64,000 bases of DNA, from assembly GCA_947259415.1 (NCBI GenBank), contig CAMYMI010000007.1:35565-99564 (forward strand), given 5' to 3'. Position numbers and translations under genes: made by a program. This document shows positions 1 through 64,000 of the stretch, one piece after another. Source of the DNA: an uncultured Ectothiorhodospiraceae bacterium. Lineage in GTDB: Bacteria > Pseudomonadota > Gammaproteobacteria > UBA9214. Within the stretch, counting starts at the first letter, position 1; every line of letters starts with the position of its first letter. The notes below the pieces were generated by a model. It did no database searches, had not been told where the DNA came from, and worked only from the letters and a program-made list of their open reading frames with translations.

Positions 1-128
1 CTCCTGACGGACAGGTGCGGGCGACTCCCGCGCCCGTCGTTGACATATCATTTGTATTCAATTAGTTAGCGCGGACATCCTGCGGCCGGTGTCAAATCGC
101 GCCCGTGCCGGTTACTTATGGGGCCGCC

Positions 129-641
129 TCACGATGTTTTCAAGGGTGTCAGGTCTACGCCCTCGTGATCCAGCAGCCACAGCTTGCGCTGCAGTTCGGG
201 TCCGGCCGTGTGCCCGGCATAACCACCGATGCCGGAGGCCCCGACCACGCGGTGACAGGGCACGACGATCGTCAGCGGGTTGTGGCGACAGGCATTGCCC
301 AGGGCGCGGGCGCCACTGCCCAGCTGCACGGCAAGTTCACCGTAGCTCCGGGTCTGTCCGGTCGGGATGGCACTGAGCGCAGTGAGCACGCGTTGCTGGA
401 ACGGCGTTGCGGCTGGCGCAACAGGGACACTGAAGCGCTGCTGTGCATCCTCGAAGTAGCCTTCGAACTCTGCGGCCACCCGTGACGCAAACAGGGAAAC
501 CGGCACCTGCAAGGGCACTGTGTCCGGGAGGAACTCCACCCGGGACAGTTGTCCTGCCTGCAGGCGTATACCCAGCCGCCCCAGTGGCGACTCCAGCACA
601 CAATCAAACCCGGTTTCTGCGTCCTTCATCTCAGCGGGCAA
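129..641 (-). CDS. ogt: methylated-DNA--protein-cysteine methyltransferase (Ogt/MGMT)
   Basis: Translation contains the MGMT active-site motif PCHRVV and a typical ~170 aa length; the start may be the Met at 629 because a terminator hairpin abuts 641. Confidence 0.85.
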   Translation of the reverse strand: MPAEMKDAETGFDCVLESPLGRLGIRLQAGQLSRVEFLPDTVPLQVPVSLFASRVAAEFEGYFEDAQQRFSVPVAPAATPFQQRVLTALSAIPTGQTRSYGELAVQLGSGARALGNACRHNPLTIVVPCHRVVGASGIGGYAGHTAGPELQRKLWLLDHEGVDLTPLKTS

Positions 642-680
642 AAAAAACGGGCACCCTGTGACAGGGTGCCCGTTTGATCA
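641..680 (-). terminator. intrinsic terminator downstream of rplS (minus strand)
   Basis: 11-bp GC-rich stem cgggcaccctg/cagggtgcccg (648-672) with a 3-nt loop, followed on the minus strand by a run of 8 T (plus-strand A8 at 640-647). Confidence 0.6.
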
Positions 681-705
681 ACAGCAGCATGTCTGCCATC
701 CAGGT

Positions 706-1050
706 TCAGAGCTTCTCCTTGATACGCGCGGACTTGCCGGAGCGCTCACGGAGGTAATAAAGCTTGGCACGGCGGACATCCCCCCGGCGTTTGACCTTGA
801 TGGAGCCGATCGCCGGGCTGTGTGACTGGAATACACGCTCCACACCCTCTCCATGGGATATCTTGCGCACGGTGAAGGCCGAATTGAGGCCGCGGTTACG
901 CATGGCGATGACCACACCCTCGAACGCCTGCAGACGTTCGCGGTTCCCTTCCTTGACCTTGACCTGAACCACGACCGTGTCACCGGGACTGAAGTCCGGA
1001 ATATCCTTTTTCAACTGTTCCTGTTCAAGTTGTTCGATAATATTGCTCAT
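706..1050 (-). CDS. rplS: 50S ribosomal protein L19
   Basis: [12 protein letters not shown]... is a typical L19 sequence; start taken at the internal Met of the ORF 706..1086; lies in the conserved rpsP-rimM-trmD-rplS operon. Confidence 0.95.
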
Positions 1051-1092
1051 TACCCGATCCTCTGTTTTGCATCCGGGCAGGAACACTGATGA

Positions 1093-1842
1093 TCAATGGT
1101 CCTGCCCGCCACTTTCCTTAATATACTCGTTCAATAATTCCAGCTGAACATCATCCAGCGCCATCGCCTCCAGCAGATCGGGGCGCCGTTGCCAGGTCCG
1201 CCCGAGTGCCTGCTTTTGTCGCCAGCGGCGAATATCCGCATGGTTACCACCCAGCAGGACTACCGGTACCCGTCGTCCGTCAACCTCTTCCGGCCGCGTG
1301 TAATGCGGGTAGTCCAGCAGACCGTCCATAAAGGAGTCCTGCTGCGCGGAATCCGCATCGCCCAGCGCACCGGGCAACATCCGCGTGATGGCGTCCACAA
1401 GCACCAGCACCGGCAACTCACCGCCACTCAGGACGTAGTCACCTATCGACCATTCCTCGTCCACTTCCATTTCGATGACACGTTCATCGATACCTTCGTA
1501 ACGGCCCGCTAACAGGATCAGCCGCTCGAAACCGGCAAGCTCACGGACCCGTGACTGGGTGAGCCGCTGACCCTGGGGTGACAGATATATCACCGGGGCC
1601 TTTCCCGCCGCCGCCCGGGCAGCCCGGATAGCATCCCGCAACGGTTGCACCTGCATCACCATGCCCGGACCACCGCCGTAGGGCCGGTCGTCGACCCCCC
1701 TGTGCTTTTCCCGGCTGTAATCGCGGGGATTCCAGGTCACCAGTTCCAGCAGGCCGAGTCTGAAGGCACGGCCCTGGATACCATAACCGCTTTGCGCCCG
1801 GATCATCTCCGGGAACAGTGTCACCACATCAATGCGCATCAT
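1093..1842 (-). CDS. trmD: tRNA (guanine37-N1)-methyltransferase
   Basis: [14 protein letters not shown]... TrmD N-terminus and SPOUT-fold length; operon context. Confidence 0.95.
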
Positions 1843-1850
1843 CGGGCGTG

Positions 1851-2387
1851 TCAGAAATCCGGGTCCCAGTCGACCCGTATCTGGCGCCCGGCGAGATCGA
1901 CTGTATTGATCACCTGACCCTGTATAAACGGTACCAGGTATTCCCGTTCGCCCCTGATCACCAGTACGTCATTGGAACCGGTCTCGATCAAATGGTCGAC
2001 GATACCCAGTTCCTTGCCATCCAGAGTAACCACGTGCAGCCCGACAAGGTCATCCCAGTAATACTCATTGTCATCCGTAAGTGGCAATTGCTCCCGGAAA
2101 ATACCGATCTCGGTGCCCGAGTAGCTTGCCGCCATGTCACGGTCTCTGCAATCCGGCAGGCGCACAATCAGACCCTTGCCGTGACGTCGTCCCTCGACCA
2201 CGTCGACGGACTGCCAGACGTTATCCTGCCTGAGTTGCCAGGGCCTGTAGTCCAGCAGGTTCTCCAGCGGCTTCGTATAGGACACGACCCGTACCCAGCC
2301 CTTGACGCCGTAGGGGCCTGCGATATGCCCCATGATGATGGGACTGCTTGCAGCCCTGGTGCCCGGCGTGTCGTGAACAACCACCAT
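1851..2387 (-). CDS. rimM: 16S rRNA processing protein RimM
   Basis: [15 protein letters not shown] motif characteristic of RimM; sits between rpsP and trmD. Confidence 0.9.
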
Positions 2388-2423
2388 GTAAGTACCGGAT
2401 AACAGCTACCCGGGACGCAGTCG

Positions 2424-2669
2424 TTATTGCTGGCGGTGCTCTTTAAGCAATTTGCCGACGCGCTCGGAGATCTGGGCGCCCTTACCGCTCCAGTAATCTG
2501 CGCGCTCGGTATCAATCCTCAGACGCTCTTCACTACCCGTGGCAATCGGGTTGAAAAAGCCGATACGCTCGATGTAACGACCGTCTCGCCGGTTACGGCT
2601 GTCGGTCACTACGATGTGGTAGAAAGGACGTTTCTTGGCGCCACTGCGTGACATCCTGATCGTCACCAT
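2424..2669 (-). CDS. rpsP: 30S ribosomal protein S16
   Basis: [21 protein letters not shown]... canonical S16. Confidence 0.95.
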
Positions 2670-3052
2670 GAACCTGTTTCCTCATTCAGCTGGGTAATGT
2701 CGCCGCCCCGTGCAGGCCGCAACCGTTTAAAACCGCGCAATTCTACGCGATCGGCAGAAAATGTGAAGGGCTGACAGGCAATCAGTGTAAATGATTAGCC
2801 ACTTGTAACGAACCGGATGATGTGACCTTGTCAATATAGCTGCTATCTGTCGAATATCATTACAGCCGGCCAGTTTGAGGCTATTTTTAAAAAGAAAATT
2901 CCTAACTACCTGTATCTATTAATTATTATTTCGACAAGTCAAGCGCCTCGTGGCGGCCGAATGTCGGTAATTATTACAATCAGCGGCATCGCTCTCTACT
3001 AACCGTCAAAGAGATGACTCTAAGTGAACGCAATCACTACCATTTTTTATCT

Positions 3053-3068
3053 TGGCACGGTGATTGCT
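3053..3068 (+). promoter_or_regulatory. candidate sigma-54 (RpoN) promoter, -24/-12 elements
   Basis: TGGCACggtgaTTGCT matches the TGGCAC-N5-TTGCW consensus exactly, with GG and GC spaced 12 nt; it lies in the 617-bp AT-rich rpsP-ffh spacer and points toward the hairpin at 3232. Confidence 0.4.
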
Positions 3069-3079
3069 GTCTTATCTAC

Positions 3080-3262
3080 GCTGATCAGTCGAAGTTTCGC
3101 GGAGGAGTTTTCACCCGGAGCATAAAAAATTCGAACTCATTGCATACAACAATAACCGGGTTCGCGCACGGCAATAATTAAAACAAGCGGTCAATAACAA
3201 GAAAAACCAGCCGAATTCGCGCAACATTTCACGGTGGCCCTGGCCACCGTTTTTATTTTCTG
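3080..3262 (+). ncRNA. candidate sigma-54-dependent small RNA (~180 nt), A-rich with ARN/CA motifs
   Basis: Bracketed by the sigma-54 consensus (start site predicted ~3080) and a plus-strand intrinsic terminator at 3232-3260; no ORF of 60 aa or more on either strand across 2670-3234; contains ACAACAAUAAC and CAAUAACAAGAAAAAC tracts resembling Hfq/Crc-binding ARN motifs. Confidence 0.3.
3232..3260 (+). terminator. intrinsic terminator (plus strand; may also act bidirectionally for ffh)
   Basis: 7-bp GC stem cggtggc/gccaccg with tetraloop, followed by GTTTTTATTTTCT; the U-tract is on the plus strand only, 27 nt downstream of the ffh stop on the other strand. Confidence 0.6.
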
Positions 3263-3286
3263 CCGGGCGCCGCCGGCACCACCAGT

Positions 3287-4654
3287 TCACATACCCTGGA
3301 ACGGAAAACCCTGGGGTGCCTTACCCTTGAGTCCACGCAGCATCTTGCCCATACCGCCCTTGGACATCTTCTTCATCATCTTGCGCATCTGGATGTATTG
3401 CTTGAGAAGCCGGTTCACATCCTGTACCTGGGTCCCGGATCCGGCCGCAATACGCCGCCGGCGTGAGCCCTTGATAACATCCGGAAAATGGCGTTCCTGC
3501 TGTGTCATGGAGCTGATGATCGCGACCATGCGACTGAGATCACGGTCATTCACCATTGACTTGGCGTTCTGTGGCAATTGACCCATACCCGGCAATTTGT
3601 CCATTAACCCGGACAAGCCACCCATGTTCTGCATCTGTTCGAGCTGTTCGCGGAAGTCATCCATGTCAAAACGCTTTCCCCTGGAGATCTTGTTGGCCAG
3701 CCGGGCGACCTTTTCCTTGTCAACCTTCTGCTCGGCCTCTTCCACCAGGCTGAGCACATCACCCATCCCCAGAATGCGCGAGGCCACCCGGTCAGGGTAG
3801 AACGGTTCCAGGGCGGCCGTCTTTTCTCCGACACCGATGAACTTGATGGGCTTGCCGGTAATCGAGCGAATTGACAGGGCCGCACCACCCCGGGCATCAC
3901 CGTCGGTCTTGGTGAGGATCACGCCGGTCAGTGGCAGGGCCTCGTTGAAGGTATGCGCGGTATTGGCCGCGTCCTGGCCGGTCATGCTGTCAACCACGAA
4001 GAGTGTCTCGACCGGCTGCAGTACCTGATGAATCTGATGGATCTCTTCCATCATTTCATCATCGATGTGAAGGCGGCCTGCGGTATCGATGATCACCACA
4101 TCGATGTGATGCCTGCGCGCATGCGCCACGGCATCCCGGGCGATAGCGACCGGCTCCTGGTCGGGATGACTCGGAAAGAATTTCGCACCGACCTCCCTGG
4201 ACAGGGTTTGCAACTGGTCGATCGCAGCCGGACGGTATATGTCACAACTCGCCAACAGTACCGACTTTTTGTGGCGTTCCTGTAACAGGCGTGCCAGCTT
4301 GGCACTGCTGGTGGTCTTGCCGGATCCCTGCAGACCGGCCATCAGGATAACCGCAGGCGGCTGGACACTGAGGTTCAGGGCATCGTTGGCCTCGCCCATG
4401 ACCCGGACGAGTTCATCGTTCACCACCTTGACCAGGGTCTGGCCCGGGGTCAGGCTTTTCAGCACCTCCTGGCCAGTAGCACGTTCCCGCACCCTGTCGA
4501 TGAAGTCCTTGACGACCGGCAGGGCGACATCGGCCTCGAGCAGTGCCATGCGGACTTCCCGCAAGGTCTCCTTGATATTGTCCTCGGTCAGCCGGCCCTG
4601 GCCACGCAGATTCTTGATGGTTCGGGAAAGGCGTTCAGTAAGATTGTCGAACAT
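3287..4654 (-). CDS. ffh: signal recognition particle protein Ffh
   Basis: NG domain with GLQGSGKTT P-loop and a Met-rich C-terminal M domain; conserved position upstream of rpsP. Confidence 0.95.
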   Translation of the reverse strand: MFDNLTERLSRTIKNLRGQGRLTEDNIKETLREVRMALLEADVALPVVKDFIDRVRERATGQEVLKSLTPGQTLVKVVNDELVRVMGEANDALNLSVQPPAVILMAGLQGSGKTTSSAKLARLLQERHKKSVLLASCDIYRPAAIDQLQTLSREVGAKFFPSHPDQEPVAIARDAVAHARRHHIDVVIIDTAGRLHIDDEMMEEIHQIHQVLQPVETLFVVDSMTGQDAANTAHTFNEALPLTGVILTKTDGDARGGAALSIRSITGKPIKFIGVGEKTAALEPFYPDRVASRILGMGDVLSLVEEAEQKVDKEKVARLANKISRGKRFDMDDFREQLEQMQNMGGLSGLMDKLPGMGQLPQNAKSMVNDRDLSRMVAIISSMTQQERHFPDVIKGSRRRRIAAGSGTQVQDVNRLLKQYIQMRKMMKKMSKGGMGKMLRGLKGKAPQGFPFQGM

Positions 4655-4821
4655 GGTTCAGGTATTGTTTGCAAACGGAATCGAAGTGCGCATTATAACC
4701 GGAATGAAAATACCAGGGGCTGGATCGTTTTCTGTGCCCTTGCCGCTTGACGGACAGCGCTTCAATGCCTTACAAAGTTATGCGATGATGACCTCATGAA
4801 ATCCGGACGCCAGCCTTTGCT

Positions 4822-5634
4822 ATGACATCCTACATTCCCGGATTGCTCGCCATCATACTTTACGTGCTGGCCAGCGGTCTGCTGACTGCACGACTGGCAC
4901 ATGGACCGGGCGAGAGGGCCAGCCAGAAAACCCAGATCCTGATTATCGCTGTCGCTGCAATAGTGATTCATGGCGGACTGCTCTACCAGTCGATTCTGAC
5001 GCCGGCCGGTATGGACCTCGGATTCTTCAACGCCGCCTCGCTGATCTCACTGTTGACCGCGACCCTGCTGTTGCTGGCCTCGTTCCAGGAGCCGGTCGAA
5101 AACCTGGGTATCCCGGTATTTGCAGTGGCCGCCCTCAGCATCGGCCTCGGCCTCCTCTATCCAACCGACCGGATCATTACCAGCGGGACCCAATCCTGGC
5201 AGCTGGATACCCATATCCTGATCTCGCTACTGGCCTACAGCGTGCTGGGCCTGGCCGTGCTGCAGGCGCTGCTGCTGGCCATCCAGGACTATCATCTGCA
5301 CAACCGCCAGCCCGGCGGTTTTATCCGCTCACTACCGCCGCTGCAGACCATGGAATCGCTGATGTTCCAGATGATCCGGATCGGTTTTGTCCTGTTGAGC
5401 CTGGCGCTGTTCACCGGAGTCCTGTTCCTGGAGGATATCTTTGCCCAGCATCTGGTGCACAAGACTGTCCTGTCCATCGTCGCCTGGCTGGTGTTCGCCA
5501 CCCTGCTCTGGGGTCGCTGGCGTTTTGGCTGGCGCGGTCAGGTTGCCATCCGCTGGACCGTGGGTGGATTCGTGTTTCTGATGCTCGCCTATTTCGGCAG
5601 CAAACTGGTGCTGGAGCTGATTCTCAACCGCTGA
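4822..5634 (+). CDS. ypjD: inner membrane protein, CcsA/cytochrome c assembly family (YpjD-like)
   Basis: Polytopic membrane protein divergent from ffh, as ypjD is in E. coli and Pseudomonas; 270 aa. Confidence 0.75.
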   Translation: MTSYIPGLLAIILYVLASGLLTARLAHGPGERASQKTQILIIAVAAIVIHGGLLYQSILTPAGMDLGFFNAASLISLLTATLLLLASFQEPVENLGIPVFAVAALSIGLGLLYPTDRIITSGTQSWQLDTHILISLLAYSVLGLAVLQALLLAIQDYHLHNRQPGGFIRSLPPLQTMESLMFQMIRIGFVLLSLALFTGVLFLEDIFAQHLVHKTVLSIVAWLVFATLLWGRWRFGWRGQVAIRWTVGGFVFLMLAYFGSKLVLELILNR

Positions 5635-5708
5635 TGGCCGCAATTCCTGACAGGCCCGGCAAAATTACGTAAACTGGCGACTGGCCACTATCACGAGACT
5701 GTCCCCGT

Positions 5709-7001
5709 TTGGACGACATCCCGCTCAACATACTTCTGGTCGCGCTGTTTTTTCTCATCCTGCTCTCCGCCTTCTTCTCCGGCTCCGAAACCGGTCTGAT
5801 GACGCTGAATCGTTACCGGCTTCGCAATCTGGCAGAAAGCGGTCACCCCAATGCCCGCCGAGCCGAGCGTTTACTGAAACGACCGGACCGGTTGATCGGA
5901 CTGATCCTGCTCGGCAACAATTTTGTCAACATCCTGGCCTCCATGCTTGCCACGATCATTGCCCTGCGCCTTCTGGGGGAGGCCGGGATCGCGATTGCGG
6001 CCGGACTGCTGACACTGGTTGTGCTGATATTCGCCGAGGTGGCACCGAAAACACTGGGCGCATTGCATCCGGAGCGCATCGCCTTTCCGGCGGCCTTTGT
6101 CTATACACCGCTACTCAAAGTACTTTATCCGCTGGTGTGGCTGGTCAATCTCCTGGCCAACACCCTGCTGAAACGGCTGGGGGTATCGACAGAAGAAGGC
6201 GGGTCCACCGCCCTCTCACACGAGGAGCTGCGCACCGTGGTCATCGAAGCGGGTGCTATGATCCCGGCACGTCACCAGGAAATGCTGCTCAACCTGATGG
6301 ATCTCGAACAAGTGACCGTCGAAGACATCATGGTGCCGCGCAACGAGATTACCGGTGTCGACATCGACGACGACTGGGAGGCGATCACCAAGCAGCTTGC
6401 CGCCAGTCAGTACACACGGCTGCCACTGTACCGCGACAATATCGACCAGGTCATAGGCATCCTGCACATGCGTGATGTGCTGCCACTATTGAACCTCAAG
6501 GAACTCGACCGGGTTGCCTTGCGGCGCATCGTACGCGAACCCTACTTCATCCCGGAGGCGACCACGCTGAATCACCAGCTGCTTAATTTTCAGCGAGAAA
6601 AACGCCGTATCGGCTTCGCCGTCAATGAATACGGCGATATCCAGGGCCTGGTGACACTCGAGGACATCCTGGAAGAGATTGTCGGCGAGTTTACCTCGGA
6701 CCCTGCCGCACATTTCGAAAACATCATTACGCAGCCGGACGGTACCTGGCTGGTTGATGGTTCGGTCAATATCCGTACCCTGAATTCGGTACTGCGAATG
6801 CAGCTCCCCACCGACGGGCCGAAGACCCTGAATGGCCTGATCACCGAATACCTGGAGATGATCCCGGAAACCGATACCAGCCTGTTACTCGACCAGCACC
6901 CGGTCGATATCATCCAGATCAGGGAGAATATGGTGAAGACGGCTCGCATCCATCCGGCGCTCCCTGAAACCGGCGAACAGGAACCGGCAGACCAATCATG
7001 A
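5709..7001 (+). CDS. CNNM/CorC-HlyC family transporter (CorB/YfjD-like): DUF21 + CBS pair + CorC_HlyC
   Basis: N-terminal 4-TM DUF21, tandem CBS, C-terminal transporter-associated domain; TTG start at 5709; follows ypjD as in E. coli. Confidence 0.85.
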   Translation: MDDIPLNILLVALFFLILLSAFFSGSETGLMTLNRYRLRNLAESGHPNARRAERLLKRPDRLIGLILLGNNFVNILASMLATIIALRLLGEAGIAIAAGLLTLVVLIFAEVAPKTLGALHPERIAFPAAFVYTPLLKVLYPLVWLVNLLANTLLKRLGVSTEEGGSTALSHEELRTVVIEAGAMIPARHQEMLLNLMDLEQVTVEDIMVPRNEITGVDIDDDWEAITKQLAASQYTRLPLYRDNIDQVIGILHMRDVLPLLNLKELDRVALRRIVREPYFIPEATTLNHQLLNFQREKRRIGFAVNEYGDIQGLVTLEDILEEIVGEFTSDPAAHFENIITQPDGTWLVDGSVNIRTLNSVLRMQLPTDGPKTLNGLITEYLEMIPETDTSLLLDQHPVDIIQIRENMVKTARIHPALPETGEQEPADQS

Positions 7002-7267
7002 AACTCTTGTTCAATCTTGATGTCATCGAAGGTAACCGGATAAAGGCACGTCCCAGTGACTATCTACGCTCGCTACCACATGAGCGGCAACTCGAGGAAG
7101 TCACGGAATTCCTGCGCTGGGCCGAGAACGAGGCCAGGACGAACCAGGATCCCAAGACCCGTGCAGAGGCCGAGATCGGCGTAGTCACCGCGCGGGAATT
7201 CCTGGAGAAACTGGGACAGGCGGAATCCGTCATCTACACGGGTGACAATGACAGGAGCCGATCATGA
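6998..7267 (+). CDS. hypothetical protein (89 aa), translationally coupled on both sides
   Basis: ATGA overlap with the corB-like stop (6998-7001) and with the msrB start (7264-7267); no recognisable motif. Confidence 0.45.
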
Positions 7268-7665
7268 CCGACAAGATCGATAAAACCGACGCCGAATGGC
7301 GCAGGCAATTAACGCAGGAACAATACGAGGTCACGCGCTGCAAGGGCACGGAACGCGCCTTCACGGGTATTTACCATGACTGCAGGGACAGCGGCATCTA
7401 CCGCTGTGTCTGCTGTGGTGCCGAGCTGTTCAAATCGGATGACAAGTTTGATTCCGGTACCGGCTGGCCGAGTTTCACGCGGGCGGCGGACGCACAGAAT
7501 ATTCATACCGAGACCGACACCAGCCATGGCATGGTGCGCACCGAGGTCACTTGCCGGCACTGTGGCGCCCACCTGGGACATGTCTTCGAGGACGGGCCGG
7601 CCCCGACCGGCCAGCGCTACTGCATCAATTCCCTGTCGCTGAACCTGGTGAAAGACGAAGGCTGA
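7264..7665 (+). CDS. msrB: peptide-methionine (R)-S-oxide reductase MsrB
   Basis: Two CxxC pairs (CVCCGAELF and [16 protein letters not shown]), the SelR signature. Confidence 0.9.
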
Positions 7666-7814
7666 GCCGCAGCCCGCGCCAGCGGCTGGCTGACCAGCTG
7701 CCTGGCCTGATAACGACACGCCAAATGCCAAAAATGTGGCGTATGCACGTTGCCCTGACCATATAAATCCTATACTTGTCCCAATGATCCGCTTTCCTTG
7801 AGCGAGGAATCGGC

Positions 7815-8777
7815 ATGGCGAAACTCATATTGTCCTATCAAGGTCAGCCGAGAAAAAACTACTTCCTTGGCAACGAGGAAGTAGTTGTCGGCCGTGACCA
7901 GCGCTGTAGCGTGCATATCAACGATCCCGGGATGCTGCCGGAGCATGCCAGAATTACCCTGGACAACGGCGTCTACACGATCAGCGCGGAGGGAGTCGAC
8001 CGGGAATTACTGGTCAACCATGGGCACGTGCGCCAGCATGCCCTCAGGGACGGCGACATCATCCACTGCGGTGACTACACCCTGACATACGCCGAGGACC
8101 ACGGCCTGGCGGGAAGCCTGCTGAAGGCGATCCCCCCCGCCACCGGCTGGCTGCAGATACTAACGGGCCCCAACGAGGGCCGTGTGATCATCCTGAACAG
8201 ACCGGCACTGCGTCTTGGCAAGGCCGGTGTCATGACCGCAATCATAACCCGTCAGGACGACGGCTATTACCTGACTCACCTCGATGGCAGCAAACACCCG
8301 CAGATCAATGAGACGACAGTCGCTGACAGGGCATATCCCCTGAATCACGGTGACCACATCCACTTCGGCGAGATCGAGCTCAAGGTCCTGCTGGGCTACG
8401 CCACGGCCGATGAGGTCGACACTCAGCCACCCCCGCAGAGACGTCACACCCGTATCTCCCTGGATACCCCTGCCTCACTCACCCTGGGGGGGCTGCACTG
8501 GGACACCCGCGTGATCGACCTCTCGCTCGGCGGTGCACTGATCACGCGCCCGGTCGACTGGTCGAACAGTACCTGGGAACGCTACCGCCTGCGCTTCGAG
8601 GTGGAGGATCACGCCCCGCTGAATATCGAGACCGTCATCCGGCACGTTAGCGAAAAACACCTTGGGCTGGCCTTCAGCAACATGGATGACCGCACCCGGG
8701 GTGTGCTGCACTGGCTGATCGAGACGAACCTGGGGGATCCGGCGCTGTTTGAATACGAACTGTCAGTCCAGAGATGA
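7815..8777 (+). CDS. tandem FHA-domain protein with C-terminal PilZ (c-di-GMP-binding) domain
   Basis: FHA-1: GRDQRCSVHINDPGMLPEHARI...NGV; FHA-2: LGKAGVMTAIITRQDDGYYLTHLDGS; PilZ motifs RRHTR (RxxxR) and DLSLGG (DxSxGG) about 20 aa apart. Confidence 0.7.
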   Translation: MAKLILSYQGQPRKNYFLGNEEVVVGRDQRCSVHINDPGMLPEHARITLDNGVYTISAEGVDRELLVNHGHVRQHALRDGDIIHCGDYTLTYAEDHGLAGSLLKAIPPATGWLQILTGPNEGRVIILNRPALRLGKAGVMTAIITRQDDGYYLTHLDGSKHPQINETTVADRAYPLNHGDHIHFGEIELKVLLGYATADEVDTQPPPQRRHTRISLDTPASLTLGGLHWDTRVIDLSLGGALITRPVDWSNSTWERYRLRFEVEDHAPLNIETVIRHVSEKHLGLAFSNMDDRTRGVLHWLIETNLGDPALFEYELSVQR

Positions 8778-10133
8778 CAGCTGTTCGAGCACGTCACTGA
8801 GCCGCGTCACCGCCCTGATCTCCAGCCCCTCGACGGCACCTTTGGGCTTGTTTGCCACCGGAATGATGGCGCGGTGAAAGCCGTGCTTGACCGCCTCGCT
8901 GAGCCGGTCCTGACCATTAGGCACCGGGCGCAGCTCGCCCGACAGTCCCACCTCACCGAACACGATCAGGTCAGCGGGCAGGGGCCGGTTCCTGAAACTG
9001 GAGATGACCGCCAGTAGCACCGCCAGGTCGGCCGCGGTCTCCGTGACACGGACACCGCCGACCACATTGACGAACACATCCTGGTCGCCCATGACAAGAC
9101 CGCCATGGCGGTGCAGTACGGCCAGCAGCATGGACAGGCGGTTCTGTTCGAGGCCCAGGGTCACCCGCCGGGGGTTGCCCAGCTGGCTCTGATCCACCAG
9201 GGCCTGCACCTCGACCAGCAACGGCCGGGTACCCTCCCAGGTGACCATCACCACGCTGCCGGGCACACCGGTCTCATGACGTGACAAAAAGATGGCCGAG
9301 GGATTGCGCACTTCCTTGAGGCCTGTCTCTGTCATGGCAAACACGCCCAACTCGTTGACGGCACCGAAGCGGTTCTTGATGGCGCGCAGCATGCGGTAAC
9401 GGTCACCGGCATCGCCCTCGAAATACAGCACCGTGTCGACCATGTGCTCCAGTACCCGCGGACCAGCCAGCGTCCCTTCCTTGGTGACATGACCGACCAG
9501 GAACATCGCGGTACCGGACTGTTTGGCAAAACTCACCAGCTGGGCGGCACTCTCCCTGACCTGGGCCACCGAACCCGGCGCCGATTGCAGGGTCTCTGTG
9601 TACAGTGTCTGGATGGAGTCCAGCACCATCACCCGGGGCCTTTCTTTGCGCGCCGTCTCGATGATGCGCTCCACCGAGGTCTCCGACATCAGGCGCACAT
9701 CACCCCCGTCGAGCCCGATCCGTTCCGCCCGCAGCGAGATCTGTTCCGGTGATTCCTCGCCCGTTACATACAACGAGGCCATGCCGCAGGAGAGGGCCGC
9801 GAGGACCTGCAGCAGCAGGGTCGACTTGCCGATCCCCGGATCACCCCCGATCAGCACCACGGAGCCGGTGACCAGGCCACCCCCGAGGACCCGGTCAAGC
9901 TCCTGCAGGCCGACACTGGTACGCAGGTGAGAATCCGGCTGAACGGCTGAAAGCGGGATCACCGTCGCCGCGCTGTCTCCGGCATAGCCGGCGAAACGTC
10001 CGGAACGGGTGGGCGCCACCGCGACCGCCTCGACCAGCGTGTTCCAGGCACCGCAGTCGGTACAGCGGCCGGACCACTGGGGTGACCGGGCTCCGCAGTC
10101 GCTGCAGGTATAGACTGTCTTGGCTTTAGCCAT
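8763..10133 (-). CDS. radA: DNA repair protein RadA (Sms)
   Basis: N-terminal C4 zinc ribbon (CSDCG...CTDCGAWN), RecA-like GDPGIGKST P-loop, Lon-like C-terminal domain. Confidence 0.95.
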   Translation of the reverse strand: MAKAKTVYTCSDCGARSPQWSGRCTDCGAWNTLVEAVAVAPTRSGRFAGYAGDSAATVIPLSAVQPDSHLRTSVGLQELDRVLGGGLVTGSVVLIGGDPGIGKSTLLLQVLAALSCGMASLYVTGEESPEQISLRAERIGLDGGDVRLMSETSVERIIETARKERPRVMVLDSIQTLYTETLQSAPGSVAQVRESAAQLVSFAKQSGTAMFLVGHVTKEGTLAGPRVLEHMVDTVLYFEGDAGDRYRMLRAIKNRFGAVNELGVFAMTETGLKEVRNPSAIFLSRHETGVPGSVVMVTWEGTRPLLVEVQALVDQSQLGNPRRVTLGLEQNRLSMLLAVLHRHGGLVMGDQDVFVNVVGGVRVTETAADLAVLLAVISSFRNRPLPADLIVFGEVGLSGELRPVPNGQDRLSEAVKHGFHRAIIPVANKPKGAVEGLEIRAVTRLSDVLEQLSSLD

Positions 10134-10363
10134 GGTTCATCTCGCGGCTGGACTGGTCGAAGTGTATACGTCCGGGGTCGGTGAGATCAAAGCCTGCACT
10201 GCCCAGAACCGCCGCGAGAACAGCCCGGCAAAACGGAAGAGTCGGACTGGACGATGATCTATTGCGGGTATCGCTGGCTGCGGCTGCAGGCCCGCCTGAC
10301 GATTGTGTCCAGGGATTATCCTGATTTGCACATGTATAGACCGAAAAGGCCGGAATCGCCGGC

Positions 10364-11440
10364 TCACGTCATGTAATCGAAATGCACCCGGTTATTCACG
10401 CTACACAGGATTTCGTAGGCGATGGTGCCGGCACGTGCGGCGACATCATCAACCGGCAGGCCTTCACCCCAGAGCACGACTTCATCACCGATGCCGGCGT
10501 CCGGCTGCGACCTCAGATCAATGCAGATCATGTCCATGGATACGCGTCCGATTATTGATGTGCGTTTCCCGTTGACCAGCACCGGCATACCACTGGGCGC
10601 ATGACGCGGGTAGCCATCACCGTAGCCGATGGCTGCAACACCAACATTCATGGCCTCCGGACACACCCAGTCGCCGCCATAACCGACGGCATCTCCGGCC
10701 TGATGCCGGTTTACGGCAATTAACCGGGTAGCCAGGGTCATCACCGGTCGTAGGCCCAGTTCATCGGCCGTTCTGTTGAGCAGTGGCGATGCACCGTAGA
10801 GCATGATCCCGGGACGCACCCAGTCGAGCCGGGTATCGGGCCAGGCCAGCAGCGCCGCGGAGTTGGCCAGGGAACGCTCGCCATGCAGGCCCTGCGTGGC
10901 CTCCATGAAGCGATTCAGCTGAAGGCTGGTGTAGTCGTTCTCCGGGTCATCGGCACAGGCGAGATGTGACATCAGGCGCAGATTGCCGATACCGTCGAGT
11001 CGTGCGAGGCGACCGATCACGCTGGAGACGTCGGCCGGCGCGAAACCGAGACGGTTCATCCCGGTGTCGATCTTGAGCCAGACATCCAGCGTCCCGGCAG
11101 GTGGTGTCCGCTCCAGCAAATCGATCTGACTGGAATGATGCAGCACCACATCCAGGCCATATCCGCTGACCAGCGGGAAATCATCGGCCCCGAAGAAGCC
11201 TTCGAGTAACACGATACGGCTGTCAAAGCCGGCCTCCCGCAGTGCAATCGCCTCATCCAGGGTTACGACCCCGAAGGCATCGGCCGCCGCCAGGGCACGC
11301 CCCACATCGACCAGCCCATGACCATAGCCATTGGCCTTGATGATGGCCATCACCCGACTCCCGGATGCTGCCTGTTGTATACGCTGGAAGTTGTGCTGCA
11401 GGGCCGACAGATCAATGCGCGCCCGTGCGGGTCGCGTCAT
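10364..11440 (-). CDS. alr: alanine racemase
   Basis: PLP-lysine motif AIIKANGYGHG; 358 aa; downstream of dnaB as in Pseudomonas. Confidence 0.9.
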   Translation of the reverse strand: MTRPARARIDLSALQHNFQRIQQAASGSRVMAIIKANGYGHGLVDVGRALAAADAFGVVTLDEAIALREAGFDSRIVLLEGFFGADDFPLVSGYGLDVVLHHSSQIDLLERTPPAGTLDVWLKIDTGMNRLGFAPADVSSVIGRLARLDGIGNLRLMSHLACADDPENDYTSLQLNRFMEATQGLHGERSLANSAALLAWPDTRLDWVRPGIMLYGASPLLNRTADELGLRPVMTLATRLIAVNRHQAGDAVGYGGDWVCPEAMNVGVAAIGYGDGYPRHAPSGMPVLVNGKRTSIIGRVSMDMICIDLRSQPDAGIGDEVVLWGEGLPVDDVAARAGTIAYEILCSVNNRVHFDYMT

Positions 11441-12834
11441 GCAAAGTCCCCGCCGGGATAGGTGTCTTCGGCGTAATTCTCGAAGCGGGTGAACTGGCCG
11501 CGGAACGTCAGGTGGCAGGTGCCGATGGGTCCGTTTCGCTGCTTGCCGATAATGACCTCGGCCATTCCCTTTTGCGGACTGTCCTCGTTGTAGACCTCAT
11601 CGCGGTAGATAAAGATGATCACATCGGCGTCCTGCTCAATGGCCCCCGACTCACGCAGGTCCGACATCACCGGACGCTTGTCGGTGCGCTGTTCTAGACC
11701 ACGGTTCAACTGCGACAGCGCAATCACCGGGACATTGAGTTCCTTTGCCAGCGCCTTCAGGTTGCGGGATATCTCGGAGATCTCTGTCGCACGGTTCTCG
11801 CGCGTGTTGGCCACCTGCATCAGCTGCAGGTAATCAATTATGATCATGCCGATGTCGTGCTCGCGCTTGAGCCGCCGGGCGCGGGCGCGCATCTCGGTCG
11901 GTGAGAGTGCCGGCGTGTCATCGATAAACAGCGGCGCCGTGTCCAGCAGGCTGACAGCGGAAGTCAGGCGCGGCCAGTCGTCATCCTGCAGCTTGCCGGT
12001 CCGGATCTTGTGCTGATCGATATGGCCCAGGGAGGACATCATGCGCAAGGCCAGCTGCTCTCCCGGCATTTCCATACTGAAGATGGCCACCGGGATTTGA
12101 TGACGGATGGCCGCATTCTCGGCGAAGTTCATTGCCAGTGTGGTCTTGCCCATCGAGGGCCGGCCGGCCACGATGACCAGGTCTGAAGGCTGCAGCCCGG
12201 CCGTCTTGGTATCAAGATCGGCGAACCCGGTGGGCACACCGGTGATTGGATCATCCTGCTGGAACAGCTGGTCGATACGGTCGACCGCAGCACTTAACAG
12301 GCTGCGGATATTCCTGAAGCCGCGCTGTCCGCGCTTGCCACGCTCGGCGATATCGAAGACCTTCTGCTCTGCAGTAGCCAGCAGTTCACTGGAAGAGCGG
12401 CCTTCGGTCACAAAGGCACTGCCGGCGATTTCGTTGCCGACAGAAATCAGCTGGCGCAATACCGAGTGCTCACGCACGATATCCGCATAGGCCTGGATAT
12501 TGGCCGCTGTCGGGGTGTTCTGTACCAGCGCACCGAGTGCGGCCAGCCCCCCTGCCTCCTCCAGCAACTGGTTCTGTTCCAGCCATTCCGAAAGCGTGAC
12601 GGCATCGAACGGGCTGTGCCTGTCTGCCAGCTGGGTGATGGCGCGAAAGATCAGGCGGTGATTGCGGCGGTAAAAGTCCTCCTCGGTGACGCGGTCGGCC
12701 ACCTTGTCCCAGGCGTTGTTGTCGAGCATCAGCCCGCCCAGCACCGCCTGTTCCGCCTGCAGTGAATGCGGCGGCACCTTCAGTGCATCGGTTTCTACTT
12801 GAATAGGTTCTGCGGAACGAAGGGACTCAGCCAT
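11437..12834 (-). CDS. dnaB: replicative DNA helicase DnaB
   Basis: DnaB N-terminal domain and RecA-like core with GRPSMGKTT P-loop. Confidence 0.95.
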   Translation of the reverse strand: MAESLRSAEPIQVETDALKVPPHSLQAEQAVLGGLMLDNNAWDKVADRVTEEDFYRRNHRLIFRAITQLADRHSPFDAVTLSEWLEQNQLLEEAGGLAALGALVQNTPTAANIQAYADIVREHSVLRQLISVGNEIAGSAFVTEGRSSSELLATAEQKVFDIAERGKRGQRGFRNIRSLLSAAVDRIDQLFQQDDPITGVPTGFADLDTKTAGLQPSDLVIVAGRPSMGKTTLAMNFAENAAIRHQIPVAIFSMEMPGEQLALRMMSSLGHIDQHKIRTGKLQDDDWPRLTSAVSLLDTAPLFIDDTPALSPTEMRARARRLKREHDIGMIIIDYLQLMQVANTRENRATEISEISRNLKALAKELNVPVIALSQLNRGLEQRTDKRPVMSDLRESGAIEQDADVIIFIYRDEVYNEDSPQKGMAEVIIGKQRNGPIGTCHLTFRGQFTRFENYAEDTYPGGDFA

Positions 12835-12961
12835 GAGCAGGTATCTGGTATTGCGGCCGCGCTGTCGCGTGTATATACATCAGAAAATAAATAGCACAAA
12901 GCGGTGCTAAAGAGAATCTTGTTTTACTGCCTGATTTATGCGTCTCGTTATCGAGTGTTTC

Positions 12962-12997
12962 AGTAATAAAACGGGCCGTCGAATCCGATAGCCCGTT
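12962..12997 (-). terminator. intrinsic terminator downstream of rplI
   Basis: Stem aacgggc/gcccgtt (7 bp) with a 13-nt loop, followed on the minus strand by TTTATTACTG. Confidence 0.5.
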
Positions 12998-13044
12998 AGC
13001 TCCTCATTACAACAGCTTGCAATGAATGCCTGAGACAGAATTTA

Positions 13045-13491
13045 CTATTCCGCTTCAATCACCAGTTTGATCACCACATTGACATCAGTGTACAGATGGA
13101 GCTCAACATCGTATTCGCCGATCTGCCGGAAGGCGCCCATGGGCAGTCGGATTTCATTGCGTTCAACAACCACCCCGGCCTCCCCGATGGCATGCGCGAT
13201 ATCCGCAGTACCGATGGAACCGAACAGCTTGCCCTCTTCGCCGGCCTTGGCCTTGATGGTAATGGTCGTGTCGGCCAGCTGGGCACGCCGCGCCTCGGCG
13301 GCCCCCAGTGCATCGGCTGCCACCTTCTCGAGTTCTGCCCTTCGAGCCTCGAACTCGGCAATGTTCTCTGGTGTTGCGGGTGCGGCCTTGCCTTTGGGAA
13401 TCAGGAAATTACGACCATAGCCGGGCTTTACCTTGACACGGTCACCCAGGGCACCCAGGTTCTCAATTTTCTCTAGCAGAATGACTTCCAT
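13045..13491 (-). CDS. rplI: 50S ribosomal protein L9
   Basis: [32 protein letters not shown]... canonical L9. Confidence 0.95.
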
Positions 13492-13527
13492 CGTAACAAC
13501 CTCTTGCTAATTGCTAATCTCTGTCAG

Positions 13528-14460
13528 TTATTTATCTGGTTTGCTGCCGGCCCTGCCCAGGCGTCGGCGAAAATCAATCCAGGTATCCAGTAAACCACCA
13601 CCGGCCAGCAACAGGGTAGCCTGTGGCAGTATCGCGAGCATGATATAGACCGCGATCAGCCAACCGCTGCCGCGACCGGTCTGCGCGACCAGGCCGTGCA
13701 CCACGGCCAACCCCACAAACAGGTACGGCACCAGCAGCACCATGGCTGACTGCGCCGCCATGTCACTGGCGACGCCCTCGGTAAACTGGGCGACGAGCAT
13801 CAAACCCAGTGTTACTACCCCGGCACCCTGGCCCAGCCGCAGGTCGATGAACTCGCTGCGCAGCCCACCCGGGTTAACCAGCAGCGACTGCCACCAGCGT
13901 CCCAGCAGTACACTGCAGATGGTACTGAGCACCAGTGATGCCAGCACTATCCCGCTCAGCAGCCGGGACAGCTCCTGCAGCAGGTCCTGTGCCGGCATCC
14001 CCTGCAGGAACAGTCCGGCCGCCTCAAGCTCGGCCTCGAACGACTGCAGGCGCTCCAGCCACCATGGCGCCGGATCACCGGCCAGCCCATAGACCAGCAT
14101 CAGTACAACGAATCCCAGTGCGGCTGCCGTGAGCATGGCGCTGGCCAGATTTACCGTCTGCCGCAGCACCACACTGACCAGCCAGCACGGCAACCACAAC
14201 AGCAACACCATGACGGCGACAGTTGCCGCCTGCGTCCCCGCCGCCAGGTAGAACAGCACCGTCAGGAGCGTTGCAACGATCAGTACCTGCAAACCCTGGG
14301 TGACACCGATCCTCAGAGTCACCAGGGCAACCACCGCCGCTCCCAGGTAATGGATCAATGTCGTGAGGGGCGGCAGTGCAAATGCCAGCACCCCGCTCAG
14401 CGCCGCGACCAGGATCGCCTGGAAGCGTCCGCTGACAATATAACCGGCCAGTGCCTTCAT
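13528..14460 (-). CDS. conserved polytopic membrane protein between rpsR and rplI (as PA4933 in Pseudomonas)
   Basis: About 9 predicted TM helices; syntenic position in the rpsF-rpsR-X-rplI operon. Confidence 0.7.
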   Translation of the reverse strand: MKALAGYIVSGRFQAILVAALSGVLAFALPPLTTLIHYLGAAVVALVTLRIGVTQGLQVLIVATLLTVLFYLAAGTQAATVAVMVLLLWLPCWLVSVVLRQTVNLASAMLTAAALGFVVLMLVYGLAGDPAPWWLERLQSFEAELEAAGLFLQGMPAQDLLQELSRLLSGIVLASLVLSTICSVLLGRWWQSLLVNPGGLRSEFIDLRLGQGAGVVTLGLMLVAQFTEGVASDMAAQSAMVLLVPYLFVGLAVVHGLVAQTGRGSGWLIAVYIMLAILPQATLLLAGGGLLDTWIDFRRRLGRAGSKPDK

Positions 14461-14518
14461 GCCTTCTGTACCCTGGCCAGGACACAGTCAATCAGTCCGG
14501 CTGCGCCTGGTCAGACAA

Positions 14519-14743
14519 TCAATGCGAGTCGCAGTAAGGCAGCAGGGCCAGGTAGCGTGCCCGCTTGATGGCCGTTGACAGCTGGCGCTGATAGCGGGCC
14601 TTGGTCCCCGTGATACGGCTGGGTACGATCTTGCCGGTCTCGGTGATGTATTGCCTGAGCAGATTGATATCCTTGTAATCAATCTCCTTGATGCCTTCGG
14701 CGGTGAACTTGCAGAACTTGCGACGACGAAAATAACGAGCCAT
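14519..14743 (-). CDS. rpsR: 30S ribosomal protein S18
   Basis: [17 protein letters not shown]... canonical S18. Confidence 0.95.
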
Positions 14744-14776
14744 TTATTGCACCTTTTGAAATCTTTTAATCAAGAA

Positions 14777-15232
14777 TTATTCGGGGTTTGCCGGGGTTTC
14801 CTCAGCCACCGCTTCAGCGGCGGCCTGGCCTCCCTCGGCGACCGGTTCCTTAGCGACAGTTTCTTCACCTCGGATACTCTCATCCCGGGTTTCGTCGCGC
14901 TCGCGCTTTTCCTCGGGCTTCTTCATCAGCGGTGAAGACTCGGTCTTGGCCTCCTTTTGACTGATGACCATGTTTCTCAGCACGGCGTCATTGAAGCGGA
15001 AGGCACTGGTCAGCTCCTCGAGGGTTGCGGTGCCGCACTCGATATTCATCAGCACGTAATGCGCCTTGTGCAATTTCTGGATCGGATAGGCCAGTTGGCG
15101 ACGGCCCCAGTCTTCCAGGCGATGTACGGTACCACCATCGGACTCGATGGTCGCGCGGTAGCGATCAATCATGGCGGGTACTTGTTCACTCTGGTCAGGG
15201 TGGACCAGAAACACGACTTCGTAGTGTCTCAT
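14777..15232 (-). CDS. rpsF: 30S ribosomal protein S6
   Basis: [19 protein letters not shown]... S6 with acidic C-terminal tail; start taken at the internal Met of the ORF 14777..15271; no priB between rpsF and rpsR. Confidence 0.9.
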
Positions 15233-15416
15233 ACAGACCCCTTGTGGATGTGAAGCCTTCTGTCGGTGCAAAAGGCAAGGAGTTAAGAATCAGATTGTTA
15301 GAGGCCGCGCATTCTACGTGAGGCATCTGCGGGATGCAATCACCCTGCCTATCTCTGATCACGAGACACAAGATCACAGGCAGACCGTTCCTCAGGCCTG
15401 AAATTCAAGTCTCACC

Positions 15417-15590
15417 GCAGAGACGCGCGGACGCAGAGACAGGCAAGTACATGTTTTAATGAATGGGAGACAGGTTGACTTCAGATACTAGACTCTAGTT
15501 TATATAAAAGTTATATATTATTGATTTTACTGGTGTTTAGTCATATGTATATGTTTTTTATTGCTTCTCTGCGTCCTGGGCGTCTCGGCG
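15417..15590. repeat. ~23-nt imperfect inverted repeats flanking a 115-bp AT-rich core upstream of rpsF
   Basis: GCAGAGACGCGCGGACGCAGAGA (15423-15445) is nearly the reverse complement of TCTCTGCGTCCTGGGCGTCTCGGC (15561-15584); the core is about 25% GC and probably carries the rpsF promoter. Confidence 0.35.
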
Positions 15591-15604
15591 GTGAACATTC
15601 TTTG

Positions 15605-15697
15605 CGTCCTTTTTACCTCTCGGCAATTGCTCCCTGCATCACCTAAAGCGCCTACTTTTGGTGTTCTACCTCATCCTTCCCTGGAGTCGTGCGGTGA
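15605..15697. repeat. dispersed repeat, copy A (shares ~80 nt with 26440-26570)
   Basis: ctcggcaattgctccctgcatcacctaaagcgcctacttttggtgttctacc is near-identical to the copy at 26455-26512; contains a 9-bp stem / 7-nt loop hairpin; the copy overlaps the last 16 codons and stop of rlmB. Confidence 0.5.
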
Positions 15698-16452
15698 GGT
15701 TTGGTTTGGCTTCCGGTGGCCCGCTGGCGGCGCGTCTCGAACAGCAGCACCCCCGCGGCGACCGACACGTTGAGGCTCGCCACTTGCCCGGCCATGGGGA
15801 TCGCCACCAGGTAGTCGCAATGCTCGCGGGTAAGCCTCCTGAGGCCCTTGCCCTCCGCCCCGAGCACAAGCGCAAGCGGGCCAGTCAAGTCGGTGCCGTA
15901 GAGCTCGCCCTCCGCGGCATCACTGGCACCGTATATCCATATGCCGGCCTGCTTTAACAGACGCAGGGTGCGCGCCAGGTTGGTCACGCTGAATACCGGA
16001 ACCGACTCGGCCGCGCCACTGGCTACCTTGCGGACCACGGGAGTTATCCGCGCTGCCCGGTCACGCGGGACGATCAGTGCGTGCACCCCGGCCGCATCGG
16101 CAGTGCGCAAGCAGGCGCCCAGGTTGTGCGGGTCCTGGACCCCGTCAAGGACCAGCAGAAAGGCCGGCTCCTGCAGCGACTCGAGAAAGACCGGCAGGTC
16201 CTGTTCACGCGATTCATGCACAGCGTCACGCAGCGACGCGATCACGCCCTGATGGCTTGCATCCGGTAGCAACGCGTCCAGTTCACTGCGCGCTACACGC
16301 TTCACCGGAACGCCGGCCGCATCGGCCTGCTTGACGACCCGTGCGATGCGCCGGTCTTCCCGTCCCGCGGCCACCCTCAGTTGACTAACCCGCGCGGGGG
16401 CGTTAGCCAGCAGCCCTTCCACGGCGTGCAGGCCATAGACCAACTCGTTCAT
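15652..16452 (-). CDS. rlmB: 23S rRNA (guanosine2251-2'-O)-methyltransferase RlmB, with repeat-encoded C-terminal extension
   Basis: SpoU/TrmH fold preceded by an L30e-like N-domain; syntenic with rnr; the last 16 aa (KPHRTTPGKDEVEHQK) and the stop lie within repeat copy A. Confidence 0.85.
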   Translation of the reverse strand: MNELVYGLHAVEGLLANAPARVSQLRVAAGREDRRIARVVKQADAAGVPVKRVARSELDALLPDASHQGVIASLRDAVHESREQDLPVFLESLQEPAFLLVLDGVQDPHNLGACLRTADAAGVHALIVPRDRAARITPVVRKVASGAAESVPVFSVTNLARTLRLLKQAGIWIYGASDAAEGELYGTDLTGPLALVLGAEGKGLRRLTREHCDYLVAIPMAGQVASLNVSVAAGVLLFETRRQRATGSQTKPHRTTPGKDEVEHQK

Positions 16453-16481
16453 GTCATGCCACTGGTGCTGCGTGCCCGGCC

Positions 16482-17159
16482 TCAGGGTGCCTGGTAGGCG
16501 TCCTGCTCCTGACCTTCAACGACAGGCTTGACGATAAGTTCGACCCGACGGTTCAGCTGGCGTCCGGCCTCGGTCGCATTGGTGTCGCGCGGTTCGTGTT
16601 CACCGCGCCCTTCCGCTTGCAGACGGCCGTCCGGCACACCGCGGCTCGTCAGATAATTTGCGACACTACGTGCCCGGCGTTCCGACAGGTCCTGATTGTA
16701 GGCGTCGCTGCCGGTGCTGTCGGTGTGGCCGATGACATGGACAATGGAACGGTCATAGCGCACCAGGATATCTGCCACCTTGTCCAGGGTCGTCATGAAG
16801 GCCGGCTTGATCTCCGCCCGGTCAAAATCGAAGGAAACCTCGCTCGGGACGTTGAGTCTCAGGCTCTCGTCCTCCAGGCGTTCGATCTCGACATCATGGG
16901 CGTAACGTTCTTCCGCAAGGGCATCCTCGAATTCATTCTGCTGCTTGTCCATGTAATGCCCGACCGCCCCGCCGGCGATCGCCCCGGCAACCGCGCCGAC
17001 GTAACGGCCCGAGTCGTCATCGAGCTGGTGGCCGAGGACGGCTCCGACCACAGCGCCGACTGCCGCTCCCGTCTTGGTGCGCCGATTCGGGTCATCGGCC
17101 GCACAGCCATAGAGTGACACGACCAGCAATAAACATATGGCCTTTAATGAATGGTTCAT
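16482..17159 (-). CDS. OmpA-family lipoprotein with glycine-zipper N-region
   Basis: Lipobox LYGC, glycine-zipper GAVVGAVLG...GAIAGGAVG, C-terminal OmpA peptidoglycan-binding domain (HTDSTGSDAYNQDLSERRA); ATGA overlap with the rnr stop. Confidence 0.8.
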   Translation of the reverse strand: MNHSLKAICLLLVVSLYGCAADDPNRRTKTGAAVGAVVGAVLGHQLDDDSGRYVGAVAGAIAGGAVGHYMDKQQNEFEDALAEERYAHDVEIERLEDESLRLNVPSEVSFDFDRAEIKPAFMTTLDKVADILVRYDRSIVHVIGHTDSTGSDAYNQDLSERRARSVANYLTSRGVPDGRLQAEGRGEHEPRDTNATEAGRQLNRRVELIVKPVVEGQEQDAYQAP

Positions 17160-19420
17160 CTTGATTTCCTCCTCGTCTTGGCAGTGCGCCGTCCCTTCTT
17201 CTTCCTGCGTTTAGTTAAGACTGATTCCTGCTCTATCAGTTCAAAATCGATCTTGCGCTCGTCCAGGTTGACCTGCATCACCTTGACGGCGACCACATCA
17301 CCGAGGCGGTAGATGCGGTTGGTGCGCTCCCCGATCAGCCAGTGCCGCGCCGGGTCATAGTGGTAGTAGTCATTACCCAGCGCGGTGACATGCACCAGAC
17401 CTTCCACATAGATCTCCTGCAGTTCCACGAAGATCCCGAACGAAGTCACGCTGCTGATAATGCCCTTGTAGGACTCGCCGATCTTGTCGAGCATGTATTC
17501 GCACTTGAGCCAGTCGATGGCATCACGGGTCGCGTCGTCGGCACGCCGCTCGGTCATCGAACAGTGATCGCCGAAGGCCTGCATATCGGCATGGCCATAA
17601 TCAAACTGCGCCGCCTTTTCCCCGGAGAGGATGTGGCGGATAGCCCGGTGAACCAGCAGGTCCGGATAGCGCCTGATCGGTGAGGTGAAGTGTACATAGT
17701 TTTCGTGTGCCAGGCCGAAGTGCCCGATATTCTCGGGGTGGTATTCGGCGCGCGGCAGCGAGCGCAGCAGGACGGTATTGATGAGGTGTTCATCCGGCCG
17801 GCCGCGGACGGTATGCAGCAGGGTCGCGTAGTCCTTGGCCGTCGGCCGCAGGCGGCCACGCAGCGACAGCCCGAGCTCACCCAGGAACTCCTGCAGGCCC
17901 TCCACCTTATCGGAATCCGGCTGCGCATGGACCCGGAACAGGGCCGGCATCTTGTGGCGGATCAGGAAACGGGCCGCGGCCACATTGGCGGCAATCATGC
18001 ACTCCTCGATCAGCTTGTGGGCATCATTGCGCACCACGGGCACGATGCGCTCGATCTTGCGGTGTTCGCCGAAGACGATACGGGTCTCGGTAGTTTCGAA
18101 ATCGATAGCGCCGCGCTGCTCGCGCGCGTCACGCAGTACCCCGTACAAGCGGTACAGTTCCTCGAGATGGGGCACCAGTTCACGGTATTTTTCGCGGGTG
18201 TCTTCATCCTCATCGACCAGGATGGCCGCGGCCTGCTCATAGGTCAGGCGTGCATGCGAGCGCATCACGCCCTCGATGAAATTGGAGCGCGTGATCTTGC
18301 CCTGCGGGTTGATATGCATCTCGCAGACCATGCACAGACGGTCCACATCCGGGTTGAGGGAGCACAGCCCGTTCGACAGCACCTCGGGTAGCATCGGGAT
18401 CACGCGCTCGGGGAAATAGACGGAATTGCCGCGGTTCTCGGCCTCGCTGTCCAGTGCGGTATCGGTGCGCACATAATGCGAGACGTCGGCGATGGCGACG
18501 ATCAGGCGCCAACCGCCCGACTTGCGCTCACAGAAAACGGCATCATCGAAGTCGCGCGCATCCTTGCCGTCGATGGTGACCAGGGGAGTGGCGCGCAGGT
18601 CGGTGCGGCCCTGGCTGGCCTGTGCAGGGACCTCGCTGCCGAATTTGCCAATCTCCCTGTCAACGGCCTCCGGCCACTCCTGGGGCAGGTCGTGACTGCG
18701 GATGGCGATATCGATCTCCATCCCGGGCGCCATGTGCTCACCCAGCACCTCGACTACATGGCCGACCGGGATAGCGTGTTTGCCGGGTTGCTCAACAATC
18801 TCGACCGTGACAATCTGGCCGTGGGCCGCGCCACCGGTGTGTTTGTCGGGTACCCCGATGTCATGGGTGATGCGCTTGTTGTCCGGCACCACGGTATTGA
18901 TGCCGCTCTCACGGTAGAAACGCCCCACCACGCGCCGGGTATTGCGCTCCAGGACCTCGACAATGTTGCCTTCCAGGCGCCCGCGCCGGTCCTTGCCCGT
19001 GATCCGCACCATCACCCGGTCGTCATGAAACACGGTGTGCATCTGGCGGGCCGAGAGGTAAACGTCCTCGCCCTTCTCATCCGGGACCAGGAAACCAAAA
19101 CCGTCGGGGTGGGCAATGACCCGGCCCGGGATCAGGTCGAACTGATCGGCCTGCGCATAACAGCCACGCCGGTTGCGTACCAGCTGGCCGTCCCGGGTCA
19201 TTGCATTCAGACGCCGGCGCAGGGCCTCGGTGCCCTCCTCCGTGTTGATACCGAGAATCCCGGCCAGTCCCTCACGGTTGACCGGTACATCGGCCGCAGC
19301 GATGACCTCGATGATGTGTTCGCGACTTGCAATGGGTGATTCGTAGCGTTCCGCCTCGCGCCGGGCATGTGGGTCACGGCGGCGCAGACCAGTCGTTTTT
19401 CGTTTTCTGGTTTTCTTCAT
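17156..19420 (-). CDS. rnr: ribonuclease R
   Basis: RNB catalytic domain, cold-shock and S1 domains, Lys/Arg-rich tail; upstream of rlmB. Confidence 0.95.
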   Translation of the reverse strand: MKKTRKRKTTGLRRRDPHARREAERYESPIASREHIIEVIAAADVPVNREGLAGILGINTEEGTEALRRRLNAMTRDGQLVRNRRGCYAQADQFDLIPGRVIAHPDGFGFLVPDEKGEDVYLSARQMHTVFHDDRVMVRITGKDRRGRLEGNIVEVLERNTRRVVGRFYRESGINTVVPDNKRITHDIGVPDKHTGGAAHGQIVTVEIVEQPGKHAIPVGHVVEVLGEHMAPGMEIDIAIRSHDLPQEWPEAVDREIGKFGSEVPAQASQGRTDLRATPLVTIDGKDARDFDDAVFCERKSGGWRLIVAIADVSHYVRTDTALDSEAENRGNSVYFPERVIPMLPEVLSNGLCSLNPDVDRLCMVCEMHINPQGKITRSNFIEGVMRSHARLTYEQAAAILVDEDEDTREKYRELVPHLEELYRLYGVLRDAREQRGAIDFETTETRIVFGEHRKIERIVPVVRNDAHKLIEECMIAANVAAARFLIRHKMPALFRVHAQPDSDKVEGLQEFLGELGLSLRGRLRPTAKDYATLLHTVRGRPDEHLINTVLLRSLPRAEYHPENIGHFGLAHENYVHFTSPIRRYPDLLVHRAIRHILSGEKAAQFDYGHADMQAFGDHCSMTERRADDATRDAIDWLKCEYMLDKIGESYKGIISSVTSFGIFVELQEIYVEGLVHVTALGNDYYHYDPARHWLIGERTNRIYRLGDVVAVKVMQVNLDERKIDFELIEQESVLTKRRKKKGRRTAKTRRKSR

Positions 19421-19473
19421 CCGATCGGGCTTCTATTCACCTGTTAAACGGGTAGTGTGCGTGCCCCGGGGGC

Positions 19474-19508
19474 AAATTGACAAGCTATATATCAGCGGTT
19501 AGAGTTCG
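19474..19508 (+). promoter_or_regulatory. candidate sigma-70 promoter for tRNA-Leu
   Basis: TTGACA-N17-TAGAGT about 45 nt upstream of the tRNA 5' end. Confidence 0.3.
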
Positions 19509-19552
19509 CGCTCCCGGGATTTTTTCAGCATCTCCGGGAACGTAACAGCATG

Positions 19553-19639
19553 GCCGAGGTGGCGGAATTGGTAGACGCGCTAGCTTCAGGTGCTAGTGGG
19601 GGTAACCCCGTGGAGGTTCAAGTCCTCTCCTCGGCACCA
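19553..19639 (+). tRNA. tRNA-Leu (anticodon CAG)
   Basis: 87 nt, type II tRNA with long variable arm, anticodon loop cuUCAGgu, T-arm GGTTCAAGTCC, encoded CCA; occupies the same position as tRNA-Leu between rnr and purA in Pseudomonas. Confidence 0.9.
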
Positions 19640-19951
19640 TCTCCCCGGGTTCCCGCACAACATCCACCTTTTGCTACCGATATGCACAAAGTTGACAGGG
19701 CAGGCTCGGTCCGCGCGGACCTCTATCTTGCGGGGCCTGCGCTCCTTTCGCTTCGGGATATGCAGGGTCTGGACACACGCCTTCAGACTTGCCTTGATTA
19801 TATCTCCGTCCAGTTCCCGCTGAGGGAGAATCTGTGTTGGCAGCGGGACGAATGGGTGTCGGCATAGACTGCCTCCATGCCGTCGGGCATGGGAATACTC
19901 ACATCACCCTCGGTAGATAAGCGGAACGGATCCCCAGCCCCCGATCCAGCC

Positions 19952-19980
19952 AAAAAAAAGCACCAACCCGCGGGTTGGCG
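19952..19980 (-). terminator. intrinsic terminator for the 20048-20509 gene
   Basis: Stem ccaacc/ggttgg with tetraloop cgcg, followed on the minus strand by TTTTTTTT. Confidence 0.6.
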
Positions 19981-20047
19981 CCTGTGTTCTGGAAAAGCCG
20001 TATGGCCGGGGGCCCTCAGGGACGGCGCCGGTCGGCGTTGTTTGCTG

Positions 20048-20509
20048 TCAGGCCGCGTTCTGCTCTTTATCGCTGATTTCACGGATCAGCGGATAGAGCC
20101 TCTCGGTCTCGTCCAGGATCCTCTCCAGGATCAGATGGAACATCATATCGGTATCGCTGAGGAAGTCTTCATGTGAGGAAATTACCAGTTCAGCCCTCTT
20201 TTCAGTTCTGTTATGCGTAGGACACCAGTGCCTGGTGTATTCTGACGTGATCCGCTTGATCTGCTGCGAACCCGACATGAAATTCCTGACCAGTTTCTGG
20301 ATCTCATGGTCATCGTGCGTCAGCAGCTTGCTGATCAGGTTCTTGTCGACCAGGTCGATGTGCTCCTTGACCTTGTCCATGTAGCGGTGGAAAAGCTCAC
20401 AGCAGGCCCCGGTGTCGCACATGGAGCGATCCTTGAGCAGGTATAACAGGATGTTGGAGAGTTCGGTAATTTCGTGATTCTGGGAATGCAATTCTTCGTA
20501 GGTAATCAT
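20048..20509 (-). CDS. hemerythrin-like (HHE cation-binding) domain protein, low-GC
   Basis: Repeated H...HxxxE spacing (HSQNHEITE, HRYMDKVKEH, HDDHEIQ, SHED) plus a CDTGACCE cysteine cluster; about 50% GC versus about 62% elsewhere; own terminator. Confidence 0.35.
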   Translation of the reverse strand: MITYEELHSQNHEITELSNILLYLLKDRSMCDTGACCELFHRYMDKVKEHIDLVDKNLISKLLTHDDHEIQKLVRNFMSGSQQIKRITSEYTRHWCPTHNRTEKRAELVISSHEDFLSDTDMMFHLILERILDETERLYPLIREISDKEQNAA

Positions 20510-20910
20510 GATGCTCCCTGTTCTAATCTGAGTTAGATTGCGTTTATTTCACTGTATATATATCTGGTTCAGGCTAGGACGAAAAGACGGGCCTGTCAAT
20601 GAATCGAATTATTTAAGCAAATACTAAAATACCAATAATAACACGGCCCTACTACTCGCAGTCAGGAATCTGGGATCCATTATCAAGTCCGTAAACCTCG
20701 TAGAACACCCTATCGCAGTCGCTGTCACGGAAGACATGGTTAAGCATCGGTTATTCCCGCACCAACAGACGCCCATGCAGCGCCTGGCTGCGTAAGCCAG
20801 GAGCGTCCGGTCCGGAAAGACCCCGCGTTACAGCGGATTGCACAGCAGTATAATCAAGATACCCACAGGCTGATCGGGGTGTCAGCTGTTCCTGCTACCG
20901 GAGATTGCCA

Positions 20911-21648
20911 ATGAAGGATCCAGCCGCAGTGTCACGCGGCGAAGCGGACGCGGTCTTTCACGTGCGCGGCCTCACCAAGGTCTACCACATGGGCGAGGTC
21001 GACGTGCATGCACTGCGCGGTGTGGACCTGGACCTGTATGGCGGCGAACTGGTGGTGCTGCTGGGTCCGTCCGGTAGCGGCAAGTCCACCCTGCTCAACA
21101 TTCTCGGCGGGCTGGACACCGCCACCCAGGGCGAGGTGCGCTACTGCGACCACGACCTCACCCATGCCGGTGAGGCCGAGCTCACCGAGTACCGCCGCGA
21201 CCATGTCGGCTTCGTTTTCCAGTTCTATAACCTGATCCCCAGCCTGACCGCGCGCGAGAATGTCGCCGCCGTCACCGAGATCGTTGAGCACCCCATGAAG
21301 CCCGAGGACGCATTGAGGCTGGTGCACCTGGACGACCGCATGGATCACTTTCCCGCCCAGATGTCCGGCGGTGAGCAGCAGCGCGTCGCCATCGCCCGCG
21401 CCATCGCCAAGAACCCGGCGGTGTTGCTGTGTGACGAGCCCACCGGGGCGCTGGACTCGCAGACCGGCGTGGTGGTCCTGGAGGCCCTGGAGCGCGCCAA
21501 CCACGAACTGGGCACCACCACCGTGTTGATCACACACAATGCCGGCATCGCCGACATGGCCGACCGGGTAGTGCACATCACCGACGGACACATCGGTTCG
21601 ATCGAGCACAATTCGGAGCGAAAACCGGCCAGTGAACTTAGTTGGTAG
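20911..21648 (+). CDS. ABC transporter ATP-binding protein (YbbA/MacB-type ATPase)
   Basis: Walker [10 protein letters not shown], signature [14 protein letters not shown], Walker [12 protein letters not shown]; ATG at 20911 preferred over TTG at 20905. Confidence 0.9.
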
Positions 21649-21654
21649 CAACGC

Positions 21655-24018
21655 GTGCGCGCCCTGAATAAAAAACTCTGGCGCGACCTCTGGGGCATGC
21701 GCGCCATGGTGCTGGCCATCGCCCTGGTGCAGGTCGGCGGTATCGGCACCTTCGTGATGTCACTGACTACCTATGACTCGCTGGTACTGACGCGTGACAA
21801 CTACTACCGGGAACAGCGTTTCGCCGAGGTCTTCGCCTCCCTGAAGCGGGCACCGAACAGCGTGACTGAACGCATCCGCGACATCCCCGGTGTCGAGCTG
21901 GTCCAGACCCGTGTGGTGGCACCGGTACGCCTGACCGTGACCGGCTTCAGCGATCCGGTTACGGGCACCCTGGTGTCGATCCCGGATACCCACCCGCCCC
22001 TGCTCAACGCACTGCACCTGCGTCGTGGCCGGATGCCCGAGGCCGGACGCGCTGACGAGGTAGTGATCAACGAGACCTTTGCCGATGCCCATGCGCTGGA
22101 GCCCGGTGATCAACTCACCGCGACCATCAATGGCCGGCGCAAGTCGCTCACTATCGCGGGCATAGCCCTGTCACCCGAGTATATTTACGCGGTGGCTGCC
22201 GGCGCCGTATTCCCTGACTACGAGCGCTACGGAGTGCTGTGGATGGGACGGACGCCACTGGCAGCCGCCTACGACATGGAGGGTGGCTTCAATGATGTCG
22301 CCCTCACGCTGGCATCGGGTGTAATCCCCGAGGAGGTCATCCAGCGACTGGACCTGCTGCTGGCGCGCTACGGCTGCCACGGGGCCTACAAGCGCAAGGA
22401 CCAGATCTCCCACCGCTTCCTGAGCGAGGAACTCCATGGCCTCGAGATCATGGCACTGGTCTTCCCGGTGATCTTCCTCGGCGTGGCGGCCTTCTTGCTG
22501 AACGTGGTTATCAGCAGGCTGATCGACACCCAGCGCGAGCAGATCGCGATCCTCAAGGCCTTCGGCTACAGTAACCGGGATGTCGGCCTGCACTATGCTG
22601 CCCTGGTGCTGCTGATCGTTTTTCTGGGGCTGGCCGGCGGCATCGCCGCGGGCATCTGGATGGGCAGGGGACTCAGTGGTATCTATACGGAGTTCTACAA
22701 TTTCCCGTTCCTGCACTACGTCCTGGAACCCTGGGTAATTGCCCTCGCCGCCCTGGTGAGCGTCGTGGCGGGGCTGGCCGGCACCCTGTACGCGGTGAGT
22801 CGTGCCGTACGCCTGCCCCCCGCCGAGGCCATGCGCCCGGAATCCCCCACCGCCTACCGTCCTACCCTGATCGAGCGGCTCGGTATGCAGCGCTGGTTTT
22901 CCCAACCAACCCGCATGATCGCGCGCCATATCGAGCGGCGCCCGTTCAAGTCGCTGCTGACGGTGGCCGGCATCGCCGCCGCCTGCGGTGTCATTATGGT
23001 GTCCAATTTCCAGGAGGACGCCATCCATTACATGATCGATGTGCAATATGCCATGAGCGAAAGCCAGGACCTGTCGGTGATCTTCACCGAACCGAGTTCC
23101 CATCATGCCCTGTACTCGCTGGCCGGGCTCGAGGGTGTCGAACATGTTGAGGGGGTACGCACGGTTCCGGCACGCCTGCGCTTCGAGCAGCGCAGTTATC
23201 TGGGTTCACTGCAGGGACTGGAACCCGATGGCCAGCTGCGCAGGCTGCTGGATGCACAGCTGCAACAGGTCAACCTGCCGCCCGAGGGTGTATTGCTGAC
23301 GGATTACCTGGCCGAACTGCTTGGTATAAAGCCGGGGGAACTGCTTACCGTGGAGGTCCTCGAAGGCAACCGTGCTGTGTTGCAGATACCGGTGACTGGG
23401 CTGACCAATGAATACCTCGGCGTGTCGGCCTACCTGCAGCGCACTACCCTCAACCGCCTGCTGCGCGAGGACAGCGCGGTCACAGGCGCCTACCTGGCCG
23501 TGGATAATGCCTACCATGACCGGGTCTATACGAATCTGGACGAAATGCCGCGCGTCGCGGGAACCGTGGTGCGCGAGAGCGCCATCAAGAGCTTCTACCG
23601 GACCATGGAAGAGACCATCCTGTTCTTCACCTTCGTCACGGCGCTGCTGGGCGGGGTTATCGCCTTCGGCATGGTCTACAACAGTGCACGAATCGCTCTC
23701 TCGGAGCGGGACCGTGAACTGGCCAGCCTGCGGGTGCTAGGCTTCACCCAGGGCGAAATCGCCTACATTCTGCTGGGCGAACTGGCGGTACTCACACTGG
23801 CCGCCCTGCCACTGGGGTTCCTGTTCGGACAGGGGCTGTGCGCCTACCTGTCACACGAAATCCGCTCTGACCTGTACCGGGTACCGCTGGTGCTGGAAGT
23901 CGATACCTTTGCCTTCGCCTCCAGCGTGGTACTGGCCTCGTCGGTGGTGTCAGGCCTGATGATGTGGCACAAGCTGAAACGCCTGGACCTGATCGGCGTG
24001 CTCAAGACACGGGAATAG
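21655..24018 (+). CDS. ABC transporter permease with two FtsX modules (YbbP-like, 787 aa)
   Basis: Duplicated FtsX-type 4-TM bundles each preceded by a large periplasmic domain. Confidence 0.85.
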
Positions 24019-24092
24019 ACCGTGGAGAATTTATTCAGTTAAACTGGAACTTATAAAGAAAACATGAACTGCCTTATCAGGAAAAAATCGCT

Positions 24093-25298
24093 ATGAGCCG
24101 GTCAAGGAACCTGGGCCTGAGTATTACTGCAATCGCTGTTCTGGCCGCACTGGCTTGGGGTTTCCGGCCGCGTCCGGTGCCGGTGGAAGCGGGTGCATTG
24201 GAACGTGGCCCGTTGTCCGTGGTAGTCGAGGAGGAAGGCCACACCCGCGTGAAGGACCGTTACGTGATCTCCGCACCGGTGGCCGGCTACCTGCAGCGTA
24301 TCGAACTGGACGTCGGGGACAGCGTGACCCAGGGACAGACCCTGGCGCTGCTGGAACCACTGCGCCCCGAGGTACTGGACCCGCGCAGCCAGGCCCGCGC
24401 CGAGGCCCAGGTCGCCGCGGCCGAGGCGGCGCTCAAGGGCGCCGAGGAGACAGTCACCGCCGCACGCGCCGAGGCCAGGTATGCCCGCGCCGAATATACA
24501 CGTAAAAAGAAGCTGCGTGCGGATGCCCTGATCTCGCAGGAGGCGCTGGACCAGGCTGACACCCGTAACCGCCAGGCCAGTGCCGCACTGCGTTCGGCCG
24601 AATTTTCCGTGGATGTCGCGCGCTTCGAGCTGGAGGCGGCGCGCACCTCCCTGAGCTACTCACTGGCCGAAAACGGGGAGACGTCACTGCCAGTGGTCAA
24701 GCTGAAGGCGCCTGCCGCCAGCCGGGTGCTGCGAGTCGATCACGAAAGCGAGGGTGTCGTCAACACAGCACAGCCCCTGCTCGAGATCGGCGATCCCTCC
24801 GCCCTGGAGATCGCGGTGGATGTCTTGTCGGCCGATGCCGTGCGGATACGACCCGGGAGCCGGGTGGAATTTCATCGCTGGGGCGGTGAACAGCTCCTGG
24901 AAGGCGTGGTACGGACGGTCGAACCCGTTGGCTTCACCAAGATCTCCGCACTCGGTGTCGAGGAGCAACGGGTCTGGGTGATCGCTGACCTGACCTCGCC
25001 GCGGGAAGCGTGGCTGACGCTGGGTGACGGTTACCGGGTCGAGGCGCACTTCATCCTCTGGGAGGCCGAGGATGTCCTGAAACTCCCCGCCAATGCCCTG
25101 TTCCGGCATGCCGGCGGCTGGGCGGTCTTCAGCGTTGAGAACGGGCGTGCCCAGCTTCGTGAAATCGAAACCGGGCAGCGCACGGGGCTTGTTGCCGAGG
25201 TCCTCGCGGGACTCGACGCAGGGGCCCGGGTCATCCTGCACCCCGATGATCGTATCAAGGACGGGGTGCGGGTCGAGGTGCAGCAGACGGGCCAGTGA
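24093..25298 (+). CDS. HlyD/MacA-family periplasmic adaptor subunit
   Basis: N-terminal TM anchor, coiled-coil hairpin (AEAQVAAAEAALKGAEE...), lipoyl and beta-barrel segments. Confidence 0.85.
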   Translation: MSRSRNLGLSITAIAVLAALAWGFRPRPVPVEAGALERGPLSVVVEEEGHTRVKDRYVISAPVAGYLQRIELDVGDSVTQGQTLALLEPLRPEVLDPRSQARAEAQVAAAEAALKGAEETVTAARAEARYARAEYTRKKKLRADALISQEALDQADTRNRQASAALRSAEFSVDVARFELEAARTSLSYSLAENGETSLPVVKLKAPAASRVLRVDHESEGVVNTAQPLLEIGDPSALEIAVDVLSADAVRIRPGSRVEFHRWGGEQLLEGVVRTVEPVGFTKISALGVEEQRVWVIADLTSPREAWLTLGDGYRVEAHFILWEAEDVLKLPANALFRHAGGWAVFSVENGRAQLREIETGQRTGLVAEVLAGLDAGARVILHPDDRIKDGVRVEVQQTGQ

Positions 25299-25394
25299 AC
25301 CACACCCTGCTTATAAAACATAAAGTTGACACCGATCAATACATTCCAGCCAGAACCGGCTATCCTTATTTATGTAGAAGAGAGAGGATAAAAT

Positions 25395-25772
25395 ATGCAA
25401 ACACCCTTACAGATCATGTTCCATAACATGGAGCCGTCTGACGCCGTAGAAGCTAATATCAAAGAAAAGGCGGCCAAACTCGAACGATTCAGCGACAAGA
25501 TCACCAGCTGCCGGGTCACGGTAGAAGCACCACACAAACACCATCACAAGGGCAACATCTATCACATTGGCCTGGATATTACCGTGCCTGACGCGGAGAT
25601 CGTGGTTAGCCGCATCCCGCATGATAATCATGCCCATGAGGACATCTATGTGGCGATACGTGACGCCTTCAAGAGTGCCCGTCGCCAGCTGGAGGACTAC
25701 GAGCTGAAGCGCCGCGGGAAAACCAAGCATCACCAGATCTACGAGCCGGTCCCCGGCCAGGTCGCTGAGTAA
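25395..25772 (+). CDS. hpf: ribosome hibernation promoting factor / RaiA family (sigma-54 modulation protein fold)
   Basis: MQ...I.F.....S.A....I.EK..KLERF...I.S..V pattern typical of HPF/YfiA; 125 aa with basic C-terminal tail. Confidence 0.75.
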   Translation: MQTPLQIMFHNMEPSDAVEANIKEKAAKLERFSDKITSCRVTVEAPHKHHHKGNIYHIGLDITVPDAEIVVSRIPHDNHAHEDIYVAIRDAFKSARRQLEDYELKRRGKTKHHQIYEPVPGQVAE

Positions 25773-25826
25773 TCAGTAACCACGGGGTGGCGTTTAACGC
25801 CACCCCGTGCAGTCAATCACCTTCCC

Positions 25827-26237
25827 ATGTGGAGGCACTTCCACCACGAGGCCGATATCGGGATTGTTGGCCTGGGTGCTACCCTGGAGCAGGCCTTTGA
25901 GCAAGCCGCCGTTGCCCTGACAGCGGTGATCACCGATCCGGAATCCGTTATCTGCCGCGAGACCGTGGTGCTGGACTGCGAGGCGCCTGATACGGAACTG
26001 CTGCTGGTCGACTGGCTCAATGCACTCGTCTACGAAATGGCCACGCGCCGCATGCTGTTCCGGCGCTTCAACGTTGAACTCAACAACCACAGCCTGCACG
26101 GTACCGCCTGCGGTGAAGCCGTGGATATCCGGCGCCACCAGCCTGCTGCCGAGATCAAGGGCGCCACCTATACGGCACTTAACATCCATGCGGACGCCGG
26201 TGGCATCTGGCATGCTCAATGTGTGGTTGATGTCTAG
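25827..26237 (+). CDS. archease (RtcB activator)
   Basis: [31 protein letters not shown] matches the archease N-terminal signature (HxxHTADIGI...LEEAF). Confidence 0.8.
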
Positions 26238-26373
26238 CCCGAAAAGGGGGTAGCGCCACTGCTGTCCCATTTATTTCAATTGAATCCAGCGCAAGCACCT
26301 CAGCATACTCTCTAAAAGTTGAAATAATAATGGATCAGAGACATGAATGCTGTCCATGACGTTCGGGTAAGAT

Positions 26374-26410
26374 CCCCTCTCCCATGAGTGGGAGTGAGGC
26401 AGGGAGAGGG
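26374..26410. repeat. strong hairpin (9-bp stem ccctctccc/gggagaggg, 18-nt loop) in the archease-rtcB spacer
   Basis: Seen directly; part of a 516-bp non-coding, structured spacer. Confidence 0.5.
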
Positions 26411-26439
26411 TTGATAAATCATGCTGTTAAGAAACTTCG

Positions 26440-26596
26440 TTTCTCACCCCTCATCCTCGGTAACTGCTCCCTGCGTCGCCTAGAGCGCCTACTGTTGGTG
26501 CTCTACCTCCTGCATGGCCCAGGCCAGCCTCTCGACCGGTTCCCGGTCTCACCTTCTCCCTGCAGTCGTAACCTTCTCCCCTTGAAGGGGAGAAGG
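26440..26596. repeat. dispersed repeat, copy B (plus terminal perfect hairpin ccttctcccc-ttgaa-ggggagaagg)
   Basis: Core at 26455-26512 is near-identical to copy A; a 42-nt segment is inserted relative to copy A; ends with a 10-bp perfect hairpin at 26572-26596. Confidence 0.5.
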
Positions 26597-26753
26597 AATT
26601 AACGATACAGCAGTGTGTCAGCACCATTTTCTTGTTTCGATATGGATGCTGCGAGCGAGGCACGAGAAAAGGGCATCGATACCTTTATTCGATGTGCGGG
26701 CTAAACTTAGAACAGGACATGTTTAATTCTGCAGCTATGCGCGGGCACCACCC

Positions 26754-28184
26754 ATGGACACCGCACAACTGACCCGCACCTCGGATTACGAGTGGCGTAT
26801 CGAACCGCAGGGTGCCATGCAGGTACCGGGGATCATATTTGCCAGCGAGGACCTGGTGAGGGCCATGGACGACAAGGTTCGCGAACAGGTCTGCAACGTG
26901 GCCACCCTGCCCGGCATCGTCAAGGCCTCCTACGCCATGCCGGATGCCCACTGGGGCTATGGCTTTCCCATCGGCGGGGTGGCTGCCTTTGATGCCGACC
27001 AGGGCGGAGTCGTTTCCGCCGGGGGTGTCGGTTTCGATATTTCCTGCGGCGTACGCACCCTGCACACCGGCCTGAAACGGCCTGATATCGACGCGGTCAG
27101 GGAACGTCTGGCTGACGCCCTGTTCCATACCATCCCGGCGGGTGTCGGCAGCACCGGGCGCATCCACCTGGACGAGGCCGGCATGGACGCCATGCTGAAC
27201 GGCGGTGCCCGCTGGGCGGTAAAGCGCGGCTGGGGTTACCGCGAAGACCTGGAGCGTGTCGAGGAACACGGCTGCATGGATGGCGCCCGGGCGGAGAACG
27301 TCTCCGAGCGCGCCCGCAAACGCCAGCGTAACGAAATGGGCACCCTGGGTTCCGGCAACCACTACCTCGAGTTGCAGGAGGTCTGCGAGGTCTTTGATCC
27401 CGAGGCGGCCAGCGTCTTCGGTATCAGCCCGGGCGATGTCGTAGTCAGCATCCATTGCGGCTCGCGCGGACTGGGCCATCAGATCGGGACGGAGTTCCTG
27501 AAATCGATGGTGATCAAGGCACAGCAGTACGGCATCACCCTGCCGGACCGCGAACTCGCCTGTGCCCCGATTGACTCGGATACCGGTCAGGCCTATCTCG
27601 GCGCCATGCGCGCGGCCATCAACTGTGCCCTTGCCAACCGCCAGATAATCACCCACCTCACCCGCGAGGTATTCGAGCGGATCATCCCGGCGGCCACGCT
27701 GGAACTGCTCTACGACGTGTCACATAACACCTGCAAGGTGGAGGAGCATGTCATAGACGGCAACCCGCAACGCCTGTATGTCCATCGCAAGGGTGCGACG
27801 CGCGCCTTCGGACCCGGTCACCCCGATATCCCGGAGGACCTGCGCTCCATAGGCCAGCCAGTGCTGATCGGGGGCTCCATGGGGACCGCCTCGCACATCC
27901 TGGCCGGCACCCGACAGGGCGAGGCCCTGTCGTATTCATCGGCCTGTCATGGCGCCGGTCGTGCCATGAGCCGGCGCCGGGCCTACAAGCTCTGGAAGGG
28001 TCGCCAGCTGGTCGACAGCCTGCAGGAGCAAGGCATTCTGATTCGCAGTCCGTCCTCGCGCGGCGTGGCCGAGGAGGCACCGGGAGCCTACAAGGACGTC
28101 GACGCGGTGGTCGATGCCGCCGACGCGGCGGGCCTGGCGCGCAAGGTGGCGAAGCTGAAGCCACTGGCCTGCATCAAGGGCTAG
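26754..28184 (+). CDS. rtcB: RNA-splicing ligase RtcB (3'-phosphate/5'-OH RNA ligase)
   Basis: 476 aa, metal-binding His/Cys (MPDAHWGYGFPIGG, SSACHGAGR), archaeal/eukaryote-like RtcB type. Confidence 0.95.
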   Translation: MDTAQLTRTSDYEWRIEPQGAMQVPGIIFASEDLVRAMDDKVREQVCNVATLPGIVKASYAMPDAHWGYGFPIGGVAAFDADQGGVVSAGGVGFDISCGVRTLHTGLKRPDIDAVRERLADALFHTIPAGVGSTGRIHLDEAGMDAMLNGGARWAVKRGWGYREDLERVEEHGCMDGARAENVSERARKRQRNEMGTLGSGNHYLELQEVCEVFDPEAASVFGISPGDVVVSIHCGSRGLGHQIGTEFLKSMVIKAQQYGITLPDRELACAPIDSDTGQAYLGAMRAAINCALANRQIITHLTREVFERIIPAATLELLYDVSHNTCKVEEHVIDGNPQRLYVHRKGATRAFGPGHPDIPEDLRSIGQPVLIGGSMGTASHILAGTRQGEALSYSSACHGAGRAMSRRRAYKLWKGRQLVDSLQEQGILIRSPSSRGVAEEAPGAYKDVDAVVDAADAAGLARKVAKLKPLACIKG

Positions 28185-28188
28185 GCCG

Positions 28189-28989
28189 ATGCCAGCACAG
28201 CGCGGGCAGCTGTATATCGGGACTTCCGGCTGGTCCTATGACCACTGGAAAGGCCGCTACTACCCCAACGACCTGGCCAGCAGCGGGTGGTTGGGCTATT
28301 ACGCCCGGGAGTTCAACAGCGTCGAGATCAACAGCTCCTTCTATCGTCTGCCCACTGCTTCCACGTTGCAGCACTGGCAGGACGCCACGCCCGCCGACTT
28401 TGTATTTACCGCCAAGGCGAGCCGATACATCACACACATGAAGAAACTGAAAGGGTCGCGGCAAACCCTGCCCCCCTTCCTCGAACGAATCAGTCTTCTC
28501 GGCGACAGGCTGGGCCCCATCCTGTTTCAGCTGCCGCCACACTGGCGCTTCAATGCTGAACGCCTCGCCGCTCTGCTTGATGACCTAGGCGGCGCCTGCC
28601 GTTGCGCCTTCGAATTCCGTGACCACAGCTGGTTCAATGAACAGTGTTATGAACTCCTGTCACGGCACGGCGCCGCGCTGTGTCTCTATGAACTGGAGGG
28701 CTTTCTCAGCCCGCAGGAAATGACTGCCGATTTCGTCTATGTGCGTCTGCATGGGCCTGGGGCGGCCTACCAGGGCAGTTATGGCGACAAGGCACTGGTC
28801 GCTTGGGCGGAGGCCTGCACCCGCTGGACGACCAGTGGGCGCGAGGTTTACATTTATTTTGACAACGACGAATACGCGTATGCGGTACAAAATGCCGCAA
28901 GCCTGCAGGCCATGATTCAGGAGCCCTGCCATGCCGGTTCACAATGCCGAGATCGCCGAACTGTTCAATCGACTCGCCGACCTGCTTGA
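28189..28989 (+). CDS. DUF72 (YecE/UPF0759) family protein
   Basis: YIGTSGWSYDHWKGRYYP N-terminus diagnostic of DUF72; starts 4 nt after rtcB; 3' end overlaps polX by 59 nt. Confidence 0.8.
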   Translation: MPAQRGQLYIGTSGWSYDHWKGRYYPNDLASSGWLGYYAREFNSVEINSSFYRLPTASTLQHWQDATPADFVFTAKASRYITHMKKLKGSRQTLPPFLERISLLGDRLGPILFQLPPHWRFNAERLAALLDDLGGACRCAFEFRDHSWFNEQCYELLSRHGAALCLYELEGFLSPQEMTADFVYVRLHGPGAAYQGSYGDKALVAWAEACTRWTTSGREVYIYFDNDEYAYAVQNAASLQAMIQEPCHAGSQCRDRRTVQSTRRPA

Positions 28990-30652
28990 GCTTGAGGACG
29001 CCAATCCCTTCCGGGTACGCGCCTACCGAACGGCGGCGCGCAATATCAACGGCCTGTCGCACAGCCTGGTTGACCTGCTGGCTGCTGGCGAGGACCTGTC
29101 GAAACTGTCGGGCATCGGCAAGGACCTGGCGGGGAAGATCCGTACCATCATCGAGACCGGCAAGCTGCCACTGCTGGAACAGGTGCAGGCACGCACCCCC
29201 GCCGAGCTCAGCGACCTGATGAAGATCGACGGACTCGGCCCAAAACGGGTGAAGACACTGCACCAGCAGCTGCATATCAGCAGCTTCGAAGACCTGCAGC
29301 GAGCGGCGCGTAGCGGCAAGATCCGCGCACTGGCGGGCTTCGGCGCAAAGACCGAGGCACTCATCCTGGAACGCCTGACACGTTCCCGGCAAGCAGATAT
29401 CCGCTCCCGCCTGGCAGATGCGGAGGATATCGCCGGCCCGCTGGTCAATTATCTGCTGGACTGCACCGGGGTCAAACAGGTCAATATCGCCGGCAGCTAC
29501 CGGCGCCGCCGCGAGACCGTCGGCGACCTGGATATCCTGGTGACAGCGAAACAGGGCACCCCGGTAACCGACCACTTTGTCGCCTATGACGAGGTGAGCG
29601 AGGTGATTTCACACGGCAAGACCCGGTCCACCGTGCACCTGCGTTCCGGCATGCAGGTCGACCTGCGCGTAGTTGCCCAGGTGAGTTATGGTGCCGCCCT
29701 TCTGTATTTCACCGGATCCAAGGCACACAACATCGCCTTGCGCAAGCTGGCCATCAGGCAGGGATACAAGCTCAACGAGTACGGCCTGTTCAGGGGCGAC
29801 AAGCGCGTTGCAGGACGCACGGAGGCGGCCGTGTATGCAAAACTGGGCCTGTCCTATATCGAGCCTGAACTGCGCGAGCAGCAAGGCGAGATAGAGGCAG
29901 CCCGCAAGGGCACTTTGCCTGAACTTGTCAGCCGCGAGGACATCCGTGGTGACCTGCACTGCCATACCCGGGCCACCGATGGCCACGACAGCCTGGAGGC
30001 CATGGTGGCTGCCGCCCGCAAGCTGGGTTATGAATACCTCGCCATCACGGACCATTCAAAACGGGTCAGCGTCGCCCACGGGCTCGATCACAAGCGCCTG
30101 CTGGAGGAGGCCCGGCGAATCAACAAACTCAACGAACAGCTGGATGATATCGTGGTACTCAAGTCCATCGAGGTCGACATCCTCGAGGACGGCAGCCTGG
30201 ACCTGCCCGACAGCGTACTCGGCCAGCTGGACCTGGTGGTCGGTGCGATCCACTACAAGTTTAATCTCACGCGCAAACAGCAGACCGAGCGCATCATCCG
30301 CGCCATGGACAACCCGCACTTCAATATCCTGGCACACCCCAGTGGACGGCTGCTCAACCAGCGCCCGCCCTACGATATCGATATGGAAAAGATCATGCAG
30401 GCCGCTGTGGAGCGCGGCTGCTTCCTGGAACTGAACGCCCAGCCCGCGCGCCTAGACCTCACCGATGGCGACTGCATGCTGGCCCGCGAGTTGCGACTCA
30501 AGGTGGTGATTTCAACCGATGCACACAGTACCGGCACCCTCGACTATATGCGTTTCGGAATAAGCCAGGCACGGCGCGGCTGGCTGGAACCTGACGACGT
30601 GGTCAACACGTGCGGACTGGATGAATTGAGAAAATTACTCAAACGCAACTGA
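28931..30652 (+). CDS. polX: DNA polymerase X family protein with C-terminal PHP phosphoesterase domain
   Basis: Pol-beta-like N-terminus ([17 protein letters not shown], Hh[18 protein letters not shown] catalytic Asp) plus PHP motifs (HCHT, DH, HP). Confidence 0.9.
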
Positions 30653-30725
30653 GGAGCGCTTGCCACGACAACATCTGCGCTGCTCAGCAGCGTCACGGAG
30701 AGCGACACAGGGCAGCATTGGCCAG

Positions 30726-30966
30726 TCAAATACTCTGGCGACAACTGCCTTCGCGAATCCACACACCACGCTCTTCACACCGCAGCATCTCGTCACCGCT
30801 GCAAACATAGTCGCCGATCGCGTAGGCGATATTGTTGAAATGACAGACCCCGGATTCCAGCTCCAGGTCCAGCGACAGCTCATCGGCATCGGTGTCGTCG
30901 AAAATGGGCGAATTCTTCAACTCCGGATCCGGCGCGCCTACCTTCGGTAACTGCCTGACTTCAGTC
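30726..30966 (-). CDS. small hypothetical protein with conserved Cys pattern (C-x15-C...LRC...SC)
   Basis: ORF only; start taken at the internal Met of the ORF 30726..31028; family not recognised. Confidence 0.35.
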
Positions 30967-31214
30967 ATCACCTTTCTCCTCATGGTGTCATTCCCTGTCT
31001 TCTGGATCTGCGCCAGCACACAGGACAACTCTAAATCTTTTTAACTCTTAATGTTAAGTATAGAAGCTGCTGCCGAACCGGACATCGCCCCTGTCAACAA
31101 GCCCCATCTGGTGCGCCCACCATGCTTGTAATGGTCTAGTATTAATGTAGGACTGCCTGAAAGCAGGGACCTGATAATCATCATTTTAATTGCTGATCAT
31201 ATTCGGGAGGCACC

Positions 31215-31649
31215 ATGTCAAGACCCTGGATTGTAGTAGCAGACCAAAGCAAGGCGCGGATATTTTCCATGGAAGACCCGCAAGGGCCACTGCAGGAAAT
31301 GGGCCAGCTGAAACACCCCGAGGCCCGTGAGCATGCCCGGACACTGACGTCCGACCGCCCGGGGCGCAGCTTCGACAGCGGTGGCCAGGGGCGCCATGCC
31401 ATGGGGACATCTGTGGAACCCAAGGAACAGGAGGCCATCCGTTTTGCCAAACAGATTGCCGAACACCTGCGTGCCGAGTGTCACGATAAAGGCTGCAACC
31501 GACTGGTACTGATCGCCGGACCGGACTTTCTGGGCCTGCTCCGGGAGCAGATTGGTTCGATGAATGACATTACCATCACGGAGATCAAGAAAAACCTGGG
31601 GCAGTACAGCCCGCACGAGATTCGTACGCATTTGCCGGCAAGGTTATAA
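31215..31649 (+). CDS. Host_attach (PF10116-like) protein, probable bacterial eRF1-like (baeRF1) fold
   Basis: N-terminus MSRPWIVVADQSKARIFS matches the W[IV]LVAD..ARLF signature of host-attachment family proteins; 144 aa. Confidence 0.5.
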   Translation: MSRPWIVVADQSKARIFSMEDPQGPLQEMGQLKHPEAREHARTLTSDRPGRSFDSGGQGRHAMGTSVEPKEQEAIRFAKQIAEHLRAECHDKGCNRLVLIAGPDFLGLLREQIGSMNDITITEIKKNLGQYSPHEIRTHLPARL

Positions 31650-31726
31650 CGGGACAGTTGCAACCGGAACGATTTTCGGACGTTTTGAAGACGGTTCAGC
31701 ACACCCTGTATCGAGGAGGCAGACAC

Positions 31727-32053
31727 ATGGTCAGCGAAGCCGACCCCATCATCGGAGCGTGGTATCACTACCCGGAAAAGGCGCAGAAATTCGTGGTGGT
31801 TGCCATTGATGAACACACGGATACCATCGAGGTCCAGTACTTCGACGGCAACATCGACGAATTCGATATGAGCGCCTGGTATGAACTCGACATGGAGCGT
31901 ATCGAGGAGCCGGAGGACTGGACCGGGCCAATGGACAACATCGAGAAAGACGACCTCAACCCGGTGGGCACGGAGATGCGGCGCGAGGACTGGGACGCGC
32001 CCTATCAGGAAGAGGATGAGAAAAAGAGCGCCGGACCGCGCGAACCGGATTAA
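31727..32053 (+). CDS. hypothetical acidic protein
   Basis: ORF downstream of the Host_attach gene; highly acidic C-terminus; internal start MVSEADP preferred. Confidence 0.35.
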   Translation: MVSEADPIIGAWYHYPEKAQKFVVVAIDEHTDTIEVQYFDGNIDEFDMSAWYELDMERIEEPEDWTGPMDNIEKDDLNPVGTEMRREDWDAPYQEEDEKKSAGPREPD

Positions 32054-32241
32054 TGGGTAAACTGGAGACAGTCTCCATATCACACGATCACATGGCGGGG
32101 CAGGCAACTGCGTAACCCGTCTATCCCGAATTTGGTTCAGTCCACGCAGATCCGGCCCGCACAGGTGGCAAACGACATGGGCTCGGTTCCAGCGGATGGC
32201 CCCGTGGCTTTGACCGGCTCCCGGGTTCAGGGTAAAAGCGA

Positions 32242-33630
32242 CTAAAGCGGCAACTTCTGCAGGTATTCAGCCTGCGTGACCCGACCACCGAACCCGCGTT
32301 GCAGCTGCGCGGCCAGCACGTCCATCGCATCGGGTTCACCGTGCACCAGGACCACCGGCGGGTGCCCCTCGATCTGGTCATACCAGTCCAGCAAACCCTG
32401 CTGGTCGGCATGGGCAGACAGGCCGCCTACGGTGTGGACCCGAGCCTGCACCTTGATGGTCTCACCCCACAACCTGATATGGCTGGCCCCGTCGACCAGG
32501 GCACGACCCTGTGTCCCGCGCGCCTGGAAGCCGACAATCATGACGTGCGCATCCCGACGCCAGATGTTGTGTTTCAAATGGTGCTTGATGCGCCCGCCGG
32601 TACACATGCCGCTGCCGGCGATGATTATGGCACCGGCATGCAGCGTGTTGATCTGCATGGACTCCTCGGCGCGTTCAGTCATGCGCAGATTGGGCAAGTC
32701 GAACAGGGTGCCGCGCTCGCGGGCAAAGTCACGCGCCCTGACGTCATAGACGCGCGAGTGCCGGTCATAGATCTCGGTTGCCTCGATCCCCATCGGGCTG
32801 TCCAGGAAGATCTGCCAGTCGCCGATCCCCCATTCCTCGTAATGACTGTTGAAGATATACAGCAGCTCCTGGGTGCGGCCAACGGTAAAGGCGGGAACCA
32901 GGATATTACCCTTGCCGGCGTGGGCGCTGGATAGCACCATGCGCATCTCCTCCCAGGTGGATTCCCAGTCGCGGTGCCGGCGGTCGCCGTAGGTGCTTTC
33001 CAGGACCACCAGGTCAGCCTGCGGCACGCGTTCCGGGTCACGCAGGATCGGGGCGCCATGATGCCCGAGGTCGCCGCTGAAAACGACCTTGCGCCTGTGT
33101 CCGCCCTCTTCAAGGTCCAGTACGACGATAGCGGATCCGAGGATATGTCCGGCATCATGCAGCGTCAGGCGCACGCCCGGCAGGATCTGCTGTAGCTGTC
33201 CGAACTCCAGCGCCTTGAAGTGCCGATGCGAGGCGCGTGCCTCCTGGCGGGTGTAGAGGGGTTCCAGGAGTTCCAGACCCTTGCGTGCACGCTTGCGGTT
33301 TTCCCACTCGGCTTCCTTCTCGTTCAGGTAGCCGGCGTCTTCGAGCATGATCGCACACAGGTCGACGGTGGCCGTGTGGGTGTAAACCGGACCCTGGTAA
33401 CCGCGCTTGACCAGCAGCGGCAGCCGTCCGGAATGATCGATATGGGCATGGGTAAGGACCACCGCATCGATCTTTGCCGTATCGAAGCTGAACGCGTCGC
33501 TGTTGTGGCGCTCGTGTTTACGGCTGCCCTGTATCAGCCCGCAGTCAACCAGGACCTGTTGATCAGCGACCCGCAATAGAAAACAGGACCCGGTGACCTC
33601 GCGCGTGGCACCCAGAAACTCGATCTCCAT
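32242..33630 (-). CDS. MBL-fold beta-CASP ribonuclease (RNase J/CPSF73-like)
   Basis: HxHxDH motif THAHIDHSG, beta-CASP region, C-terminal RNA-metabolising MBL domain; 462 aa. Confidence 0.8.
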   Translation of the reverse strand: MEIEFLGATREVTGSCFLLRVADQQVLVDCGLIQGSRKHERHNSDAFSFDTAKIDAVVLTHAHIDHSGRLPLLVKRGYQGPVYTHTATVDLCAIMLEDAGYLNEKEAEWENRKRARKGLELLEPLYTRQEARASHRHFKALEFGQLQQILPGVRLTLHDAGHILGSAIVVLDLEEGGHRRKVVFSGDLGHHGAPILRDPERVPQADLVVLESTYGDRRHRDWESTWEEMRMVLSSAHAGKGNILVPAFTVGRTQELLYIFNSHYEEWGIGDWQIFLDSPMGIEATEIYDRHSRVYDVRARDFARERGTLFDLPNLRMTERAEESMQINTLHAGAIIIAGSGMCTGGRIKHHLKHNIWRRDAHVMIVGFQARGTQGRALVDGASHIRLWGETIKVQARVHTVGGLSAHADQQGLLDWYDQIEGHPPVVLVHGEPDAMDVLAAQLQRGFGGRVTQAEYLQKLPL

Positions 33631-33749
33631 AGTGACTCCTTGTCAGCGGGGGCCGGCGTCGATGTACACACGTCTTAAACACCGGGATCAGCTGCCGGTA
33701 TCCCGAAGCGCCCGCCGGGCGTATTAGGCCATATTTTATTAATTATAGT

Positions 33750-34847
33750 TCAAGTTCTTATATAGAATCTCTCATCCAAAGCCTTAAGTGTTTCCACAAT
33801 CCCTGTGTACTCGAGTTCGTCCATGGGCAGCATGGCCGCACCGAAGAAGCCCTGGCGCCGCATGCCGATGGCCTTGTTCGCGACGGTGTCACGTACCTTG
33901 TCCCAGAAGGGGTGGGCGAACACGTCCACCGCCTCGGTGAAGCGGCCGTCGTGCATGGCAAACGCGGCACAACTCACCACCGGTGGGCCATCGAAATAAC
34001 TGATTCCCGAATTCAGCTGCACCGGCATCAGCGGCATCTGGTGGGAACCGCGCATGGCACCGGCCACGTAGGGCCCGATGGCATAGGGCGCGATGATCTC
34101 GCCGGTCGCCGGAAAGGTCTTCTGCACCCGCACCAGCAGGACCGGATCATCCTTGCCGGTGTACTTGCCGGCAATGTTGTGCAGGCGTGACGTGGACAGC
34201 GAAACCGCCTGTTCGCCGCTGGTCCGTGACCAGACCGATTCGATCACATAGCGCTCCGGATTACGCAGCAGCGCGGCAATGTCGTAGAGATCCTCGGGCG
34301 CATTCAGTTCGATTATACGGTCGCCTTCGGTGTGACTGACATCCATGATCACAAAGCGGAAGCCTTCTTTCATGGACGGCGACAGCATCAGCCCCGGGGT
34401 ATTCATGGGGTCGGCAAAGGCCAGGTACAGAGCCAGGTTGTAACAGCCGGGATCGGTCTTGTCGGCGGCAAAAAACAGGAAGGGTTCATTGGGGCGCTCG
34501 TCGAAGTCCATCTCCGCAACGGCCGGTCCCATACCGCGCACGTTTCCGGAAAAGGCCTCCTTGAGCAGGTCCTGGCCAGCGCCGTAGAGGCCCTGCTCCC
34601 TGGCGGTTTCCGTACCCGCCATGAAGGCATCCCAGGCCAGGGCGTGGATATCCTCATCGGTCACACCACGGGTATGGCTCATGACAATGGCAATGTCGTC
34701 GCCGGTATAGCTGATATAACTGTCGAGCAACAGATCGGCGCTGCGCTCCTGCACCATGTGACGCACGGTTTCCAGGAGGCGGCGTGATGGACAGATATGG
34801 CCGCCGATCGAGCCGATATCCGCTTTAATGACACTGAGTGTGATCTG
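33750..34847 (-). CDS. fbp: bifunctional fructose-1,6-bisphosphate aldolase/phosphatase (class V FBPase)
   Basis: MQITLSVIKADIGSIGGH N-terminus is the hallmark of the archaeal-type FBP aldolase/phosphatase; about 365 aa. Confidence 0.85.
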   Translation of the reverse strand, partial: QITLSVIKADIGSIGGHICPSRRLLETVRHMVQERSADLLLDSYISYTGDDIAIVMSHTRGVTDEDIHALAWDAFMAGTETAREQGLYGAGQDLLKEAFSGNVRGMGPAVAEMDFDERPNEPFLFFAADKTDPGCYNLALYLAFADPMNTPGLMLSPSMKEGFRFVIMDVSHTEGDRIIELNAPEDLYDIAALLRNPERYVIESVWSRTSGEQAVSLSTSRLHNIAGKYTGKDDPVLLVRVQKTFPATGEIIAPYAIGPYVAGAMRGSHQMPLMPVQLNSGISYFDGPPVVSCAAFAMHDGRFTEAVDVFAHPFWDKVRDTVANKAIGMRRQGFFGAAMLPMDELEYTGIVETLKALDERFYIRT

Positions 34848-34970
34848 CATCGGAGTCCCTCCTGCAATAACCGGTATATCAGGCAGCAACAGCTATTTTA
34901 AAGGTAGCAGATTACCAGTGATCCGGGACTGACGTGTGTCAAGGAGAACGCGATCTGCGCTGTGTTTATC

Positions 34971-36224
34971 CTACAGCAGCAGCCACACGACAAGCAGTCC
35001 CGTCGCTGCTGCCAGCACCAGCGGCGCCACGACCTTTCTGCCCAGCGTTATCCCGCCAACTGTAAATGCCAACACGGCCTTGACGCTGCTGTTAACCGCA
35101 CTGGCGATGATGATGCCGGCCGTAGCCAGCTGCAGCAAGCCGGCGTCATGTGTCGTCATGCGTGCCAGGCTGAGGGTAATGGCATCGACATCCGCCACAC
35201 CGGAAGCGGCTGCAAGCAGGAGAATGCCGACCTCACCCAGGGCATCCTTGAGCGCCTCTGCCAGCAACATGATGGCCGCAAGCAGAAAACCAAAACGCAG
35301 CGCCGCCATCAGTTCGAGAGGGTTGCCGATGGGTGCAGGTTCTTCCACAGCTGTATCTCGCCTGTTCCAGCCCTGCCACAAGGCTGCGCCATAAATAATC
35401 AGCGTCATCAGGCCCGCCGGCAGCAGCAGCAGCCGAAACAGTTGCGGACTGATGAAACTGCCGACCAGGAGCATGCGCGGGTACATGGTCCCGCAGGCGA
35501 TCAGGATGCCGGGTGCCAGCGCCTGTATCATATCCGGCTTGCGCCGTGCCAGGCGCGAGAAATGCAGTGTCAGCGCCGTCGACGAGGCCAGCCCGGCAAA
35601 CAGCCCGGTCAGTATGGCCCCCTTGCTGGTACCGGCAATTCGCATGGCGAAATAGCCACTGAAGGAAATCGCGGCGATCAGAACCACCATCCACCATATC
35701 TGGTAGGGATTGAGCGCCTCCCAGGGACCGTAGCCCCGGTCAGGCAAGACCGGAAGCAACACGATCGAGATCAGCAGCAGCTTCAGCCCGGCGCGCAACT
35801 CCTCACGCTGCAAGCGGCGCAGCCAGCCGTGCAGCACCGGTTTGAAGCCGAGCAGCAGGGTAGTAACAACCGCGGCGGCACCGGCTTCCGCCACATAACC
35901 CAGGCCGGCCAGCGCGCCCAGGGCAAAGGTCAGCAGGCCCGCAATCAGACTGGTAATGCCGACAGCGTGGGTGCGGCGCACATTGGCGAGGTAGGCCGCC
36001 GTCATCACCCCCGCCATGCCCAGGAACACAATTCCAAGCAGCAGTTCACCCAGCTGCTGCGATAGCAGCCCGATGACCCCGCCCAGCAGACCGATCAGCC
36101 CGAAGGTGCGCAGCCCGGAAATGCGCGTCCCTTCCTCGGCCTCACGCTGTTGCCATCCGCGCTCGATGCCGATCAGGAAACCGACAGCCAGCGCCACACC
36201 CAGTAATACGATCGAGTTGTACAT
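34971..36224 (-). CDS. MgtC/SapB family membrane protein fused to DUF4010
   Basis: MgtC-like N-terminal TM region followed by additional TM repeats typical of DUF4010. Confidence 0.7.
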   Translation of the reverse strand: MYNSIVLLGVALAVGFLIGIERGWQQREAEEGTRISGLRTFGLIGLLGGVIGLLSQQLGELLLGIVFLGMAGVMTAAYLANVRRTHAVGITSLIAGLLTFALGALAGLGYVAEAGAAAVVTTLLLGFKPVLHGWLRRLQREELRAGLKLLLISIVLLPVLPDRGYGPWEALNPYQIWWMVVLIAAISFSGYFAMRIAGTSKGAILTGLFAGLASSTALTLHFSRLARRKPDMIQALAPGILIACGTMYPRMLLVGSFISPQLFRLLLLPAGLMTLIIYGAALWQGWNRRDTAVEEPAPIGNPLELMAALRFGFLLAAIMLLAEALKDALGEVGILLLAAASGVADVDAITLSLARMTTHDAGLLQLATAGIIIASAVNSSVKAVLAFTVGGITLGRKVVAPLVLAAATGLLVVWLLL

Positions 36225-36434
36225 GCCTGTAACTTACACCTCTTGCTGCCGTTATGCCCCTGGGCAAACCCGCAAGCGTCCACAACCACTGCTTGCACCT
36301 GACCGGTTATCACTGATAATTGACGCAAATCAGTCCGGCGACGGATTATGTGGTCCATAATTAATATATAAATCGTAAACCGGTAATTGTCATTAAACGG
36401 ACGTATCCCGGCCACCAGCAGACGAGGCAAACTC

Positions 36435-38870
36435 ATGGAACCAGGCAAGCCGCTGACCCCTGACATGCTCTACCAGGAATGTGACCCGGAACTGTTTGAC
36501 TTTAAAACCACTGACGAACTTGAGGACCTGGTCGATATCCCGGGCCAGGACCGTGCCGTCGAGGCCATCCATTTCGGCACCGAGATGGCGCCCGACGGCT
36601 ATAACCTGTACGTGCTCGGCACCCCGGGCAGCGGCCGGCACAGTCTCGTCAGACACATCCTCGAGCAAAAGAGCGCACAAATACCGGCCGCCGATGACTG
36701 GTGTTACGTGAACAATTTTTCCGACCCGACGAAGCCTTGCGCGCTGCATATGCCTGCAGGCCAGGGTACCGAGCTGCGCAGTGACGTCGCACAGCTGATC
36801 GGCGAGGCCTACACGGGCATACCCGCAGCCTTTGAAAGCGAGGATTACCAGACCCGCCAGCAGGCCATCGAGGAGGAATTCAAGGAATCCCAGGAAAAGA
36901 CCTTCGAGGATGTACAACAGTTCGCCAGGAAACGCGGCATCAAGATCATCCAGACCGCGACCGGCTTCGTATTCGCACCACTGCACAAGGACAAGGCCAT
37001 CAGCCCGCAGGAATACGAAAAGCTGCCACAGACGGAAAAGGAGCACCTGGAACAGGTCACCGAGGAAGTCGGCAAGGAACTACAGCGCGCCATGCAGGCA
37101 ATACCACAGGAGGCGCGCAAGGTGCGCGCCAAGATGCGGGAACTTGACCGCGAGGTCTCGATGTATGCCGTCGGCGGGCTGTTTGACCAGTTGCTGGACA
37201 AGTACCGCACTCAGGAGCAGGTCGTCACCTATCTCAGGGAGATGCAATCCGATATCGTCGACAACGTCGATGTCTTTTTAAAGGCTCCGGAACATGACAG
37301 GCTCCCGGCCAAGGTTCTGCTCGGCGGTCGTGCCCAGGGACTGGAGTCCACTGAATCACCGGCCATGCGCCGCTATGCCGTCAACGTCATAATCGACCAT
37401 GGCGGTGACGAGGGTGCCCCGCTTGTCTTCGAGGATTACCCGACCTTTCCCAACCTGGTCGGCAAGATCGAGCACGTTTCCGAAATGGGCACCCTGATCA
37501 CCAACTTCACCCTGATCAGGGCCGGAGCCCTGCACAGCGCCAATGGCGGATACCTGGTGCTGGATGCCGCAAAGCTGCTGGTACAGCCGTTCGCCTGGGA
37601 GGGCCTGAAGCGCGCCCTGAAATCGTCCCGGATCCGCATCCGTTCGCTCGGCGAGGTTCTCAGCCTGATCAGCACGGTGTCGCTCGAACCGGAACCGATA
37701 CCGCTCAACCTCAAGGTCATTCTGCTGGGCGACCGCCTGATTTACTACCTGCTGCAGGCCTATGACCCCGAGTTCATGGATCTTTTCAAGGTGGCGGCGG
37801 ACTTTGATGACGCAATTGACCGTACCGCGGAGAACAGCCGACAGTTCGCCCGGCTGCTGGCCACCCATATCAAGCGCGAGCAACTCAGGCCACTGGATTG
37901 CTCCGGCACCGCCCGGGTGCTGGAGGAATGCGCACGCCATGCCGGTGATGCGGAAAAGATCTCCGCACAGATCCGCCACGCGGCCGACATCGTTCGCGAG
38001 GCGGATTTCCATGCCCGTAACAACGACAGCAAGATTATCGGCAGCGAAGAGGTCCAGCGTGCGATTGATGCCCGTATCCGCCGCGACAGCCGTATTCGCG
38101 ACCGCCTGCAGGAGGAGATTCTGCGCGGCACCATCCTGATCGACACCGACGGCGAACGCGTAGGCCAGGTCAACGGTCTGGCTGTGGCCCAGCTCGGCGA
38201 GTCCTCCTTTGCCCATCCCTGCCGTATCACCGCGCGCGTCGCCCTGGGATCGGGCGAAGTCGTGGATATCGAACGCGAGGTGGAACTCGGCGGGCCAATC
38301 CATTCCAAGGGCGTATTGATTTTATCGGGGTTCCTGGCATCCCGCTATGTGATAGATCAACCCCTGTCACTGTTCGCGAGCCTGGTGTTCGAGCAAACCT
38401 ACGGCGGGATCGAGGGTGACAGTGCCTCTGCGGCCGAACTCTGTGCCCTGCTCTCGGCACTCGCGCAGATTCCGGTACGGCAGGGCCTGGCGATTACCGG
38501 CTCGGTCAACCAGCATGGCCAGGTCCAGGCCATCGGCGGTGTCAACGAGAAAATCGAGGGGTTCTTCGACATCTGCTCAAGACGCGAGCTGACAGGAACG
38601 CAGGGTGTGCTGATCCCGTCTTCCAACGTCAAGCACCTGATGTTACGCAGGGACGTGATCGAGGCGGTTGCGGCCAAGCATTTCCAGATCTACCCGGTTG
38701 AGACCATCGACCAGTGCATGGAACTCCTGACCGGGATTGAAGCGGGCGAGTGCAATGCCCGGGGTGATTTTCCCACTGATTCGGCCAACCAGCGGATACG
38801 CACCCGGCTGATCGAATTTGCCGAAAAGCGGCATGCCTTCGGCGCGACCGGTTCCAAATCAGAGACCTAG
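36435..38870 (+). CDS. LonC-like Lon-related protease with degenerate AAA+ module
   Basis: Walker A reads GTPGSGRHS (no Lys); C-terminal Lon S16 protease domain with Ser (GDSAS) and Lys (NEKIEGF) dyad; start at MEPGKPLTPD. Confidence 0.8.
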   Translation: MEPGKPLTPDMLYQECDPELFDFKTTDELEDLVDIPGQDRAVEAIHFGTEMAPDGYNLYVLGTPGSGRHSLVRHILEQKSAQIPAADDWCYVNNFSDPTKPCALHMPAGQGTELRSDVAQLIGEAYTGIPAAFESEDYQTRQQAIEEEFKESQEKTFEDVQQFARKRGIKIIQTATGFVFAPLHKDKAISPQEYEKLPQTEKEHLEQVTEEVGKELQRAMQAIPQEARKVRAKMRELDREVSMYAVGGLFDQLLDKYRTQEQVVTYLREMQSDIVDNVDVFLKAPEHDRLPAKVLLGGRAQGLESTESPAMRRYAVNVIIDHGGDEGAPLVFEDYPTFPNLVGKIEHVSEMGTLITNFTLIRAGALHSANGGYLVLDAAKLLVQPFAWEGLKRALKSSRIRIRSLGEVLSLISTVSLEPEPIPLNLKVILLGDRLIYYLLQAYDPEFMDLFKVAADFDDAIDRTAENSRQFARLLATHIKREQLRPLDCSGTARVLEECARHAGDAEKISAQIRHAADIVREADFHARNNDSKIIGSEEVQRAIDARIRRDSRIRDRLQEEILRGTILIDTDGERVGQVNGLAVAQLGESSFAHPCRITARVALGSGEVVDIEREVELGGPIHSKGVLILSGFLASRYVIDQPLSLFASLVFEQTYGGIEGDSASAAELCALLSALAQIPVRQGLAITGSVNQHGQVQAIGGVNEKIEGFFDICSRRELTGTQGVLIPSSNVKHLMLRRDVIEAVAAKHFQIYPVETIDQCMELLTGIEAGECNARGDFPTDSANQRIRTRLIEFAEKRHAFGATGSKSET

Positions 38871-39667
38871 TGATGACGCAGCGCGCCAAACACCCACCTG
38901 CACGGATTGCGGTCATGCTGGTCAACCTCGAGTCTGATCACGCCACCCTGGAAATGCTGAACCTGCTCGCCGGTGAATCACCGGCCGAGATCCACGGCCT
39001 GTTCGTGGAGGATATCGAACTGCTGTCACTGGCTGACCTGCCGCTGGCACGTGAATATTGTCGCCTGACTCATGTGGAACGCGTTGTGCAGGTCCCGGAA
39101 CTCGAACGCCAGTTCAGAATCCAGGCCCGTGCCGCTGAACAGGCACTGACCGCACTCGCCAGCCGTCGCGGCATGCAGTGTTCTTTCAGGACAGTACGCG
39201 GCGAGCCTGCCACCCTGCTGCGGGAAACGCTGGAGGCAATGGATTTGATGTTACTCAGCGCCACTCGCCATACCCTGTCGACAGCCGACTATCGTGCATT
39301 TGCGACCCGTGGCCGTCCCGTCAAAAGGCCGGTGACCGTGGTGTTCGATGGCTCTGAAGTCGCCCAACGCGCCCTCGGGGTTGCCACGCAACTGGCCCGT
39401 GCCGGAGCGGCTGCCTTGACGGTATTGCTGGTGGACGATACATCGGCTGCATTTGATGCACTGCGTTCACAGGCGACTGAACAAATCGGCACACAGCCGG
39501 CCGAGTTCAGGGAAGTCGTAAAACCGGAGATGAGCGAACTCATCAGGCAGGTGCAATCAAGCCGTGCCGGCTGCCTGGTAATCGGGCGGAACGAGGACCT
39601 GCTCACACCGAACAATATCGAACGCCTGCGCCACCAGCCCGGCTGCCCGGTCGTGCTGGTCAGCTAG
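38870..39667 (+). CDS. tandem universal stress protein (UspA) domain protein
   Basis: Two Usp-like alpha/beta modules; ATGA overlap with the lonC-like stop. Confidence 0.65.
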   Translation: MMTQRAKHPPARIAVMLVNLESDHATLEMLNLLAGESPAEIHGLFVEDIELLSLADLPLAREYCRLTHVERVVQVPELERQFRIQARAAEQALTALASRRGMQCSFRTVRGEPATLLRETLEAMDLMLLSATRHTLSTADYRAFATRGRPVKRPVTVVFDGSEVAQRALGVATQLARAGAAALTVLLVDDTSAAFDALRSQATEQIGTQPAEFREVVKPEMSELIRQVQSSRAGCLVIGRNEDLLTPNNIERLRHQPGCPVVLVS

Positions 39668-39733
39668 GGTAACGATGCGTCCACGGATATACCAAACCAG
39701 GCGCCCGGACCCGGCCCGGACGCCTGGCAGCTC

Positions 39734-40204
39734 TCACAGCGTATGGCCGTAGTGGCCGCGCTGCGCCTCCTTTAGCAGTTGCTGGAACGACCCGCCATCG
39801 ATACGAACCAGCTCCTCGTGATCGCCGGCCTCGAAAAACACCTCGGGCTCATCCAGCAGGCATTCGTCAAGATAGGTCTCCATCCCCCACGCGGGCCCCG
39901 CGGGTGGAATGGCGCCCACGGCACAGTCAGGAAACAGTTGCACCAATTCTTCCTCCGTCGCCAGGTCCACGCCGTGCCCGAACTGTGCACGCAAGGCAGC
40001 CATGTCGACATGTTCCACCGATGGCAAGACGACCATCAGGTAGCGACCCTCCTCCTTCAGAATGACCGCCTTGGCCAGACGCTGCCCCGGGACATGAGCC
40101 TGTTCCGCCGTCTCCATGCTGCTGCCGGTGTGGGGATGGGGAATCAGGTCGTATTGCGTATCATGCCGGTTGAGAAACTCCTCGAGTGTGACTGAAATCG
40201 TCAT
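39734..40204 (-). CDS. YbaK/ProX-type aminoacyl-tRNA deacylase domain protein
   Basis: About 156 aa from internal start MTISVTLEEFL; YbaK fold motifs (AKAVILK...GAIPP). Confidence 0.7.
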   Translation of the reverse strand: MTISVTLEEFLNRHDTQYDLIPHPHTGSSMETAEQAHVPGQRLAKAVILKEEGRYLMVVLPSVEHVDMAALRAQFGHGVDLATEEELVQLFPDCAVGAIPPAGPAWGMETYLDECLLDEPEVFFEAGDHEELVRIDGGSFQQLLKEAQRGHYGHTL

Positions 40205-40359
40205 GATATGACCTCCTTTTTCAACATATACCGCTAAACTTCTATATGGTAAATATAGACGCTTATTAATTCGTATATACTGATTTATATCAATCCGGCC
40301 AGATCCCTGATGAAAATAAATTTCAACAGGGCTGCAAACTGGAGACTGGTACAGGCTCG

Positions 40360-41379
40360 ATGAACGGCTATCTTGAAAACGGTCTTTCCAGGATACGCAA
40401 GATGTTGCGCCGATACCGGCCCCGTAGTCGGGTCGCTGGTCAACCAACGGCCGCTGCCCTGGATACCATCGAGCATGTTATTCAGAGTACCGATGAACGC
40501 ATACGCCTGGTCAATGGCTACAAGCACAGGCTGTTGGACGCCGTAACCACCACACTAGAGTACACCGGCTCAATCATCGACCAGTTCCCCACGGCCATCG
40601 AGGTCAGCAGCAATACCTTTGTTTCCAACCCCTATGTCAATGCCTTCTTCGCCAATATCGAGGAGCTGCAGTCGGTCTTCAGCCGCAGTCCCGAATTGAG
40701 GGATTTTATCGACGATTACCGGCATCACGACGTCAAGGATATCTGCGCGCTGTTGTGCATGCGTAAGGCCGAAAAGACAGCACTGGGGATGGAGTATGCC
40801 GGCAATACCATGAAAAGGGATGTGCGCCAGGTTGCCATCAATTTCTACGACCATCATGTCTATTCACCCGCGCCGACGGAGGCCGAAACACGCCAGGGAC
40901 TGAAAGACTGTCTGCTTGAAGGGTTAACCACGATGGCCCTCGAGCGTGTGGTGCAATTGCGCCTGTCACGACAAACGCTGGAAGACGAGCAACGCATCCT
41001 GCAGGCGAGATTGAGGTCCCAGCAGGCAGACAGCTGGGACAATCTTGACATGGAGAAGTCCCGGGAGAAACTCGGCCAGATTGAGGAGGCCATGAAGGAC
41101 ACACCACCCGCCTCCCCCATGGAAACCCTGAACGTGGTGGAAGAGGTCCTCAGTCACCCGGAGGAATTCGTCAGGCTGGAGATGATGTCACTGCGGGTTG
41201 ACAGGATGGGGATCAAGCGCAGCGAGGACTCCCCCGGGTCAAGCAACAAGCTGGATCTTATCGAGGTGACCATCGGCAAGGATGATCCCAGGGTTATTAC
41301 GCTGGCCAGGTTTCCCAGGAACGAGGTCCTGCCCCGTATCGATATCCATGAATGGACCCGCCAGCGCATGCGGGTCTAG
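40360..41379 (+). CDS. hypothetical protein (339 aa), charged with coiled-coil region, no recognisable domain
   Basis: ORF with AT-rich divergent promoter region shared with the ybaK-like gene. Confidence 0.5.
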   Translation: MNGYLENGLSRIRKMLRRYRPRSRVAGQPTAAALDTIEHVIQSTDERIRLVNGYKHRLLDAVTTTLEYTGSIIDQFPTAIEVSSNTFVSNPYVNAFFANIEELQSVFSRSPELRDFIDDYRHHDVKDICALLCMRKAEKTALGMEYAGNTMKRDVRQVAINFYDHHVYSPAPTEAETRQGLKDCLLEGLTTMALERVVQLRLSRQTLEDEQRILQARLRSQQADSWDNLDMEKSREKLGQIEEAMKDTPPASPMETLNVVEEVLSHPEEFVRLEMMSLRVDRMGIKRSEDSPGSSNKLDLIEVTIGKDDPRVITLARFPRNEVLPRIDIHEWTRQRMRV

Positions 41380-41449
41380 TCCAAGGTTGACTGGCCACCA
41401 CCCCAAGGAAGTCTGAGGCGGAGCAGAACGGCCCTGATTGCAGCCCCCT

Positions 41450-42337
41450 TCAGTCCTCCGGATATGCGACGGCATCCTGAAAGAACGGCAGGTACTCGGT
41501 CCAGTCGTTGACCGGACCGGCATGGAAAAACAGCACAATGCCGTTACGGTCGAGCACGTAGCTTGACGGGAAAATCCTGGCCAGCTCCCGGTCCGGCATC
41601 TTTTCGCCGGCAGCGGTCACCAGGAAGGCATCATCCTCCCCGCTGGCGCCGGAATCTGCCAGGGGCAACCCGGCGAATCCCTGTCGCTGCGCCCACTCAC
41701 GTGCATTGCTGATCGGTTCGCGCAGCTGCAACAGGACCAGGGCGACATCATCACCGGTCTTGTCCAGCAGGATACGGTGCAGGGTGTCCAGGGTGGGCAA
41801 TTCTCGCAGGCATGGTGGGCACCAGCTGCCCCAGAAATGCACCATCACGACCTTGCCGCGCAGGTCGGCAATTGACCGGGACCGTCCGTCCGCACTGGTG
41901 AAGGCGATGTTCGGGAATCGATCACCGACTTGCGTGCCCGTCGCGGCTGTCGCGGCCTGTTCAGCTGTCTTATAGGGCCCCCAGAGCTTGCCCCATGCCT
42001 CGCGCGCGAACTCCAGCGTGTCATCCACGGCATAAGGAATACAGCGCAGGGCCGTGTGCTTCTGGCATTCCTCCACAGCGACCTGGCGGGCCTCCTCGGC
42101 AGTGGCCCTCCCGGATGACCAGGCCCAGGCCCCGCCCGGTGCGATCGCGAATGCGCGGTGCCTGTCGGCCGACAGAAAGACCTGCTGATAGGTCGCACGC
42201 GCGCGTTCACCGACATGCGGGATGGCGTCCGCGTCATCAATTCCGGCAGCGCTGACGGTGTTACCCGGAATGAAAAACAGGCACGGCAGCAGGATAAAAA
42301 AGAGAGCCCGGATTAACGGACTCTCAGGTTTCGCCAT
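41450..42337 (-). CDS. TlpA/ResA-family thiol:disulfide oxidoreductase
   Basis: Thioredoxin-fold WCPPC motif, N-terminal signal/anchor; start at MAKPESP. Confidence 0.8.
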   Translation of the reverse strand: MAKPESPLIRALFFILLPCLFFIPGNTVSAAGIDDADAIPHVGERARATYQQVFLSADRHRAFAIAPGGAWAWSSGRATAEEARQVAVEECQKHTALRCIPYAVDDTLEFAREAWGKLWGPYKTAEQAATAATGTQVGDRFPNIAFTSADGRSRSIADLRGKVVMVHFWGSWCPPCLRELPTLDTLHRILLDKTGDDVALVLLQLREPISNAREWAQRQGFAGLPLADSGASGEDDAFLVTAAGEKMPDRELARIFPSSYVLDRNGIVLFFHAGPVNDWTEYLPFFQDAVAYPED

Positions 42338-42388
42338 GATTGCTTGCCTTGTACCAGGCATTGCTGTTGTTATTCGGTTTATCCCGTG

Positions 42389-42982
42389 CTAATCGATCTC
42401 TTCCCAGCCGGTGATCATCGCCTTGATGTGCGACATCGGCTTGTGGCCGGTAGTGGCAAGATAGATGTGCGCAATGAAGAAGATCAGCATCATGAAGGCG
42501 CCGATGACGTGCGCGGTGGCCACCCACTCCAGGTTCAACCAGCCCAGGCCCCAGCTTTCCCATGACGTATAGAACAGGTACAGCAGCCCGGTGGCCCAGA
42601 TCAACGGGTTGATCATCAGTTTTACAAACAGGTAGGCCAGGCGCTGCAGAGGATTATGCTTGTGCAGCGTGGTCTGACGAAACGGATGCGGCGCATGGCT
42701 GAAGATACCCGTGAGGTAGTAACGCATCATCGCCTCCACCTTGTCCATGGTGGGCACGTACTGCTTCCATTCACCGGTGGTGAAATGCCAGAAGATGGCG
42801 AACACCCACAGGGTGATCAGCGCCCAGGCGGACAGGGTATGCAATTCCACGGCGCGTTCAAAACCCAGGTTGCTGTAGGTACCGTGGATTTCAAAACCCG
42901 TGATCATCATCACGATGATCAGCAGGGCCTGGGTCCAGTGCCAAAAGCGTTCGAAGCGTTTAAAGATGTATATTTTCTCCAT
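42389..42982 (-). CDS. membrane di-haem cytochrome b (FdnI/HyaC-like b-type subunit)
   Basis: 4 TM helices with conserved His pairs (WHWTQ, HTLSAW, HVIGAF, AHIYL); 4 nt downstream of the octaheme gene stop. Confidence 0.75.
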   Translation of the reverse strand: MEKIYIFKRFERFWHWTQALLIIVMMITGFEIHGTYSNLGFERAVELHTLSAWALITLWVFAIFWHFTTGEWKQYVPTMDKVEAMMRYYLTGIFSHAPHPFRQTTLHKHNPLQRLAYLFVKLMINPLIWATGLLYLFYTSWESWGLGWLNLEWVATAHVIGAFMMLIFFIAHIYLATTGHKPMSHIKAMITGWEEID

Positions 42983-42986
42983 TGTC

Positions 42987-44747
42987 TTAATCCTCTCTCT
43001 TGGCAAGGATGACACGGATACCACCGTGGATCAGGACACCAATCAGTGCCAGCAAGGCCACTCCAAAGCCAATCATGTCGAGGAGCGGCATCCTGTCACG
43101 CGCCGGCAGGTAGATGCCATCAATACCGGCCAGGCGGCCACCATCGGTATGACAGCTTTCACACGCCAGTGCATCCTCCTTCGGTGACACCATGTGGGTA
43201 ATCGGCCAGCTCATCTCGGTGGACACGAAGCCGAGCTCCCCGCTGTATTCGGAACCGGCGGTCCGCATACCCACTTCCATGGCCTTGTCCCAGTCGTAGT
43301 TACCCCAGAAGGCGGCATCATCTTTACCTGCGGTGTGCAGGACGGCCAGGGTCTGCAGGCCCTTGTCGTACATCTGTTTGCCACGGAACACGCGCACCGG
43401 CCAGATGCGGGCCTCCGGATCATCCGCGTCACCCTGGAACTCGTTGATCTTGACAACGCTGTCTTCACTGACCTTGTCACCGAACAGGGTGTAATTCACC
43501 TTGCCGTTGAACCACTGGTACTCGGGTACCACGTAACGGTCATAGGTGAAGTTGCCCTTCTTGCTGTCGTAGACGACCTTGCCCGCGCTGTTCTTGAGCT
43601 GGATACGGTGACCCTGCTCATCGAGCTTGCCGGCCGTGGACCAGTCCCAGCTCATCTTGGTCTGCAGCGTGCTGCGTGCATACGCCGGGATGTGGCAGGT
43701 CTGGCAGGCCAGCTTGCGGGTGTGGTCATTGAGCTTTGCCGCCTTGTCGGGATGCGGCGTATTGCCGTGACAGGCCACGCAGGTGGTGGGATTGCGCGGG
43801 TCCTGGCTGCCGGGTACCAGCACGCCCTTTTCGTCCGCCGCGGTCGGACCGTAGCGGCTGCCCGACACCTCGTGTTCATCGGTCACATGACATGTCGAGC
43901 AGGTGAAGTTCAGCCCCTTGCTGTCCATGTGCACATCAAGATAGCGCCCCGGATTCGTCAGCGAGCTGTCGAGGTCGCCGTGCTTGACGGCATCACCGCC
44001 ACCGCCATAGAAATGACAGGTACCGCAGGTCTTGCGGCTGGTCGGTCCGACATTCTGGGCGACCTGCTTCAGGTCGGTGGGCGGCCGGAACTTGCCTGAA
44101 TGCGGCGGCCACTCGATGGTTTCATAGTTGGGATGACCCGACAGCCCCGGAAGCTTCTTGTAGGTCCCGGTGGTGTCGTGGCAGACCAGACAGTCGACAT
44201 TGGCCTCGGCAGTGAAATCGAAGCTGTCATCTGCCCACCCGTAACCGATATGACAGGCCGAACAGAAGGTGTTATTTGACTTGACCGAGGTACAGAAGTT
44301 GTTGATGACGTGCTTCTTGCCCAGTTTCTGACCGGTATCCGGATTGATGTATTCCCAGCTCCAGTGCTTGGTCTTGTGGATCTGCTTGGCGGCTTCGGTG
44401 TGACATTTAAGACAGGCCTTGGTCACTTGCGGTCCTGACTTGAAGTCGATATCGAGTTCCTCGAACTTGGAGTGATCCGCGGTGGACTTGCTTTTCTCTT
44501 CCACCGGTTCCTCGACCGCGACCTGCTTCGGTGCCGGGACACTCTGTATACTTTCGGCTGCGGCCTTTTCGTCCTCACCGGCGACCTTGACCACAGCGCC
44601 TTCAATGGCCTGTTCTATTTCTGCAACCGCACCCTTCTCTGCTTCGGCCAGGGGTGTCGCCGTAGCAATGACCGGACTGGATACTGCCAGGGCCAGTGCG
44701 AATGCAATTCCCAGCACCGGAGCAATCACTCGATCTATGGTAAACAT
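42987..44747 (-). CDS. octaheme c-type cytochrome (OTR/HAO-superfamily-like) with C-terminal TM anchor
   Basis: Eight CxxCH motifs (CLKCH, CSACH, CLVCH, CGTCH, CSTCH, CVACH, CQTCH, CESCH), signal peptide from MFTIDRV, C-terminal hydrophobic helix. Confidence 0.85.
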   Translation of the reverse strand: MFTIDRVIAPVLGIAFALALAVSSPVIATATPLAEAEKGAVAEIEQAIEGAVVKVAGEDEKAAAESIQSVPAPKQVAVEEPVEEKSKSTADHSKFEELDIDFKSGPQVTKACLKCHTEAAKQIHKTKHWSWEYINPDTGQKLGKKHVINNFCTSVKSNNTFCSACHIGYGWADDSFDFTAEANVDCLVCHDTTGTYKKLPGLSGHPNYETIEWPPHSGKFRPPTDLKQVAQNVGPTSRKTCGTCHFYGGGGDAVKHGDLDSSLTNPGRYLDVHMDSKGLNFTCSTCHVTDEHEVSGSRYGPTAADEKGVLVPGSQDPRNPTTCVACHGNTPHPDKAAKLNDHTRKLACQTCHIPAYARSTLQTKMSWDWSTAGKLDEQGHRIQLKNSAGKVVYDSKKGNFTYDRYVVPEYQWFNGKVNYTLFGDKVSEDSVVKINEFQGDADDPEARIWPVRVFRGKQMYDKGLQTLAVLHTAGKDDAAFWGNYDWDKAMEVGMRTAGSEYSGELGFVSTEMSWPITHMVSPKEDALACESCHTDGGRLAGIDGIYLPARDRMPLLDMIGFGVALLALIGVLIHGGIRVILAKRED

Positions 44748-44871
44748 GGCCTCTCTCCGCTGGAATGGATGAGCTAATGCTAAAAAATCGTTTACTACTA
44801 TACAAACAACCGACCGCTGGGCAGCGGCCACTAACGGCCGCTGCATCAGCAGGGTCAGATAAGCAGACCCC

Positions 44872-45417
44872 TCAGCATCCGCTGACTTCCGGTCCACCGG
44901 CGCCACCACCGCCCGGTTTCACCTTGATCAACGGCGGCGCCGGCTGGTTCGGATCGAACTTCAGGAACTCGGCCTGATCCTTGGCGACCTCGTTCATGAC
45001 AGCGGCCACCTTCTTGCCAAACAGCCTGCCCATCAGAGCGGAGTTCATGGTACCGATATAGGTCTTGCCATCATCCTTCTTGTAGACGGTAATGGTGCAC
45101 GGCATCATGATGGACAGGATGCGCGCCTGGTCATCAGCAAGCAGCACTCCCGAGTAGTCGGTACTGCAGGCCTCCACCAGCAGCACGGGCGGTACGTTCC
45201 TGCCCGAATTGGCAACGGCCTTGGACGGATCCCGCAACCCGGAAAGTGTCCATCCGCGGTGGCCCATCCTCTGGATATTGGCCTGAATCCGGGCGGCCGT
45301 CTCCTCGATACCGAACGGGCTCTCATGCTCGACCATCATGAAACTGCCAGCTGTGTTAAACCCGACGATTCCCAGCAGGGCGATGCCTGCGATAAATCCC
45401 ATAACTGCTTTCCACAT
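44872..45417 (-). CDS. DUF302 domain protein with N-terminal TM segment
   Basis: Length and conserved core consistent with DUF302; Gly-rich C-terminal tail. Confidence 0.65.
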   Translation of the reverse strand: MWKAVMGFIAGIALLGIVGFNTAGSFMMVEHESPFGIEETAARIQANIQRMGHRGWTLSGLRDPSKAVANSGRNVPPVLLVEACSTDYSGVLLADDQARILSIMMPCTITVYKKDDGKTYIGTMNSALMGRLFGKKVAAVMNEVAKDQAEFLKFDPNQPAPPLIKVKPGGGGAGGPEVSGC

Positions 45418-45872
45418 GGCGAATCCTCCTGAAAATATCCATCTTAATCCGGGCCACTATGGCCATAACAAGATGTTAGCATATTTTTACATTATTATTT
45501 ACTTATTTTCTTTGATCCAGGACAAGAAAATTGCCATATCCTGGGCTTCTTGCGGGCTCAATGACGATTCCCGATGGCAAGCAGCAGCGTTCACTAACAT
45601 CCCGGGGGGGTGGGTACAGGCCTGCTTCCGGTACCGAGTGACCGGCATAATGACTCCTTACATCCCGGTGGCAGGATTATACCCCGACAGGACGCGACCG
45701 GACTGCCTGGACTGACTAAAAGTACCAATGTTCTCTCATTCATTGGTAAGCTTGCCGCTTGTTCTCATAGCTGTTCTGACGCCCGCACTGAATTCAGGCT
45801 GAACGTGATTACCGTGATTTTCCTCGCGCCCGGTTTTCCACAAACCCGGCTTTTTTTGGGAGGCCATAACTG

Positions 45873-46430
45873 ATGCTTGATGATCTGCATGTCCGGGATT
45901 TCTATATTCCCATCACCGACTATCCCCACGTTTCCGTTTCGGCCTCCATCTGCGACGCCATCCAAATGATGCACAACAGCCTGATCGAGGGCCACAAGTA
46001 CCGCACCATCCTGGTAACCGACGATGACCAGCACCTGCAGGGTTATCTCTCACTGCGTGACCTGACTCGGGCTATCGGACCGAAGTATCTCAGTAAAAAA
46101 GCACCCGATTACAAGGGACACCAGCCCTTCATGGGGATCAGCGAAGATTTCACCGCGTTGTCACTGATCTGGCAGGAAGGCTTCACCCTGAAGATCATGG
46201 AGGAGGCCAGGAAACCCGTATCCGATGTCCTGACGCTGATCAAGAACACGGTCAGCCTCAACGATCCCTTTGCCAAGTGCGCCTACCTGCTTCTGGTTGA
46301 GGACGTCCTGATTCTCCCGGTGGTGGATGATGACAAGGTCATCGGTGTGGTGCGACTGGTCGACATCTTCGAGCGTATCGCCGACACGATTTGCACCCAG
46401 AAAAAATTGCATGAGGCCTCCGGGGACTGA
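45873..46430 (+). CDS. CBS-pair domain protein
   Basis: Two CBS motifs (ILVTDDDQHLQGYLSLRDL and ILPVVDDDKVIGVVRLVDI). Confidence 0.7.
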   Translation: MLDDLHVRDFYIPITDYPHVSVSASICDAIQMMHNSLIEGHKYRTILVTDDDQHLQGYLSLRDLTRAIGPKYLSKKAPDYKGHQPFMGISEDFTALSLIWQEGFTLKIMEEARKPVSDVLTLIKNTVSLNDPFAKCAYLLLVEDVLILPVVDDDKVIGVVRLVDIFERIADTICTQKKLHEASGD

Positions 46431-46449
46431 TGTTCACAGGCAGATTCAG

Positions 46450-47925
46450 ATGAAAACGCCCCTACATTTTCGCAAGCCCGCACTGGAGCTTGATTTAAAG
46501 CGGATCTCCTTCATTGTGTTCGGTTTGGGCGCATTTATGGTCGTTTACCTGATAGACCCGCTGCCCGATGCCATCGACCCCGCAGGCGAGCACTTCCAGC
46601 TCACGCGTGAAGGCAAGGCCGCGATTGCCCTGTTTCTGCTGGCCGGGATCTGGTGGGTCTTCGAGGTGATCCCGATCGGGGTCACCAGCCTGGTCATCGG
46701 CGTGGTACAGGCCTTGTTCTTTATCCGCCCAGCCGAAGTGGCCTTCAAGGATTTCATGGACCCCTCGGTGATGTTCATCTTCGGCTCGCTGGTCATCGGC
46801 ATGGTGTTCACCAAGGTGGGACTGACCAAGCGCCTGGCTTACAAGATGCTGACGGTGGTCGGCGATCGCACCAGTATGATCTACCTGGGCTGCTTCGTCG
46901 TCACCGCCGCGCTGACCCACATCATGGCGCACACGGCGGTTGCCGCCACCATGTTCCCGATCCTGATGGCCATTTATTCCCTCTATGGAGAGGACGATGT
47001 GCCCTCGCGTTTCGGCAAGGGACTGTTCATCGGCATGGCCTTCGTGGCCGGGGCCGGCAGCATGATCACCCTGCTGGGTGCTGCGCGTGGTGCCGTGGCC
47101 ATCGGTTTCTACAATGATATCGTTGGTCAGCAGGTAACGTTTTTCGAATTGACCTATTTCATGTTCCCGATCGGCTGGTTGCTGGTGTTTCTGGTCTGGG
47201 GCCTGATCATGTTGTTGTTCAGGCCGGAAAAGGCGACCATACCGGGACTGAAGGAAAAGGCCAAGCGCCTCTACGAGGAAACCGGGTCCCTCTCCGGCCA
47301 GGAAATCTTCGTGGCAGTTGTCGTCCTCGGGGTGATCATCACCCTGTCACTCAAGTCGTTCATCCCGGCCATGTCCGAGGTCGACAAGACCTCCGTGGTG
47401 CTGGTCTCGACGGTCCTGTTTTTCATGTTCCGCATCCTCTCGCTGCAGGATCTCGAGCAGATCCCGTGGAATATTATCCTGCTGTTCGCCGGCGCCATGA
47501 GCATCGGCTTTTGTCTGTGGGAAACCGGCGCGGCAAAATGGATGGCGGTCAACTGGCTAGTCATGTTCCAGAATTCCAGCTGGTTCGTTTTCGTGATGGG
47601 CATCGCCTTTTTCATCATGCTGATGACCAACTTCATCATGAACGTGGCCGCAATCGCGATCTCCCTGCCGGTGGCACTGGTGATCGCACCCTACCTGGGT
47701 GTGGCGGAGGAAGTCGTACTGTTCGCTGCCCTCGCGGTGGCGGCCTGCCCCTACCTGCTGCTGGTCGGGGCCGCCCCCAACGCCATTGCCTACGACTCGA
47801 AACAGTTCACCGCGGCCCAGTTTTTCAAGGCGGGCATACCGGGTAGCTTGCTGCTGATGGCCGTTGTGGCCTTCGCTGTCGGCATCGTCTGGCCGCTGAT
47901 GGGGATGCCGGTCACTACGCTGTAG
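46450..47925 (+). CDS. DASS/SLC13-family anion:sodium symporter (ArsB/NhaD superfamily)
   Basis: About 490 aa polytopic permease with the internally duplicated architecture of divalent anion:Na+ symporters; start at MKTPLHF. Confidence 0.75.
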   Translation: MKTPLHFRKPALELDLKRISFIVFGLGAFMVVYLIDPLPDAIDPAGEHFQLTREGKAAIALFLLAGIWWVFEVIPIGVTSLVIGVVQALFFIRPAEVAFKDFMDPSVMFIFGSLVIGMVFTKVGLTKRLAYKMLTVVGDRTSMIYLGCFVVTAALTHIMAHTAVAATMFPILMAIYSLYGEDDVPSRFGKGLFIGMAFVAGAGSMITLLGAARGAVAIGFYNDIVGQQVTFFELTYFMFPIGWLLVFLVWGLIMLLFRPEKATIPGLKEKAKRLYEETGSLSGQEIFVAVVVLGVIITLSLKSFIPAMSEVDKTSVVLVSTVLFFMFRILSLQDLEQIPWNIILLFAGAMSIGFCLWETGAAKWMAVNWLVMFQNSSWFVFVMGIAFFIMLMTNFIMNVAAIAISLPVALVIAPYLGVAEEVVLFAALAVAACPYLLLVGAAPNAIAYDSKQFTAAQFFKAGIPGSLLLMAVVAFAVGIVWPLMGMPVTTL

Positions 47926-48039
47926 GCCTTGTCACACCGCTATCCAGCGGACGCATACCCGAAAACAAAACGGCCGGCGCGGTAATCCGCGCCGGCCGCC
48001 TGCTGTGAACTTCAATGAGCGTTTACGAAGGAGTTGGCA

Positions 48040-48270
48040 CTATTCCTCGTGCACGTCCTTATGCTGGCCGTCACCCGGGCCCATCGCCTGGGGGTTGTCC
48101 AGGTTGTGCTCGAAGTCTTCGCCGGGGTGTTCCACCGGGATATCCTGAAACTCCGCCTTGCTCGCTTCGGATTCGAAGTAGATCTTGAGGTCACCATCAA
48201 TGATGTACGGTGCATTCTCGAGATCTGTCACTTCATTGCCGGTGATCGGATCGGTTGTTTCAACAATCAT
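48040..48270 (-). CDS. small protein with degenerate YHS-like domain (metal-binding Cys absent)
   Basis: TDPITGNEV...YIIDGDLKIYFESEASKAEF mirrors the YHS pattern DPVCGM...Y.G..YYFCS..C...F but lacks the cysteines. Confidence 0.35.
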   Translation of the reverse strand: MIVETTDPITGNEVTDLENAPYIIDGDLKIYFESEASKAEFQDIPVEHPGEDFEHNLDNPQAMGPGDGQHKDVHEE

Positions 48271-48364
48271 TGCATGCCCTCCCTCATTATTTACAATATT
48301 TACAATGGCTTTATATAATCATTAGGTAGCTCTGAAACGCTAGCAAATCGAAAACCCAAAAAAA

Positions 48365-48378
48365 TTGACCTAGGTCAA
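48365..48378. promoter_or_regulatory. FNR/FixK/Dnr-type box (perfect 14-bp palindrome TTGACCTAGGTCAA)
   Basis: TTGA-N6-TCAA / TTGAC-N4-GTCAA, flanked by A-tracts, 150 bp upstream of the membrane cytochrome c gene and 95 bp upstream of the divergent YHS-like gene. Confidence 0.45.
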
Positions 48379-48526
48379 AAAAGCGCTCCTTATTGCAGGT
48401 CCCGCAAGCTGACAGCCGCCGCCCGCGGGCACCTCACCGCTGCGTCCACTAGCTCCTGCAGGTCTGAGACTAATGGCAGCAACATTCTGTTATTATAGCG
48501 GTGAAAACAAGAGGGAGGGGAGATTC

Positions 48527-49294
48527 ATGAAAACAACAAGTTTCGACCACTTCCAGCAGCAGCCAATCGGCTGTCGGGCACTCTACACCATGACCCTCCT
48601 GGTCCTGGGAACAGGCTACCTGTTCGCCATGATCCAGACCTTTCATGTCCACTCTGGCCGTGACGGAAAACCGGGCTTGTCACACACCGACATTCAGATT
48701 GCCTACAGCGGCTCCCAGTCGGATACCCGTCTGGAGGCCGCTCTCAAAGGCTCGATGTCGGGGATGATCAGATCGGAGGATGCCGCGGTGATCAGTGGTT
48801 GGGTCCGCGGTGGTGCCAAGATGGAAAAGTTCCAGCAGCAGGTGGAACCATTGCTACAGGCCCACTGTTCCAGCTGCCATGGCACGGACTCGCAAATGCG
48901 CCTGGCCAACCCGCACATACCGAACCTGGGCACCTATGCTGATGTCATGAAGATGGTCCAGCTCGATACGGGAGCGGACGTCTTCACCATGGTCCGCGTC
49001 TCCCATATCCACCTGTTCGGGATGACCTTCATCTTCTTCATCATGGGCACGATCTTCCTCCATGTACAGATGAAAGCTATCTGGTTGAAGTGCCTCATCC
49101 TCATTACACCGTTTGTTGCCATCATCGTTGACATCATGTCCTGGTATTTGACCAAGTTGTACCAGCCGTTCGCCTGGGTGGTCTATTTCAGCGGAGTCTT
49201 GATGGCGATGGCATTCACCGTCCAGTGGTTTATGTCGATGTACCAGCTGTGGTTTTTCAAGTTGCCCCCGGAGCAAGCGGAAACCGGGGATTAG
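48527..49294 (+). CDS. membrane-anchored monoheme c-type cytochrome (N-terminal TM, haem domain, 3 C-terminal TM)
   Basis: Single CSSCH motif in the context LLQAHCSSCHG; hydrophobic helices before and after. Confidence 0.55.
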   Translation: MKTTSFDHFQQQPIGCRALYTMTLLVLGTGYLFAMIQTFHVHSGRDGKPGLSHTDIQIAYSGSQSDTRLEAALKGSMSGMIRSEDAAVISGWVRGGAKMEKFQQQVEPLLQAHCSSCHGTDSQMRLANPHIPNLGTYADVMKMVQLDTGADVFTMVRVSHIHLFGMTFIFFIMGTIFLHVQMKAIWLKCLILITPFVAIIVDIMSWYLTKLYQPFAWVVYFSGVLMAMAFTVQWFMSMYQLWFFKLPPEQAETGD

Positions 49295-49414
49295 CGTGTG
49301 CCAACCACACCTTTGCAAGGCGGTTGAACCGAGACAGCCACGCTGAAATCTGGTTATCCGAATCAAGTTGGTGTAACGTTAACGCGCATAGAAACAGTCA
49401 TCAGGGAGAATGAA

Positions 49415-49813
49415 ATGCGTTCCAGTGTAGTGATCATCGGACTTGCCATCGCCGCACCATTTCTTGGTACGGGCTGCAGCAAACAGGTCAGTTATGCAGC
49501 CGATATACAACCGTTGCTGAATCAGTACTGTGTACAGTGCCATGACGGCACAGGCGAGGGTTCCCAGAAGAGCGGCTTCATCATGACGAATTATGACAGT
49601 GTAATGAAAGGCACCAAGTTCGGTCCAGTCGTTGTCGCCGGGGACAGCGAATCCAGCACCCTGTACCGGATCATCAGCGGCAAGGTCAGTCCCAAGATCG
49701 ACATGCCGCCGACCGGACCGGAGTCCGTGGCCATCGGACGCGGACATAAAATGACCCCGGATGCCATCACCGCCTTCCAGCAGTGGATCGATCAGGGCGC
49801 ACTCAATAACTAG
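49415..49813 (+). CDS. monoheme cytochrome c lipoprotein
   Basis: Lipobox LGTGC; haem motif LLNQYCVQCHDG paralogous to that of the upstream membrane cytochrome. Confidence 0.7.
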   Translation: MRSSVVIIGLAIAAPFLGTGCSKQVSYAADIQPLLNQYCVQCHDGTGEGSQKSGFIMTNYDSVMKGTKFGPVVVAGDSESSTLYRIISGKVSPKIDMPPTGPESVAIGRGHKMTPDAITAFQQWIDQGALNN

Positions 49814-50024
49814 TTTCGGGATACAGTCAGCAGCACGCTTCCGCCTGAAGTGCGCTGCCGCCGCTGACTGCCAGCCGTCGTGCACCGGGTCACCGTCTCC
49901 GCCGCTACTGGCAAACCCGTTATTGTCGTTATCCAACTGATTCTGCTAATTTTATTCTCGACTAACCCAGCTTGCATGGTATAAGATTGACAATATCCCA
50001 TATATTTTAAGGGCTTAAACCACC

Positions 50025-50534
50025 ATGATCATCGAAGACTGGATACTCGCGACCCTCATTATCATGTTCATCCTGGCATGCGGCTGGCTCTACGTGATCT
50101 GGCAGAATACCCAGCGATCGGAGCGCCAGATCCGCCAGGTCGTCTCGCAGCAGACCCTGATCGGCACCGATATCAGTGCCCGCTCGCTTTGCCATGCCGT
50201 GCATTACCTGCACCCCAGCATGCACGCGGGTGTCGACTTTGTGATCAAGCACGATGACCCCGGTAAGCCGCCCTATATTGCCGAATGGAATTCGACCCAG
50301 GAAAAACCTACAGCCGAGCAACTCAGGGCGGCGCTCACCAAGATCTCGGAACATGGCCTGCTGGAGAATTACGCCATACGTCGCCAGGCTGAATATCCCA
50401 GCATCGGTGACCAGCTCGACGCAGCCTTCAAGGCCCGTCATGGCGACAAGACCGAGCAGATGGAACAGGACAGGAGGATCCAGGAGATCAAGGACAGATA
50501 TCCGAAGACCTCCGGCGAATGCGGCGAGATGTAA
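50025..50534 (+). CDS. hypothetical protein with N-terminal TM anchor
   Basis: ORF only; no recognised motif. Confidence 0.4.
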   Translation: MIIEDWILATLIIMFILACGWLYVIWQNTQRSERQIRQVVSQQTLIGTDISARSLCHAVHYLHPSMHAGVDFVIKHDDPGKPPYIAEWNSTQEKPTAEQLRAALTKISEHGLLENYAIRRQAEYPSIGDQLDAAFKARHGDKTEQMEQDRRIQEIKDRYPKTSGECGEM

Positions 50535-50634
50535 GGATCAAGGACAGCGGCTGAACCAGGCCACCCTGCTCTACCCGTCCCGGGCTGCCGGCCCGGTGTC
50601 CACTCCGGGTCAGACTTTCCCTGCAGGCGATCGA

Positions 50635-51951
<1,317 letters not shown>

Positions 51952-52031
51952 TCAACAATGAGTTATTCAGGCCGGCCAATACACGCGTCGACCATCCAGT
52001 AGTTGTCAGCCTGCGAGACCTTGACAGTTTA

Positions 52032-53216
52032 TCAAACCGGCTTGACAACCCACGCGCCATCTTCATGAACAATGACCCGGTCACAACCCATTGCAGCCGC
52101 ATCGCCGTTCTGCCCGGGCAGCTCGAAGAGCACCCGTTCACCAGCCGCACGCAGCGCCCTGACAGTATCAATCAGCGCTGGATCACTGTCTGCCGGTGAA
52201 AATATGGCGTCATCCGACAGGTCATACTCGCGTGTATCGAGATCGACCAGCGTCTTGAGATCCATACTGAAACCGGTGGCCGGACGCGCCCCGCCGAAGA
52301 CCTTGCCGATATCGTTGTAGCGACCACCACGCGCAATTTCCTGGCCGCGCCCGGGAACAAAGACCGCGAACACCATCCCGGTGTGGAAATTATAGCCGCG
52401 CAGCTCCGCCAGATCGTAGAACAGGACCGTGTCTGCGCGGCTGCGGCGCATGGCATCCGCTATGGCACACAGATTGTCGAGTGCCGCCATCACCTCATTA
52501 CCGGCGCCCGCAAGTGATTCGCGCGCGCTTTCCAGAATCTCGTAACCGCCGTTCAGCTCCGCCAGGCAGGCCAGTCGCCGAGCCTGTTCTCCGGTGGCAC
52601 GGCTGGCAACAAGTAGCTCGGTTATTTCGCTGCTGGCCTTGCGCTGCAGGGCATCAAACAGGGCAGTTTCCTGCTGGTCGTCAAGGCCCGCCTCCGCGGC
52701 AAGGGCGCGGAATATCCCGACATGACCAAGGTCCATGTGCACCTTGGTAATACCCATGGCAGAGAGCGATTCCAGCACCAGGTTGAGTATTTCGACATCG
52801 CTTTCAATTCCGGCATGTCCGAACAGTTCAGCACCCACTTGCAGCGGACTGCGGGTCCCGGCAAAACCGTCTGGACGGGTGCGCAACACCGTACCTGTGT
52901 AACACAGACGCGAAGGCACATCGCGTTTCAGCGGGTGCGCATCGATGCGCGCCGCCTGCGGGGTCATGTCAGCGCGCACCCCCATCAAACGCCCGGTCAA
53001 CTGGTCCGTCAGTTTGAATGTCTGCAGGTCCAGATCGTTGCCGGTCCCGGTGAGCAGTGATTCAAGATACTCGATGAATGGCGGCATGATCAGCTCAAAT
53101 CCCCAGCCGGAAAACAGGTCCAGGATTTCGCGGCGGGCTCGCTCCAGCCGCCAGGCCTCGGGCGGCAGGACCTCTTCAATGCCTTCCGGCAATAGCCATT
53201 GGTCTTTATTGCTCAT
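52032..53216 (-). CDS. hisZ: ATP phosphoribosyltransferase regulatory subunit HisZ
   Basis: Class II aaRS-like HisZ (LPEGIEEVLP...); start at MSNKDQW; between purA and DUF2065-hflC as in Pseudomonas. Confidence 0.9.
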   Translation of the reverse strand: MSNKDQWLLPEGIEEVLPPEAWRLERARREILDLFSGWGFELIMPPFIEYLESLLTGTGNDLDLQTFKLTDQLTGRLMGVRADMTPQAARIDAHPLKRDVPSRLCYTGTVLRTRPDGFAGTRSPLQVGAELFGHAGIESDVEILNLVLESLSAMGITKVHMDLGHVGIFRALAAEAGLDDQQETALFDALQRKASSEITELLVASRATGEQARRLACLAELNGGYEILESARESLAGAGNEVMAALDNLCAIADAMRRSRADTVLFYDLAELRGYNFHTGMVFAVFVPGRGQEIARGGRYNDIGKVFGGARPATGFSMDLKTLVDLDTREYDLSDDAIFSPADSDPALIDTVRALRAAGERVLFELPGQNGDAAAMGCDRVIVHEDGAWVVKPV

Positions 53217-53238
53217 CTTTCCGATAACCGTGACTTTG

Positions 53239-53433
53239 TCAGCGCACCAGGTACAGCAGGACGACACCACAGATCATGCTGACCAGCCCGGTTATTCTCA
53301 GGGTCCTGTCATCAATCTGTGAAACCGTTTGCAGCATCTTGCGCATCGATGCCGGACTGACAAACGGGACGATCCCCTCGATCACCAGTACCAGGGCCAG
53401 GGCCGCAAGCAAGTCATCCCACATCAGCATCAT
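53239..53433 (-). CDS. DUF2065 small membrane protein (YjeT-like)
   Basis: 64 aa, two TM helices, conserved position downstream of hflC. Confidence 0.7.
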   Translation of the reverse strand: MMLMWDDLLAALALVLVIEGIVPFVSPASMRKMLQTVSQIDDRTLRITGLVSMICGVVLLYLVR

Positions 53434-53498
53434 TTACCCGCAAAAAAATCCGGGCACAGGCCCGGGAGTCGCTATCCGGCAGTCGTCCCGGCTGTGAA

Positions 53499-54374
53499 CT
53501 AGCGGTCTGCGCCCGTGTTGGAGTTGAAGAACTTGAAGAACTCCGAATCCGGCTGCAGCACCAGGATGTCCTGCTTGCTGCCCAGCGCGCCGCGGTAGGC
53601 ATTCATGCTGCGGTAGAACTCGTAGAAACCCTCGTTCTGGTTATAGGCGTTGGCGTAGGTCTCGGTCGCTCTGGCATCACCCTCACCGCGGATGACTTCG
53701 GCATCACGCGCGGCCTCGGCCAGCAGCACGGTTCGCTCCCTTTCCGCAATAGCACGTATGCCCTTGGCGGCCTCTTCACCCTCTGCCCGGTGTTCACGCG
53801 CCACCCGCTCGCGTTCCGCGCGCATGCGCTGGAACACCGAGTTGCGCACGTCCTCCGGCAACTCGATCTGCTTGATGCGCACATCGACGATCTCGATGCC
53901 GAATTTCTGGACCTCATCGTTGCCCTTTGTTGTCAGGTTATCCATCATCTCGGCACGCTCGGTCGCCACGACCTCCTTGATGGTGCGGTGATCGAACTCG
54001 AGTTGCAGACCGTTCTTGATGATCTGCAACAGGCGCAGCGCCGCCTGACGTTCATCCCCTCCAAAGGATGTATAGTAAATCGCCGGGTTCTTGATCCGCC
54101 ACTTGATGAAGAAGTCCACCGAGACATTCTTTTTCTCGCCGGTCAGGAAACGTTCCGGGCGAGTATCCAGTGTCAGGATACGCTTGTCGAACTTGCGGAC
54201 ATTATTGATGAACAGCGGTTTCATGAAATGCAGGCCCGGCTCGTATTCCGAATCCACGATCTCGCCGAGCTGGAACTTGATGGCAAGCTGGCGCTCGTCC
54301 ACGATGAAAAACGACGTTGCGAGCACCACCAGGCCGAATGCTACCAACACCATAAAGATTTTCCCGGAAGCCAT
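53499..54374 (-). CDS. hflC: protease modulator HflC
   Basis: SPFH/band-7 domain, N-terminal TM; follows hflK. Confidence 0.95.
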   Translation of the reverse strand: MASGKIFMVLVAFGLVVLATSFFIVDERQLAIKFQLGEIVDSEYEPGLHFMKPLFINNVRKFDKRILTLDTRPERFLTGEKKNVSVDFFIKWRIKNPAIYYTSFGGDERQAALRLLQIIKNGLQLEFDHRTIKEVVATERAEMMDNLTTKGNDEVQKFGIEIVDVRIKQIELPEDVRNSVFQRMRAERERVAREHRAEGEEAAKGIRAIAERERTVLLAEAARDAEVIRGEGDARATETYANAYNQNEGFYEFYRSMNAYRGALGSKQDILVLQPDSEFFKFFNSNTGADR

Positions 54375-55501
54375 TAGCGTACTCCTCCCTCTCTCAACGG
54401 ACTGCGCCGGCGCTGGCCATCCTGCGCCATTCCTTCCGGGGTGGTCCTGATCTGTGTCCCTTCAGGAACCGGCTGCTGGAAGCCGGATGGTCTCTCCATC
54501 AGCTTGTCCAGCGGCAGGTACATCAGGCTGTTGCCGTCCTGAGACTGCATCACAACCTTGCTGGTGCTGGCAAGGACCGCCTCCATGGTCTCGAGGTAAA
54601 GCCGCTTGCGGGTGATCGCGGGGGCCTTCTCGTATTCCTTGAGGGTCTGCAGGAAACGGCTGGTCTCACCCTCGGCCTGCGCGATGACCTGTTCCTTGTA
54701 GCCGATAGCCTCCTCGCGCATGCGGGCGGCCTCACCGCGGGCGCGTGGCACGATGTCACGCGCATAGGCCTCCGCCTGGTTCTTGAACTTGACCTCGTCC
54801 TCCTGGGCCTTGATTGCATCCTCGAATGCGCCCTGCACCTCTTCCGGCGGCTGCGGGTCCTGCAGGTTCACACTGGTCAGGATCAGGCCGGTCTGGTAAC
54901 GATCCAGGATGGTCTGGATCAGTTCTTTGGTCTGGCGGACGATTTCACCGCGGCCACCGGTGAGGAACTGATCCATGGGGATGCCACCGATAACCTCGCG
55001 CAAGGCACTTTCCGTGGCCTCCTGCAGGGTATAGTCGGGATCGCGCACCTGGAACAGGTAATCCTTCGCGTCCTTGACCTGGTACTGCACGGCCAACTCC
55101 ACCTGGATGATGTTTTCATCCCGGGTCAGGATCTTCGCACGGTGACTGACGGTGCGCACATGGTCCACGTCGATCTTTTCCACGCTCTCGATAAAGCGCA
55201 TATACCAGTGGGGACCCGGACCGGTGAGGGTCTTGAATGTGCCCAGGCGCAAAACCACACCACGCTCCGCCGGCTGAATGAGGTAGATACCGGACAGGAC
55301 CCAGACCACCAGCAGCAGGATGGCGATCAGGCCGAGGCTGATTGAAGGCTTGGCGCCCCGGCCGCCACCGCGGCCGCCGAACAGGCGGTTGATTCTGTCG
55401 CGCATCTTGCGGACGACAGCATCCAGATCAGGTGGACCCGCACTACCGCCACGCCCACCCCAGGGATCGCGGTTATCACCACCCGGTTCATTCCAAGCCA
55501 T
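54374..55501 (-). CDS. hflK: protease modulator HflK
   Basis: SPFH/band-7 domain with Gly/Arg-rich N-terminus; precedes hflC. Confidence 0.95.
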   Translation of the reverse strand: MAWNEPGGDNRDPWGGRGGSAGPPDLDAVVRKMRDRINRLFGGRGGGRGAKPSISLGLIAILLLVVWVLSGIYLIQPAERGVVLRLGTFKTLTGPGPHWYMRFIESVEKIDVDHVRTVSHRAKILTRDENIIQVELAVQYQVKDAKDYLFQVRDPDYTLQEATESALREVIGGIPMDQFLTGGRGEIVRQTKELIQTILDRYQTGLILTSVNLQDPQPPEEVQGAFEDAIKAQEDEVKFKNQAEAYARDIVPRARGEAARMREEAIGYKEQVIAQAEGETSRFLQTLKEYEKAPAITRKRLYLETMEAVLASTSKVVMQSQDGNSLMYLPLDKLMERPSGFQQPVPEGTQIRTTPEGMAQDGQRRRSPLREGGVR

Positions 55502-55579
55502 AAAAAACTCCAGTCAAGATTATGCACACCCCGCACCGGGGTAGCGTTTTTCGATACCAGGGGTCAATTCTAATGAAGC

Positions 55580-56902
55580 CTAGGCAGTCCCCGCAAGGAG
55601 ATCATCGGAATCAGCTGAATGAAAGCGGACACCCTGCTCCGGGTCGCTGGTCAGCCTGTCGACATCACGCCTTGCCATCCTGACTTCAAGCCACCAGTCA
55701 CCCTGTTCGTCCACGTGCTCGGACAGGACGCAACCCGTCTCGAAAAGGCTGGAGCGAATAGCGCCTGCCCATGACGACAAATGCAACCATCCGTGCACCT
55801 GTTCACCCTCAAAATACTCTGTCAATGCGGCTGCCAGCAGGTCCAGGCCGTTTCCACTCATGGCCGACAGCCAGATCCTGGAAATCCTGCCCTCGGCATC
55901 ACGTTCCACCCGCGGCTCCATACCGTTGAGGTCGATCTTGTTGTAGACACACAGTTGCGGCACCTTGTCCGCACCTATTTCGCGTAATACCTCGTTGACC
56001 TGCTCGATACGCGCCCCGCGATCAGCATCCTGCACATCAACGACATGCAACAGCAGATCGGCCTTGCGGGTCTCTTCCAGCGTGGCACGGAAGGCCGCGA
56101 CCAGGTCATGTGGAAGGTGGCGTATGAAGCCAACCGTATCGGCCAGTACCAACGGTCCTACACCGCGGAGCTCGATTCGCCGCAGGGTCGGGTCCAGCGT
56201 TGCGAACATCTGGTCCGCTGTATAGGCATGGGCACCGGTGATCGCGTTAAACAGGGTCGACTTGCCGGCATTGGTGTAACCGACCAGCGATACCGAGGGC
56301 ACATCGGCCCGGCTGCGTGCCCGGCGCCCCTGGTCACGCTGACGCTCGACCTTCTCGAGGCGCTTGTTGATCATCTTGATGCGCGCATTGATCATGCGGC
56401 GATCAGATTCCAGCTGGGTCTCACCCGGCCCGCGCAGGCCGATACCACCCTTCTGGCGTTCCAGGTGAGTCCAGCCGCGCACCAGTCGGGTTGACAGGTG
56501 GCGCAACTGCGCCAGCTCGACCTGCAGCTTGCCCTCGAACGAACGCGCACGCTGGGCGAATATATCCAGTATCAGGCCCGTCCGCGCCAGCACCCTGCAG
56601 GACAGCAGCCGCTCCAGGTTGCGTTCCTGGCTGGGGCTCAGGGCGTGATTGAAGATGACGATGTCAGCCTGCGTTTCCTGAACAGTTTTGTGGATTTCTT
56701 CGGCCTTGCCATGCCCGACATACAGGCGCGGGTCCGGCGCAGTTCGCGTCGCCATGACGGTTGCAACCGGGATCGCACCCGCAGAGCGAACAAGTTCGGT
56801 GAATTCCTGGAGGTCCTCCCGGTCATTACCGGCGGGAAAGTTCACATGGACCAGAACGGCCCGCTCACCACTTTCAGGGCGTTCGAACAAACATCCACCC
56901 AA
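55580..56902 (-). CDS. hflX: ribosome-associated GTPase HflX
   Basis: G1 GYTNAGKST, G3 DTVGF, G4 NKID; downstream of hfq. Confidence 0.95.
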   Translation of the reverse strand: MGGCLFERPESGERAVLVHVNFPAGNDREDLQEFTELVRSAGAIPVATVMATRTAPDPRLYVGHGKAEEIHKTVQETQADIVIFNHALSPSQERNLERLLSCRVLARTGLILDIFAQRARSFEGKLQVELAQLRHLSTRLVRGWTHLERQKGGIGLRGPGETQLESDRRMINARIKMINKRLEKVERQRDQGRRARSRADVPSVSLVGYTNAGKSTLFNAITGAHAYTADQMFATLDPTLRRIELRGVGPLVLADTVGFIRHLPHDLVAAFRATLEETRKADLLLHVVDVQDADRGARIEQVNEVLREIGADKVPQLCVYNKIDLNGMEPRVERDAEGRISRIWLSAMSGNGLDLLAAALTEYFEGEQVHGWLHLSSWAGAIRSSLFETGCVLSEHVDEQGDWWLEVRMARRDVDRLTSDPEQGVRFHSADSDDLLAGTA

Positions 56903-56922
56903 GTAGTATAGTGGTAATGGTT

Positions 56923-57189
56923 TCAGGCATTACCCGGCTCATTTCCACTGTTGTTATCGGGAGCAGCGTCTGATCCCATGAACCTGACATTGCGCGCAGG
57001 CACGACGGTTGAAATTGCATGCTTGTAGACCATCTGGCTGACAGCATTCTTGAGAAGAACCACAAACTGGTCAAACGACTCGATCTGACCCTGCAGCTTG
57101 ATGCCATTGACCAGATAAATAGACACCGGGACTCGCTCCTTGCGAAGTGCGTTTAAAAACGGGTCTTGCAAAGATTGTCCTCTATTCAT
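56923..57189 (-). CDS. hfq: RNA chaperone Hfq
   Basis: [45 protein letters not shown] Sm1/Sm2 motifs; start at MNRGQSL. Confidence 0.95.
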
Positions 57190-57304
57190 GTCATTTCTCC
57201 TTTTTCTTGTCCCATACACCAATGCACTGTCTCCCTTCGAATTCTTCTTTTGCGATCATACCGTCTCGCATCCTCTTGGGATAATACTAAAAGTCTTCAC
57301 AGAA

Positions 57305-58276
57305 TCACATGCTTATTGCCTTTTGCTCAAGCCAGCCCTGGATATGGTGCGCCACCTCCCGGGTCACATCCCCGGCCCCGGCATCAAACCACCAAGTATC
57401 CTCCTCGCTGCGCAACCAGGTCAACTGGCGCTTGGCATACTGGCGCGTCGCTACTATAGCTTGATTCACCATTTCTTCATAGCTGACCCGGCCCTCCAGC
57501 CAGGCCCACGCCTGCCGGTAACCGACCGCGCGCATGGCCGGAAGTTCACGGCCAAGGTCTGCACGCCGGAACAGCGACCGGACTTCATCAGCGAAACCCG
57601 CCGCGAGCATCGCATTGAAACGCTGCTCGATGCGGCGCTGCAATAACGCGCGATCCGCCGGAGCCAGGACCAGCTTGGACAGGCGGTAGGGTAATACCGT
57701 TGCCGGCCCCTGCGCATGGAAACTGCTCAGGGGCCGGCCGCTTAGTTCGTAGACCTCCAGTGCACGCTGAATGCGTTGCGGGTCATTCGCATGGATGCGT
57801 GCCGCCGAAACGGGATCGACCTGTTGCAGGCGCGCATGCATGGCAGCCCGGCCGAGCTGCTGCGCCTGCTCCTCGAGCAAGGCGCGCACCTCCGGATCCG
57901 CCGGCGGCATCTCCGAGAGCCCTTTTTCAAGGGCACGGAAGTAAAGCATGGTGCCGCCCACCAGCAGCGGGACGCGCCCCCGTGCTGTGATCTCAGCCAT
58001 TGCATCCAGGGCATCCGCGCGAAACTCTGCCGCTGAATAGGGTTCCGTGGGGTCGCGGATATCGATCAGGCGGTGCGGCGCGGCCCGCAGGATCTCGGCA
58101 TCCGGCTTGGCGGTGCCGATATCCATGCCCCGGTAGACCAGCGCAGAGTCGACGCTGATGATCTCAAAGGGGAACTCGTTGACCAGCTCAACGGCCACTG
58201 CGGTCTTGCCGGAGGCCGTGGGGCCCATGAGGAATACCGCGGGCGGTAATGCGCCCGGACGGGAGGGATCATTCAT
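57305..58276 (-). CDS. miaA: tRNA dimethylallyltransferase
   Basis: P-loop [24 protein letters not shown]. Confidence 0.95.
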
Positions 58277-58309
58277 AATGCGATCGATTGCTGTGGATAC
58301 CCCGAACGG

Positions 58310-60088
58310 CTAGCGCCCGCGCAGGAAGAGCTTGTCCAGCTCATCCATAGCGATCTGCACCCAGGTCGGTCTGCCATGGTTGCACTGGCCGCTGCGCTCG
58401 GTAACCTCCATTTCCCTCAGCAGGGCGTTCATTTCATCGAGCGACATGCGGCGGTTGGCACGAATCGAGCCGTGGCAGGCCATGGTGGAGAGTATCTCGT
58501 TCACCGAGGTCTCGATGCGCTGGCTACTGCCGTGTTCGAGCAGGTCGGAGAGGACATCCCGGACCAGGGCCTCGATGTCCGTGTCGTGAAGCAAGGCCGG
58601 CACCTGGCGAACGACCAGCTGCTCGGGACCCCTGCGATCGATCTCGAATCCCAATTCGCTGAACCCGGCCTGACTGGACTCGGCGACCTCTGCCTCGCGC
58701 TGGCTGACACCCAGATTGAGCGGCACCAGCAGCGGCTGGCTGCGGATCCCCTCACCCGCCTGGGACGCCTTCAGGCCCTCGTAGGTAATGCGTTCATGTG
58801 CCGCGTGCATGTCGACGAGCACCAGGCCCTGTGGATTCTGCGCCAGGATATAGACACCGTGCAGCTGGGCCAGAGCGAAGCCCAGCGGATAGTCGCCTGC
58901 CGGCTCCCCGACAGCGGAGGCAGGCGTGGCGATCGGCGCTGGCGCCGGGTGCAGCGCGGCATACCCGGCAACCTGCTCGCCGACCCCGAGAGGCATACCC
59001 GCTTGCCGGGGGAGCTGCCCAGGCCCCGTACCGATATCCAGACCTTGGAGTGGCTGTGCCGGTCGCGGTGCCGGCTGTGACCCGTCGGGGCGCACCCGGG
59101 CCAGCGCCTCGTGCAGGGTCCTGAACAGAAAGTCGTGTACCAGACGGCTGTCCCGGAAGCGCACCTCGTACTTGGTGGGGTGGGCATTGACATCCACGCC
59201 GGCGGGGTCCATGTCCAGGAACAGGACATAGGCCGGGTGCCGTCCGTGGAACAGGACATCCTGGTAGGCCTGCCGGATCGCATGCGTCACCAGCTTGTCG
59301 CGCACCATGCGCCGGTTGACATAAAAGAACTGCAGGTCGGGCTGGCTGCGCGAGAAGGTCGGCTGGGCAATCCAGCCGTGCAGTGACAGCCCGGCCCCTG
59401 CGTGCTCGACGTGGACGGCCGCCTCCATAAAGGAAGGCCCACACACCCTGGCGATGCGCCGCTCCTGCTGTTCGCGGGCTTCGGCAGACGCCAGGTGCAG
59501 GACCGGTCGCTGGTTATGCTGCAGCCGAACCTCGACGGGGAAACAGCCCAGGGCAATGCGTCGCACCACCTGCTCGATGTGCTTGAACTCGGTGTTATCC
59601 GTGCGCATGAACTTGCGTCGCGCGGGAGTGTTGTAGAACAGGTCGTGGACGTCAACGGTGGTGCCGTCGGGATGCGCCACCGGCGCACTCTGCAGTTCAT
59701 GTTCAGTGCCGTTGCTGCGCACGGACCAGCCGGCATCCGAGCCGCGCAAACATGAACTCAGGTTGAGACGCGCAACTGACGCAATACTGGGGAGTGCCTC
59801 ACCGCGAAAACCCAGGCTGCCGACGCGCTCCAGGTCCTCCAGCGAGGCGATCTTGCTGGTGGCATGGCGTGACAGGGCCAGTGGGATCTGCTCGCGCGCT
59901 ATTCCGCTGCCGTTATCACGCACCCGGATGCGGCGCTTGCCGCCCGCCTCGATATCCACCTCGATGGTGTCGGCCCCAGCATCCAGGCTGTTTTCCAGCA
60001 ATTCCTTGACCACGGAGGCCGGCCGCTCGATGACTTCGCCGGCGGCGATCTGGTTGATCAGTTCTGAAGGGAGTACCTGGATACGCAT
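58310..60088 (-). CDS. mutL: DNA mismatch repair protein MutL
   Basis: GHKL ATPase N-terminus [39 protein letters not shown]. Confidence 0.95.
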
Positions 60089-60137
60089 GGGTGGTCCATG
60101 ATAACCCAACTACAACGGCCGGGCCGGCAGGCAAGCG

Positions 60138-60620
60138 TCAGTGGGCGTCCTCGGGAAACCTGAAAGTGAAATAATCGCCCAGCGCCTCCTCGATCTGGGC
60201 CTGGGTAAGCGGACGCCCGGAGAGCGGCCAGTCATAGTACTCGCAGACCATCGGCATGATCCCGGACTGGAGCTTCGATCTCAGCCGAAAGGTCTTGTAG
60301 AACCGCTTGGTATGAGGGTAATTCTCCCATTCCTGCTGGCTGCCATAGCCGGTGATCAGAAAGGTATCGGGCTGGATAACCCGGGGACCGAGATCCCTGA
60401 CCTCGAAACGGCAGGCAACCTCGAATTCACTGGCCGCCCTGGCAGCCGTCCCGTGCTGCAGCATGATATGCGCCCGTTGCGCCGGGATGGTCAGCGTCCG
60501 GTTCAACACCAGCTGCGAGCCGGGCGGTATCCTGAACCAGACCGAGCTGCGGTCATCGGTTGCCATGGACTGGCAACCGGCTAGCATCAGGGCCACTGCC
60601 AGTGCGTACAATACCTTCAT
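60138..60620 (-). CDS. hypothetical lipoprotein
   Basis: Signal peptide with lipobox LAGC (MKVLYALAVALMLAGC); inserted between amiB and mutL. Confidence 0.55.
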   Translation of the reverse strand: MKVLYALAVALMLAGCQSMATDDRSSVWFRIPPGSQLVLNRTLTIPAQRAHIMLQHGTAARAASEFEVACRFEVRDLGPRVIQPDTFLITGYGSQQEWENYPHTKRFYKTFRLRSKLQSGIMPMVCEYYDWPLSGRPLTQAQIEEALGDYFTFRFPEDAH

Positions 60621-60722
60621 ACCAACCATCCGTTCATCCATACCCATGCAGTCCAGGCAGCGTTGTAACGCACCGGGATTGACCGGGAAATGGCGCCAAA
60701 GTTCAGGGGGGGTGGTGGCGGG

Positions 60723-62087
60723 TTAGCTGTCGGCAGGCGGTATCCGCAGGGTGTCCCCAATGCGCAGGCGGTCGGATTTCAGTCTGTTATAGCCTTTCAG
60801 GCGGTTGAGACTGACATCATATCGCTGTGCGATATGGCCGAGGGTGTCACCCGCTTTGATGACGTGCTCACGCGCCGCCAGCGCCAGGTGGGTTCCGGGT
60901 GGTGCGTGACTGGCGAAATACCCCCTGATCCCGCGCAGCATGGCATGCGCCAGCGACTCCTGATGGCGCCGGTCGCGCAACTTGCGCTCTTCCGAGGGGT
61001 TGGAGATGAACGCGGTCTCGACCAGAACCGAGGGGATATCCGGGGACTTCAGCACGACAAAACCGGCCTGCTGGACCGAGGACTTGTGGGTCTTGCCGAG
61101 ACGTTTCAGTTGGCCCAGCATGTTGCCGGCCACGTCGATACTGGCCTCGATGGTCGCTGTTTGTGACAGGTCGAGCAACACCTCGGCCAGCAGGTCATCC
61201 TTGTCGTCAAGCCTCACTCCACCGGCCAGGTCCGCGGCATTTTCCTTCTCGGCCAGCCAGCGCGCCATTTCGGACGATGCGCCACGCCGCGACAGGACAT
61301 AAACAGAGGAACCGTTAACCCGCCGGTCACGGAAACCATCAGCATGAATGGATATGAACAGATCGGCCCCATGCTTGCGGGCGATGTTGATACGCTGGCG
61401 CAGTCCGATGTAGTAATCACCCTGGCGGATCATTACCGGTCGCATACCCTGTTCCTGTTCGACCAGGGCCTCCAGCCGTTTGGCAATGGACAGCACGACA
61501 TCTTTTTCACGGGTACCGCCCCGCCCGATTGCGCCCGGATCGTCACCGCCATGGCCCGCATCGATCGCGATGACCAGGTCGCGCAACCGGGTCTTCTCGG
61601 CGACCGATTTCTTTACCGTCGCCTTCTGGCTTGCGCCGGTCTCGTACAGGTCGATGACCAGTCGGTGTCCGTGCTGACCGCCCGGTTTCAGGGTGAAGCT
61701 GCGCGGCTTGGTCAGCCGTTCCAGGTCCAGCACGATTCTTAGCACGCCCTTGTCCTGCAGGGCGGTCCGGACCCCCTTGACCAGTCCGACAGCCTTCATC
61801 TGTGCCTGCAGCGAGGCCCCGATACGGGCGGCCGGGACATCGACGACCAGGCGCTCGGGATCATGCAGTGAAAACAGCGTATGCTCGATCGGACCGCTGA
61901 TATCGAAAACCACGCGGGTATGATCGGGTGCGGCCCAGAGGCGCACACCCTGCACCTCCACTGGTGCCGCACAGACCAGTGACTGGCCGACAAGCCAGAG
62001 GCAACATACTGTGATCAGCCGTTTCACGTTGTGGACCGCCCCCGGGTCACGCTGCAGATGGGCGTATCTTAGCCACAAAACCCACAA
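60723..62087 (-). CDS. amiB: N-acetylmuramoyl-L-alanine amidase (AmiB/AmiC type) with C-terminal LysM
   Basis: AMIN-like N-domain, Amidase_3 core (IDAGHGGDDPGA), C-terminal LysM (GDTLGHIAQRY...); exact start uncertain. Confidence 0.85.
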   Translation of the reverse strand: MWVLWLRYAHLQRDPGAVHNVKRLITVCCLWLVGQSLVCAAPVEVQGVRLWAAPDHTRVVFDISGPIEHTLFSLHDPERLVVDVPAARIGASLQAQMKAVGLVKGVRTALQDKGVLRIVLDLERLTKPRSFTLKPGGQHGHRLVIDLYETGASQKATVKKSVAEKTRLRDLVIAIDAGHGGDDPGAIGRGGTREKDVVLSIAKRLEALVEQEQGMRPVMIRQGDYYIGLRQRINIARKHGADLFISIHADGFRDRRVNGSSVYVLSRRGASSEMARWLAEKENAADLAGGVRLDDKDDLLAEVLLDLSQTATIEASIDVAGNMLGQLKRLGKTHKSSVQQAGFVVLKSPDIPSVLVETAFISNPSEERKLRDRRHQESLAHAMLRGIRGYFASHAPPGTHLALAAREHVIKAGDTLGHIAQRYDVSLNRLKGYNRLKSDRLRIGDTLRIPPADS

Positions 62088-62200
62088 AATTTCAAATATT
62101 ATGTTGAAACTCCATGGGATAGATTAGAAACCTCTCAGTGAGCCCAAGGGATATACGATAAGTACCTGTCACATTGTACGTTGCGGAACAAGAACATGGC

Positions 62201-62674
62201 TCACCCGGCGTCGGTCCGGCGCACATCCCGCATAGCCGCCAGCCACTGGCGACCCCGTGTGCTGGCCGCCTGCAGATCCAGCTGGCGCCCTGCGTCCCGG
62301 TAATCGATGGCGATGACCAGATCGGGCGGCGGCAACGCGCCCTCACCCTGTTCCGGCCATTCGACCAGCAGCAATTCGTTTCCGGCCATCAGGTCGCGGA
62401 TACCGATCCATTCCAGCTCATCCCCGGAGGCCAGTCGGTAAAGGTCCAGGTGATATACCGTCAACCGTCCCAGGGGATACGGTTCGATCAGCGTATAGGT
62501 CGGGCTCTTGACCTTGCCCGGAAAGCCGAGCCCGCGCAGCAGGCTGCGCACCAGCGTGGTCTTGCCAGCGCCCAGATCACCCTGGATATAAATGATGCCG
62601 GGTCCGCTCACTACCTGTGCCAGGCGCAACCCGATGTCCTTCATGGCCGCTTCATCCGCTGCGAAGAGTTTCAC
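62201..62674 (-). CDS. tsaE: tRNA threonylcarbamoyladenosine biosynthesis protein TsaE
   Basis: P-loop GDLGAGKTT and YjeE family size; precedes amiB. Confidence 0.9.
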   Translation of the reverse strand: MKLFAADEAAMKDIGLRLAQVVSGPGIIYIQGDLGAGKTTLVRSLLRGLGFPGKVKSPTYTLIEPYPLGRLTVYHLDLYRLASGDELEWIGIRDLMAGNELLLVEWPEQGEGALPPPDLVIAIDYRDAGRQLDLQAASTRGRQWLAAMRDVRRTDAG

Positions 62675-63999
62675 CCGGTCTCGCCTTTCGCCTCCATCAC
62701 GGCACGCAGTTCGTTGATGACATCGCGCGCCGTCAAGCCGCGTTCACCGGTGAGCGCGGCGCGGTCACCTGCGAACCCGTGCACGCAGACCCCCGCCGCT
62801 GCCGCCTGCCACAGGCCCAGACCCTGGGCCGCCAATCCGGCGATGACCCCGCTGAGGACATCACCCATGCCAGCCGTCGCCATCCCCGGATTACCGACCG
62901 CACACACCGTGACCGGAGTGGCCGTACGGGCCACCAGCGAGCCGGCTCCCTTCAGCACCGCCGTGCCGCCGTAGCTGGTGGCCAGGGCGGATGCCGCAGC
63001 GAAACGGTCGATCTGGATATCCCGGGCGGAAATCTTCAGCAGGCGTCCCGCCTCGCCCGGATGCGGTGTCAGCACCCAGTTGTCACGGGTTTCCGGCTCC
63101 CGGGCCAGCAGGTTCAAGGCATCGGCGTCCACGATCAACGGCAAATCGGTGTCCAGCACCGCGGCAAGCAATCCCCGGGCCCAGCGTGACTGGCCGAGGC
63201 CAGGCCCGACAACGACAATGCTGGCGCGCTTTAACAGGGGCGCAAGTTGGCCAGCCTCGGCAACCCCATGGCTCATCAGCTCCGGGCTGGCAGCCGCGAT
63301 CATTGCCGCATGCTCCGGCCGGGTGGCAAGACTAACCAGACCCGTGCCGACACGCAGGGCCGCCATGCCCGCCAGCTGCACGGCCCCGGTCATCCCGGGG
63401 GCACCGCCAACGACCAGAACGTGACCGTTGTGGCCCTTGTGCGCCGTGCGTGAACGCGGCCGTGCCAGCCTCCCCAGGGGCGGCTCGCTGAGCAACTGCG
63501 CGGCCGGTACGACCTGCGGGTAGACAGACGCCGGTATATTGAGGTCGTTGAAATTGACCTTGCCGGCGTATTCAGGACCATCGCCGGTGTACAGTCCCTG
63601 CTTGCGGCCGATGAAGGTCACGGTATGGCATGCCTTTATGCTGGCACCCAGCGCCGTCCCGCTGTCACTATGCAGGCCAGTGGGGATATCGATGGCCAAT
63701 ACCGGGGTCGACGCACCATTGATTGCCTCGACCACTGCCCGCCATTCCCCCTCCAGGGGCCGTTCCAGCCCGGTACCCAGCAGGGCATCGACGATTACAT
63801 CCGCGCGCGCGAGGGATTTCTCGTCAAAGCTGTGTTCCTCGCCGCCCGCTGCCAGCCAGTCATTGCGCGCGCTCAGGGCATCACCTGTCATGCGGCCGGC
63901 GTCACCCAGCTGGATCACCCGGCTCTGACAGCCGGACTCCTGTGCCAGGCGCGCCACCACATAGCCGTCGCCGCCGTTATTGCCGGTGCCACAGGCCAC
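62671..63999 (-). CDS. nnr: bifunctional NAD(P)H-hydrate repair enzyme Nnr (YjeF), 5' end beyond window
   Basis: YjeF N (epimerase) and C (dehydratase) domains; the ORF runs to the window edge. Confidence 0.85.
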   Translation of the reverse strand: MACGTGNNGGDGYVVARLAQESGCQSRVIQLGDAGRMTGDALSARNDWLAAGGEEHSFDEKSLARADVIVDALLGTGLERPLEGEWRAVVEAINGASTPVLAIDIPTGLHSDSGTALGASIKACHTVTFIGRKQGLYTGDGPEYAGKVNFNDLNIPASVYPQVVPAAQLLSEPPLGRLARPRSRTAHKGHNGHVLVVGGAPGMTGAVQLAGMAALRVGTGLVSLATRPEHAAMIAAASPELMSHGVAEAGQLAPLLKRASIVVVGPGLGQSRWARGLLAAVLDTDLPLIVDADALNLLAREPETRDNWVLTPHPGEAGRLLKISARDIQIDRFAAASALATSYGGTAVLKGAGSLVARTATPVTVCAVGNPGMATAGMGDVLSGVIAGLAAQGLGLWQAAAAGVCVHGFAGDRAALTGERGLTARDVINELRAVMEAKGETG

Positions 64000-64000
64000 T

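Follow-up and report, generated by a model that had tools for sequence, protein, structure and literature searches.

A candidate FNR/CRP-associated island of separately promoted hibernation, RNA-ligase and stress genes in an uncultured Ectothiorhodospiraceae bacterium

Genes for a ribosome hibernation factor, an RNA ligase with its activator, predicted DNA-repair enzymes, an eRF1-like protein and a ribonuclease lie close together in an uncultured Ectothiorhodospiraceae bacterium (GCA_947259415.1 CAMYMI010000007.1:35565-99564; all 64,000 nt are referred to here as the window). Do they form a single functional module, as a preliminary description proposed for the seven genes at 25395-33630, or several units that share a neighbourhood and perhaps a regulator? 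In this work, profile searches and structure prediction were combined with a comparison of 162 related loci and with an RtcB-anchored set of 80 species-level loci of ~20 kb each. The region consists of several separately promoted units and is not one operon. We consider it slightly better than an even bet that these units belong to a larger island (~25.3-41.4 kb), in which stress and dormancy genes are promoted separately and seem tied together by an FNR/CRP-family operator (Table 1).

Table 1. Features of the region, in window coordinates
Feature	Position	Strand	Evidence or placement
Perfect FNR/CRP-type palindrome TTGACACCGATCAA	25326..25339	.	centre 62 nt 5' of HPF ATG
HPF/YfiA-family hibernation factor, short, non-canonical, 125 aa	25395..25772	+	Pfam PF02482 Ribosomal_S30AE, E 3e-16
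GC-rich hairpin, 13 bp, without U-tract, between HPF and archease	25781..25809	+	
Archease, activator of RtcB guanylylation	25827..26237	+	Pfam PF01951, E 2e-37
Lineage-specific insertion, ~465 nt, repeated intergenic elements	26238..26703	.	blastn, L001 comparison
RtcB 3'-phosphate/5'-OH RNA ligase, archaeal/human archease-dependent type	26754..28184	+	Pfam E 3e-171
DUF72 TIM-barrel protein	28189..28989	+	Pfam E 2e-72
PolX DNA polymerase with PHP 3'-phosphoesterase/exonuclease domain	28931..30652	+	Pfam HHH_8, HHH_5, palm, thumb, PHP
Small Cys-containing ORF, divergent from baeRF12	30726..31028	-	conserved in relatives
Eroded FNR-type box ATCGCCCCTGTCAA, 3 mismatches	31084..31097	.	alignment with relatives
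baeRF-1 family 12 (baeRF12)/Host_attach protein, 144 aa	31215..31649	+	Pfam PF10116 2e-40; baeRF_family12 PF18856 4e-33
DUF6763 protein, immediately 3' of baeRF12	31658..32053	+	Pfam PF20549, E 1e-30
Beta-CASP MBL ribonuclease, TTHA0252/aCPSF1 type	32242..33630	-	Pfam MBL, Beta-Casp, RMMBL
Class V fructose-1,6-bisphosphatase (FBPase_3)	33750..34889	-	Pfam E 5e-160
FNR-type box TTGACACACGTCAG	34929..34942	-	centre 46 nt 5' of FBPase start
FNR-type box TTGACGCAAATCAG	36320..36333	.	60 nt 5' of LonC-like start
LonC-like protease (LonB-type AAA + Lon_C)	36387..38870	+	Pfam AAA_32, LonB_AAA-LID, LonC_helical, Lon_C
Usp-domain protein	38870..39667	+	Pfam Usp

The gene identities proposed earlier largely hold. 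A Pfam profile search of the window recovered all seven named families where they had been placed, with matches to Archease, RtcB, DUF72, PolX/PHP, PF10116 (Host_attach) and beta-CASP as well as to HPF. The HPF protein is a divergent, non-canonical short form: it possesses neither a C-terminal dimerisation domain nor a cold-shock domain, scores 38.7 against the NCBIfam yfiA cutoff of 40.9, and finds its best PDB match in the N-terminal domain of an HPF of 183 aa (9t0z_9, E 8e-24); in other phyla its relatives are fused to a cold-shock domain (HPF-CSD). Archease activates RtcB guanylylation (PMC3973293, PMC4604427). The eukaryote/archaeal character ascribed to RtcB is borne out by its PDB matches (TTHA1785, PH1602 and human RTCB) and by scores below the NCBIfam cutoffs for both the E. 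coli type and PrfH-linked RtcB. The protein keeps every residue aligned to what we take to be D95, C98, N202/H203, H234, H329 and H404 of the P. horikoshii enzyme. As described, DUF72 starts 4 nt past the rtcB stop, a spacing that would suit translational coupling, and overlaps polX, by 59 nt. It matches 1VPQ/TM1631 (E 2e-25) and is predicted kin of UVDE/Endo IV-type DNA-damage endonucleases (PMC11791011, PMC3828134, PMC4939058). PolX exceeds its NCBIfam equivalog cutoff (525 vs 426); its translation shows the GDLDIL and VDLR aspartates and an HCH motif, and Pfam matched both the PolX core and the PHP domain attributed to it. The beta-CASP nuclease had been called RNase J-like, an identity that we reject because its RNase J score of 24.6 bits lies far below the cutoff of 400; it resembles T. 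thermophilus TTHA0252 and aCPSF1.

The preliminary description sought control in a structured spacer, 26238-26753, between archease and rtcB. Judged by its sequence, this spacer is a lineage-specific repeat insertion and not a conserved regulator: it measures 516 nt in the window vs 50 nt in the closest relative, L001, and an Rfam search of it gave no match. The insertion holds a 113-nt repeat (26456-26569), copies of which were found by blastn at other intergenic sites in seven related loci (L089, L099, L096, L092, L158, L154 and L122) and within the window at 15619-15672. It also holds a perfect 12-bp palindrome (26572-26596), and the segment 26256-26434 matches the spacer of L084 in inverted orientation. 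The final ~50 nt ahead of rtcB (26701-26753) represent the ancestral spacer. The ~465-nt insertion bears terminator-like hairpins and, in this genome, may cut RtcB-DUF72-PolX off from transcription that starts at the HPF promoter. The hairpin downstream of HPF may act as a partial terminator or as an mRNA 3'-end stabiliser; a strong hairpin occupies the equal position in L001 and L084, and one of different sequence is found in L004 and L089. Nor is the lack of RtcA and RtcR a departure from known arrangements, as had been suggested: the archease-RtcB pair forms an established type of operon (PMC3973293), and archease lies immediately 5' of RtcB in 75 of the 80 RtcB-anchored loci.

The layout around these genes also differs from that described. 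The baeRF12 and beta-CASP genes, reported as divergent, are convergent, with the DUF6763 gene between them, and the genes are spread over both strands, with four transcription units or more. The beta-CASP gene lies 119 nt 3' of FBPase, which appears to be the first gene of a minus-strand unit ending with beta-CASP and a metabolic member of the putative regulon. A beta-CASP gene of 44-47% identity occurs just 3' of baeRF12 in five loci of another sub-lineage (L114, L115, L122, L135 and L137), and ~0.9-1.4 kb 3' of it in L144 and L150. The LonC-like protease gene, overlooked in the preliminary description, shares one base of its stop with the start of the Usp gene; Usp recurs in 10-14 baeRF12 loci. 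LonC follows baeRF12 immediately in six loci (L098, L107, L125, L139, L141 and L152; gaps 49-213 nt) and after ~450-700 nt in L089 and L004, and it occurs in 17 of 80 baeRF12 loci. The protease and the beta-CASP nuclease are thus recurrent downstream partners of baeRF12. The small ORF had likewise been overlooked; it is conserved in L001, L083, L084, L033 and L051, gave no match in Pfam or NCBIfam, and probably starts internally, with a product of ~78 aa. DUF6763 keeps its position in L001, L083 and L084. The units would comprise factors that silence ribosomes, the archease-RtcB ligase pair, DUF72-PolX as a pair for DNA repair, one nuclease and one protease, most of them with a putative site upstream for FNR, a regulator of the low-oxygen response.

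The neighbourhood proved to be conserved in one respect and not in another: the genes come together non-randomly, in unrelated as well as related genomes, but the content varies and no fixed module is seen. Among the 80 RtcB-anchored loci, DUF72 is present in 15, an HPF-family gene in 11, PolX in 9 and LonC in 7, counts above the chance level, which we put at ~0.5 per 80 loci if a single-copy gene has a random position in a ~3.5 Mb genome. DUF72 lies immediately 3' of RtcB in 12 of 73 evaluable species loci. RtcB-DUF72 linkage extends over at least six RtcB clades and RtcB-HPF linkage over at least eight, and RtcB-DUF72-PolX is found in two distant clades. HPF and baeRF12 stand side by side in five loci, in three of them (L088, L096 and L099, as distinct from L087 and L090) without archease-RtcB; the order HPF-archease-RtcB-baeRF12(-LonC) is seen in eight (L004, L089, L095, L098, L107, L125, L139 and L152), many such loci lacking DUF72-PolX (L004, L089 and L095); and HPF-archease-RtcB-DUF72-PolX-smallORF-baeRF12-DUF6763 is shared by the window, L001, L083 and L084. 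This points to a modular island in which HPF and baeRF12 would form a bracket, with archease-RtcB and then DUF72-PolX cassettes nested within.

Such an arrangement could also have arisen without function, the genes being neighbours by descent and through mobile cassettes that gathered in a permissive region prone to recombination, with functional coupling confined to the known archease-RtcB pair. The baeRF12-anchored loci all come from related sediment gammaproteobacteria, repeat elements have inserted in the region, and metabolic genes (FBPase, MgtC) lie among the others. The RtcBs linked to baeRF12 belong without exception to one clade, so the RtcB-baeRF12 link may go back to one arrangement in a common ancestor. 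Most baeRF12 loci have other immediate neighbours (class I aldolase downstream in 13/56, PCMT upstream in 6/58, YbaK on either side). We nevertheless regard this explanation as improbable: adjacency of RtcB to DUF72, PolX and HPF in many RtcB clades and phyla lies far above the chance estimate, 12 of the 15 DUF72 occurrences are co-directional in the +1 slot, several units are preceded by a common operator, and independent literature ties Balon/baeRF to HPF and RtcB (PMC6514570, PMC10901736).

That operator is an FNR/CRP-type palindrome, TTGAY-N4-RTCAA. The preliminary description saw no regulator; candidate operators are seen at class II promoter distance 5' of HPF, LonC and FBPase/beta-CASP. 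The window holds 11 such boxes (4.46 expected), of which seven are intergenic, though just 11.2% of the window is intergenic, and all seven have a -10-like hexamer 21-23 nt beyond. At HPF the hexamer is TATCCT, 21 nt beyond the box (class II geometry), at FBPase TACCTT and at LonC CATAAT, each 22 nt beyond. The HPF box is kept 60-62 nt upstream in six relatives (L001, L004, L084, L088, L096 and L099), and boxes upstream of HPF were found in the gammaproteobacterial clade only. The eroded box corresponds to one that in relatives is common to the small ORF and baeRF12, with intact orthologous copies in L001, L083 and L084; in 4/6 relatives the small ORF is preceded by a box at a distance of ~60 nt, and in alignments the box is the sole conserved block of otherwise diverged baeRF12 upstream regions. 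Against a background of ~3.5% per 200 nt, a box within 200 nt upstream was found for baeRF12 in 45/82 cases, LonC in 12/29, HPF in 7/18, beta-CASP in 6/12 and class I aldolase in 8/13, and among control genes for MacB in 0/10, HlyD in 0/11, Usp in 0/15, PCMT in 0/13 and RtcB in 2/90. The window encodes no Crp/Fnr regulator; Crp/Fnr-family genes occur in three related loci, e.g. immediately 5' of Hsp20-archease-RtcB in L071. Since genes with a plainly metabolic role (FBPase, aldolase and a symporter) have boxes upstream as well, the operator is the mark of a general regulon and not of a dedicated module.

The role of baeRF12 bears on a further alternative. The preliminary description had assigned the protein to a bacterial eRF1-like family, which the PF10116 match supports. 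It consists of a single aeRF1/Balon middle (RNase H-fold) domain; its AlphaFold model (pLDDT 72) has the element order b-b-b-loop-a-b-a-b-a. Since the best Foldseek matches of this predicted 144-aa structure are Balon (8v9j_z, E 4e-6), Pelota and eRF1, the eRF1-like assignment stands. The stalled-ribosome rescue function attached to it is only one possible reading, in which baeRF12 would be an active stand-alone GGQ-type peptidyl-tRNA hydrolase that, in the manner of PrfH-RtcB2 (a precedent, PMC9304027), frees peptides from ribosomes whose rRNA or tRNA was cut by ribotoxins or stress nucleases; RtcB/archease would then reseal the RNA, HPF parking the ribosomes meanwhile. The window protein does carry a literal GGQ (SGGQGRH) between strand 3 and helix 1, the site of the catalytic GGQ of eRF1, and RtcB lies immediately 5' of baeRF12 in 7 of 58 evaluable loci. 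Across 121 sequences the loop D47-x2-G50-R51-x2-D54-x2-G57-x-G59-x-H61 is invariant, whereas in most baeRF-1 families the loop is reported to be poorly conserved (PMC6514570). However, the Gln, Q58, is kept in only 71% of these sequences, with G, E or H in its place in 29% of close homologues. Domains for codon recognition and GTPase binding are absent from the protein, as is an ArfB-like tail, and RtcB scores 133.6 against a cutoff of 271.8 for the PrfH-linked RtcB family TIGR03073. A PADLOC search for defence systems gave no match, and the operator suggests physiological rather than conflict-driven control. Balon, the solved structural neighbour that binds bacterial ribosomes, is a non-catalytic hibernation factor (PMC10901736). 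On balance, we find rescue and repair of this kind unlikely.

Least probable, and in our judgement doubtful indeed, is the original proposal of one co-expressed RNA-damage module with roles in hibernation, rescue, religation and end trimming: all its families are present, five genes are co-directional with short or overlapping junctions, and HPF, RtcB, baeRF12 and beta-CASP recur near one another elsewhere, but some loci that are equivalent in other respects lack DUF72-PolX or archease-RtcB, DUF72 and PolX are predicted to act on DNA and not RNA, the spacer is not conserved, and beta-CASP lies on the opposite strand behind FBPase, is absent from 80/80 RtcB-anchored loci and is parted from DUF6763 by three extra genes in L001.

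For the separately promoted island, we propose the following working. With falling oxygen, or another signal of the regulator, an FNR-type activator would, to judge from sequence and conservation, bind palindromes centred ~41.5 nt 5' of the start sites of HPF, LonC-Usp and FBPase/beta-CASP and, in relatives, also of baeRF12. By homology, the short HPF would fill the 30S decoding region and baeRF12 would point its conserved loop to the A site and the peptidyl-transferase centre, both jointly silencing and protecting ribosomes. RtcB, whose enzyme type is clear, would upon activation by archease reseal rRNA or tRNA with 3'-phosphate/5'-OH breaks, these substrates being presumed. DUF72 and PolX-PHP, companions of RtcB in many lineages, may act on damaged ends of nucleic acids, processing and filling them, most probably at DNA lesions accumulating in non-growing cells, and turnover could be supplied by the LonC-like protease and the beta-CASP RNase.

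The window extends a gene association that is already published for the hibernation factor Balon together with HPF and RtcB. Balon genes adjoin RaiA and at times RtcB (PMC10901736), baeRF-1 families have been linked to HPF (PMC6514570), and non-canonical HPF isoforms adjoin Balon, one of them being hypoxia-induced in M. tuberculosis (bioRxiv 2025.11.04.686544). Balon is anchored to the decoding centre and EF-Tu through N and C domains that baeRF12 does not have, and binding of baeRF12 to the ribosome is a prediction from the domain that the two proteins share.

ORF listing combined with Pfam searches confirmed all seven genes that the preliminary description had assigned to the cluster: HPF, archease, RtcB, DUF72, PolX, a Host_attach/baeRF family 12 protein (hereafter baeRF12) and a beta-CASP nuclease. 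The DUF72 gene starts 4 nt past rtcB and overlaps polX by 59 nt, and neither an RtcA nor an RtcR domain is encoded by the genes between positions 21655 and 41379, in agreement with what had been reported. The baeRF12 and beta-CASP genes, previously called divergent, are actually convergent, and a conserved small ORF with four Cys residues, a DUF6763 gene and a gene for a LonC-like protease, the latter followed by a Usp gene, had been overlooked. The small ORF has no match in Pfam or NCBIfam and is kept in the related loci L001, L083, L084, L033 and L051. The seven-gene region is preceded by a MacB/HlyD efflux pair and followed by a class V FBPase gene; in L004, L088, L099, L103, L104, L106 and L109, too, the efflux pair shows synteny with HPF and/or baeRF12. 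The window comes from an uncultured gammaproteobacterium, and the closest public contig, L001 (MAG GCA_947258545.1), encodes proteins 79-93% identical to its own; for the RtcB of the window, an exact-sequence match was not on record among public assemblies.

Genes, candidate operators and repeats in the window and in related loci (numbered L)
Feature	Location	Coordinates	Strand	Remarks
tRNA-Leu(CAG)	window	19553-19639	+	Rfam/ARAGORN
MacB/HlyD efflux pair	window	21655-25298		
HPF/S30AE	window	25395-25772	+	PF02482, 60.2 bits (cutoff 23.7)
Archease	window	25827-26237	+	Pfam
RtcB	window	26754-28184	+	Pfam
DUF72	window	28189-28989	+	Pfam
PolX with PHP	window	28931-30652	+	Pfam
Small ORF	window	30726-31028	-	
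Host_attach/baeRF_family12 (baeRF12)	window	31215-31649	+	PF10116, 139.2 bits (cutoff 26.7); PF18856, 115.4 bits (cutoff 27.7)
DUF6763	window	31658-32053	+	
beta-CASP/RMMBL metallo-beta-lactamase	window	32242-33630	-	Pfam
LonC-like protease	window	36387-38870	+	
Usp	window	38870-39667	+	
YbaK/tRNA_edit-like	window	~39700-40200	-	
339-aa ORF	window	40360-41379	+	no Pfam match
Redoxin, cytochrome b561, multihaem cytochrome	window	41450-44909		
FNR-type box	window	40280-40293		common to 339-aa ORF (+) and divergent YbaK/tRNA_edit-like gene (-)
FNR-type boxes	window	45512, 46230, 48365 (perfect)		upstream of DUF302 gene, Na/sulfate-type symporter and 273-aa ORF without Pfam match
113-nt repeat unit	window	26456-26569		partial copy at 15619-15672
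113-nt repeat copies	L089	2656-2768		
	L099	2842-2954		
	L096	513-625		
	L092	392-490		
	L158	11129-11189		
	L154	17251-17311		
	L122	776-822		
Crp/Fnr-family genes	L071	7502-8206	+	
	L106	2816-3700	-	
	L115	18991-19785	-	
HPF-CSD genes	L030	10801-11373	-	
	L010	10611-11366	+	
NAD-salvage/PRPP genes (examples)	L018	8857-9564		
	L058	10774-12120		
	L025	11442-12041		
	L079	20090-21088		
AmmeMemoRadiSam-type locus	L002	6868-7962		

Conservation of the neighborhood was analyzed in two samples, one anchored on RtcB (80 species-level genomes of many phyla, RtcB 69-80% identical) and one anchored on baeRF12 (80 metagenome loci, baeRF12 56-87% identical), with genes in related loci identified by a GC3-weighted caller and tblastn anchoring. 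In the first sample, archease is located directly upstream of RtcB in 75/80 loci, as it is, co-directionally, in the window. A co-directional DUF72 gene directly follows RtcB in 12 of the 73 evaluable loci and PolX does so in two of the 73, while within 10 kb of RtcB we found PolX in 9/80, an HPF-family gene in 11/80 and a LonC-like protease gene in 7/80 loci. A profile search of the 80 genomes detected baeRF12 in L004 and L034 only, and the beta-CASP gene occurs in none of the 80 loci. Among the carriers of RtcB-DUF72 is the cultivable Sulfuricella sp. T08 (L016). In a neighbor-joining tree of RtcB, the DUF72-linked proteins fall into at least six separate clades and the HPF-linked proteins into at least eight. 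Those linked to both DUF72 and PolX belong to two distant clades, with DUF72 just 38-40% identical to that of the window and RtcB about 75% identical, and the baeRF12-linked ones form one gammaproteobacterial clade.

The baeRF12-anchored loci form a nested series of gene orders, which leads from adjacent HPF and baeRF12 (L087, L088, L090, L096, L099), through HPF-archease-RtcB-baeRF12, often with LonC directly next (L004, L089, L095, L098, L107, L125, L139, L152), to HPF-archease-RtcB-DUF72-PolX-small ORF(-)-baeRF12-DUF6763 in the window, L001, L083 and L084. Immediately downstream of baeRF12 are genes for a class I aldolase (13/56), LonC (7/56) or beta-CASP (5/56), and immediately upstream are those for RtcB (7/58), PCMT (6/58) or HPF (4/58). 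Because of the counts in both anchored samples, the cluster is regarded as non-random and modular, without a fixed seven-gene unit. The island is real, and it recurs in relatives in modular form; the earlier proposal of one integrated module is unsupported, since gene content varies among related loci, for example in the beta-CASP gene.

Other genes recur around these loci. A PRTase-like protein is encoded beside archease-RtcB in 11 loci, mostly just upstream of archease, and the further NAD-salvage/PRPP genes that recur beside archease-RtcB include those for NAPRTase (10 loci), an isochorismatase/PncA-like protein (6 loci) and, as judged by sequence inspection, a PRPP-synthase-like protein (5 loci); the examples in the table are accompanied by other members of their clusters. 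An AMMECR1/Memo/radical-SAM trio (AmmeMemoRadiSam-type) precedes PRTase-archease-RtcB-(DUF72)-PolX in 5-7 loci, lying ~1-5 kb upstream of archease (L009, L013, L017, L018, L052, L058, L073), and in Thiogranum longum a radical SAM gene adjoins PolX, near baeRF12. A PhoH-like ATPase with an N-terminal PIN domain is encoded ~5-9 kb downstream of RtcB in L013, L017, L018, L052 and L068, a clade most members of which carry DUF72 and/or PolX. The 339-aa ORF recurs in six baeRF12 loci, and YbaK-like genes are present in 17 of the 80.

The RtcB of the window is of the archaeal/human type, as previously described: in the PDB it is matched best by TTHA1785, PH1602 and human RTCB, and alignment to 1uc2_A demonstrated conservation of all metal-binding and guanylylation residues, which we take to be D95, C98, H203, H234, H329 and H404 of P. 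horikoshii. It scores 168 bits against the E. coli-type model (cutoff 407) and 133.6 bits against TIGR03073, the model of the PrfH-linked type (cutoff 271.8), and is archease-dependent. PolX combines a Pol beta-like core with a PHP domain (Pfam; NF006375 equivalog, 525.2 bits, cutoff 426), as had been noted. The PolX-PHP proteins of B. subtilis and T. thermophilus, with the same domain set, function in base-excision/gap-filling repair. The DUF72 protein matches TM1631 (1VPQ), a TIM barrel; DUF72 proteins of this type are UVDE/Endo IV-like DNA-repair nucleases by computational prediction only (PMC11791011, PMC3828134, PMC4939058). The beta-CASP nuclease had been described as RNase J-like, an assignment contradicted by its score of 24.6 bits against TIGR00649 (cutoff 400); it is TTHA0252/aCPSF1-like, with TTHA0252 as its best PDB relative (E 1e-84).

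The archease-rtcB gap measures 516 nt in the window vs 50 nt in L001, and its final ~45 nt align with the L001 spacer. It contains a 113-nt unit that recurs with 86-90% identity elsewhere in intergenic regions of related contigs and, in part, in the window itself. Several hairpins are predicted in this repeat family, whose hosts are related gammaproteobacteria and which resembles a mobile element of the REP/MITE kind. The stretch from 26256 to 26434 matches, inverted, the equivalent L084 spacer; a terminator-like hairpin and a perfect palindrome of 12 bp are likewise present in the window spacer. The latter represents an insertion of mobile intergenic repeats (~465 nt) into an ancestral gap of ~50 nt and no conserved regulatory RNA. 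Rfam at the gathering threshold and ARAGORN revealed a sole RNA gene in the window, that for tRNA-Leu, and permissive Rfam scans of 25250-26800 and 30600-32300 returned no match, so a spacer riboswitch or known sRNA was no longer considered. Control through the structured spacer at 26238-26753, as suggested previously, is likewise unsupported, the spacer being an insertion of repeats without Rfam match. Scans of 25000-34000 for sigma-70 and terminator consensus sequences gave background levels.

The assignment of the first gene to ribosome hibernation factors was correct as to its HPF/S30AE N-terminal domain (PF02482), while the protein is divergent and falls below the cutoff of the canonical yfiA equivalog (NCBIfam TIGR00741, 38.7 bits, cutoff 40.9). 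Its best PDB match is 9t0z_9, the N-terminal domain of a 183-aa HPF (E 8e-24). It represents the short form within a clade of divergent paralogues that otherwise consists of fusions with a C-terminal cold-shock domain (HPF-CSD). By Pfam, HPF-CSD genes are situated at most 10 kb from archease-RtcB in various groups, among them Acidobacteriota, Betaproteobacteria and Gammaproteobacteria (L030 and L010; also L007, L020, L028, L070, L072, L076 and L081). Chimeric HPF-CSDs were described as non-canonical isoforms, often beside Balon, in a 2025 preprint (bioRxiv 2025.11.04.686544). Full-length Balon was sought beside the HPF-CSD genes of other phyla and not found; their neighbors encode ClpB-like, sigma-70, DksA-like, HlyD, radical SAM and PGA_cap proteins. 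Directly after the HPF gene lies a conserved GC hairpin that has no U-tract; it suggests stronger expression of HPF than of the downstream genes. Both HPF and baeRF12 have clear GGAGG-like sites, and archease has no recognizable Shine-Dalgarno sequence (window 25810-25829, …CACCTTCCCATG; the equivalents in L001 and L004 are alike).

The expected PF10116 match of the protein encoded at 31215 and its eRF1 fold were both found. The structural model of baeRF12 (pLDDT 72, with the loop at low confidence) has the topology b-b-b-long loop-a-b-a-b-a and comprises one RNase H-fold domain of 144 aa. Its best Foldseek matches are Balon (8v9j_z and 8rd8_B), Pelota (3wxm) and eRF1 (1dt9), and it covers about one quarter of Balon (TMt 0.25-0.27); these matches identify baeRF12 as a stand-alone aeRF1/Balon middle domain. 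A search of the baeRF12 alignment profile against PDB sequences gave chance hits only, with no profile-sequence similarity to Balon, and the kinship with Balon and eRF1 thus rests on Pfam clan membership and fold. Reduced, single-domain relatives of the Balon-type factors are abundant among environmental bacteria, with 917 database clusters at E <= 1e-5. Across 121 homologues the most conserved part is the loop, with D47, G50, R51, D54, G57 and H61 invariant; in the window it reads SGGQGRH, and Q58 of the GGQ is kept in 71% of homologues vs 100% for G57. The literal GGQ within an invariant loop would suit the main alternative to our reading, namely a rescue-and-repair system resembling PrfH-RtcB2 with a catalytic baeRF12. 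This less likely alternative is weakened by the variability of the Gln, by the subtype of RtcB and by the absence of defence signatures, and the catalytic competence of baeRF12 appears doubtful from its sequence. An anti-phage system was rejected because PADLOC, applied to ten island proteins, found no defence-system match except a weak MBL hit.

When the upstream regions of HPF were aligned, a conserved palindrome emerged that reads TTGACACCGATCAA in the window and agrees with the FNR/ANR/Dnr-type consensus TTGAY-N4-RTCAA. With at most one mismatch, this box occurs 11 times in the window vs 4.46 expected, and seven of the 11 are intergenic, although intergenic DNA makes up 11.2% of the window. 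The intergenic boxes lie upstream of HPF, of FBPase (with beta-CASP behind it), of LonC-Usp (a box common to the divergent MgtC gene), of the YbaK/339-aa-ORF divergent pair, of the DUF302 gene, of the symporter and of the 273-aa ORF. At HPF, LonC, FBPase and the 339-aa ORF a -10-like hexamer follows the box by 21-23 nt, so these predicted promoters have class II activator geometry, with the palindrome centered near -41.5. Across all loci, boxes were counted within 200 nt upstream of each gene, for which the background is ~3.5% per 200 nt. They precede baeRF12 in 45/82 cases, LonC in 12/29, HPF in 7/18, beta-CASP in 6/12, class I aldolase in 8/13 and the small ORF in 4/6 relatives (~60 nt upstream), and among the controls RtcB in 2/90 and MacB (0/10), HlyD (0/11), Usp (0/15) and PCMT (0/13) in none. 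The box is the sole conserved block in the otherwise diverged baeRF12 upstream regions; the window copy common to baeRF12 and the small ORF is eroded, with three mismatches. No Crp/Fnr regulator gene was found in the 64-kb window. Three related islands contain Crp/Fnr-family genes: that of L071 is directly upstream of Hsp20-archease-RtcB (Pfam), and the product of the L106 gene carries a Cys cluster at its N terminus. Metabolic genes, too, are preceded by boxes, which therefore mark a general regulon, presumably one of low oxygen. A redoxin and cytochromes are also encoded in the window, and together with the boxes at 41450-49294 they fit a low-oxygen lifestyle.

The enzyme and factor families, their modular, recurrent co-localization and the conserved sequence and geometry of the operator were observed directly, and the most likely mode of action is built on them. 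When oxygen is scarce, an FNR-family activator would induce the units; the short HPF and baeRF12 would bind and silence ribosomes, archease/RtcB would reseal cut rRNA and tRNA, DUF72 and PolX-PHP would repair damaged nucleic-acid ends, and the LonC-like protease and beta-CASP RNase would take care of turnover. A more far-reaching reading, rather unlikely to hold as a whole, would make baeRF12 a new, minimal type of factor acting at the ribosomal A site/peptidyl-transferase centre, consisting of the middle domain of eRF1 alone and distinguished by an invariant loop of its own (D-x2-GR-x2-D-x2-G-x-G-x-H). An FNR-type regulator would switch it on at low oxygen, and its partners in shutting ribosomes down, protecting them and afterwards clearing or recycling them would be the non-canonical HPF, the LonC-like protease and the beta-CASP RNase. 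In this reading, archease-RtcB, DUF72 and PolX-PHP would separately make up a previously unrecognized end-repair cassette of three enzymes, by which RNA, and perhaps DNA, broken with 3'-phosphate/5'-OH ends would be healed and sealed in dormant cells.

Balon-type ribosome hibernation is a recent discovery, and the conserved FNR-type operator predicts low oxygen as the inducing condition here. The invariant baeRF12 loop offers residues for separating a catalytic (release) from a blocking (hibernation) role. The recurrent RtcB-DUF72-PolX cassette would place DUF72, a widespread family of solved structure, in a biochemical context for the first time, and it hints at a link between the end-repair of RNA and that of DNA in non-growing cells. 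If no lead holds, the locus still exemplifies archease-RtcB cassettes lodging in stress islands.

Known before were the linkage of baeRF-1 families to HPF (Burroughs and Aravind 2019, PMC6514570), the location of Balon genes beside RaiA and, in some genomes, RtcB (Helena-Bueno et al. 2024, PMC10901736) and the archease-RtcB operon (Desai et al. 2014 and 2015; PMC3973293, PMC4604427). The single-domain family 12 with an invariant loop, the recurrent LonC-like and beta-CASP partners of baeRF12, the RtcB-DUF72(-PolX) cassette and the FNR-type operator were not found in the literature searched, outside which many subscription journals lie; a search on Host_attach/PF10116 found nothing relevant, and no paper on DUF72 together with RtcB, archease or PolX was found in literature omitting most subscription journals.

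As in the Balon-RaiA(-RtcB) arrangement, an aeRF1-derived protein is encoded here beside an HPF/RaiA-family factor and sometimes RtcB, and the efflux and stress genes reported to adjoin Balon are echoed by the synteny of MacB/HlyD and by the nearby Usp and Lon-like protease genes (PMC10901736). According to that source, Balon (~360 aa) has three domains and no GGQ: the HP motif of the N domain sits at the decoding centre, the C domain binds EF-Tu, and the third domain is the middle one. The baeRF12 protein corresponds to the middle domain alone, with a different, invariant loop in which the GGQ-like Gln is partly retained; links to DUF72-PolX, LonC or beta-CASP and an FNR-type operator were not found in the passages of that source consulted. 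Like the families of PMC6514570, the window protein, a member of baeRF_family12, has HPF as a recurrent neighbor and is reduced to the RNase H-fold core. The catalytic loops of the reduced families are described there as poorly conserved and mostly devoid of the Gln, in contrast to the loop of baeRF12, and the main text of PMC6514570 makes no mention of Lon/protease/metallo, archease, CASP or DUF72.

As in the archease-RtcB operon, archease in the window directly precedes rtcB, whose product is of the archaeal/human type and has its full active site; unlike in that operon, the pair is split by the repeat insertion, embedded between hibernation-factor genes and extended by DUF72-PolX. With the RtcR-RtcA-RtcB operon of E. 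coli and Salmonella (PMC7790460) the window has in common an RtcB ligase as a stress-responsive RNA repair enzyme, but the cluster lacks RtcA and RtcR/sigma-54 control, and its RtcB is of another, archease-dependent subtype. In PrfH-RtcB2 (PMC9304027, PMC9223846), too, a stand-alone release-factor-like domain is encoded beside an RtcB ligase. PrfH has the bacterial RF fold, whereas that of baeRF12 is archaeo-eukaryotic, and the RtcB found here is not of the PrfH-linked type.

In mycobacteria, DosR is the hypoxia regulator of the hibernation factors Rv2629/Msmeg1130 and Rv0079/RafH. The former is a Balon homologue and the latter a non-canonical HPF, both under hypoxia-responsive control (PMC10901736; bioRxiv 2025.11.04.686544). 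In the island, as in mycobacteria, low oxygen appears to control both a non-canonical HPF and a Balon-type protein; unlike there, this control would act through an FNR/CRP-family palindrome, and the proteins are a short HPF and a single-domain baeRF12.

What the first reader, a model, noticed from the sequence alone, without database searches (positions are those of the whole stretch)
33750..34847. Archaeal-type bifunctional FBP aldolase/phosphatase in a gammaproteobacterial chromosome
The MQITLSVIKADIGSIGGH N-terminus is diagnostic of the class V FBP aldolase/phosphatase, characteristic of archaea and deep-branching autotrophic bacteria. Its presence suggests unidirectional gluconeogenesis typical of chemolithoautotrophs, and possibly lateral acquisition, since it sits inside the accessory segment.
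Basis: partly seen in the sequence, partly recalled or inferred. Interest (0 to 1): 0.55.

Follow-up and report, generated by a model that had tools for sequence, protein, structure and literature searches.

The report
Ordinary bacterial FBP aldolase/phosphatase gene

Summary
A 366-aa ORF on the minus strand (33750-34850, ATG at 34850, AGGAGG 7 nt upstream) is a full-length class V FBP aldolase/phosphatase. It scores 533 bits on Pfam PF01950 and 554 bits on the NCBIfam equivalog NF041126 (cut-off 520), and matches the archaeal crystal structures at E about 1e-97. The Schiff-base lysine (K233), Y230, D234/D235 and Y348 are present, as are all 87 columns that are invariant in 83 homologues.

The host is an uncultured gammaproteobacterium whose nearest species representative is an Ectothiorhodospiraceae MAG.

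The enzyme is not restricted to archaea and deep-branching autotrophs: at least 550 species-representative bacterial genomes encode relatives, the best 80 at 72-95% identity. These include Gammaproteobacteria, Nitrospira, Chlorobiaceae, Burkholderiales, Acidobacteria and Myxococcales; two cyanobacterial proteins at 80-82% came from the separate protein search.

The gene does lie in a lineage-specific variable zone between rnr/tRNA-Leu and purA, which are adjacent in a more distant relative. However, that zone has no integrase, no att repeat and no compositional deviation. The FBPA/P block is collinear in three sister MAGs, and the protein groups with other gammaproteobacterial sequences, far from the one archaeal sequence used.

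Verdict: already known and ordinary, low interest. One side observation is that stress and repair genes recur next to this gene in several phyla.

The parts
33750..34850 (-). FBP aldolase/phosphatase CDS (366 aa plus stop), class V FBPase
   Evidence: ORF listing. Pfam PF01950 533 bits. NCBIfam NF041126 equivalog 554 bits against a cut-off of 520. PDB 3r1m, 1umg and 3t2b at E about 1e-97 over residues 1-362.
34858..34863 (-). Shine-Dalgarno AGGAGG, 7-nt spacer to the ATG at 34850
   Evidence: Read directly from the sequence. GAG at its core is invariant and the rest largely kept in L001, L081 and L082.
34897..34916 (-). Conserved 20-nt upstream block GGTAATCTGCTACCTTTAAA; putative promoter or operator, function inferred only
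   Evidence: Nearly invariant in the four close relatives, including L082 where the upstream gene differs. Unique in the window. Among the 87 loci it occurs only in L001, L081 and L082.
34146..34163 (-). Codons for Y230-T-G-K233-D234-D235: Schiff-base lysine motif, matching Y229/K232/D233/D234 of chain 3r1m_A
   Evidence: Alignment to 3r1m. These columns are invariant in 83 homologues. Codon coordinates checked. Lys232 is reported as essential for the aldolase activity (PMC5080403 citing Say & Fuchs 2010). A Y229F variant structure, 3t2g, exists.
33807..33809 (-). Codon for Y348 in the E-L-E-Y-T motif: the tyrosine needed for phosphatase activity
   Evidence: Aligns to Y348 of 3r1m_A. Tyr348 is reported as essential for the phosphatase activity (PMC5080403).
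34797..34820 (-).
   Evidence: G13, S14, G17 and H18 are strictly invariant, including in the archaeal sequence. D11 is invariant among the 20 bacterial sequences aligned.
34971..36224 (-). Upstream same-strand neighbour, an MgtC/DUF4010 membrane protein (context, not part of the enzyme)
   Evidence: Pfam. Present in L001 and L081 but absent in L082.
32242..33630 (-). Downstream same-strand neighbour, a beta-CASP metallo-beta-lactamase-fold RNase (context)
   Evidence: Pfam. Adjacent to FBPA/P, 123-128 bp away, in L001, L081 and L082.
19640..50634 (.).
   Evidence: purA and rnr are adjacent in L085. The content beyond rnr differs in L083. The left junction is the same in L086. No mobility genes, no att repeat, and composition like the core.

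Best explanation

Shown here: an intact 366-aa ORF with a strong ribosome-binding site, full-length membership of the family, and conservation of every family-invariant residue.

Inferred from the archaeal enzymes:
- Lys233 forms a Schiff base with DHAP and, with Tyr230, condenses it with glyceraldehyde-3-phosphate to give FBP.
- The active site then remodels, and the Asp/His/Gln-bound Mg2+ cluster, with Tyr348, hydrolyses the 1-phosphate to give fructose-6-phosphate.
- The coupled reaction makes carbon flow from triose phosphate to hexose phosphate effectively one-way. This would serve gluconeogenesis and possibly the regeneration branch of a Calvin cycle if the organism has one.

The gene appears to be a stand-alone transcription unit with its own conserved upstream block. 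It sits in a chromosomal variable zone between rnr/tRNA-Leu and purA, but it is compositionally native and is shared, with its neighbours, by sister species.
For: - Family: Pfam PF01950 533 bits. NCBIfam equivalog NF041126 554 bits against 520.
- Solved structures: 3r1m, 1umg and 3t2b at E about 1e-97 over residues 1-362.
- Residues: K233, Y230, D234, D235 and Y348 align to K232, Y229, D233, D234 and Y348. All 87 strictly invariant columns of 83 homologues are kept, with no deviation at 150 near-invariant columns. The published roles of Lys232 and Tyr348 come from PMC5080403.
- Fold: the only significant PDB fold matches are the seven FBPA/P entries, TM about 0.70.
- Expression signals: AGGAGG plus ATG and a conserved upstream block.
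- Native status: GC3 0.747 against core 0.743 +/- 0.037; codon-usage distance 0.244 against 0.231 +/- 0.053; the 32-36 kb block has the highest tetranucleotide correlation with the window, 0.957.
- Synteny: collinear in L001, L081 and L082, with remnants of the neighbourhood in L003 and L042.
- Rate of divergence: FBPA/P and DnaB identities fall off in parallel among relatives.
- Phylogeny: the NJ tree places the protein with sister MAGs inside a cluster dominated by Gammaproteobacteria, on a long branch away from S. tokodaii.
Against: - No biochemistry exists for any member of this mesophilic bacterial clade that I could find; activity, unidirectionality and oligomeric state are extrapolated from archaeal and thermophile enzymes.
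- The AlphaFold model was poor (mean pLDDT 57).
- The metabolic role cannot be fixed, because the rest of the genome (other FBPases or aldolases, RuBisCO, PRK) is not in the window.
- No convincing sigma-70 promoter or terminator was found around the gene.
- The gene does lie in a zone that is absent from a more distant relative, so an old acquisition or relocation cannot be excluded.
- The tree is a simple NJ tree with a single archaeal outgroup.
Confidence: 0.9

Rival explanations
1. The FBPA/P block entered the rnr-purA variable zone by an old bacterium-to-bacterium transfer, or by an intragenomic relocation, at the base of this genus- or family-level clade. It has since taken on the host's composition.
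For: purA abuts rnr in L085, a relative with 86% DnaB identity. The content next to rnr differs in L083, at 94% DnaB identity. A tRNA-Leu lies at the left border. The FBPA/P tree mixes phyla, with Nitrospira and Chlorobiaceae interleaved among Gammaproteobacteria, which suggests transfers between bacteria within the family.
Against: No integrase, transposase, att repeat or flanking repeats. Composition cannot be told apart from the core. Distant Gammaproteobacteria keep the same neighbours near FBPA/P: ybaK and DUF6763 in L003, LonC-Usp and DUF6763 in L042. This pattern favours vertical descent with rearrangement.
Confidence: 0.3
2. Recent lateral acquisition from an archaeon.
For: The family was first described in archaea. 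One protein in the same 90%-identity cluster (P0121) is labelled 'Halobacteria archaeon' in NCBI.
Against: That label is a binning error. Its contig carries the window's own gene order, DUF4010-FBPA/P-beta-CASP-DUF6763, and the same MAG also holds a 99% bacterial DnaB. Identity to the crenarchaeal enzyme is only about 46%, against 72-95% to hundreds of bacteria. The branch to the archaeal sequence is long. Composition is native.
Confidence: 0.02
3. The protein works mainly in the Calvin-Benson cycle, as an FBP (and possibly SBP) aldolase/phosphatase replacing missing class I/II FBPase or SBPase, rather than in general gluconeogenesis.
For: Many close relatives are in lineages I know as CBB or rTCA autotrophs: Thiocapsa, Chromatiales, Thiohalobacter, Acidiferrobacteraceae, Nitrospira and Chlorobiaceae. 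FBPase and SBPase are patchy in rubisco-encoding marine lineages, and bifunctional enzymes have been invoked to fill the gap (PMC12168267).
Against: No CBB or glycolytic gene is a recurrent neighbour in the 82 loci. The enzyme is equally common in lineages I know as heterotrophs: Bryobacterales, Myxococcales and Burkholderiales. No RuBisCO or PRK lies in the window. This reading is compatible with the best explanation rather than exclusive of it.
Confidence: 0.25
4. A degenerate or monofunctional paralogue: phosphatase only, or inactive.
For: None specific. The enzyme was originally annotated as a plain FBPase, and some database names still say so.
Against: The Schiff-base Lys, Tyr230 and every invariant residue are retained. 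The ORF is full length with a strong SD. The protein is 95% conserved against neighbours at 72-92% in L001, which points to strong purifying selection.
Confidence: 0.04

Closest known systems
Sulfurisphaera (Sulfolobus) tokodaii ST0318 FBP aldolase/phosphatase (PDB 3r1m, 1umg)
   Same: Alignable along the full length (query 1-362 to chain 2-362, E 8e-98). Same Y-x-G-K-D-D and E-x-E-Y-T motifs and the same invariant Asp, His and Gln positions. The predicted fold matches at TM 0.70.
   Different: Only about 46% identity. The source is a hyperthermophilic archaeon, whereas the window's host is an uncultured gammaproteobacterium. There are small indels around residues 173-178.
Thermoproteus neutrophilus FBP aldolase/phosphatase (PDB 3t2b-3t2g)
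   Same: E 2.7e-97 over query residues 1-355. Structures exist for the ligand-free, DHAP-, FBP- and F6P-bound states and for a Y229F variant, so the mechanism can be mapped onto Y230 and K233 here.
   Different: 42-43% identity in the structural alignment. The archaeal chain is about 40 residues longer (407 aa).
Bacterial FBPA/P clade annotated by NCBIfam NF041126 or JGI (for example Thiohalobacter thiocyanaticus, Thiocapsa, Nitrospira and Kaarinaea lacus proteins)
   Same: 72-95% identity, the same length (365-368 aa), and the same invariant residues. The window protein itself (P0001) is already in NCBI.
   Different: Nothing of substance. Only the local gene neighbourhood differs between lineages.
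Moorella thermoacetica Moth_2266, the bacterial enzyme reported as unidirectional
   Same: Same family. It is cited as experimentally unidirectional in a bacterium (PMC5080403).
   Different: It comes from a thermophilic acetogen. It was not compared by sequence here.

Membership tests
FBP aldolase/phosphatase (class V FBPase; Pfam PF01950 / NCBIfam NF041126) | Full-length match to the curated family profiles above their cut-offs | tested here: met
   PF01950 533 bits (cut-off 25), profile positions 1-360 of 361. NF041126 equivalog 554 bits (cut-off 520), positions 1-356 of 356.
FBP aldolase/phosphatase (class V FBPase; Pfam PF01950 / NCBIfam NF041126) | Schiff-base lysine (Lys232), essential for aldolase activity, in the Y-x-G-K-D-D motif | tested here: met
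   K233 aligns to K232 of 3r1m_A. Y230, D234 and D235 are also conserved. The criterion comes from PMC5080403 citing Say & Fuchs 2010.
FBP aldolase/phosphatase (class V FBPase; Pfam PF01950 / NCBIfam NF041126) | C-terminal tyrosine (Tyr348), essential for phosphatase activity | tested here: met
   Y348 in DELEYTG aligns to Y348 of 3r1m_A, and the column is invariant.
FBP aldolase/phosphatase (class V FBPase; Pfam PF01950 / NCBIfam NF041126) | All family-invariant residues retained, including the acidic, His and Gln positions of the N-terminal half | tested here: met
   87 of 87 strictly invariant columns and 150 of 150 near-invariant columns are identical to 82 bacterial sequences plus S. tokodaii. 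That these residues bind metal is my recollection of the structure papers and was not verified here.
FBP aldolase/phosphatase (class V FBPase; Pfam PF01950 / NCBIfam NF041126) | [quoted passage not shown] | tested here: met
   Sequence homology to the solved chains over residues 1-362 at E about 1e-97. Foldseek's only significant hits are the seven FBPA/P entries, TM about 0.70, with the next hit at E > 1e-3 and TM < 0.2. Caveat: the model has mean pLDDT 57 and pTM 0.60. The fold description is from PMC5698383.
FBP aldolase/phosphatase (class V FBPase; Pfam PF01950 / NCBIfam NF041126) | Measured bifunctional, unidirectional, Mg2+-dependent activity | not testable with these tools
   Needs enzyme assays. 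No biochemical paper on this bacterial clade was found in the held library.
FBP aldolase/phosphatase (class V FBPase; Pfam PF01950 / NCBIfam NF041126) | Occurrence in thermophiles, archaea or deep-branching bacteria (the textbook distribution) | tested here: not met
   The host is a gammaproteobacterium. This is not a true defining feature: at least 550 bacterial species representatives carry the gene, so the textbook description is out of date.
Genomic island / recently acquired mobile segment | Integrase, transposase or other mobility genes | tested here: not met
   No such Pfam family in any ORF scanned between 19.6 and 50.6 kb.
Genomic island / recently acquired mobile segment | Insertion at a tRNA gene with a duplicated att repeat | tested here: not met
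   A tRNA-Leu(CAG) lies at the left border. Its 3' 24 nt has no second copy with up to 3 mismatches, and there are no long flanking repeats.
Genomic island / recently acquired mobile segment | Base composition or codon usage that deviates from the core genome | tested here: not met
   The FBPA/P gene lies within 1 SD of the core for GC3 and codon usage. Tetranucleotide correlations for the segment are 0.87-0.96, the same range as the flanks.
Genomic island / recently acquired mobile segment | Absent from the syntenic site in related genomes | tested here: met
   purA and rnr are adjacent in L085 and the content differs in L083. However, the FBPA/P sub-block is conserved in L001, L081 and L082.
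Other FBPase classes (I Fbp, II GlpX, III, IV IMPase-type) | Match to the corresponding Pfam or NCBIfam models | tested here: not met
   PF01950 and NF041126 are the only families hit at E <= 1e-3.

The most novel reading that the evidence does not exclude
In mesophilic bacteria the FBPA/P gene may belong to a stress or heat-shock-linked gene neighbourhood. It could act as a robust, one-step route from triose phosphate to hexose phosphate during stress, dormancy or recovery, rather than as the housekeeping gluconeogenic enzyme.

The hint is that unrelated phyla repeatedly place it beside the following genes within the +/-10 kb loci:
- Hsp20 in 15 of 82 loci
- GroEL, divergently oriented 41-94 bp away, in 5 Acidobacteria loci, plus one more at 4.4 kb
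- RtcA or RtcB in 9 loci plus the window
- PolX, HPF and Lon-like protease with Usp in smaller numbers

The window itself has HPF, RtcB, PolX, baeRF12, beta-CASP, LonC and Usp within 10 kb. No matched control was run, and many of the loci are related to one another, so this could still be chance or shared ancestry.
Probability: 0.12. Interest if true: 0.5.

Novelty: already known. Interest (0 to 1): 0.14.

Why it matters
For this window it matters little. The gene is a correctly recognisable, database-annotated member of a well-studied enzyme family, and it says only that the organism can drive triose phosphates irreversibly to fructose-6-phosphate.

Two modest points are useful.

First, the common statement that class V FBPase / FBPA/P is an enzyme of archaea, thermophiles or deep-branching bacteria is out of date. 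Relatives are encoded by at least 550 bacterial species representatives; the best 80 are 72-95% identical and include many lineages I know as mesophilic. The gene should therefore not be read as a marker of archaeal transfer or of autotrophy.

Second, an NCBI 'Halobacteria archaeon' MAG carries mis-binned contigs from this gammaproteobacterium, and this could mislead taxonomy-based inferences of horizontal transfer.

Tried and rejected
- Exact-sequence look-ups of the window's FBPA/P and PurA found nothing on record, so the source contig and the rest of the genome could not be fetched.
- Literature phrase searches failed because of the slash in the enzyme's name. Searches on 'ancestral gluconeogenic enzyme', 'class V FBPase', PF01950 and K01622 gave only indirect statements. 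The two 2011 Nature structure papers are not held.
It was used only as weak support.
- No sigma-70 promoter or intrinsic terminator was found next to the gene. By eye, the conserved upstream block fits neither the sigma-54 nor the sigma-32 consensus.
- A search for a conserved metabolic partner gene across 82 loci found none: no CBB or glycolysis neighbours.
- The hypothesis of an archaeal origin based on the 'Halobacteria archaeon' label was rejected as mis-binning.
- The idea that the upstream block is a regulon motif was rejected, because it is unique in the window and limited to the three closest loci.
Full report
**Observation.** The window carries a minus-strand ORF at 33750-34889 when read from an upstream TTG. 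That ATG is preceded by AGGAGG at 34863-34858, with a 7-nt spacer. Homologues are mostly 365-368 aa and their consensus starts MKITLSV.

**Family assignment.**
- Pfam finds a single family, PF01950 (FBPase_3), at 533 bits covering profile positions 1-360 of 361.
- Against the PDB, the only hits are the Sulfolobus tokodaii (3r1m, 1umg) and Thermoproteus neutrophilus (3t2b-g) enzymes, at E about 1e-97 over residues 1-362.
- The literature available here names Lys232 as essential for the aldolase activity and Tyr348 for the phosphatase activity (PMC5080403 citing Say & Fuchs 2010). In the alignment these correspond to K233, in the motif Y230-T-G-K233-D234-D235, and to Y348, in E-L-E-Y-T.
- In an alignment of the window protein with 82 bacterial homologues and the S. 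tokodaii sequence, 87 columns are strictly invariant among the others and the window protein matches all 87. It also matches all 150 near-invariant columns.
- An AlphaFold model built from the only alignment I was allowed to use was poor: 20 sequences, all at least 79% identical, giving mean pLDDT 57 and pTM 0.60. Even so, Foldseek returned only the seven FBPA/P crystal entries as significant (E about 1e-26, TM about 0.70). The next hit had E > 1e-3 and TM < 0.2.
- Membership of the class V FBPase / FBPA/P family is therefore established as far as sequence can establish it. Catalysis itself is inferred.

**Host.** The flanks hold core bacterial genes.
- Left flank: trmD, ffh, ccsA, corC, radA, alr, dnaB, rlmB and rnr.
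- Right flank: purA, hisZ, hflC, hflK, hflX, miaA, mutL and amiB.
- The window's DnaB is 100% identical to a protein on the same 107.5-kb NCBI contig that carries the 100% FBPA/P. Nearly all named relatives are Gammaproteobacteria or Pseudomonadota MAGs.
- The closest species representative carrying FBPA/P is an uncultured Ectothiorhodospiraceae MAG at 95% (L001).

So 'gammaproteobacterial chromosome' is right.

**Distribution.**
The best 80 are 72-95% identical.
- Those 80 come from Ectothiorhodospiraceae, Chromatiales, Thiocapsa, Thiohalobacter, Woeseiaceae, Acidiferrobacteraceae, Methylococcaceae, many Nitrospira, Chlorobiaceae, Burkholderiales, Bryobacterales and Acidobacteria, Geobacteraceae, Myxococcales and an actinobacterium.
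- The protein search also named two cyanobacterial proteins: Kaarinaea lacus (Nostocales) at 81-82% and a Xenococcaceae MAG at 80%.
- An exhaustive HMMER scan of 50%-identity representatives found 1129 representatives at E <= 1e-3 and 192 at E <= 1e-30.
[quoted passage not shown] The databases show that description is too narrow.
- PGAP and JGI already name these bacterial proteins correctly.

**Was it laterally acquired?** I tested this five ways.

1. Composition. The gene's GC3 is 0.747 against a core mean of 0.743 +/- 0.037. Its codon-usage distance to the core is 0.244 against 0.231 +/- 0.053. The 32-36 kb block has the highest tetranucleotide correlation with the whole window, 0.957.
2. 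Mobility signatures. No integrase, transposase or phage family is present anywhere between 19.6 and 50.6 kb. The 3' end of the bordering tRNA-Leu has no second copy. There are no long flanking repeats.
3. Synteny.
   - L001 is collinear with the window from the multihaem cytochrome gene to rtcB. Its neighbours are 72-92% identical and its FBPA/P is the best conserved at 95%.
   - L082 (94%) has the same order but lacks the MgtC gene.
   - L081 has DUF4010-FBPA/P-beta-CASP-DUF6763-baeRF12.
   - More distant Gammaproteobacteria keep pieces of the neighbourhood: ybaK and DUF6763 in L003, LonC-Usp and DUF6763 in L042.
4. Phylogeny. An NJ tree puts all bacterial sequences in one compact clade on a long branch from S. 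tokodaii, to which the window protein is 46% identical. The window protein groups with L081, L001 and L082 inside a Gammaproteobacteria-rich but phylum-mixed cluster.
5. Rate of divergence. DnaB and FBPA/P identities fall off in parallel among relatives, from 100% to about 95%, about 86% and about 80%.

None of this points to recent or archaeal acquisition.

The one apparent archaeal link is a cluster member labelled 'Halobacteria archaeon' (NNG12929.1). This is a binning artefact. Its contig has the window's gene order, and the same MAG label is attached to a 99% identical bacterial DnaB.

**The 'accessory segment'.**
- In L085 (DnaB 86%) the order is hflC-DUF2065-hisZ-purA-[100 aa]-rnr-rlmB, so purA and rnr are neighbours, as I recall them being in E. 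coli.
- In L083 (94%) the genes beyond rnr are a rhodanese, small ORFs and a TSP_3 protein, which differ from the window's.
- In L086 (98%) the junction matches the window: rnr, a 153-aa ORF, then ABC and MacB.
- L087's contig ends right after rnr.

So 19.6-50.6 kb is a lineage-specific variable zone between rnr/tRNA-Leu and purA. Its content is chromosomal housekeeping and stress genes: HPF, RtcB, DUF72, PolX-PHP, baeRF12, DUF6763, beta-CASP RNase, FBPA/P, MgtC/DUF4010, LonC-like protease, Usp, YbaK, redoxin, cytochrome b561, a multihaem cytochrome, DUF302, CBS and a Na/sulfate-type symporter. An old inter-bacterial transfer, or a relocation of the FBPA/P block into this zone, cannot be excluded, and I give it about 0.3. 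Location alone is not evidence that this gene is foreign.

**Likely function.** By homology, the enzyme should work as follows.
- It condenses DHAP and GAP through a Lys233 Schiff base to give FBP.
- After loop remodelling, the Mg2+ site hydrolyses FBP to F6P.
- The coupled reaction makes the triose-to-hexose step irreversible.

This mechanism comes from the archaeal enzymes. The PDB entries listed cover the ligand-free, DHAP-, FBP- and F6P-bound states and a Y229F variant.

Whether the enzyme serves gluconeogenesis, the Calvin cycle or both cannot be decided. No RuBisCO, PRK or other FBPase or aldolase lies in the window, and across 82 loci there is no recurrent metabolic neighbour. Bifunctional enzymes have been proposed to fill FBPase and SBPase gaps in rubisco-encoding lineages (PMC12168267). 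Because the gene is also common in lineages I know mostly as heterotrophs, it is not a marker of chemolithoautotrophy.

**Side observations.**
- Within the +/-10 kb loci, FBPA/P lies near Hsp20 in 15 loci. It lies 41-94 bp from a divergently oriented GroEL in five Acidobacteria loci, with a sixth GroEL 4.4 kb away.
- RtcA lies near it in 6 loci and RtcB in 3 plus the window. PolX, HPF and LonC lie near it in several more.
- This was not tested against matched controls and many of the loci are related. It is nevertheless the most novel reading the data leave open.
- A 20-nt block at 34897-34916 upstream of the gene is almost invariant in the four closest relatives.

**Verdict.** The feature is an already-known, routinely annotated enzyme of low interest.

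Noticed in passing
L081 (NCBI GCA_013003855.1, contig JABDIH010000267.1); P0121 and P0124: A MAG labelled 'Halobacteria archaeon' contains contigs from this gammaproteobacterium. One carries DUF4010-FBPA/P-beta-CASP-DUF6763-baeRF12 in the window's order. Another carries a 99% identical bacterial DnaB. The nr entry NNG12929.1 therefore carries a wrong taxon and could suggest a false archaeal link.
   Followed up: yes
L001-L082, +/-10 kb around FBPA/P; window 25395-39667: Stress and repair genes recur beside FBPA/P in unrelated phyla. Hsp20 occurs in 15 of 82 loci. GroEL is divergently oriented 41-94 bp away in 5 Acidobacteria loci, with one more at 4.4 kb. RtcA occurs in 6 loci, RtcB in 3 plus the window, PolX in 4-7, and HPF and LonC in 3 each plus the window. 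No matched control was run.
   Followed up: partly
window 19640-50634; L083, L085, L086: The stretch between rnr/tRNA-Leu(CAG) and purA is a lineage-specific variable zone. purA and rnr are adjacent in a relative with 86% DnaB identity, the content differs at 94%, and the junction is the same at 98%. There are no mobility genes or att repeat.
   Followed up: yes
window 34897-34916 (-): The 20-nt block GGTAATCTGCTACCTTTAAA lies 47-66 nt upstream of the FBPA/P start. It is nearly invariant in L001, L081 and L082, even where the upstream gene differs, and is unique in the window. By eye it fits neither the sigma-70, sigma-54 nor sigma-32 consensus. It may be an operator or an unusual promoter.
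   Followed up: partly
P0280, P0289, P0300, P0305, P0308, P0319, P0331, P0368, P0387: Very long proteins (850-2730 aa) carry an internal FBPA/P-like domain at 29-40% identity to the window protein. These look like fusion architectures of unknown origin and function.
   Followed up: no
window 41450-44909 (-): A cluster of a redoxin/AhpC-like protein, cytochrome b561 and a 640-aa multihaem cytochrome (Cytochrome_cB plus an MtrC/MtrF-like domain). It is conserved in L001 and L082 and may be a periplasmic electron-transfer module.
   Followed up: no
window 25395-33630: A run of genes with an RNA/DNA-repair and ribosome-rescue flavour: HPF (S30AE), RtcB, DUF72, PolX with a PHP domain, baeRF family 12 (Host_attach), DUF6763 and a beta-CASP RNase. 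The DUF72 and PolX ORFs overlap by 59 nt as called, so the PolX start may lie further downstream.
   Followed up: no
window 36387-39667 (+): A LonC-type Lon-like protease (LonC_helical, AAA_32, LonB lid and Lon_C domains) is immediately followed by a Usp-domain protein whose start overlaps its stop. The pair is conserved in L001, L082 and, more distantly, L042.
   Followed up: no

Follow-up and report, generated by a model that had tools for sequence, protein, structure and literature searches.

An OTR-Family Octahaem Cytochrome with a Predicted Membrane Anchor and an Adjacent Cytochrome b Gene in an Uncultured Ectothiorhodospiraceae Bacterium

Introduction

What does an octahaem cytochrome act on when it is encoded next to a putative membrane partner of its own? 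The question is raised by a minus-strand locus in a 64-kb stretch of DNA (the window) from an uncultured Ectothiorhodospiraceae bacterium, for which an earlier note had proposed a TlpA, cytochrome b and octahaem cytochrome operon of the OTR, HAO or MccA class. Metagenomic sulfur-cycle surveys routinely label OTR enzymes tetrathionate reductases, although, according to a 2026 study, no confirmed physiological function exists for them (PMC12949373). We agree with the earlier note in leaving the substrate open, as it is even for the archetype: deletion of otr in Shewanella ANA-3 left tetrathionate respiration unaffected and hinted at sulfite instead, and in vitro the Shewanella enzyme prefers nitrite and hydroxylamine (PMC12949373).

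Our preferred reading, to which we give a probability of roughly 0.6, is that the cassette encodes a membrane-anchored, quinone-pool-linked OTR-family enzyme that most likely acts on sulfur compounds. Its candidate function is most likely that of a quinone-linked periplasmic oxidoreductase of sulfur oxyanions, a substrate class to which gene neighbourhoods and the in vitro behaviour of a relative point. What moderate interest the locus has comes from the unsettled physiological substrate of its family; otherwise it is a further copy of a gene pair that is common and already has a name, set among housekeeping genes, with nothing unusual about it. Anchored Otr proteins with their own cytochrome b are very common. 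They would form a self-contained quinone-coupled system open to direct testing, and the recurring sulfur-gene neighbourhoods together with a four-gene cassette provide concrete hypotheses.

An Octahaem Cytochrome of the OTR Family

All three reading frames had been placed correctly, and all three lie on the minus strand. The otr gene (42987..44747, minus strand; 586 aa) is read from 44747 to 42987, beginning at an ATG 3′ of the Shine-Dalgarno sequence GGAGAGAGG. The product comprises a signal peptide, a linker of about 55 residues rich in Ala, Glu and Lys, the catalytic domain and a C-terminal anchor; its signal-like segment (residues 1-34) is predicted to export the protein. A regular-expression search placed the CxxCH haem c motifs, eight in all, at residues 112, 162, 186, 241, 283, 323, 348 and 529, spanning residues 112-533 (43149..44414, minus strand), as had been counted before; 20,000 shuffles of the protein yielded a mean of 0.02 such motifs and a maximum of 2. 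By profile and alignment, Otr is an unambiguous OTR-family member: TIGR04315 matches at 633.3 bits (cut-off 375), with model positions 1-440 of 440 covering residues 90-546, and the Shewanella OTR structure (PDB 1sp3) matches with E=8e-119 and 51% identity, all eight motifs being aligned.

Two residues near haem 2 stand out in this alignment. Lys144 (44316..44318, minus strand) lies 18 residues before the haem-2 CxxCH, a spacing identical in 1SP3, and is kept by 280 of the 282 eight-haem members of the family; its counterpart in 1SP3 is a lysine that we take to be Lys56 in the numbering of Mowat 2004. Cys152 (44292..44294, minus strand) is the sole one of the 17 cysteines outside the haem motifs, which hold the other 16. 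Of 282 family members, 273 retain it, and it aligns with what is presumably Cys64 of 1SP3, the one free cysteine close to the active site of that protein. In OTR enzymes a lysine supplied by an adjacent helix ligates the catalytic haem (PMC13562315), and K144 is the likely proximal ligand of the catalytic haem 2 of Otr, so that the lysine-ligated haem signature that the earlier note had suggested looking for is present, as a predicted ligation.

The other multihaem classes found no place in this assignment. Of the three that had been named, OTR stands, and HAO and MccA fall away for want of a family HMM match. No HAO-type family, the class marked by a Tyr-cross-linked P460 haem, occurred among the Pfam and NCBIfam matches at E<=0.01, and the same two collections gave no family-level match to MccA/SirA or NrfA/ONR. 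A regular-expression search of the protein found neither the CX15CH that binds haem 8 in MccA/SirA nor the CxxCK of the catalytic haem in NrfA/ONR: MccA/SirA was rejected on the former and on the single free cysteine, which leaves no pair for active-site copper, and NrfA/ONR on the latter, the sole NrfH fragment match being sub-threshold (30 bits vs 134).

The Anchor Helix and the Cytochrome b Partner

The C-terminal membrane helix described earlier was recovered by hydropathy as a segment at residues ~551-584 that peaks at 2.54 on the Kyte-Doolittle scale and has K/R behind it; the transmembrane helix proper is placed at residues ~552-581 (43005..43094, minus strand). It begins about 20 residues after the haem-8 motif, with positive residues on the cytoplasmic side, and contains His574 (codon 43026-43028, minus strand) and Arg578. 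Conservation across 81 otr loci is 98% for H574, 95% for R578 and 93% for G570, and H574 is found in 133 of 136 anchored family members. Of the 120 nearest homologues, 119 have the helix itself, as do all 80 best-matching loci. Two insertions of about 14 and 12 residues are likewise common to the anchored group and missing in the soluble one. Wolinella HydA depends for its reactivity with quinone on a histidine in its C-terminal helix, and by analogy H574 may have a role in a quinone-linked membrane module.

The partner gene (42389..42982, minus strand) encodes a cytochrome b of 197 aa, matched by the prokaryotic cytochrome b561/Ni_hydr_CYTB family PF01292 at 86.7 bits (cut-off 30.1), and its ATG at 42982 does lie exactly 4 nt (GACA) past the otr TAA at 42989-42987. 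The hydrophobic segments fit four helices. A profile built from 13 orthologues matches E. coli HyaC (4gd3) over its full length with E=2.6e-4; across 72 orthologues, H15, H48, H158 and H172 are each 99-100% conserved, and the two TM4 histidines are 14 residues apart. These features point to a HyaC/FdnI-type four-helix dihaem subunit, the probable quinone-reactive partner of Otr. At 71 of 73 loci, spanning Gamma-, Beta- and Alphaproteobacteria, Chloroflexota, Actinomycetota and Marinimicrobia, the cytochrome b gene lies directly 3′ of otr on the same strand, 6-136 nt away. Three natural fusions (P0245, P0277 and P0282) join the two proteins in the order Otr, TM helix, cytochrome b and keep the His-x-x-x-Arg motif of the anchor helix; this order fits the topology, as it places a periplasmic domain before one helix and the N-terminus of cytochrome b in the cytoplasm. 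An AlphaFold model of the anchor helix with cytochrome b had a pLDDT of 51 and was unusable.

A soluble archetype of the Shewanella type was rejected for Otr on the strength of its C-terminal helix and of the cytochrome b gene 4 nt 3′. The earlier note had called the arrangement classical for none of the known enzymes. This is right for the crystallised Shewanella OTR, which has neither cytochrome b nor anchor, but in a large subfamily the arrangement is the rule (71/73 loci, 119/120 homologues). Membership in TIGR04315 is clear and a cytochrome b partner is already on record, two genome papers having reported it for Beggiatoaceae BOGUAY_2386 (PMC6449678) and for Thermosulfurimonas TDIS_1882/1883, and together these all but refute the earlier view of an enzyme with no place in a known family; the anchored Otr and its cytochrome b are ordinary members of a large, already annotated subfamily.

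A Four-Gene Cassette with DUF302 and a TlpA-Like Redoxin

The span from 41450 to 44747 singled out before omits a gene of the same conserved cassette that lies just beyond it (45417 to 44872), and the TlpA gene described as upstream has the lower coordinates and is in fact last in transcription, hence downstream. Read along the minus strand, the order is DUF302, otr, cytochrome b and TlpA-like redoxin, and these four genes, rather than the set of three, are the actual unit. Four of five TlpA-like homologues sampled (46-51% identity) occur in the same cassette with unrelated flanks, and in two of those distant cassettes the TlpA-like start overlaps the cytochrome b stop. The DUF302 protein (44872..45417, minus strand; 181 aa; Pfam PF03625, E=1.7e-9) has an N-terminal hydrophobic segment at residues 1-30, and its gene lies directly 5′ of otr at 18 of 81 loci and in four of the five independently sampled TlpA-like contexts. 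Inside the 124-nt gap between DUF302 and otr, a consensus scan picked out a GC-rich hairpin followed by a T-rich tail (44811..44830, minus strand). It is weak evidence for an attenuator or terminator and may be due to chance, since the scan found 6 terminator-like sites where 3.1 ± 1.8 were expected.

The last gene (41450..42361, minus strand; translation more likely begins at the second ATG, 42337, than at 42361) encodes a putative periplasmic thiol:disulfide oxidoreductase with a signal/anchor segment, an N-terminal domain of about 100 aa, DUF4189-like (PF13827) in some homologues, and a redoxin domain carrying WCPPC (Redoxin PF08534, E=5e-15, 55.9 bits against a cut-off of 26.6). Its closest PDB match is Bradyrhizobium TlpA (1jfu). 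The named families TlpA (NF047696, 56 bits vs 230), ResA (NF002854, 51 vs 170) and DsbE/CcmG (TIGR00385, 37 vs 123) were all rejected, each score being far under its curated cut-off. The earlier note had assigned this protein to haem c maturation, in which it would reduce the CxxCH cysteines of apo-Otr. ResA and CcmG are reductants of just such cysteines, the redoxin domain resembles those of TlpA, ResA, CcmG and DsbE, and the 16 haem-binding cysteines of Otr need keeping reduced. We nevertheless regard this role as quite improbable, because the gene is found at only 10 of 81 loci, which means that most anchored Otr proteins mature without it, and because it is nearly always accompanied there by DUF302, thus tracking DUF302 rather than otr as such. 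Also against it are the extra N-terminal domain and the best structural match, as Bradyrhizobium TlpA is known for reducing the copper proteins ScoI and CoxB, not apocytochromes.

Proposed Electron Path and Substrate Class

The anchor helix of Otr would pack on the four-helix dihaem cytochrome b to give a five-helix membrane module, which we propose by likeness to FdnH/FdnI of formate dehydrogenase-N and HyaA/HyaC of hydrogenase-1. Cytochrome b would thereby take the place of the CymA to STC relay that feeds the soluble Shewanella enzyme. Electrons would pass from quinol to the haem b on the cytoplasmic side, to that on the periplasmic side, and through haem 8 and the haem chain to haem 2, where a small inorganic anion would be turned over in the periplasm. 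Entry near haem 8 is suggested by the Shewanella enzyme, which receives electrons from STC and whose positive docking patches lie close to haems II and VIII (PMC4484225). The direction of flow cannot be read from homology, since HyaC, the closest solved relative of cytochrome b, reduces quinone, and PhsC, the closest in NCBIfam, oxidises quinol. The substrates are most likely inorganic sulfur compounds in which sulfur has an intermediate oxidation state; our first choice would be the tetrathionate/thiosulfate couple, with sulfite or carrier-bound sulfur species possible. More speculatively, the TlpA-like reductase might keep Cys152, or a sulfur adduct on it, reduced, rather than serve general haem attachment.

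Sulfur-Type Neighbourhoods and Alternative Readings

The window holds mostly housekeeping genes and no sox, dsr, rhodanese or nitrogen-cycle genes, so that the sulfur context rests on other genomes. The OTR family occurs in at least 558 species genomes. Triple-rhodanese proteins flank the Otr module at 22 of 81 loci and YeeE-type Sulf_transp proteins at at least 14; SoxY is found at 6, SoxZ at 5 and DUF302 at 16-18 of the 81, and in loci L036 and L067 SoxYZ lies directly 3′ of an anchored otr. At least one such neighbour (rhodanese, YeeE-type, SoxY/Z or DUF302) is present at 41 of 79 loci. About half of the loci have no sulfur-type neighbour, and one sub-clade is flanked by NapC-type and multihaem cytochromes instead. 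DUF302 genes are also found within the sox clusters of sulfur oxidisers with the tetrathionate-intermediate pathway (PMC5037610).

A role in the nitrogen cycle, in which the anchored Otr and cytochrome b would act as a quinol:nitrite oxidoreductase converting nitrite and/or hydroxylamine to ammonium and standing in for NrfAH in respiration or detoxification, is a rival reading that we judge unlikely. Its catalytic haem would be lysine-ligated as in NrfA (PMC13562315), through the conserved K144, and BOGUAY_2386, an expressed Beggiatoaceae homologue, also reduces nitrite, with homologues in vent tubeworm symbionts tied by the authors to ammonium production (PMC6449678). That same protein, however, is faster on tetrathionate (up to 93 umol/min/mg) than on nitrite (PMC6449678), and the recurrent neighbours are of the sulfur type, with no recurrent nap, nar, nir or nrf genes or nitrogen-cycle transporters at the 81 loci. 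A conserved free Cys152 with a dedicated thiol reductase also lacks a counterpart in NrfA chemistry.

Alternatively, the enzyme might run in the oxidative direction on sulfur compounds. Haem 2 would then oxidise a periplasmic substrate, either thiosulfate (to tetrathionate) or a species bound to SoxY, and the electrons released would reduce quinone on the cytoplasmic side of cytochrome b; this would imply a proton-motive redox loop like that of FdnGHI or HyaABC and a bacterial counterpart of the archaeal thiosulfate:quinone oxidoreductase. Most carriers of the cassette are lithotrophs that oxidise sulfur (Sedimenticola, Thiogranum, Gallionellaceae, Sulfuricellaceae, Sideroxydans), the sole solved relative of cytochrome b is the quinone-reducing HyaC, and both the link of DUF302 to tetrathionate-intermediate-pathway bacteria and the SoxYZ, rhodanese and YeeE-type neighbours are in keeping with oxidation. 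Lysine-ligated haems, by contrast, are familiar from reductive catalysis, and ubiquinone has a potential of only about +100 mV. The thiosulfate/tetrathionate couple lies above it at +198 mV (cited in PMC8528874), so quinone reduction by thiosulfate would be uphill under standard conditions, and the thiosulfate-oxidising activity reported for OTR enzymes is very low (PMC12949373). On balance, we find the oxidative direction rather unlikely.

It is similarly doubtful, though conceivable, that the whole cassette serves lithotrophic sulfur oxidisers as a dedicated oxidoreductase between sulfur compounds and quinone, in which a covalent sulfur adduct on Cys152 would be resolved by the DUF4189-redoxin and DUF302 would bind the substrate or its carrier. 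Were this so, a physiological function would be assigned to OTR enzymes and to the DUF302 genes of sox clusters. One candidate within that reading is a bacterial thiosulfate:quinone (tetrathionate-forming) enzyme with a proton-motive redox loop. The quinone-pool-linked OTR-family enzyme most likely acting on sulfur compounds remains the reading that we prefer.

Comparison With Known Systems

MccA/SirA and NrfA/ONR resemble Otr as multihaem c enzymes for periplasmic small anions, and the haems of OTR and MccA are reportedly superimposable (PMC12949373). Otr differs from the former in having neither CX15CH nor the copper cysteine pair, and from the latter in having no CxxCK. The Shewanella oneidensis OTR (SO_4144; 1SP3) is much closer, sharing TIGR04315, 51% identity over the catalytic domain, the eight CxxCH in the same order, and the haem-2 lysine and free cysteine with identical spacing. 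Unlike Otr, it is a soluble protein of about 460 aa fed by CymA and STC; Otr adds two insertions, a long linker at the N-terminus, a helix at the C-terminus in which a histidine is conserved, and its own cytochrome b. The Shewanella algae locus has genes for a monohaem c cytochrome, DUF3373 and otr, and no cytochrome b was found beside otr at Shewanella and Malonomonas loci.

The nearest published arrangements are BOGUAY_2386 and Thermosulfurimonas dismutans TDIS_1882/1883, where otr is followed by a PF01292 gene of the "thiosulfate reductase cytochrome b subunit" type; from their published descriptions both would belong to the anchored subfamily. The T. dismutans authors proposed that cytochrome b tethers Otr to the membrane, and BOGUAY_2386 reduces tetrathionate and nitrite in vitro (PMC6449678). 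These loci have other neighbours (psr/phs-type genes in BOGUAY), and the papers do not treat the C-terminal helix, its histidine, the fusions or the DUF302/TlpA-like cassette.

FdnGHI and HyaABC likewise combine a PF01292 four-helix dihaem cytochrome b with one C-terminal helix from a periplasmic electron-transfer subunit, and the four haem-ligating histidines of HyaC align with those of cytochrome b here, although the similarity is remote (profile E=2.6e-4) and the periplasmic subunit there is an iron-sulfur protein rather than a multihaem c cytochrome. In PhsABC, PhsC is the quinol-oxidising anchor of a periplasmic sulfur-oxyanion reductase whose catalytic partner is a molybdoenzyme, not a cytochrome. 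PhsC (NF011582) is the best NCBIfam match of cytochrome b (E=2e-33). An equivalog assignment was rejected, as the match reached 116 bits against a cut-off of 204 and covered profile positions 54-245 only. Since only position 54 onwards of the 248-position profile is matched, cytochrome b lacks a counterpart of the first PhsC helix, and the helix of Otr may fill this vacant place in trans.

An OTR-Family Octahaem Cytochrome

The octahaem cytochrome gene, otr, is a minus-strand ORF of 586 aa (44747 to 42987) whose product, Otr, carries eight CxxCH motifs (residues 112, 162, 186, 241, 283, 323, 348, and 529); shuffled versions of the protein contained a mean of 0.02 such motifs and a maximum of 2. 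By hydropathy, residues 1-34 at the N-terminus form a signal-like segment and residues ~551-584 a C-terminal helix with basic residues after it, so the eight motifs and the transmembrane anchor reported in the earlier note are both present. The signal peptide is joined to the catalytic domain by a low-complexity linker of ~55 residues rich in Ala, Glu, Lys, and Val (residues ~34-90; 44480-44650, minus strand). It exceeds that of most relatives, with 111 residues before the first haem motif versus ~75-80 elsewhere.

A resemblance to the OTR/HAO/MccA class had been proposed, and the OTR part of that proposal is borne out: TIGR04315 ("tetrathionate reductase family octaheme c-type cytochrome") is matched over its whole length with a score of 633 bits, where the curated cut-off is 375, and sequence comparison with the PDB yields a single relative, Shewanella OTR (1sp3, E=8e-119). 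Membership of HAO, MccA, or NrfA/ONR was rejected, since the defining motifs fail and family-level HMMs gave zero matches; neither a CxxCK nor a CX15CH motif occurs in the window Otr. By these sequence criteria the protein clearly belongs to the OTR family and is no unplaced look-alike. What sets OTR apart is that its catalytic haem sits on a normal CxxCH motif yet has as its ligand a lysine of a neighbouring helix (PMC13562315). Alignment places K144 18 residues ahead of the haem-2 motif, a spacing identical in 1sp3, and the lysine-ligation signature that the earlier note had proposed to look for is thus found, K144 being the predicted counterpart of the catalytic-haem lysine. K144 is kept in 280/282 aligned eight-haem family members, and C152, the only one of 17 cysteines outside the haem motifs, in 273/282. 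The corresponding 1sp3 residues are presumably Lys56 and Cys64, as counted on the alignment.

Gene Order and Extent of the Cassette

The cytochrome b gene (42982 to 42389, 197 aa) and the TlpA-like redoxin gene (42361 or 42337 to 41450) were confirmed as ORFs alongside otr, all three on the minus strand, and the ATG of cytochrome b indeed follows the otr TAA after 4 nt (GACA). The earlier note placed TlpA upstream; because all three genes lie on the minus strand and are read from 44747 to 41450, the TlpA-like gene is instead the last, 3′ of cytochrome b. A DUF302 gene (45417 to 44872, minus strand) precedes otr by 124 nt, and the conserved unit is four genes (DUF302-otr-cytb-TlpA-like), not three. 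The observation is thereby confirmed with corrections, while its interpretation is partly supported.

A promoter and terminator scan of the window returned counts close to shuffle expectation. The sole FNR-box candidate near the cassette (45512-45525) is uninformative because it has two mismatches and 36 comparable sites occur across the window. A terminator-like hairpin with a T-run (GAGAGTCCGTTAATCCGGGCTCTC TTTTTTATCC; 42302-42325, minus strand) lies within the signal-peptide codons of the TlpA-like ORF, at its 5′ end; it could attenuate read-through from cytochrome b, or be a chance occurrence.

The window otherwise holds mostly housekeeping genes. Divergent from the DUF302 gene, on the plus strand, are genes for a CBS-domain protein (45873-46430) and a DASS-family (Na_sulph_symp/CitMHS) anion transporter (46327-47925), a pair also found in the 84%-identical syntenic contig L001, from which genomic context was taken. 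L001 likewise has the plus-strand pair of a LonC/LonB-like AAA protease (36387-38870) and a Usp-like protein (38870-39667), where the stop of the former overlaps the start of the latter. Further plus-strand genes encode a polytopic membrane protein (48473-49294) that has one CSSCH motif and received no confident Pfam assignment, and, after it, a small lipoprotein-like monohaem cytochrome c (49415-49813); the corresponding L001 gene is PSCyt1. Convergent with the TlpA-like gene is a 339-aa ORF without a Pfam match (40360-41379, plus strand), conserved in the closest relatives only (3 loci).

An Anchored Subfamily With a Cytochrome b Partner

More than 6,000 Otr homologues were found, and a species-level scan, with a single genome standing for each species, placed relatives in at least 558 genomes. 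The nearest 120 homologues measure ~550 aa, and the C-terminal helix is present in 119; among full-length cluster representatives (50% identity) the anchored share is about one third. We examined 81 loci, the best 80 of the species scan plus one close metagenomic relative. Of the 73 with enough downstream DNA to judge, 71 have a homologue of the window cytochrome b on the same strand, 6-136 nt downstream of otr, across Gamma-, Beta-, and Alphaproteobacteria, Chloroflexota, Actinomycetota, and Marinimicrobia. Anchor plus cytochrome b is the rule, not the exception, so the description of this arrangement as non-classical holds against the Shewanella type but not within the anchored class, where it is standard. 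The pair is already recorded in the literature, and the window locus is a further member of a widely annotated type. [quoted passage not shown]

In three natural fusions (P0245, P0277, and P0282) the order is Otr, transmembrane helix, cytochrome b, and P0277 and P0282 have an additional multihaem domain (12-15 CxxCH) ahead of the helix. This "Rosetta stone" order fits the topology, since a periplasmic domain and one helix lead into a PF01292 protein whose N-terminus is cytoplasmic. A fourth candidate, P0284, appears frameshifted and was dropped. The anchor helix contains near-invariant H574 (98%) and R578 (95%), a His-x-x-x-Arg motif retained in all three fusions, and the class has insertions at 203-224 (22 vs 8 residues) and 306-322 (17 vs 5). 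An AlphaFold2 chimera mimicking the fusions (Otr 500-586 plus cytochrome b, predicted with no alignment) reached a mean pLDDT of 51 and a pTM of 0.33, values from which H574 cannot be placed.

The window cytochrome b is a PF01292 protein. As a single sequence it had zero PDB matches, and a profile of 13 orthologues matched only E. coli HyaC (4gd3), over its full length. H15, H48, H158, and H172 occur in 99-100% of 72 orthologues, the last two spaced by 14 residues in the fourth helix, and this pattern is as expected for two bis-His b haems. One Sedimenticola MAG (JBEVVY010000001.1) has two anchored otr-cytochrome b loci (L004 and L047), one with the DUF302/TlpA-like cassette and the other adjoining NapC-type and two multihaem cytochrome genes; these different neighbours suggest paralogues with different roles.

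The TlpA-Like Redoxin

DUF302 precedes otr in 18/81 loci, and a full-length TlpA-like orthologue follows cytochrome b in 10/81, mostly DUF302 loci. As a metagenome scan with the TlpA-like protein gave one close relative only, its contexts were taken from a protein search with five look-ups: four of these five homologues (46-51% identity) lie in an identical DUF302-otr-cytb-TlpA cassette, with different, unrelated flanks in each genome, and in two cassettes the end of cytochrome b and the start of the TlpA-like gene overlap. The protein has a Redoxin fold with a WCPPC motif and an additional N-terminal domain (scored as DUF4189 in some homologues), and falls far under the NCBIfam cut-offs for TlpA, ResA, and DsbE. 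Support of haem c maturation, as suggested in the earlier note, is unlikely as a general role because most anchored Otr loci lack the gene. Speculatively, it may hold C152 reduced or clear of sulfur adducts. The DUF302 protein had zero matches in the PDB.

Neighbours, Proposed Electron Path, and Likely Substrate

When the genes around the 81 loci were clustered, the recurrent partners were a periplasmic triple-rhodanese protein (22 loci), monohaem cytochrome c (16), DUF302 (16-18), a YeeE-type Sulf_transp protein (at least 14), SoxY and SoxZ (6 and 5), DUF3373 (6), and, in one sub-clade, a NapC-type cytochrome together with two multihaem cytochromes (6-7). Of 79 loci, 41 have one or more sulfur-type neighbours. 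At L036:5752-7937 and L067:2148-4539, anchored otr is followed by SoxY and SoxZ paralogues (overlapping or with a 3-nt gap) without cytochrome b, while at L035, L055, L066, and L042 SoxYZ lies past cytochrome b, with rhodanese, monohaem c, and the YeeE-type protein. A study of SoxY expansion in symbionts that also mentions octahaem tetrathionate reductase may already describe this link. The large secreted DUF3373 protein accompanies otr in L024, L040, L041, L046, L059, and L064 and in the soluble Shewanella algae locus L082, often alongside monohaem cytochrome c, and is an accessory shared by anchored and soluble loci.

The anchor helix and the dihaem-type cytochrome b would form one membrane module exchanging electrons with the quinone pool. 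The proposed electron route connects the periplasmic b haem with haem 8, which has its motif ~20 residues ahead of the anchor helix, and continues through the haem chain as far as haem 2. Sulfur oxyanions are the most likely substrates, the tetrathionate/thiosulfate couple first. The main rival, reduction of nitrite or hydroxylamine instead, is in line with expressed BOGUAY_2386, which reduced nitrite as well as tetrathionate (up to 93 umol/min/mg; PMC6449678); nitrogen-cycle genes were not recurrent among the neighbours of the 81 loci. As a second rival, the complex may run in an oxidative, quinone-reducing mode: DUF302 genes lie within sox clusters of tetrathionate-intermediate-pathway sulfur oxidisers (PMC5037610). 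For sulfur-oxyanion turnover itself, a 2026 study of Shewanella ANA-3 reported OTR to be without a role in tetrathionate respiration, suggested sulfite, and noted that the physiological function of OTR was never confirmed (PMC12949373). For experiments on this function the anchored cassette would offer a good entry point.

Comparison With Known Systems

Archetype OTR receives electrons via CymA and STC, with positive patches by haems II and VIII (PMC4484225). The Shewanella type is a separate, soluble class of ~460 aa whose loci lack cytochrome b, unlike the anchored window Otr; the Shewanella algae locus comprises monohaem c, DUF3373, and otr, and in Malonomonas otr stands alone. PhsC is the best NCBIfam match of the window cytochrome b, below cut-off, and its first helix is missing from the window protein. 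In FdnGHI and HyaABC, four cytochrome b helices are joined by one from the periplasmic partner, and in the Wolinella hydrogenase quinone reactivity needs a histidine in the partner's helix. The Otr helix and the window cytochrome b would follow the same four-plus-one plan as FdnGHI and HyaABC.
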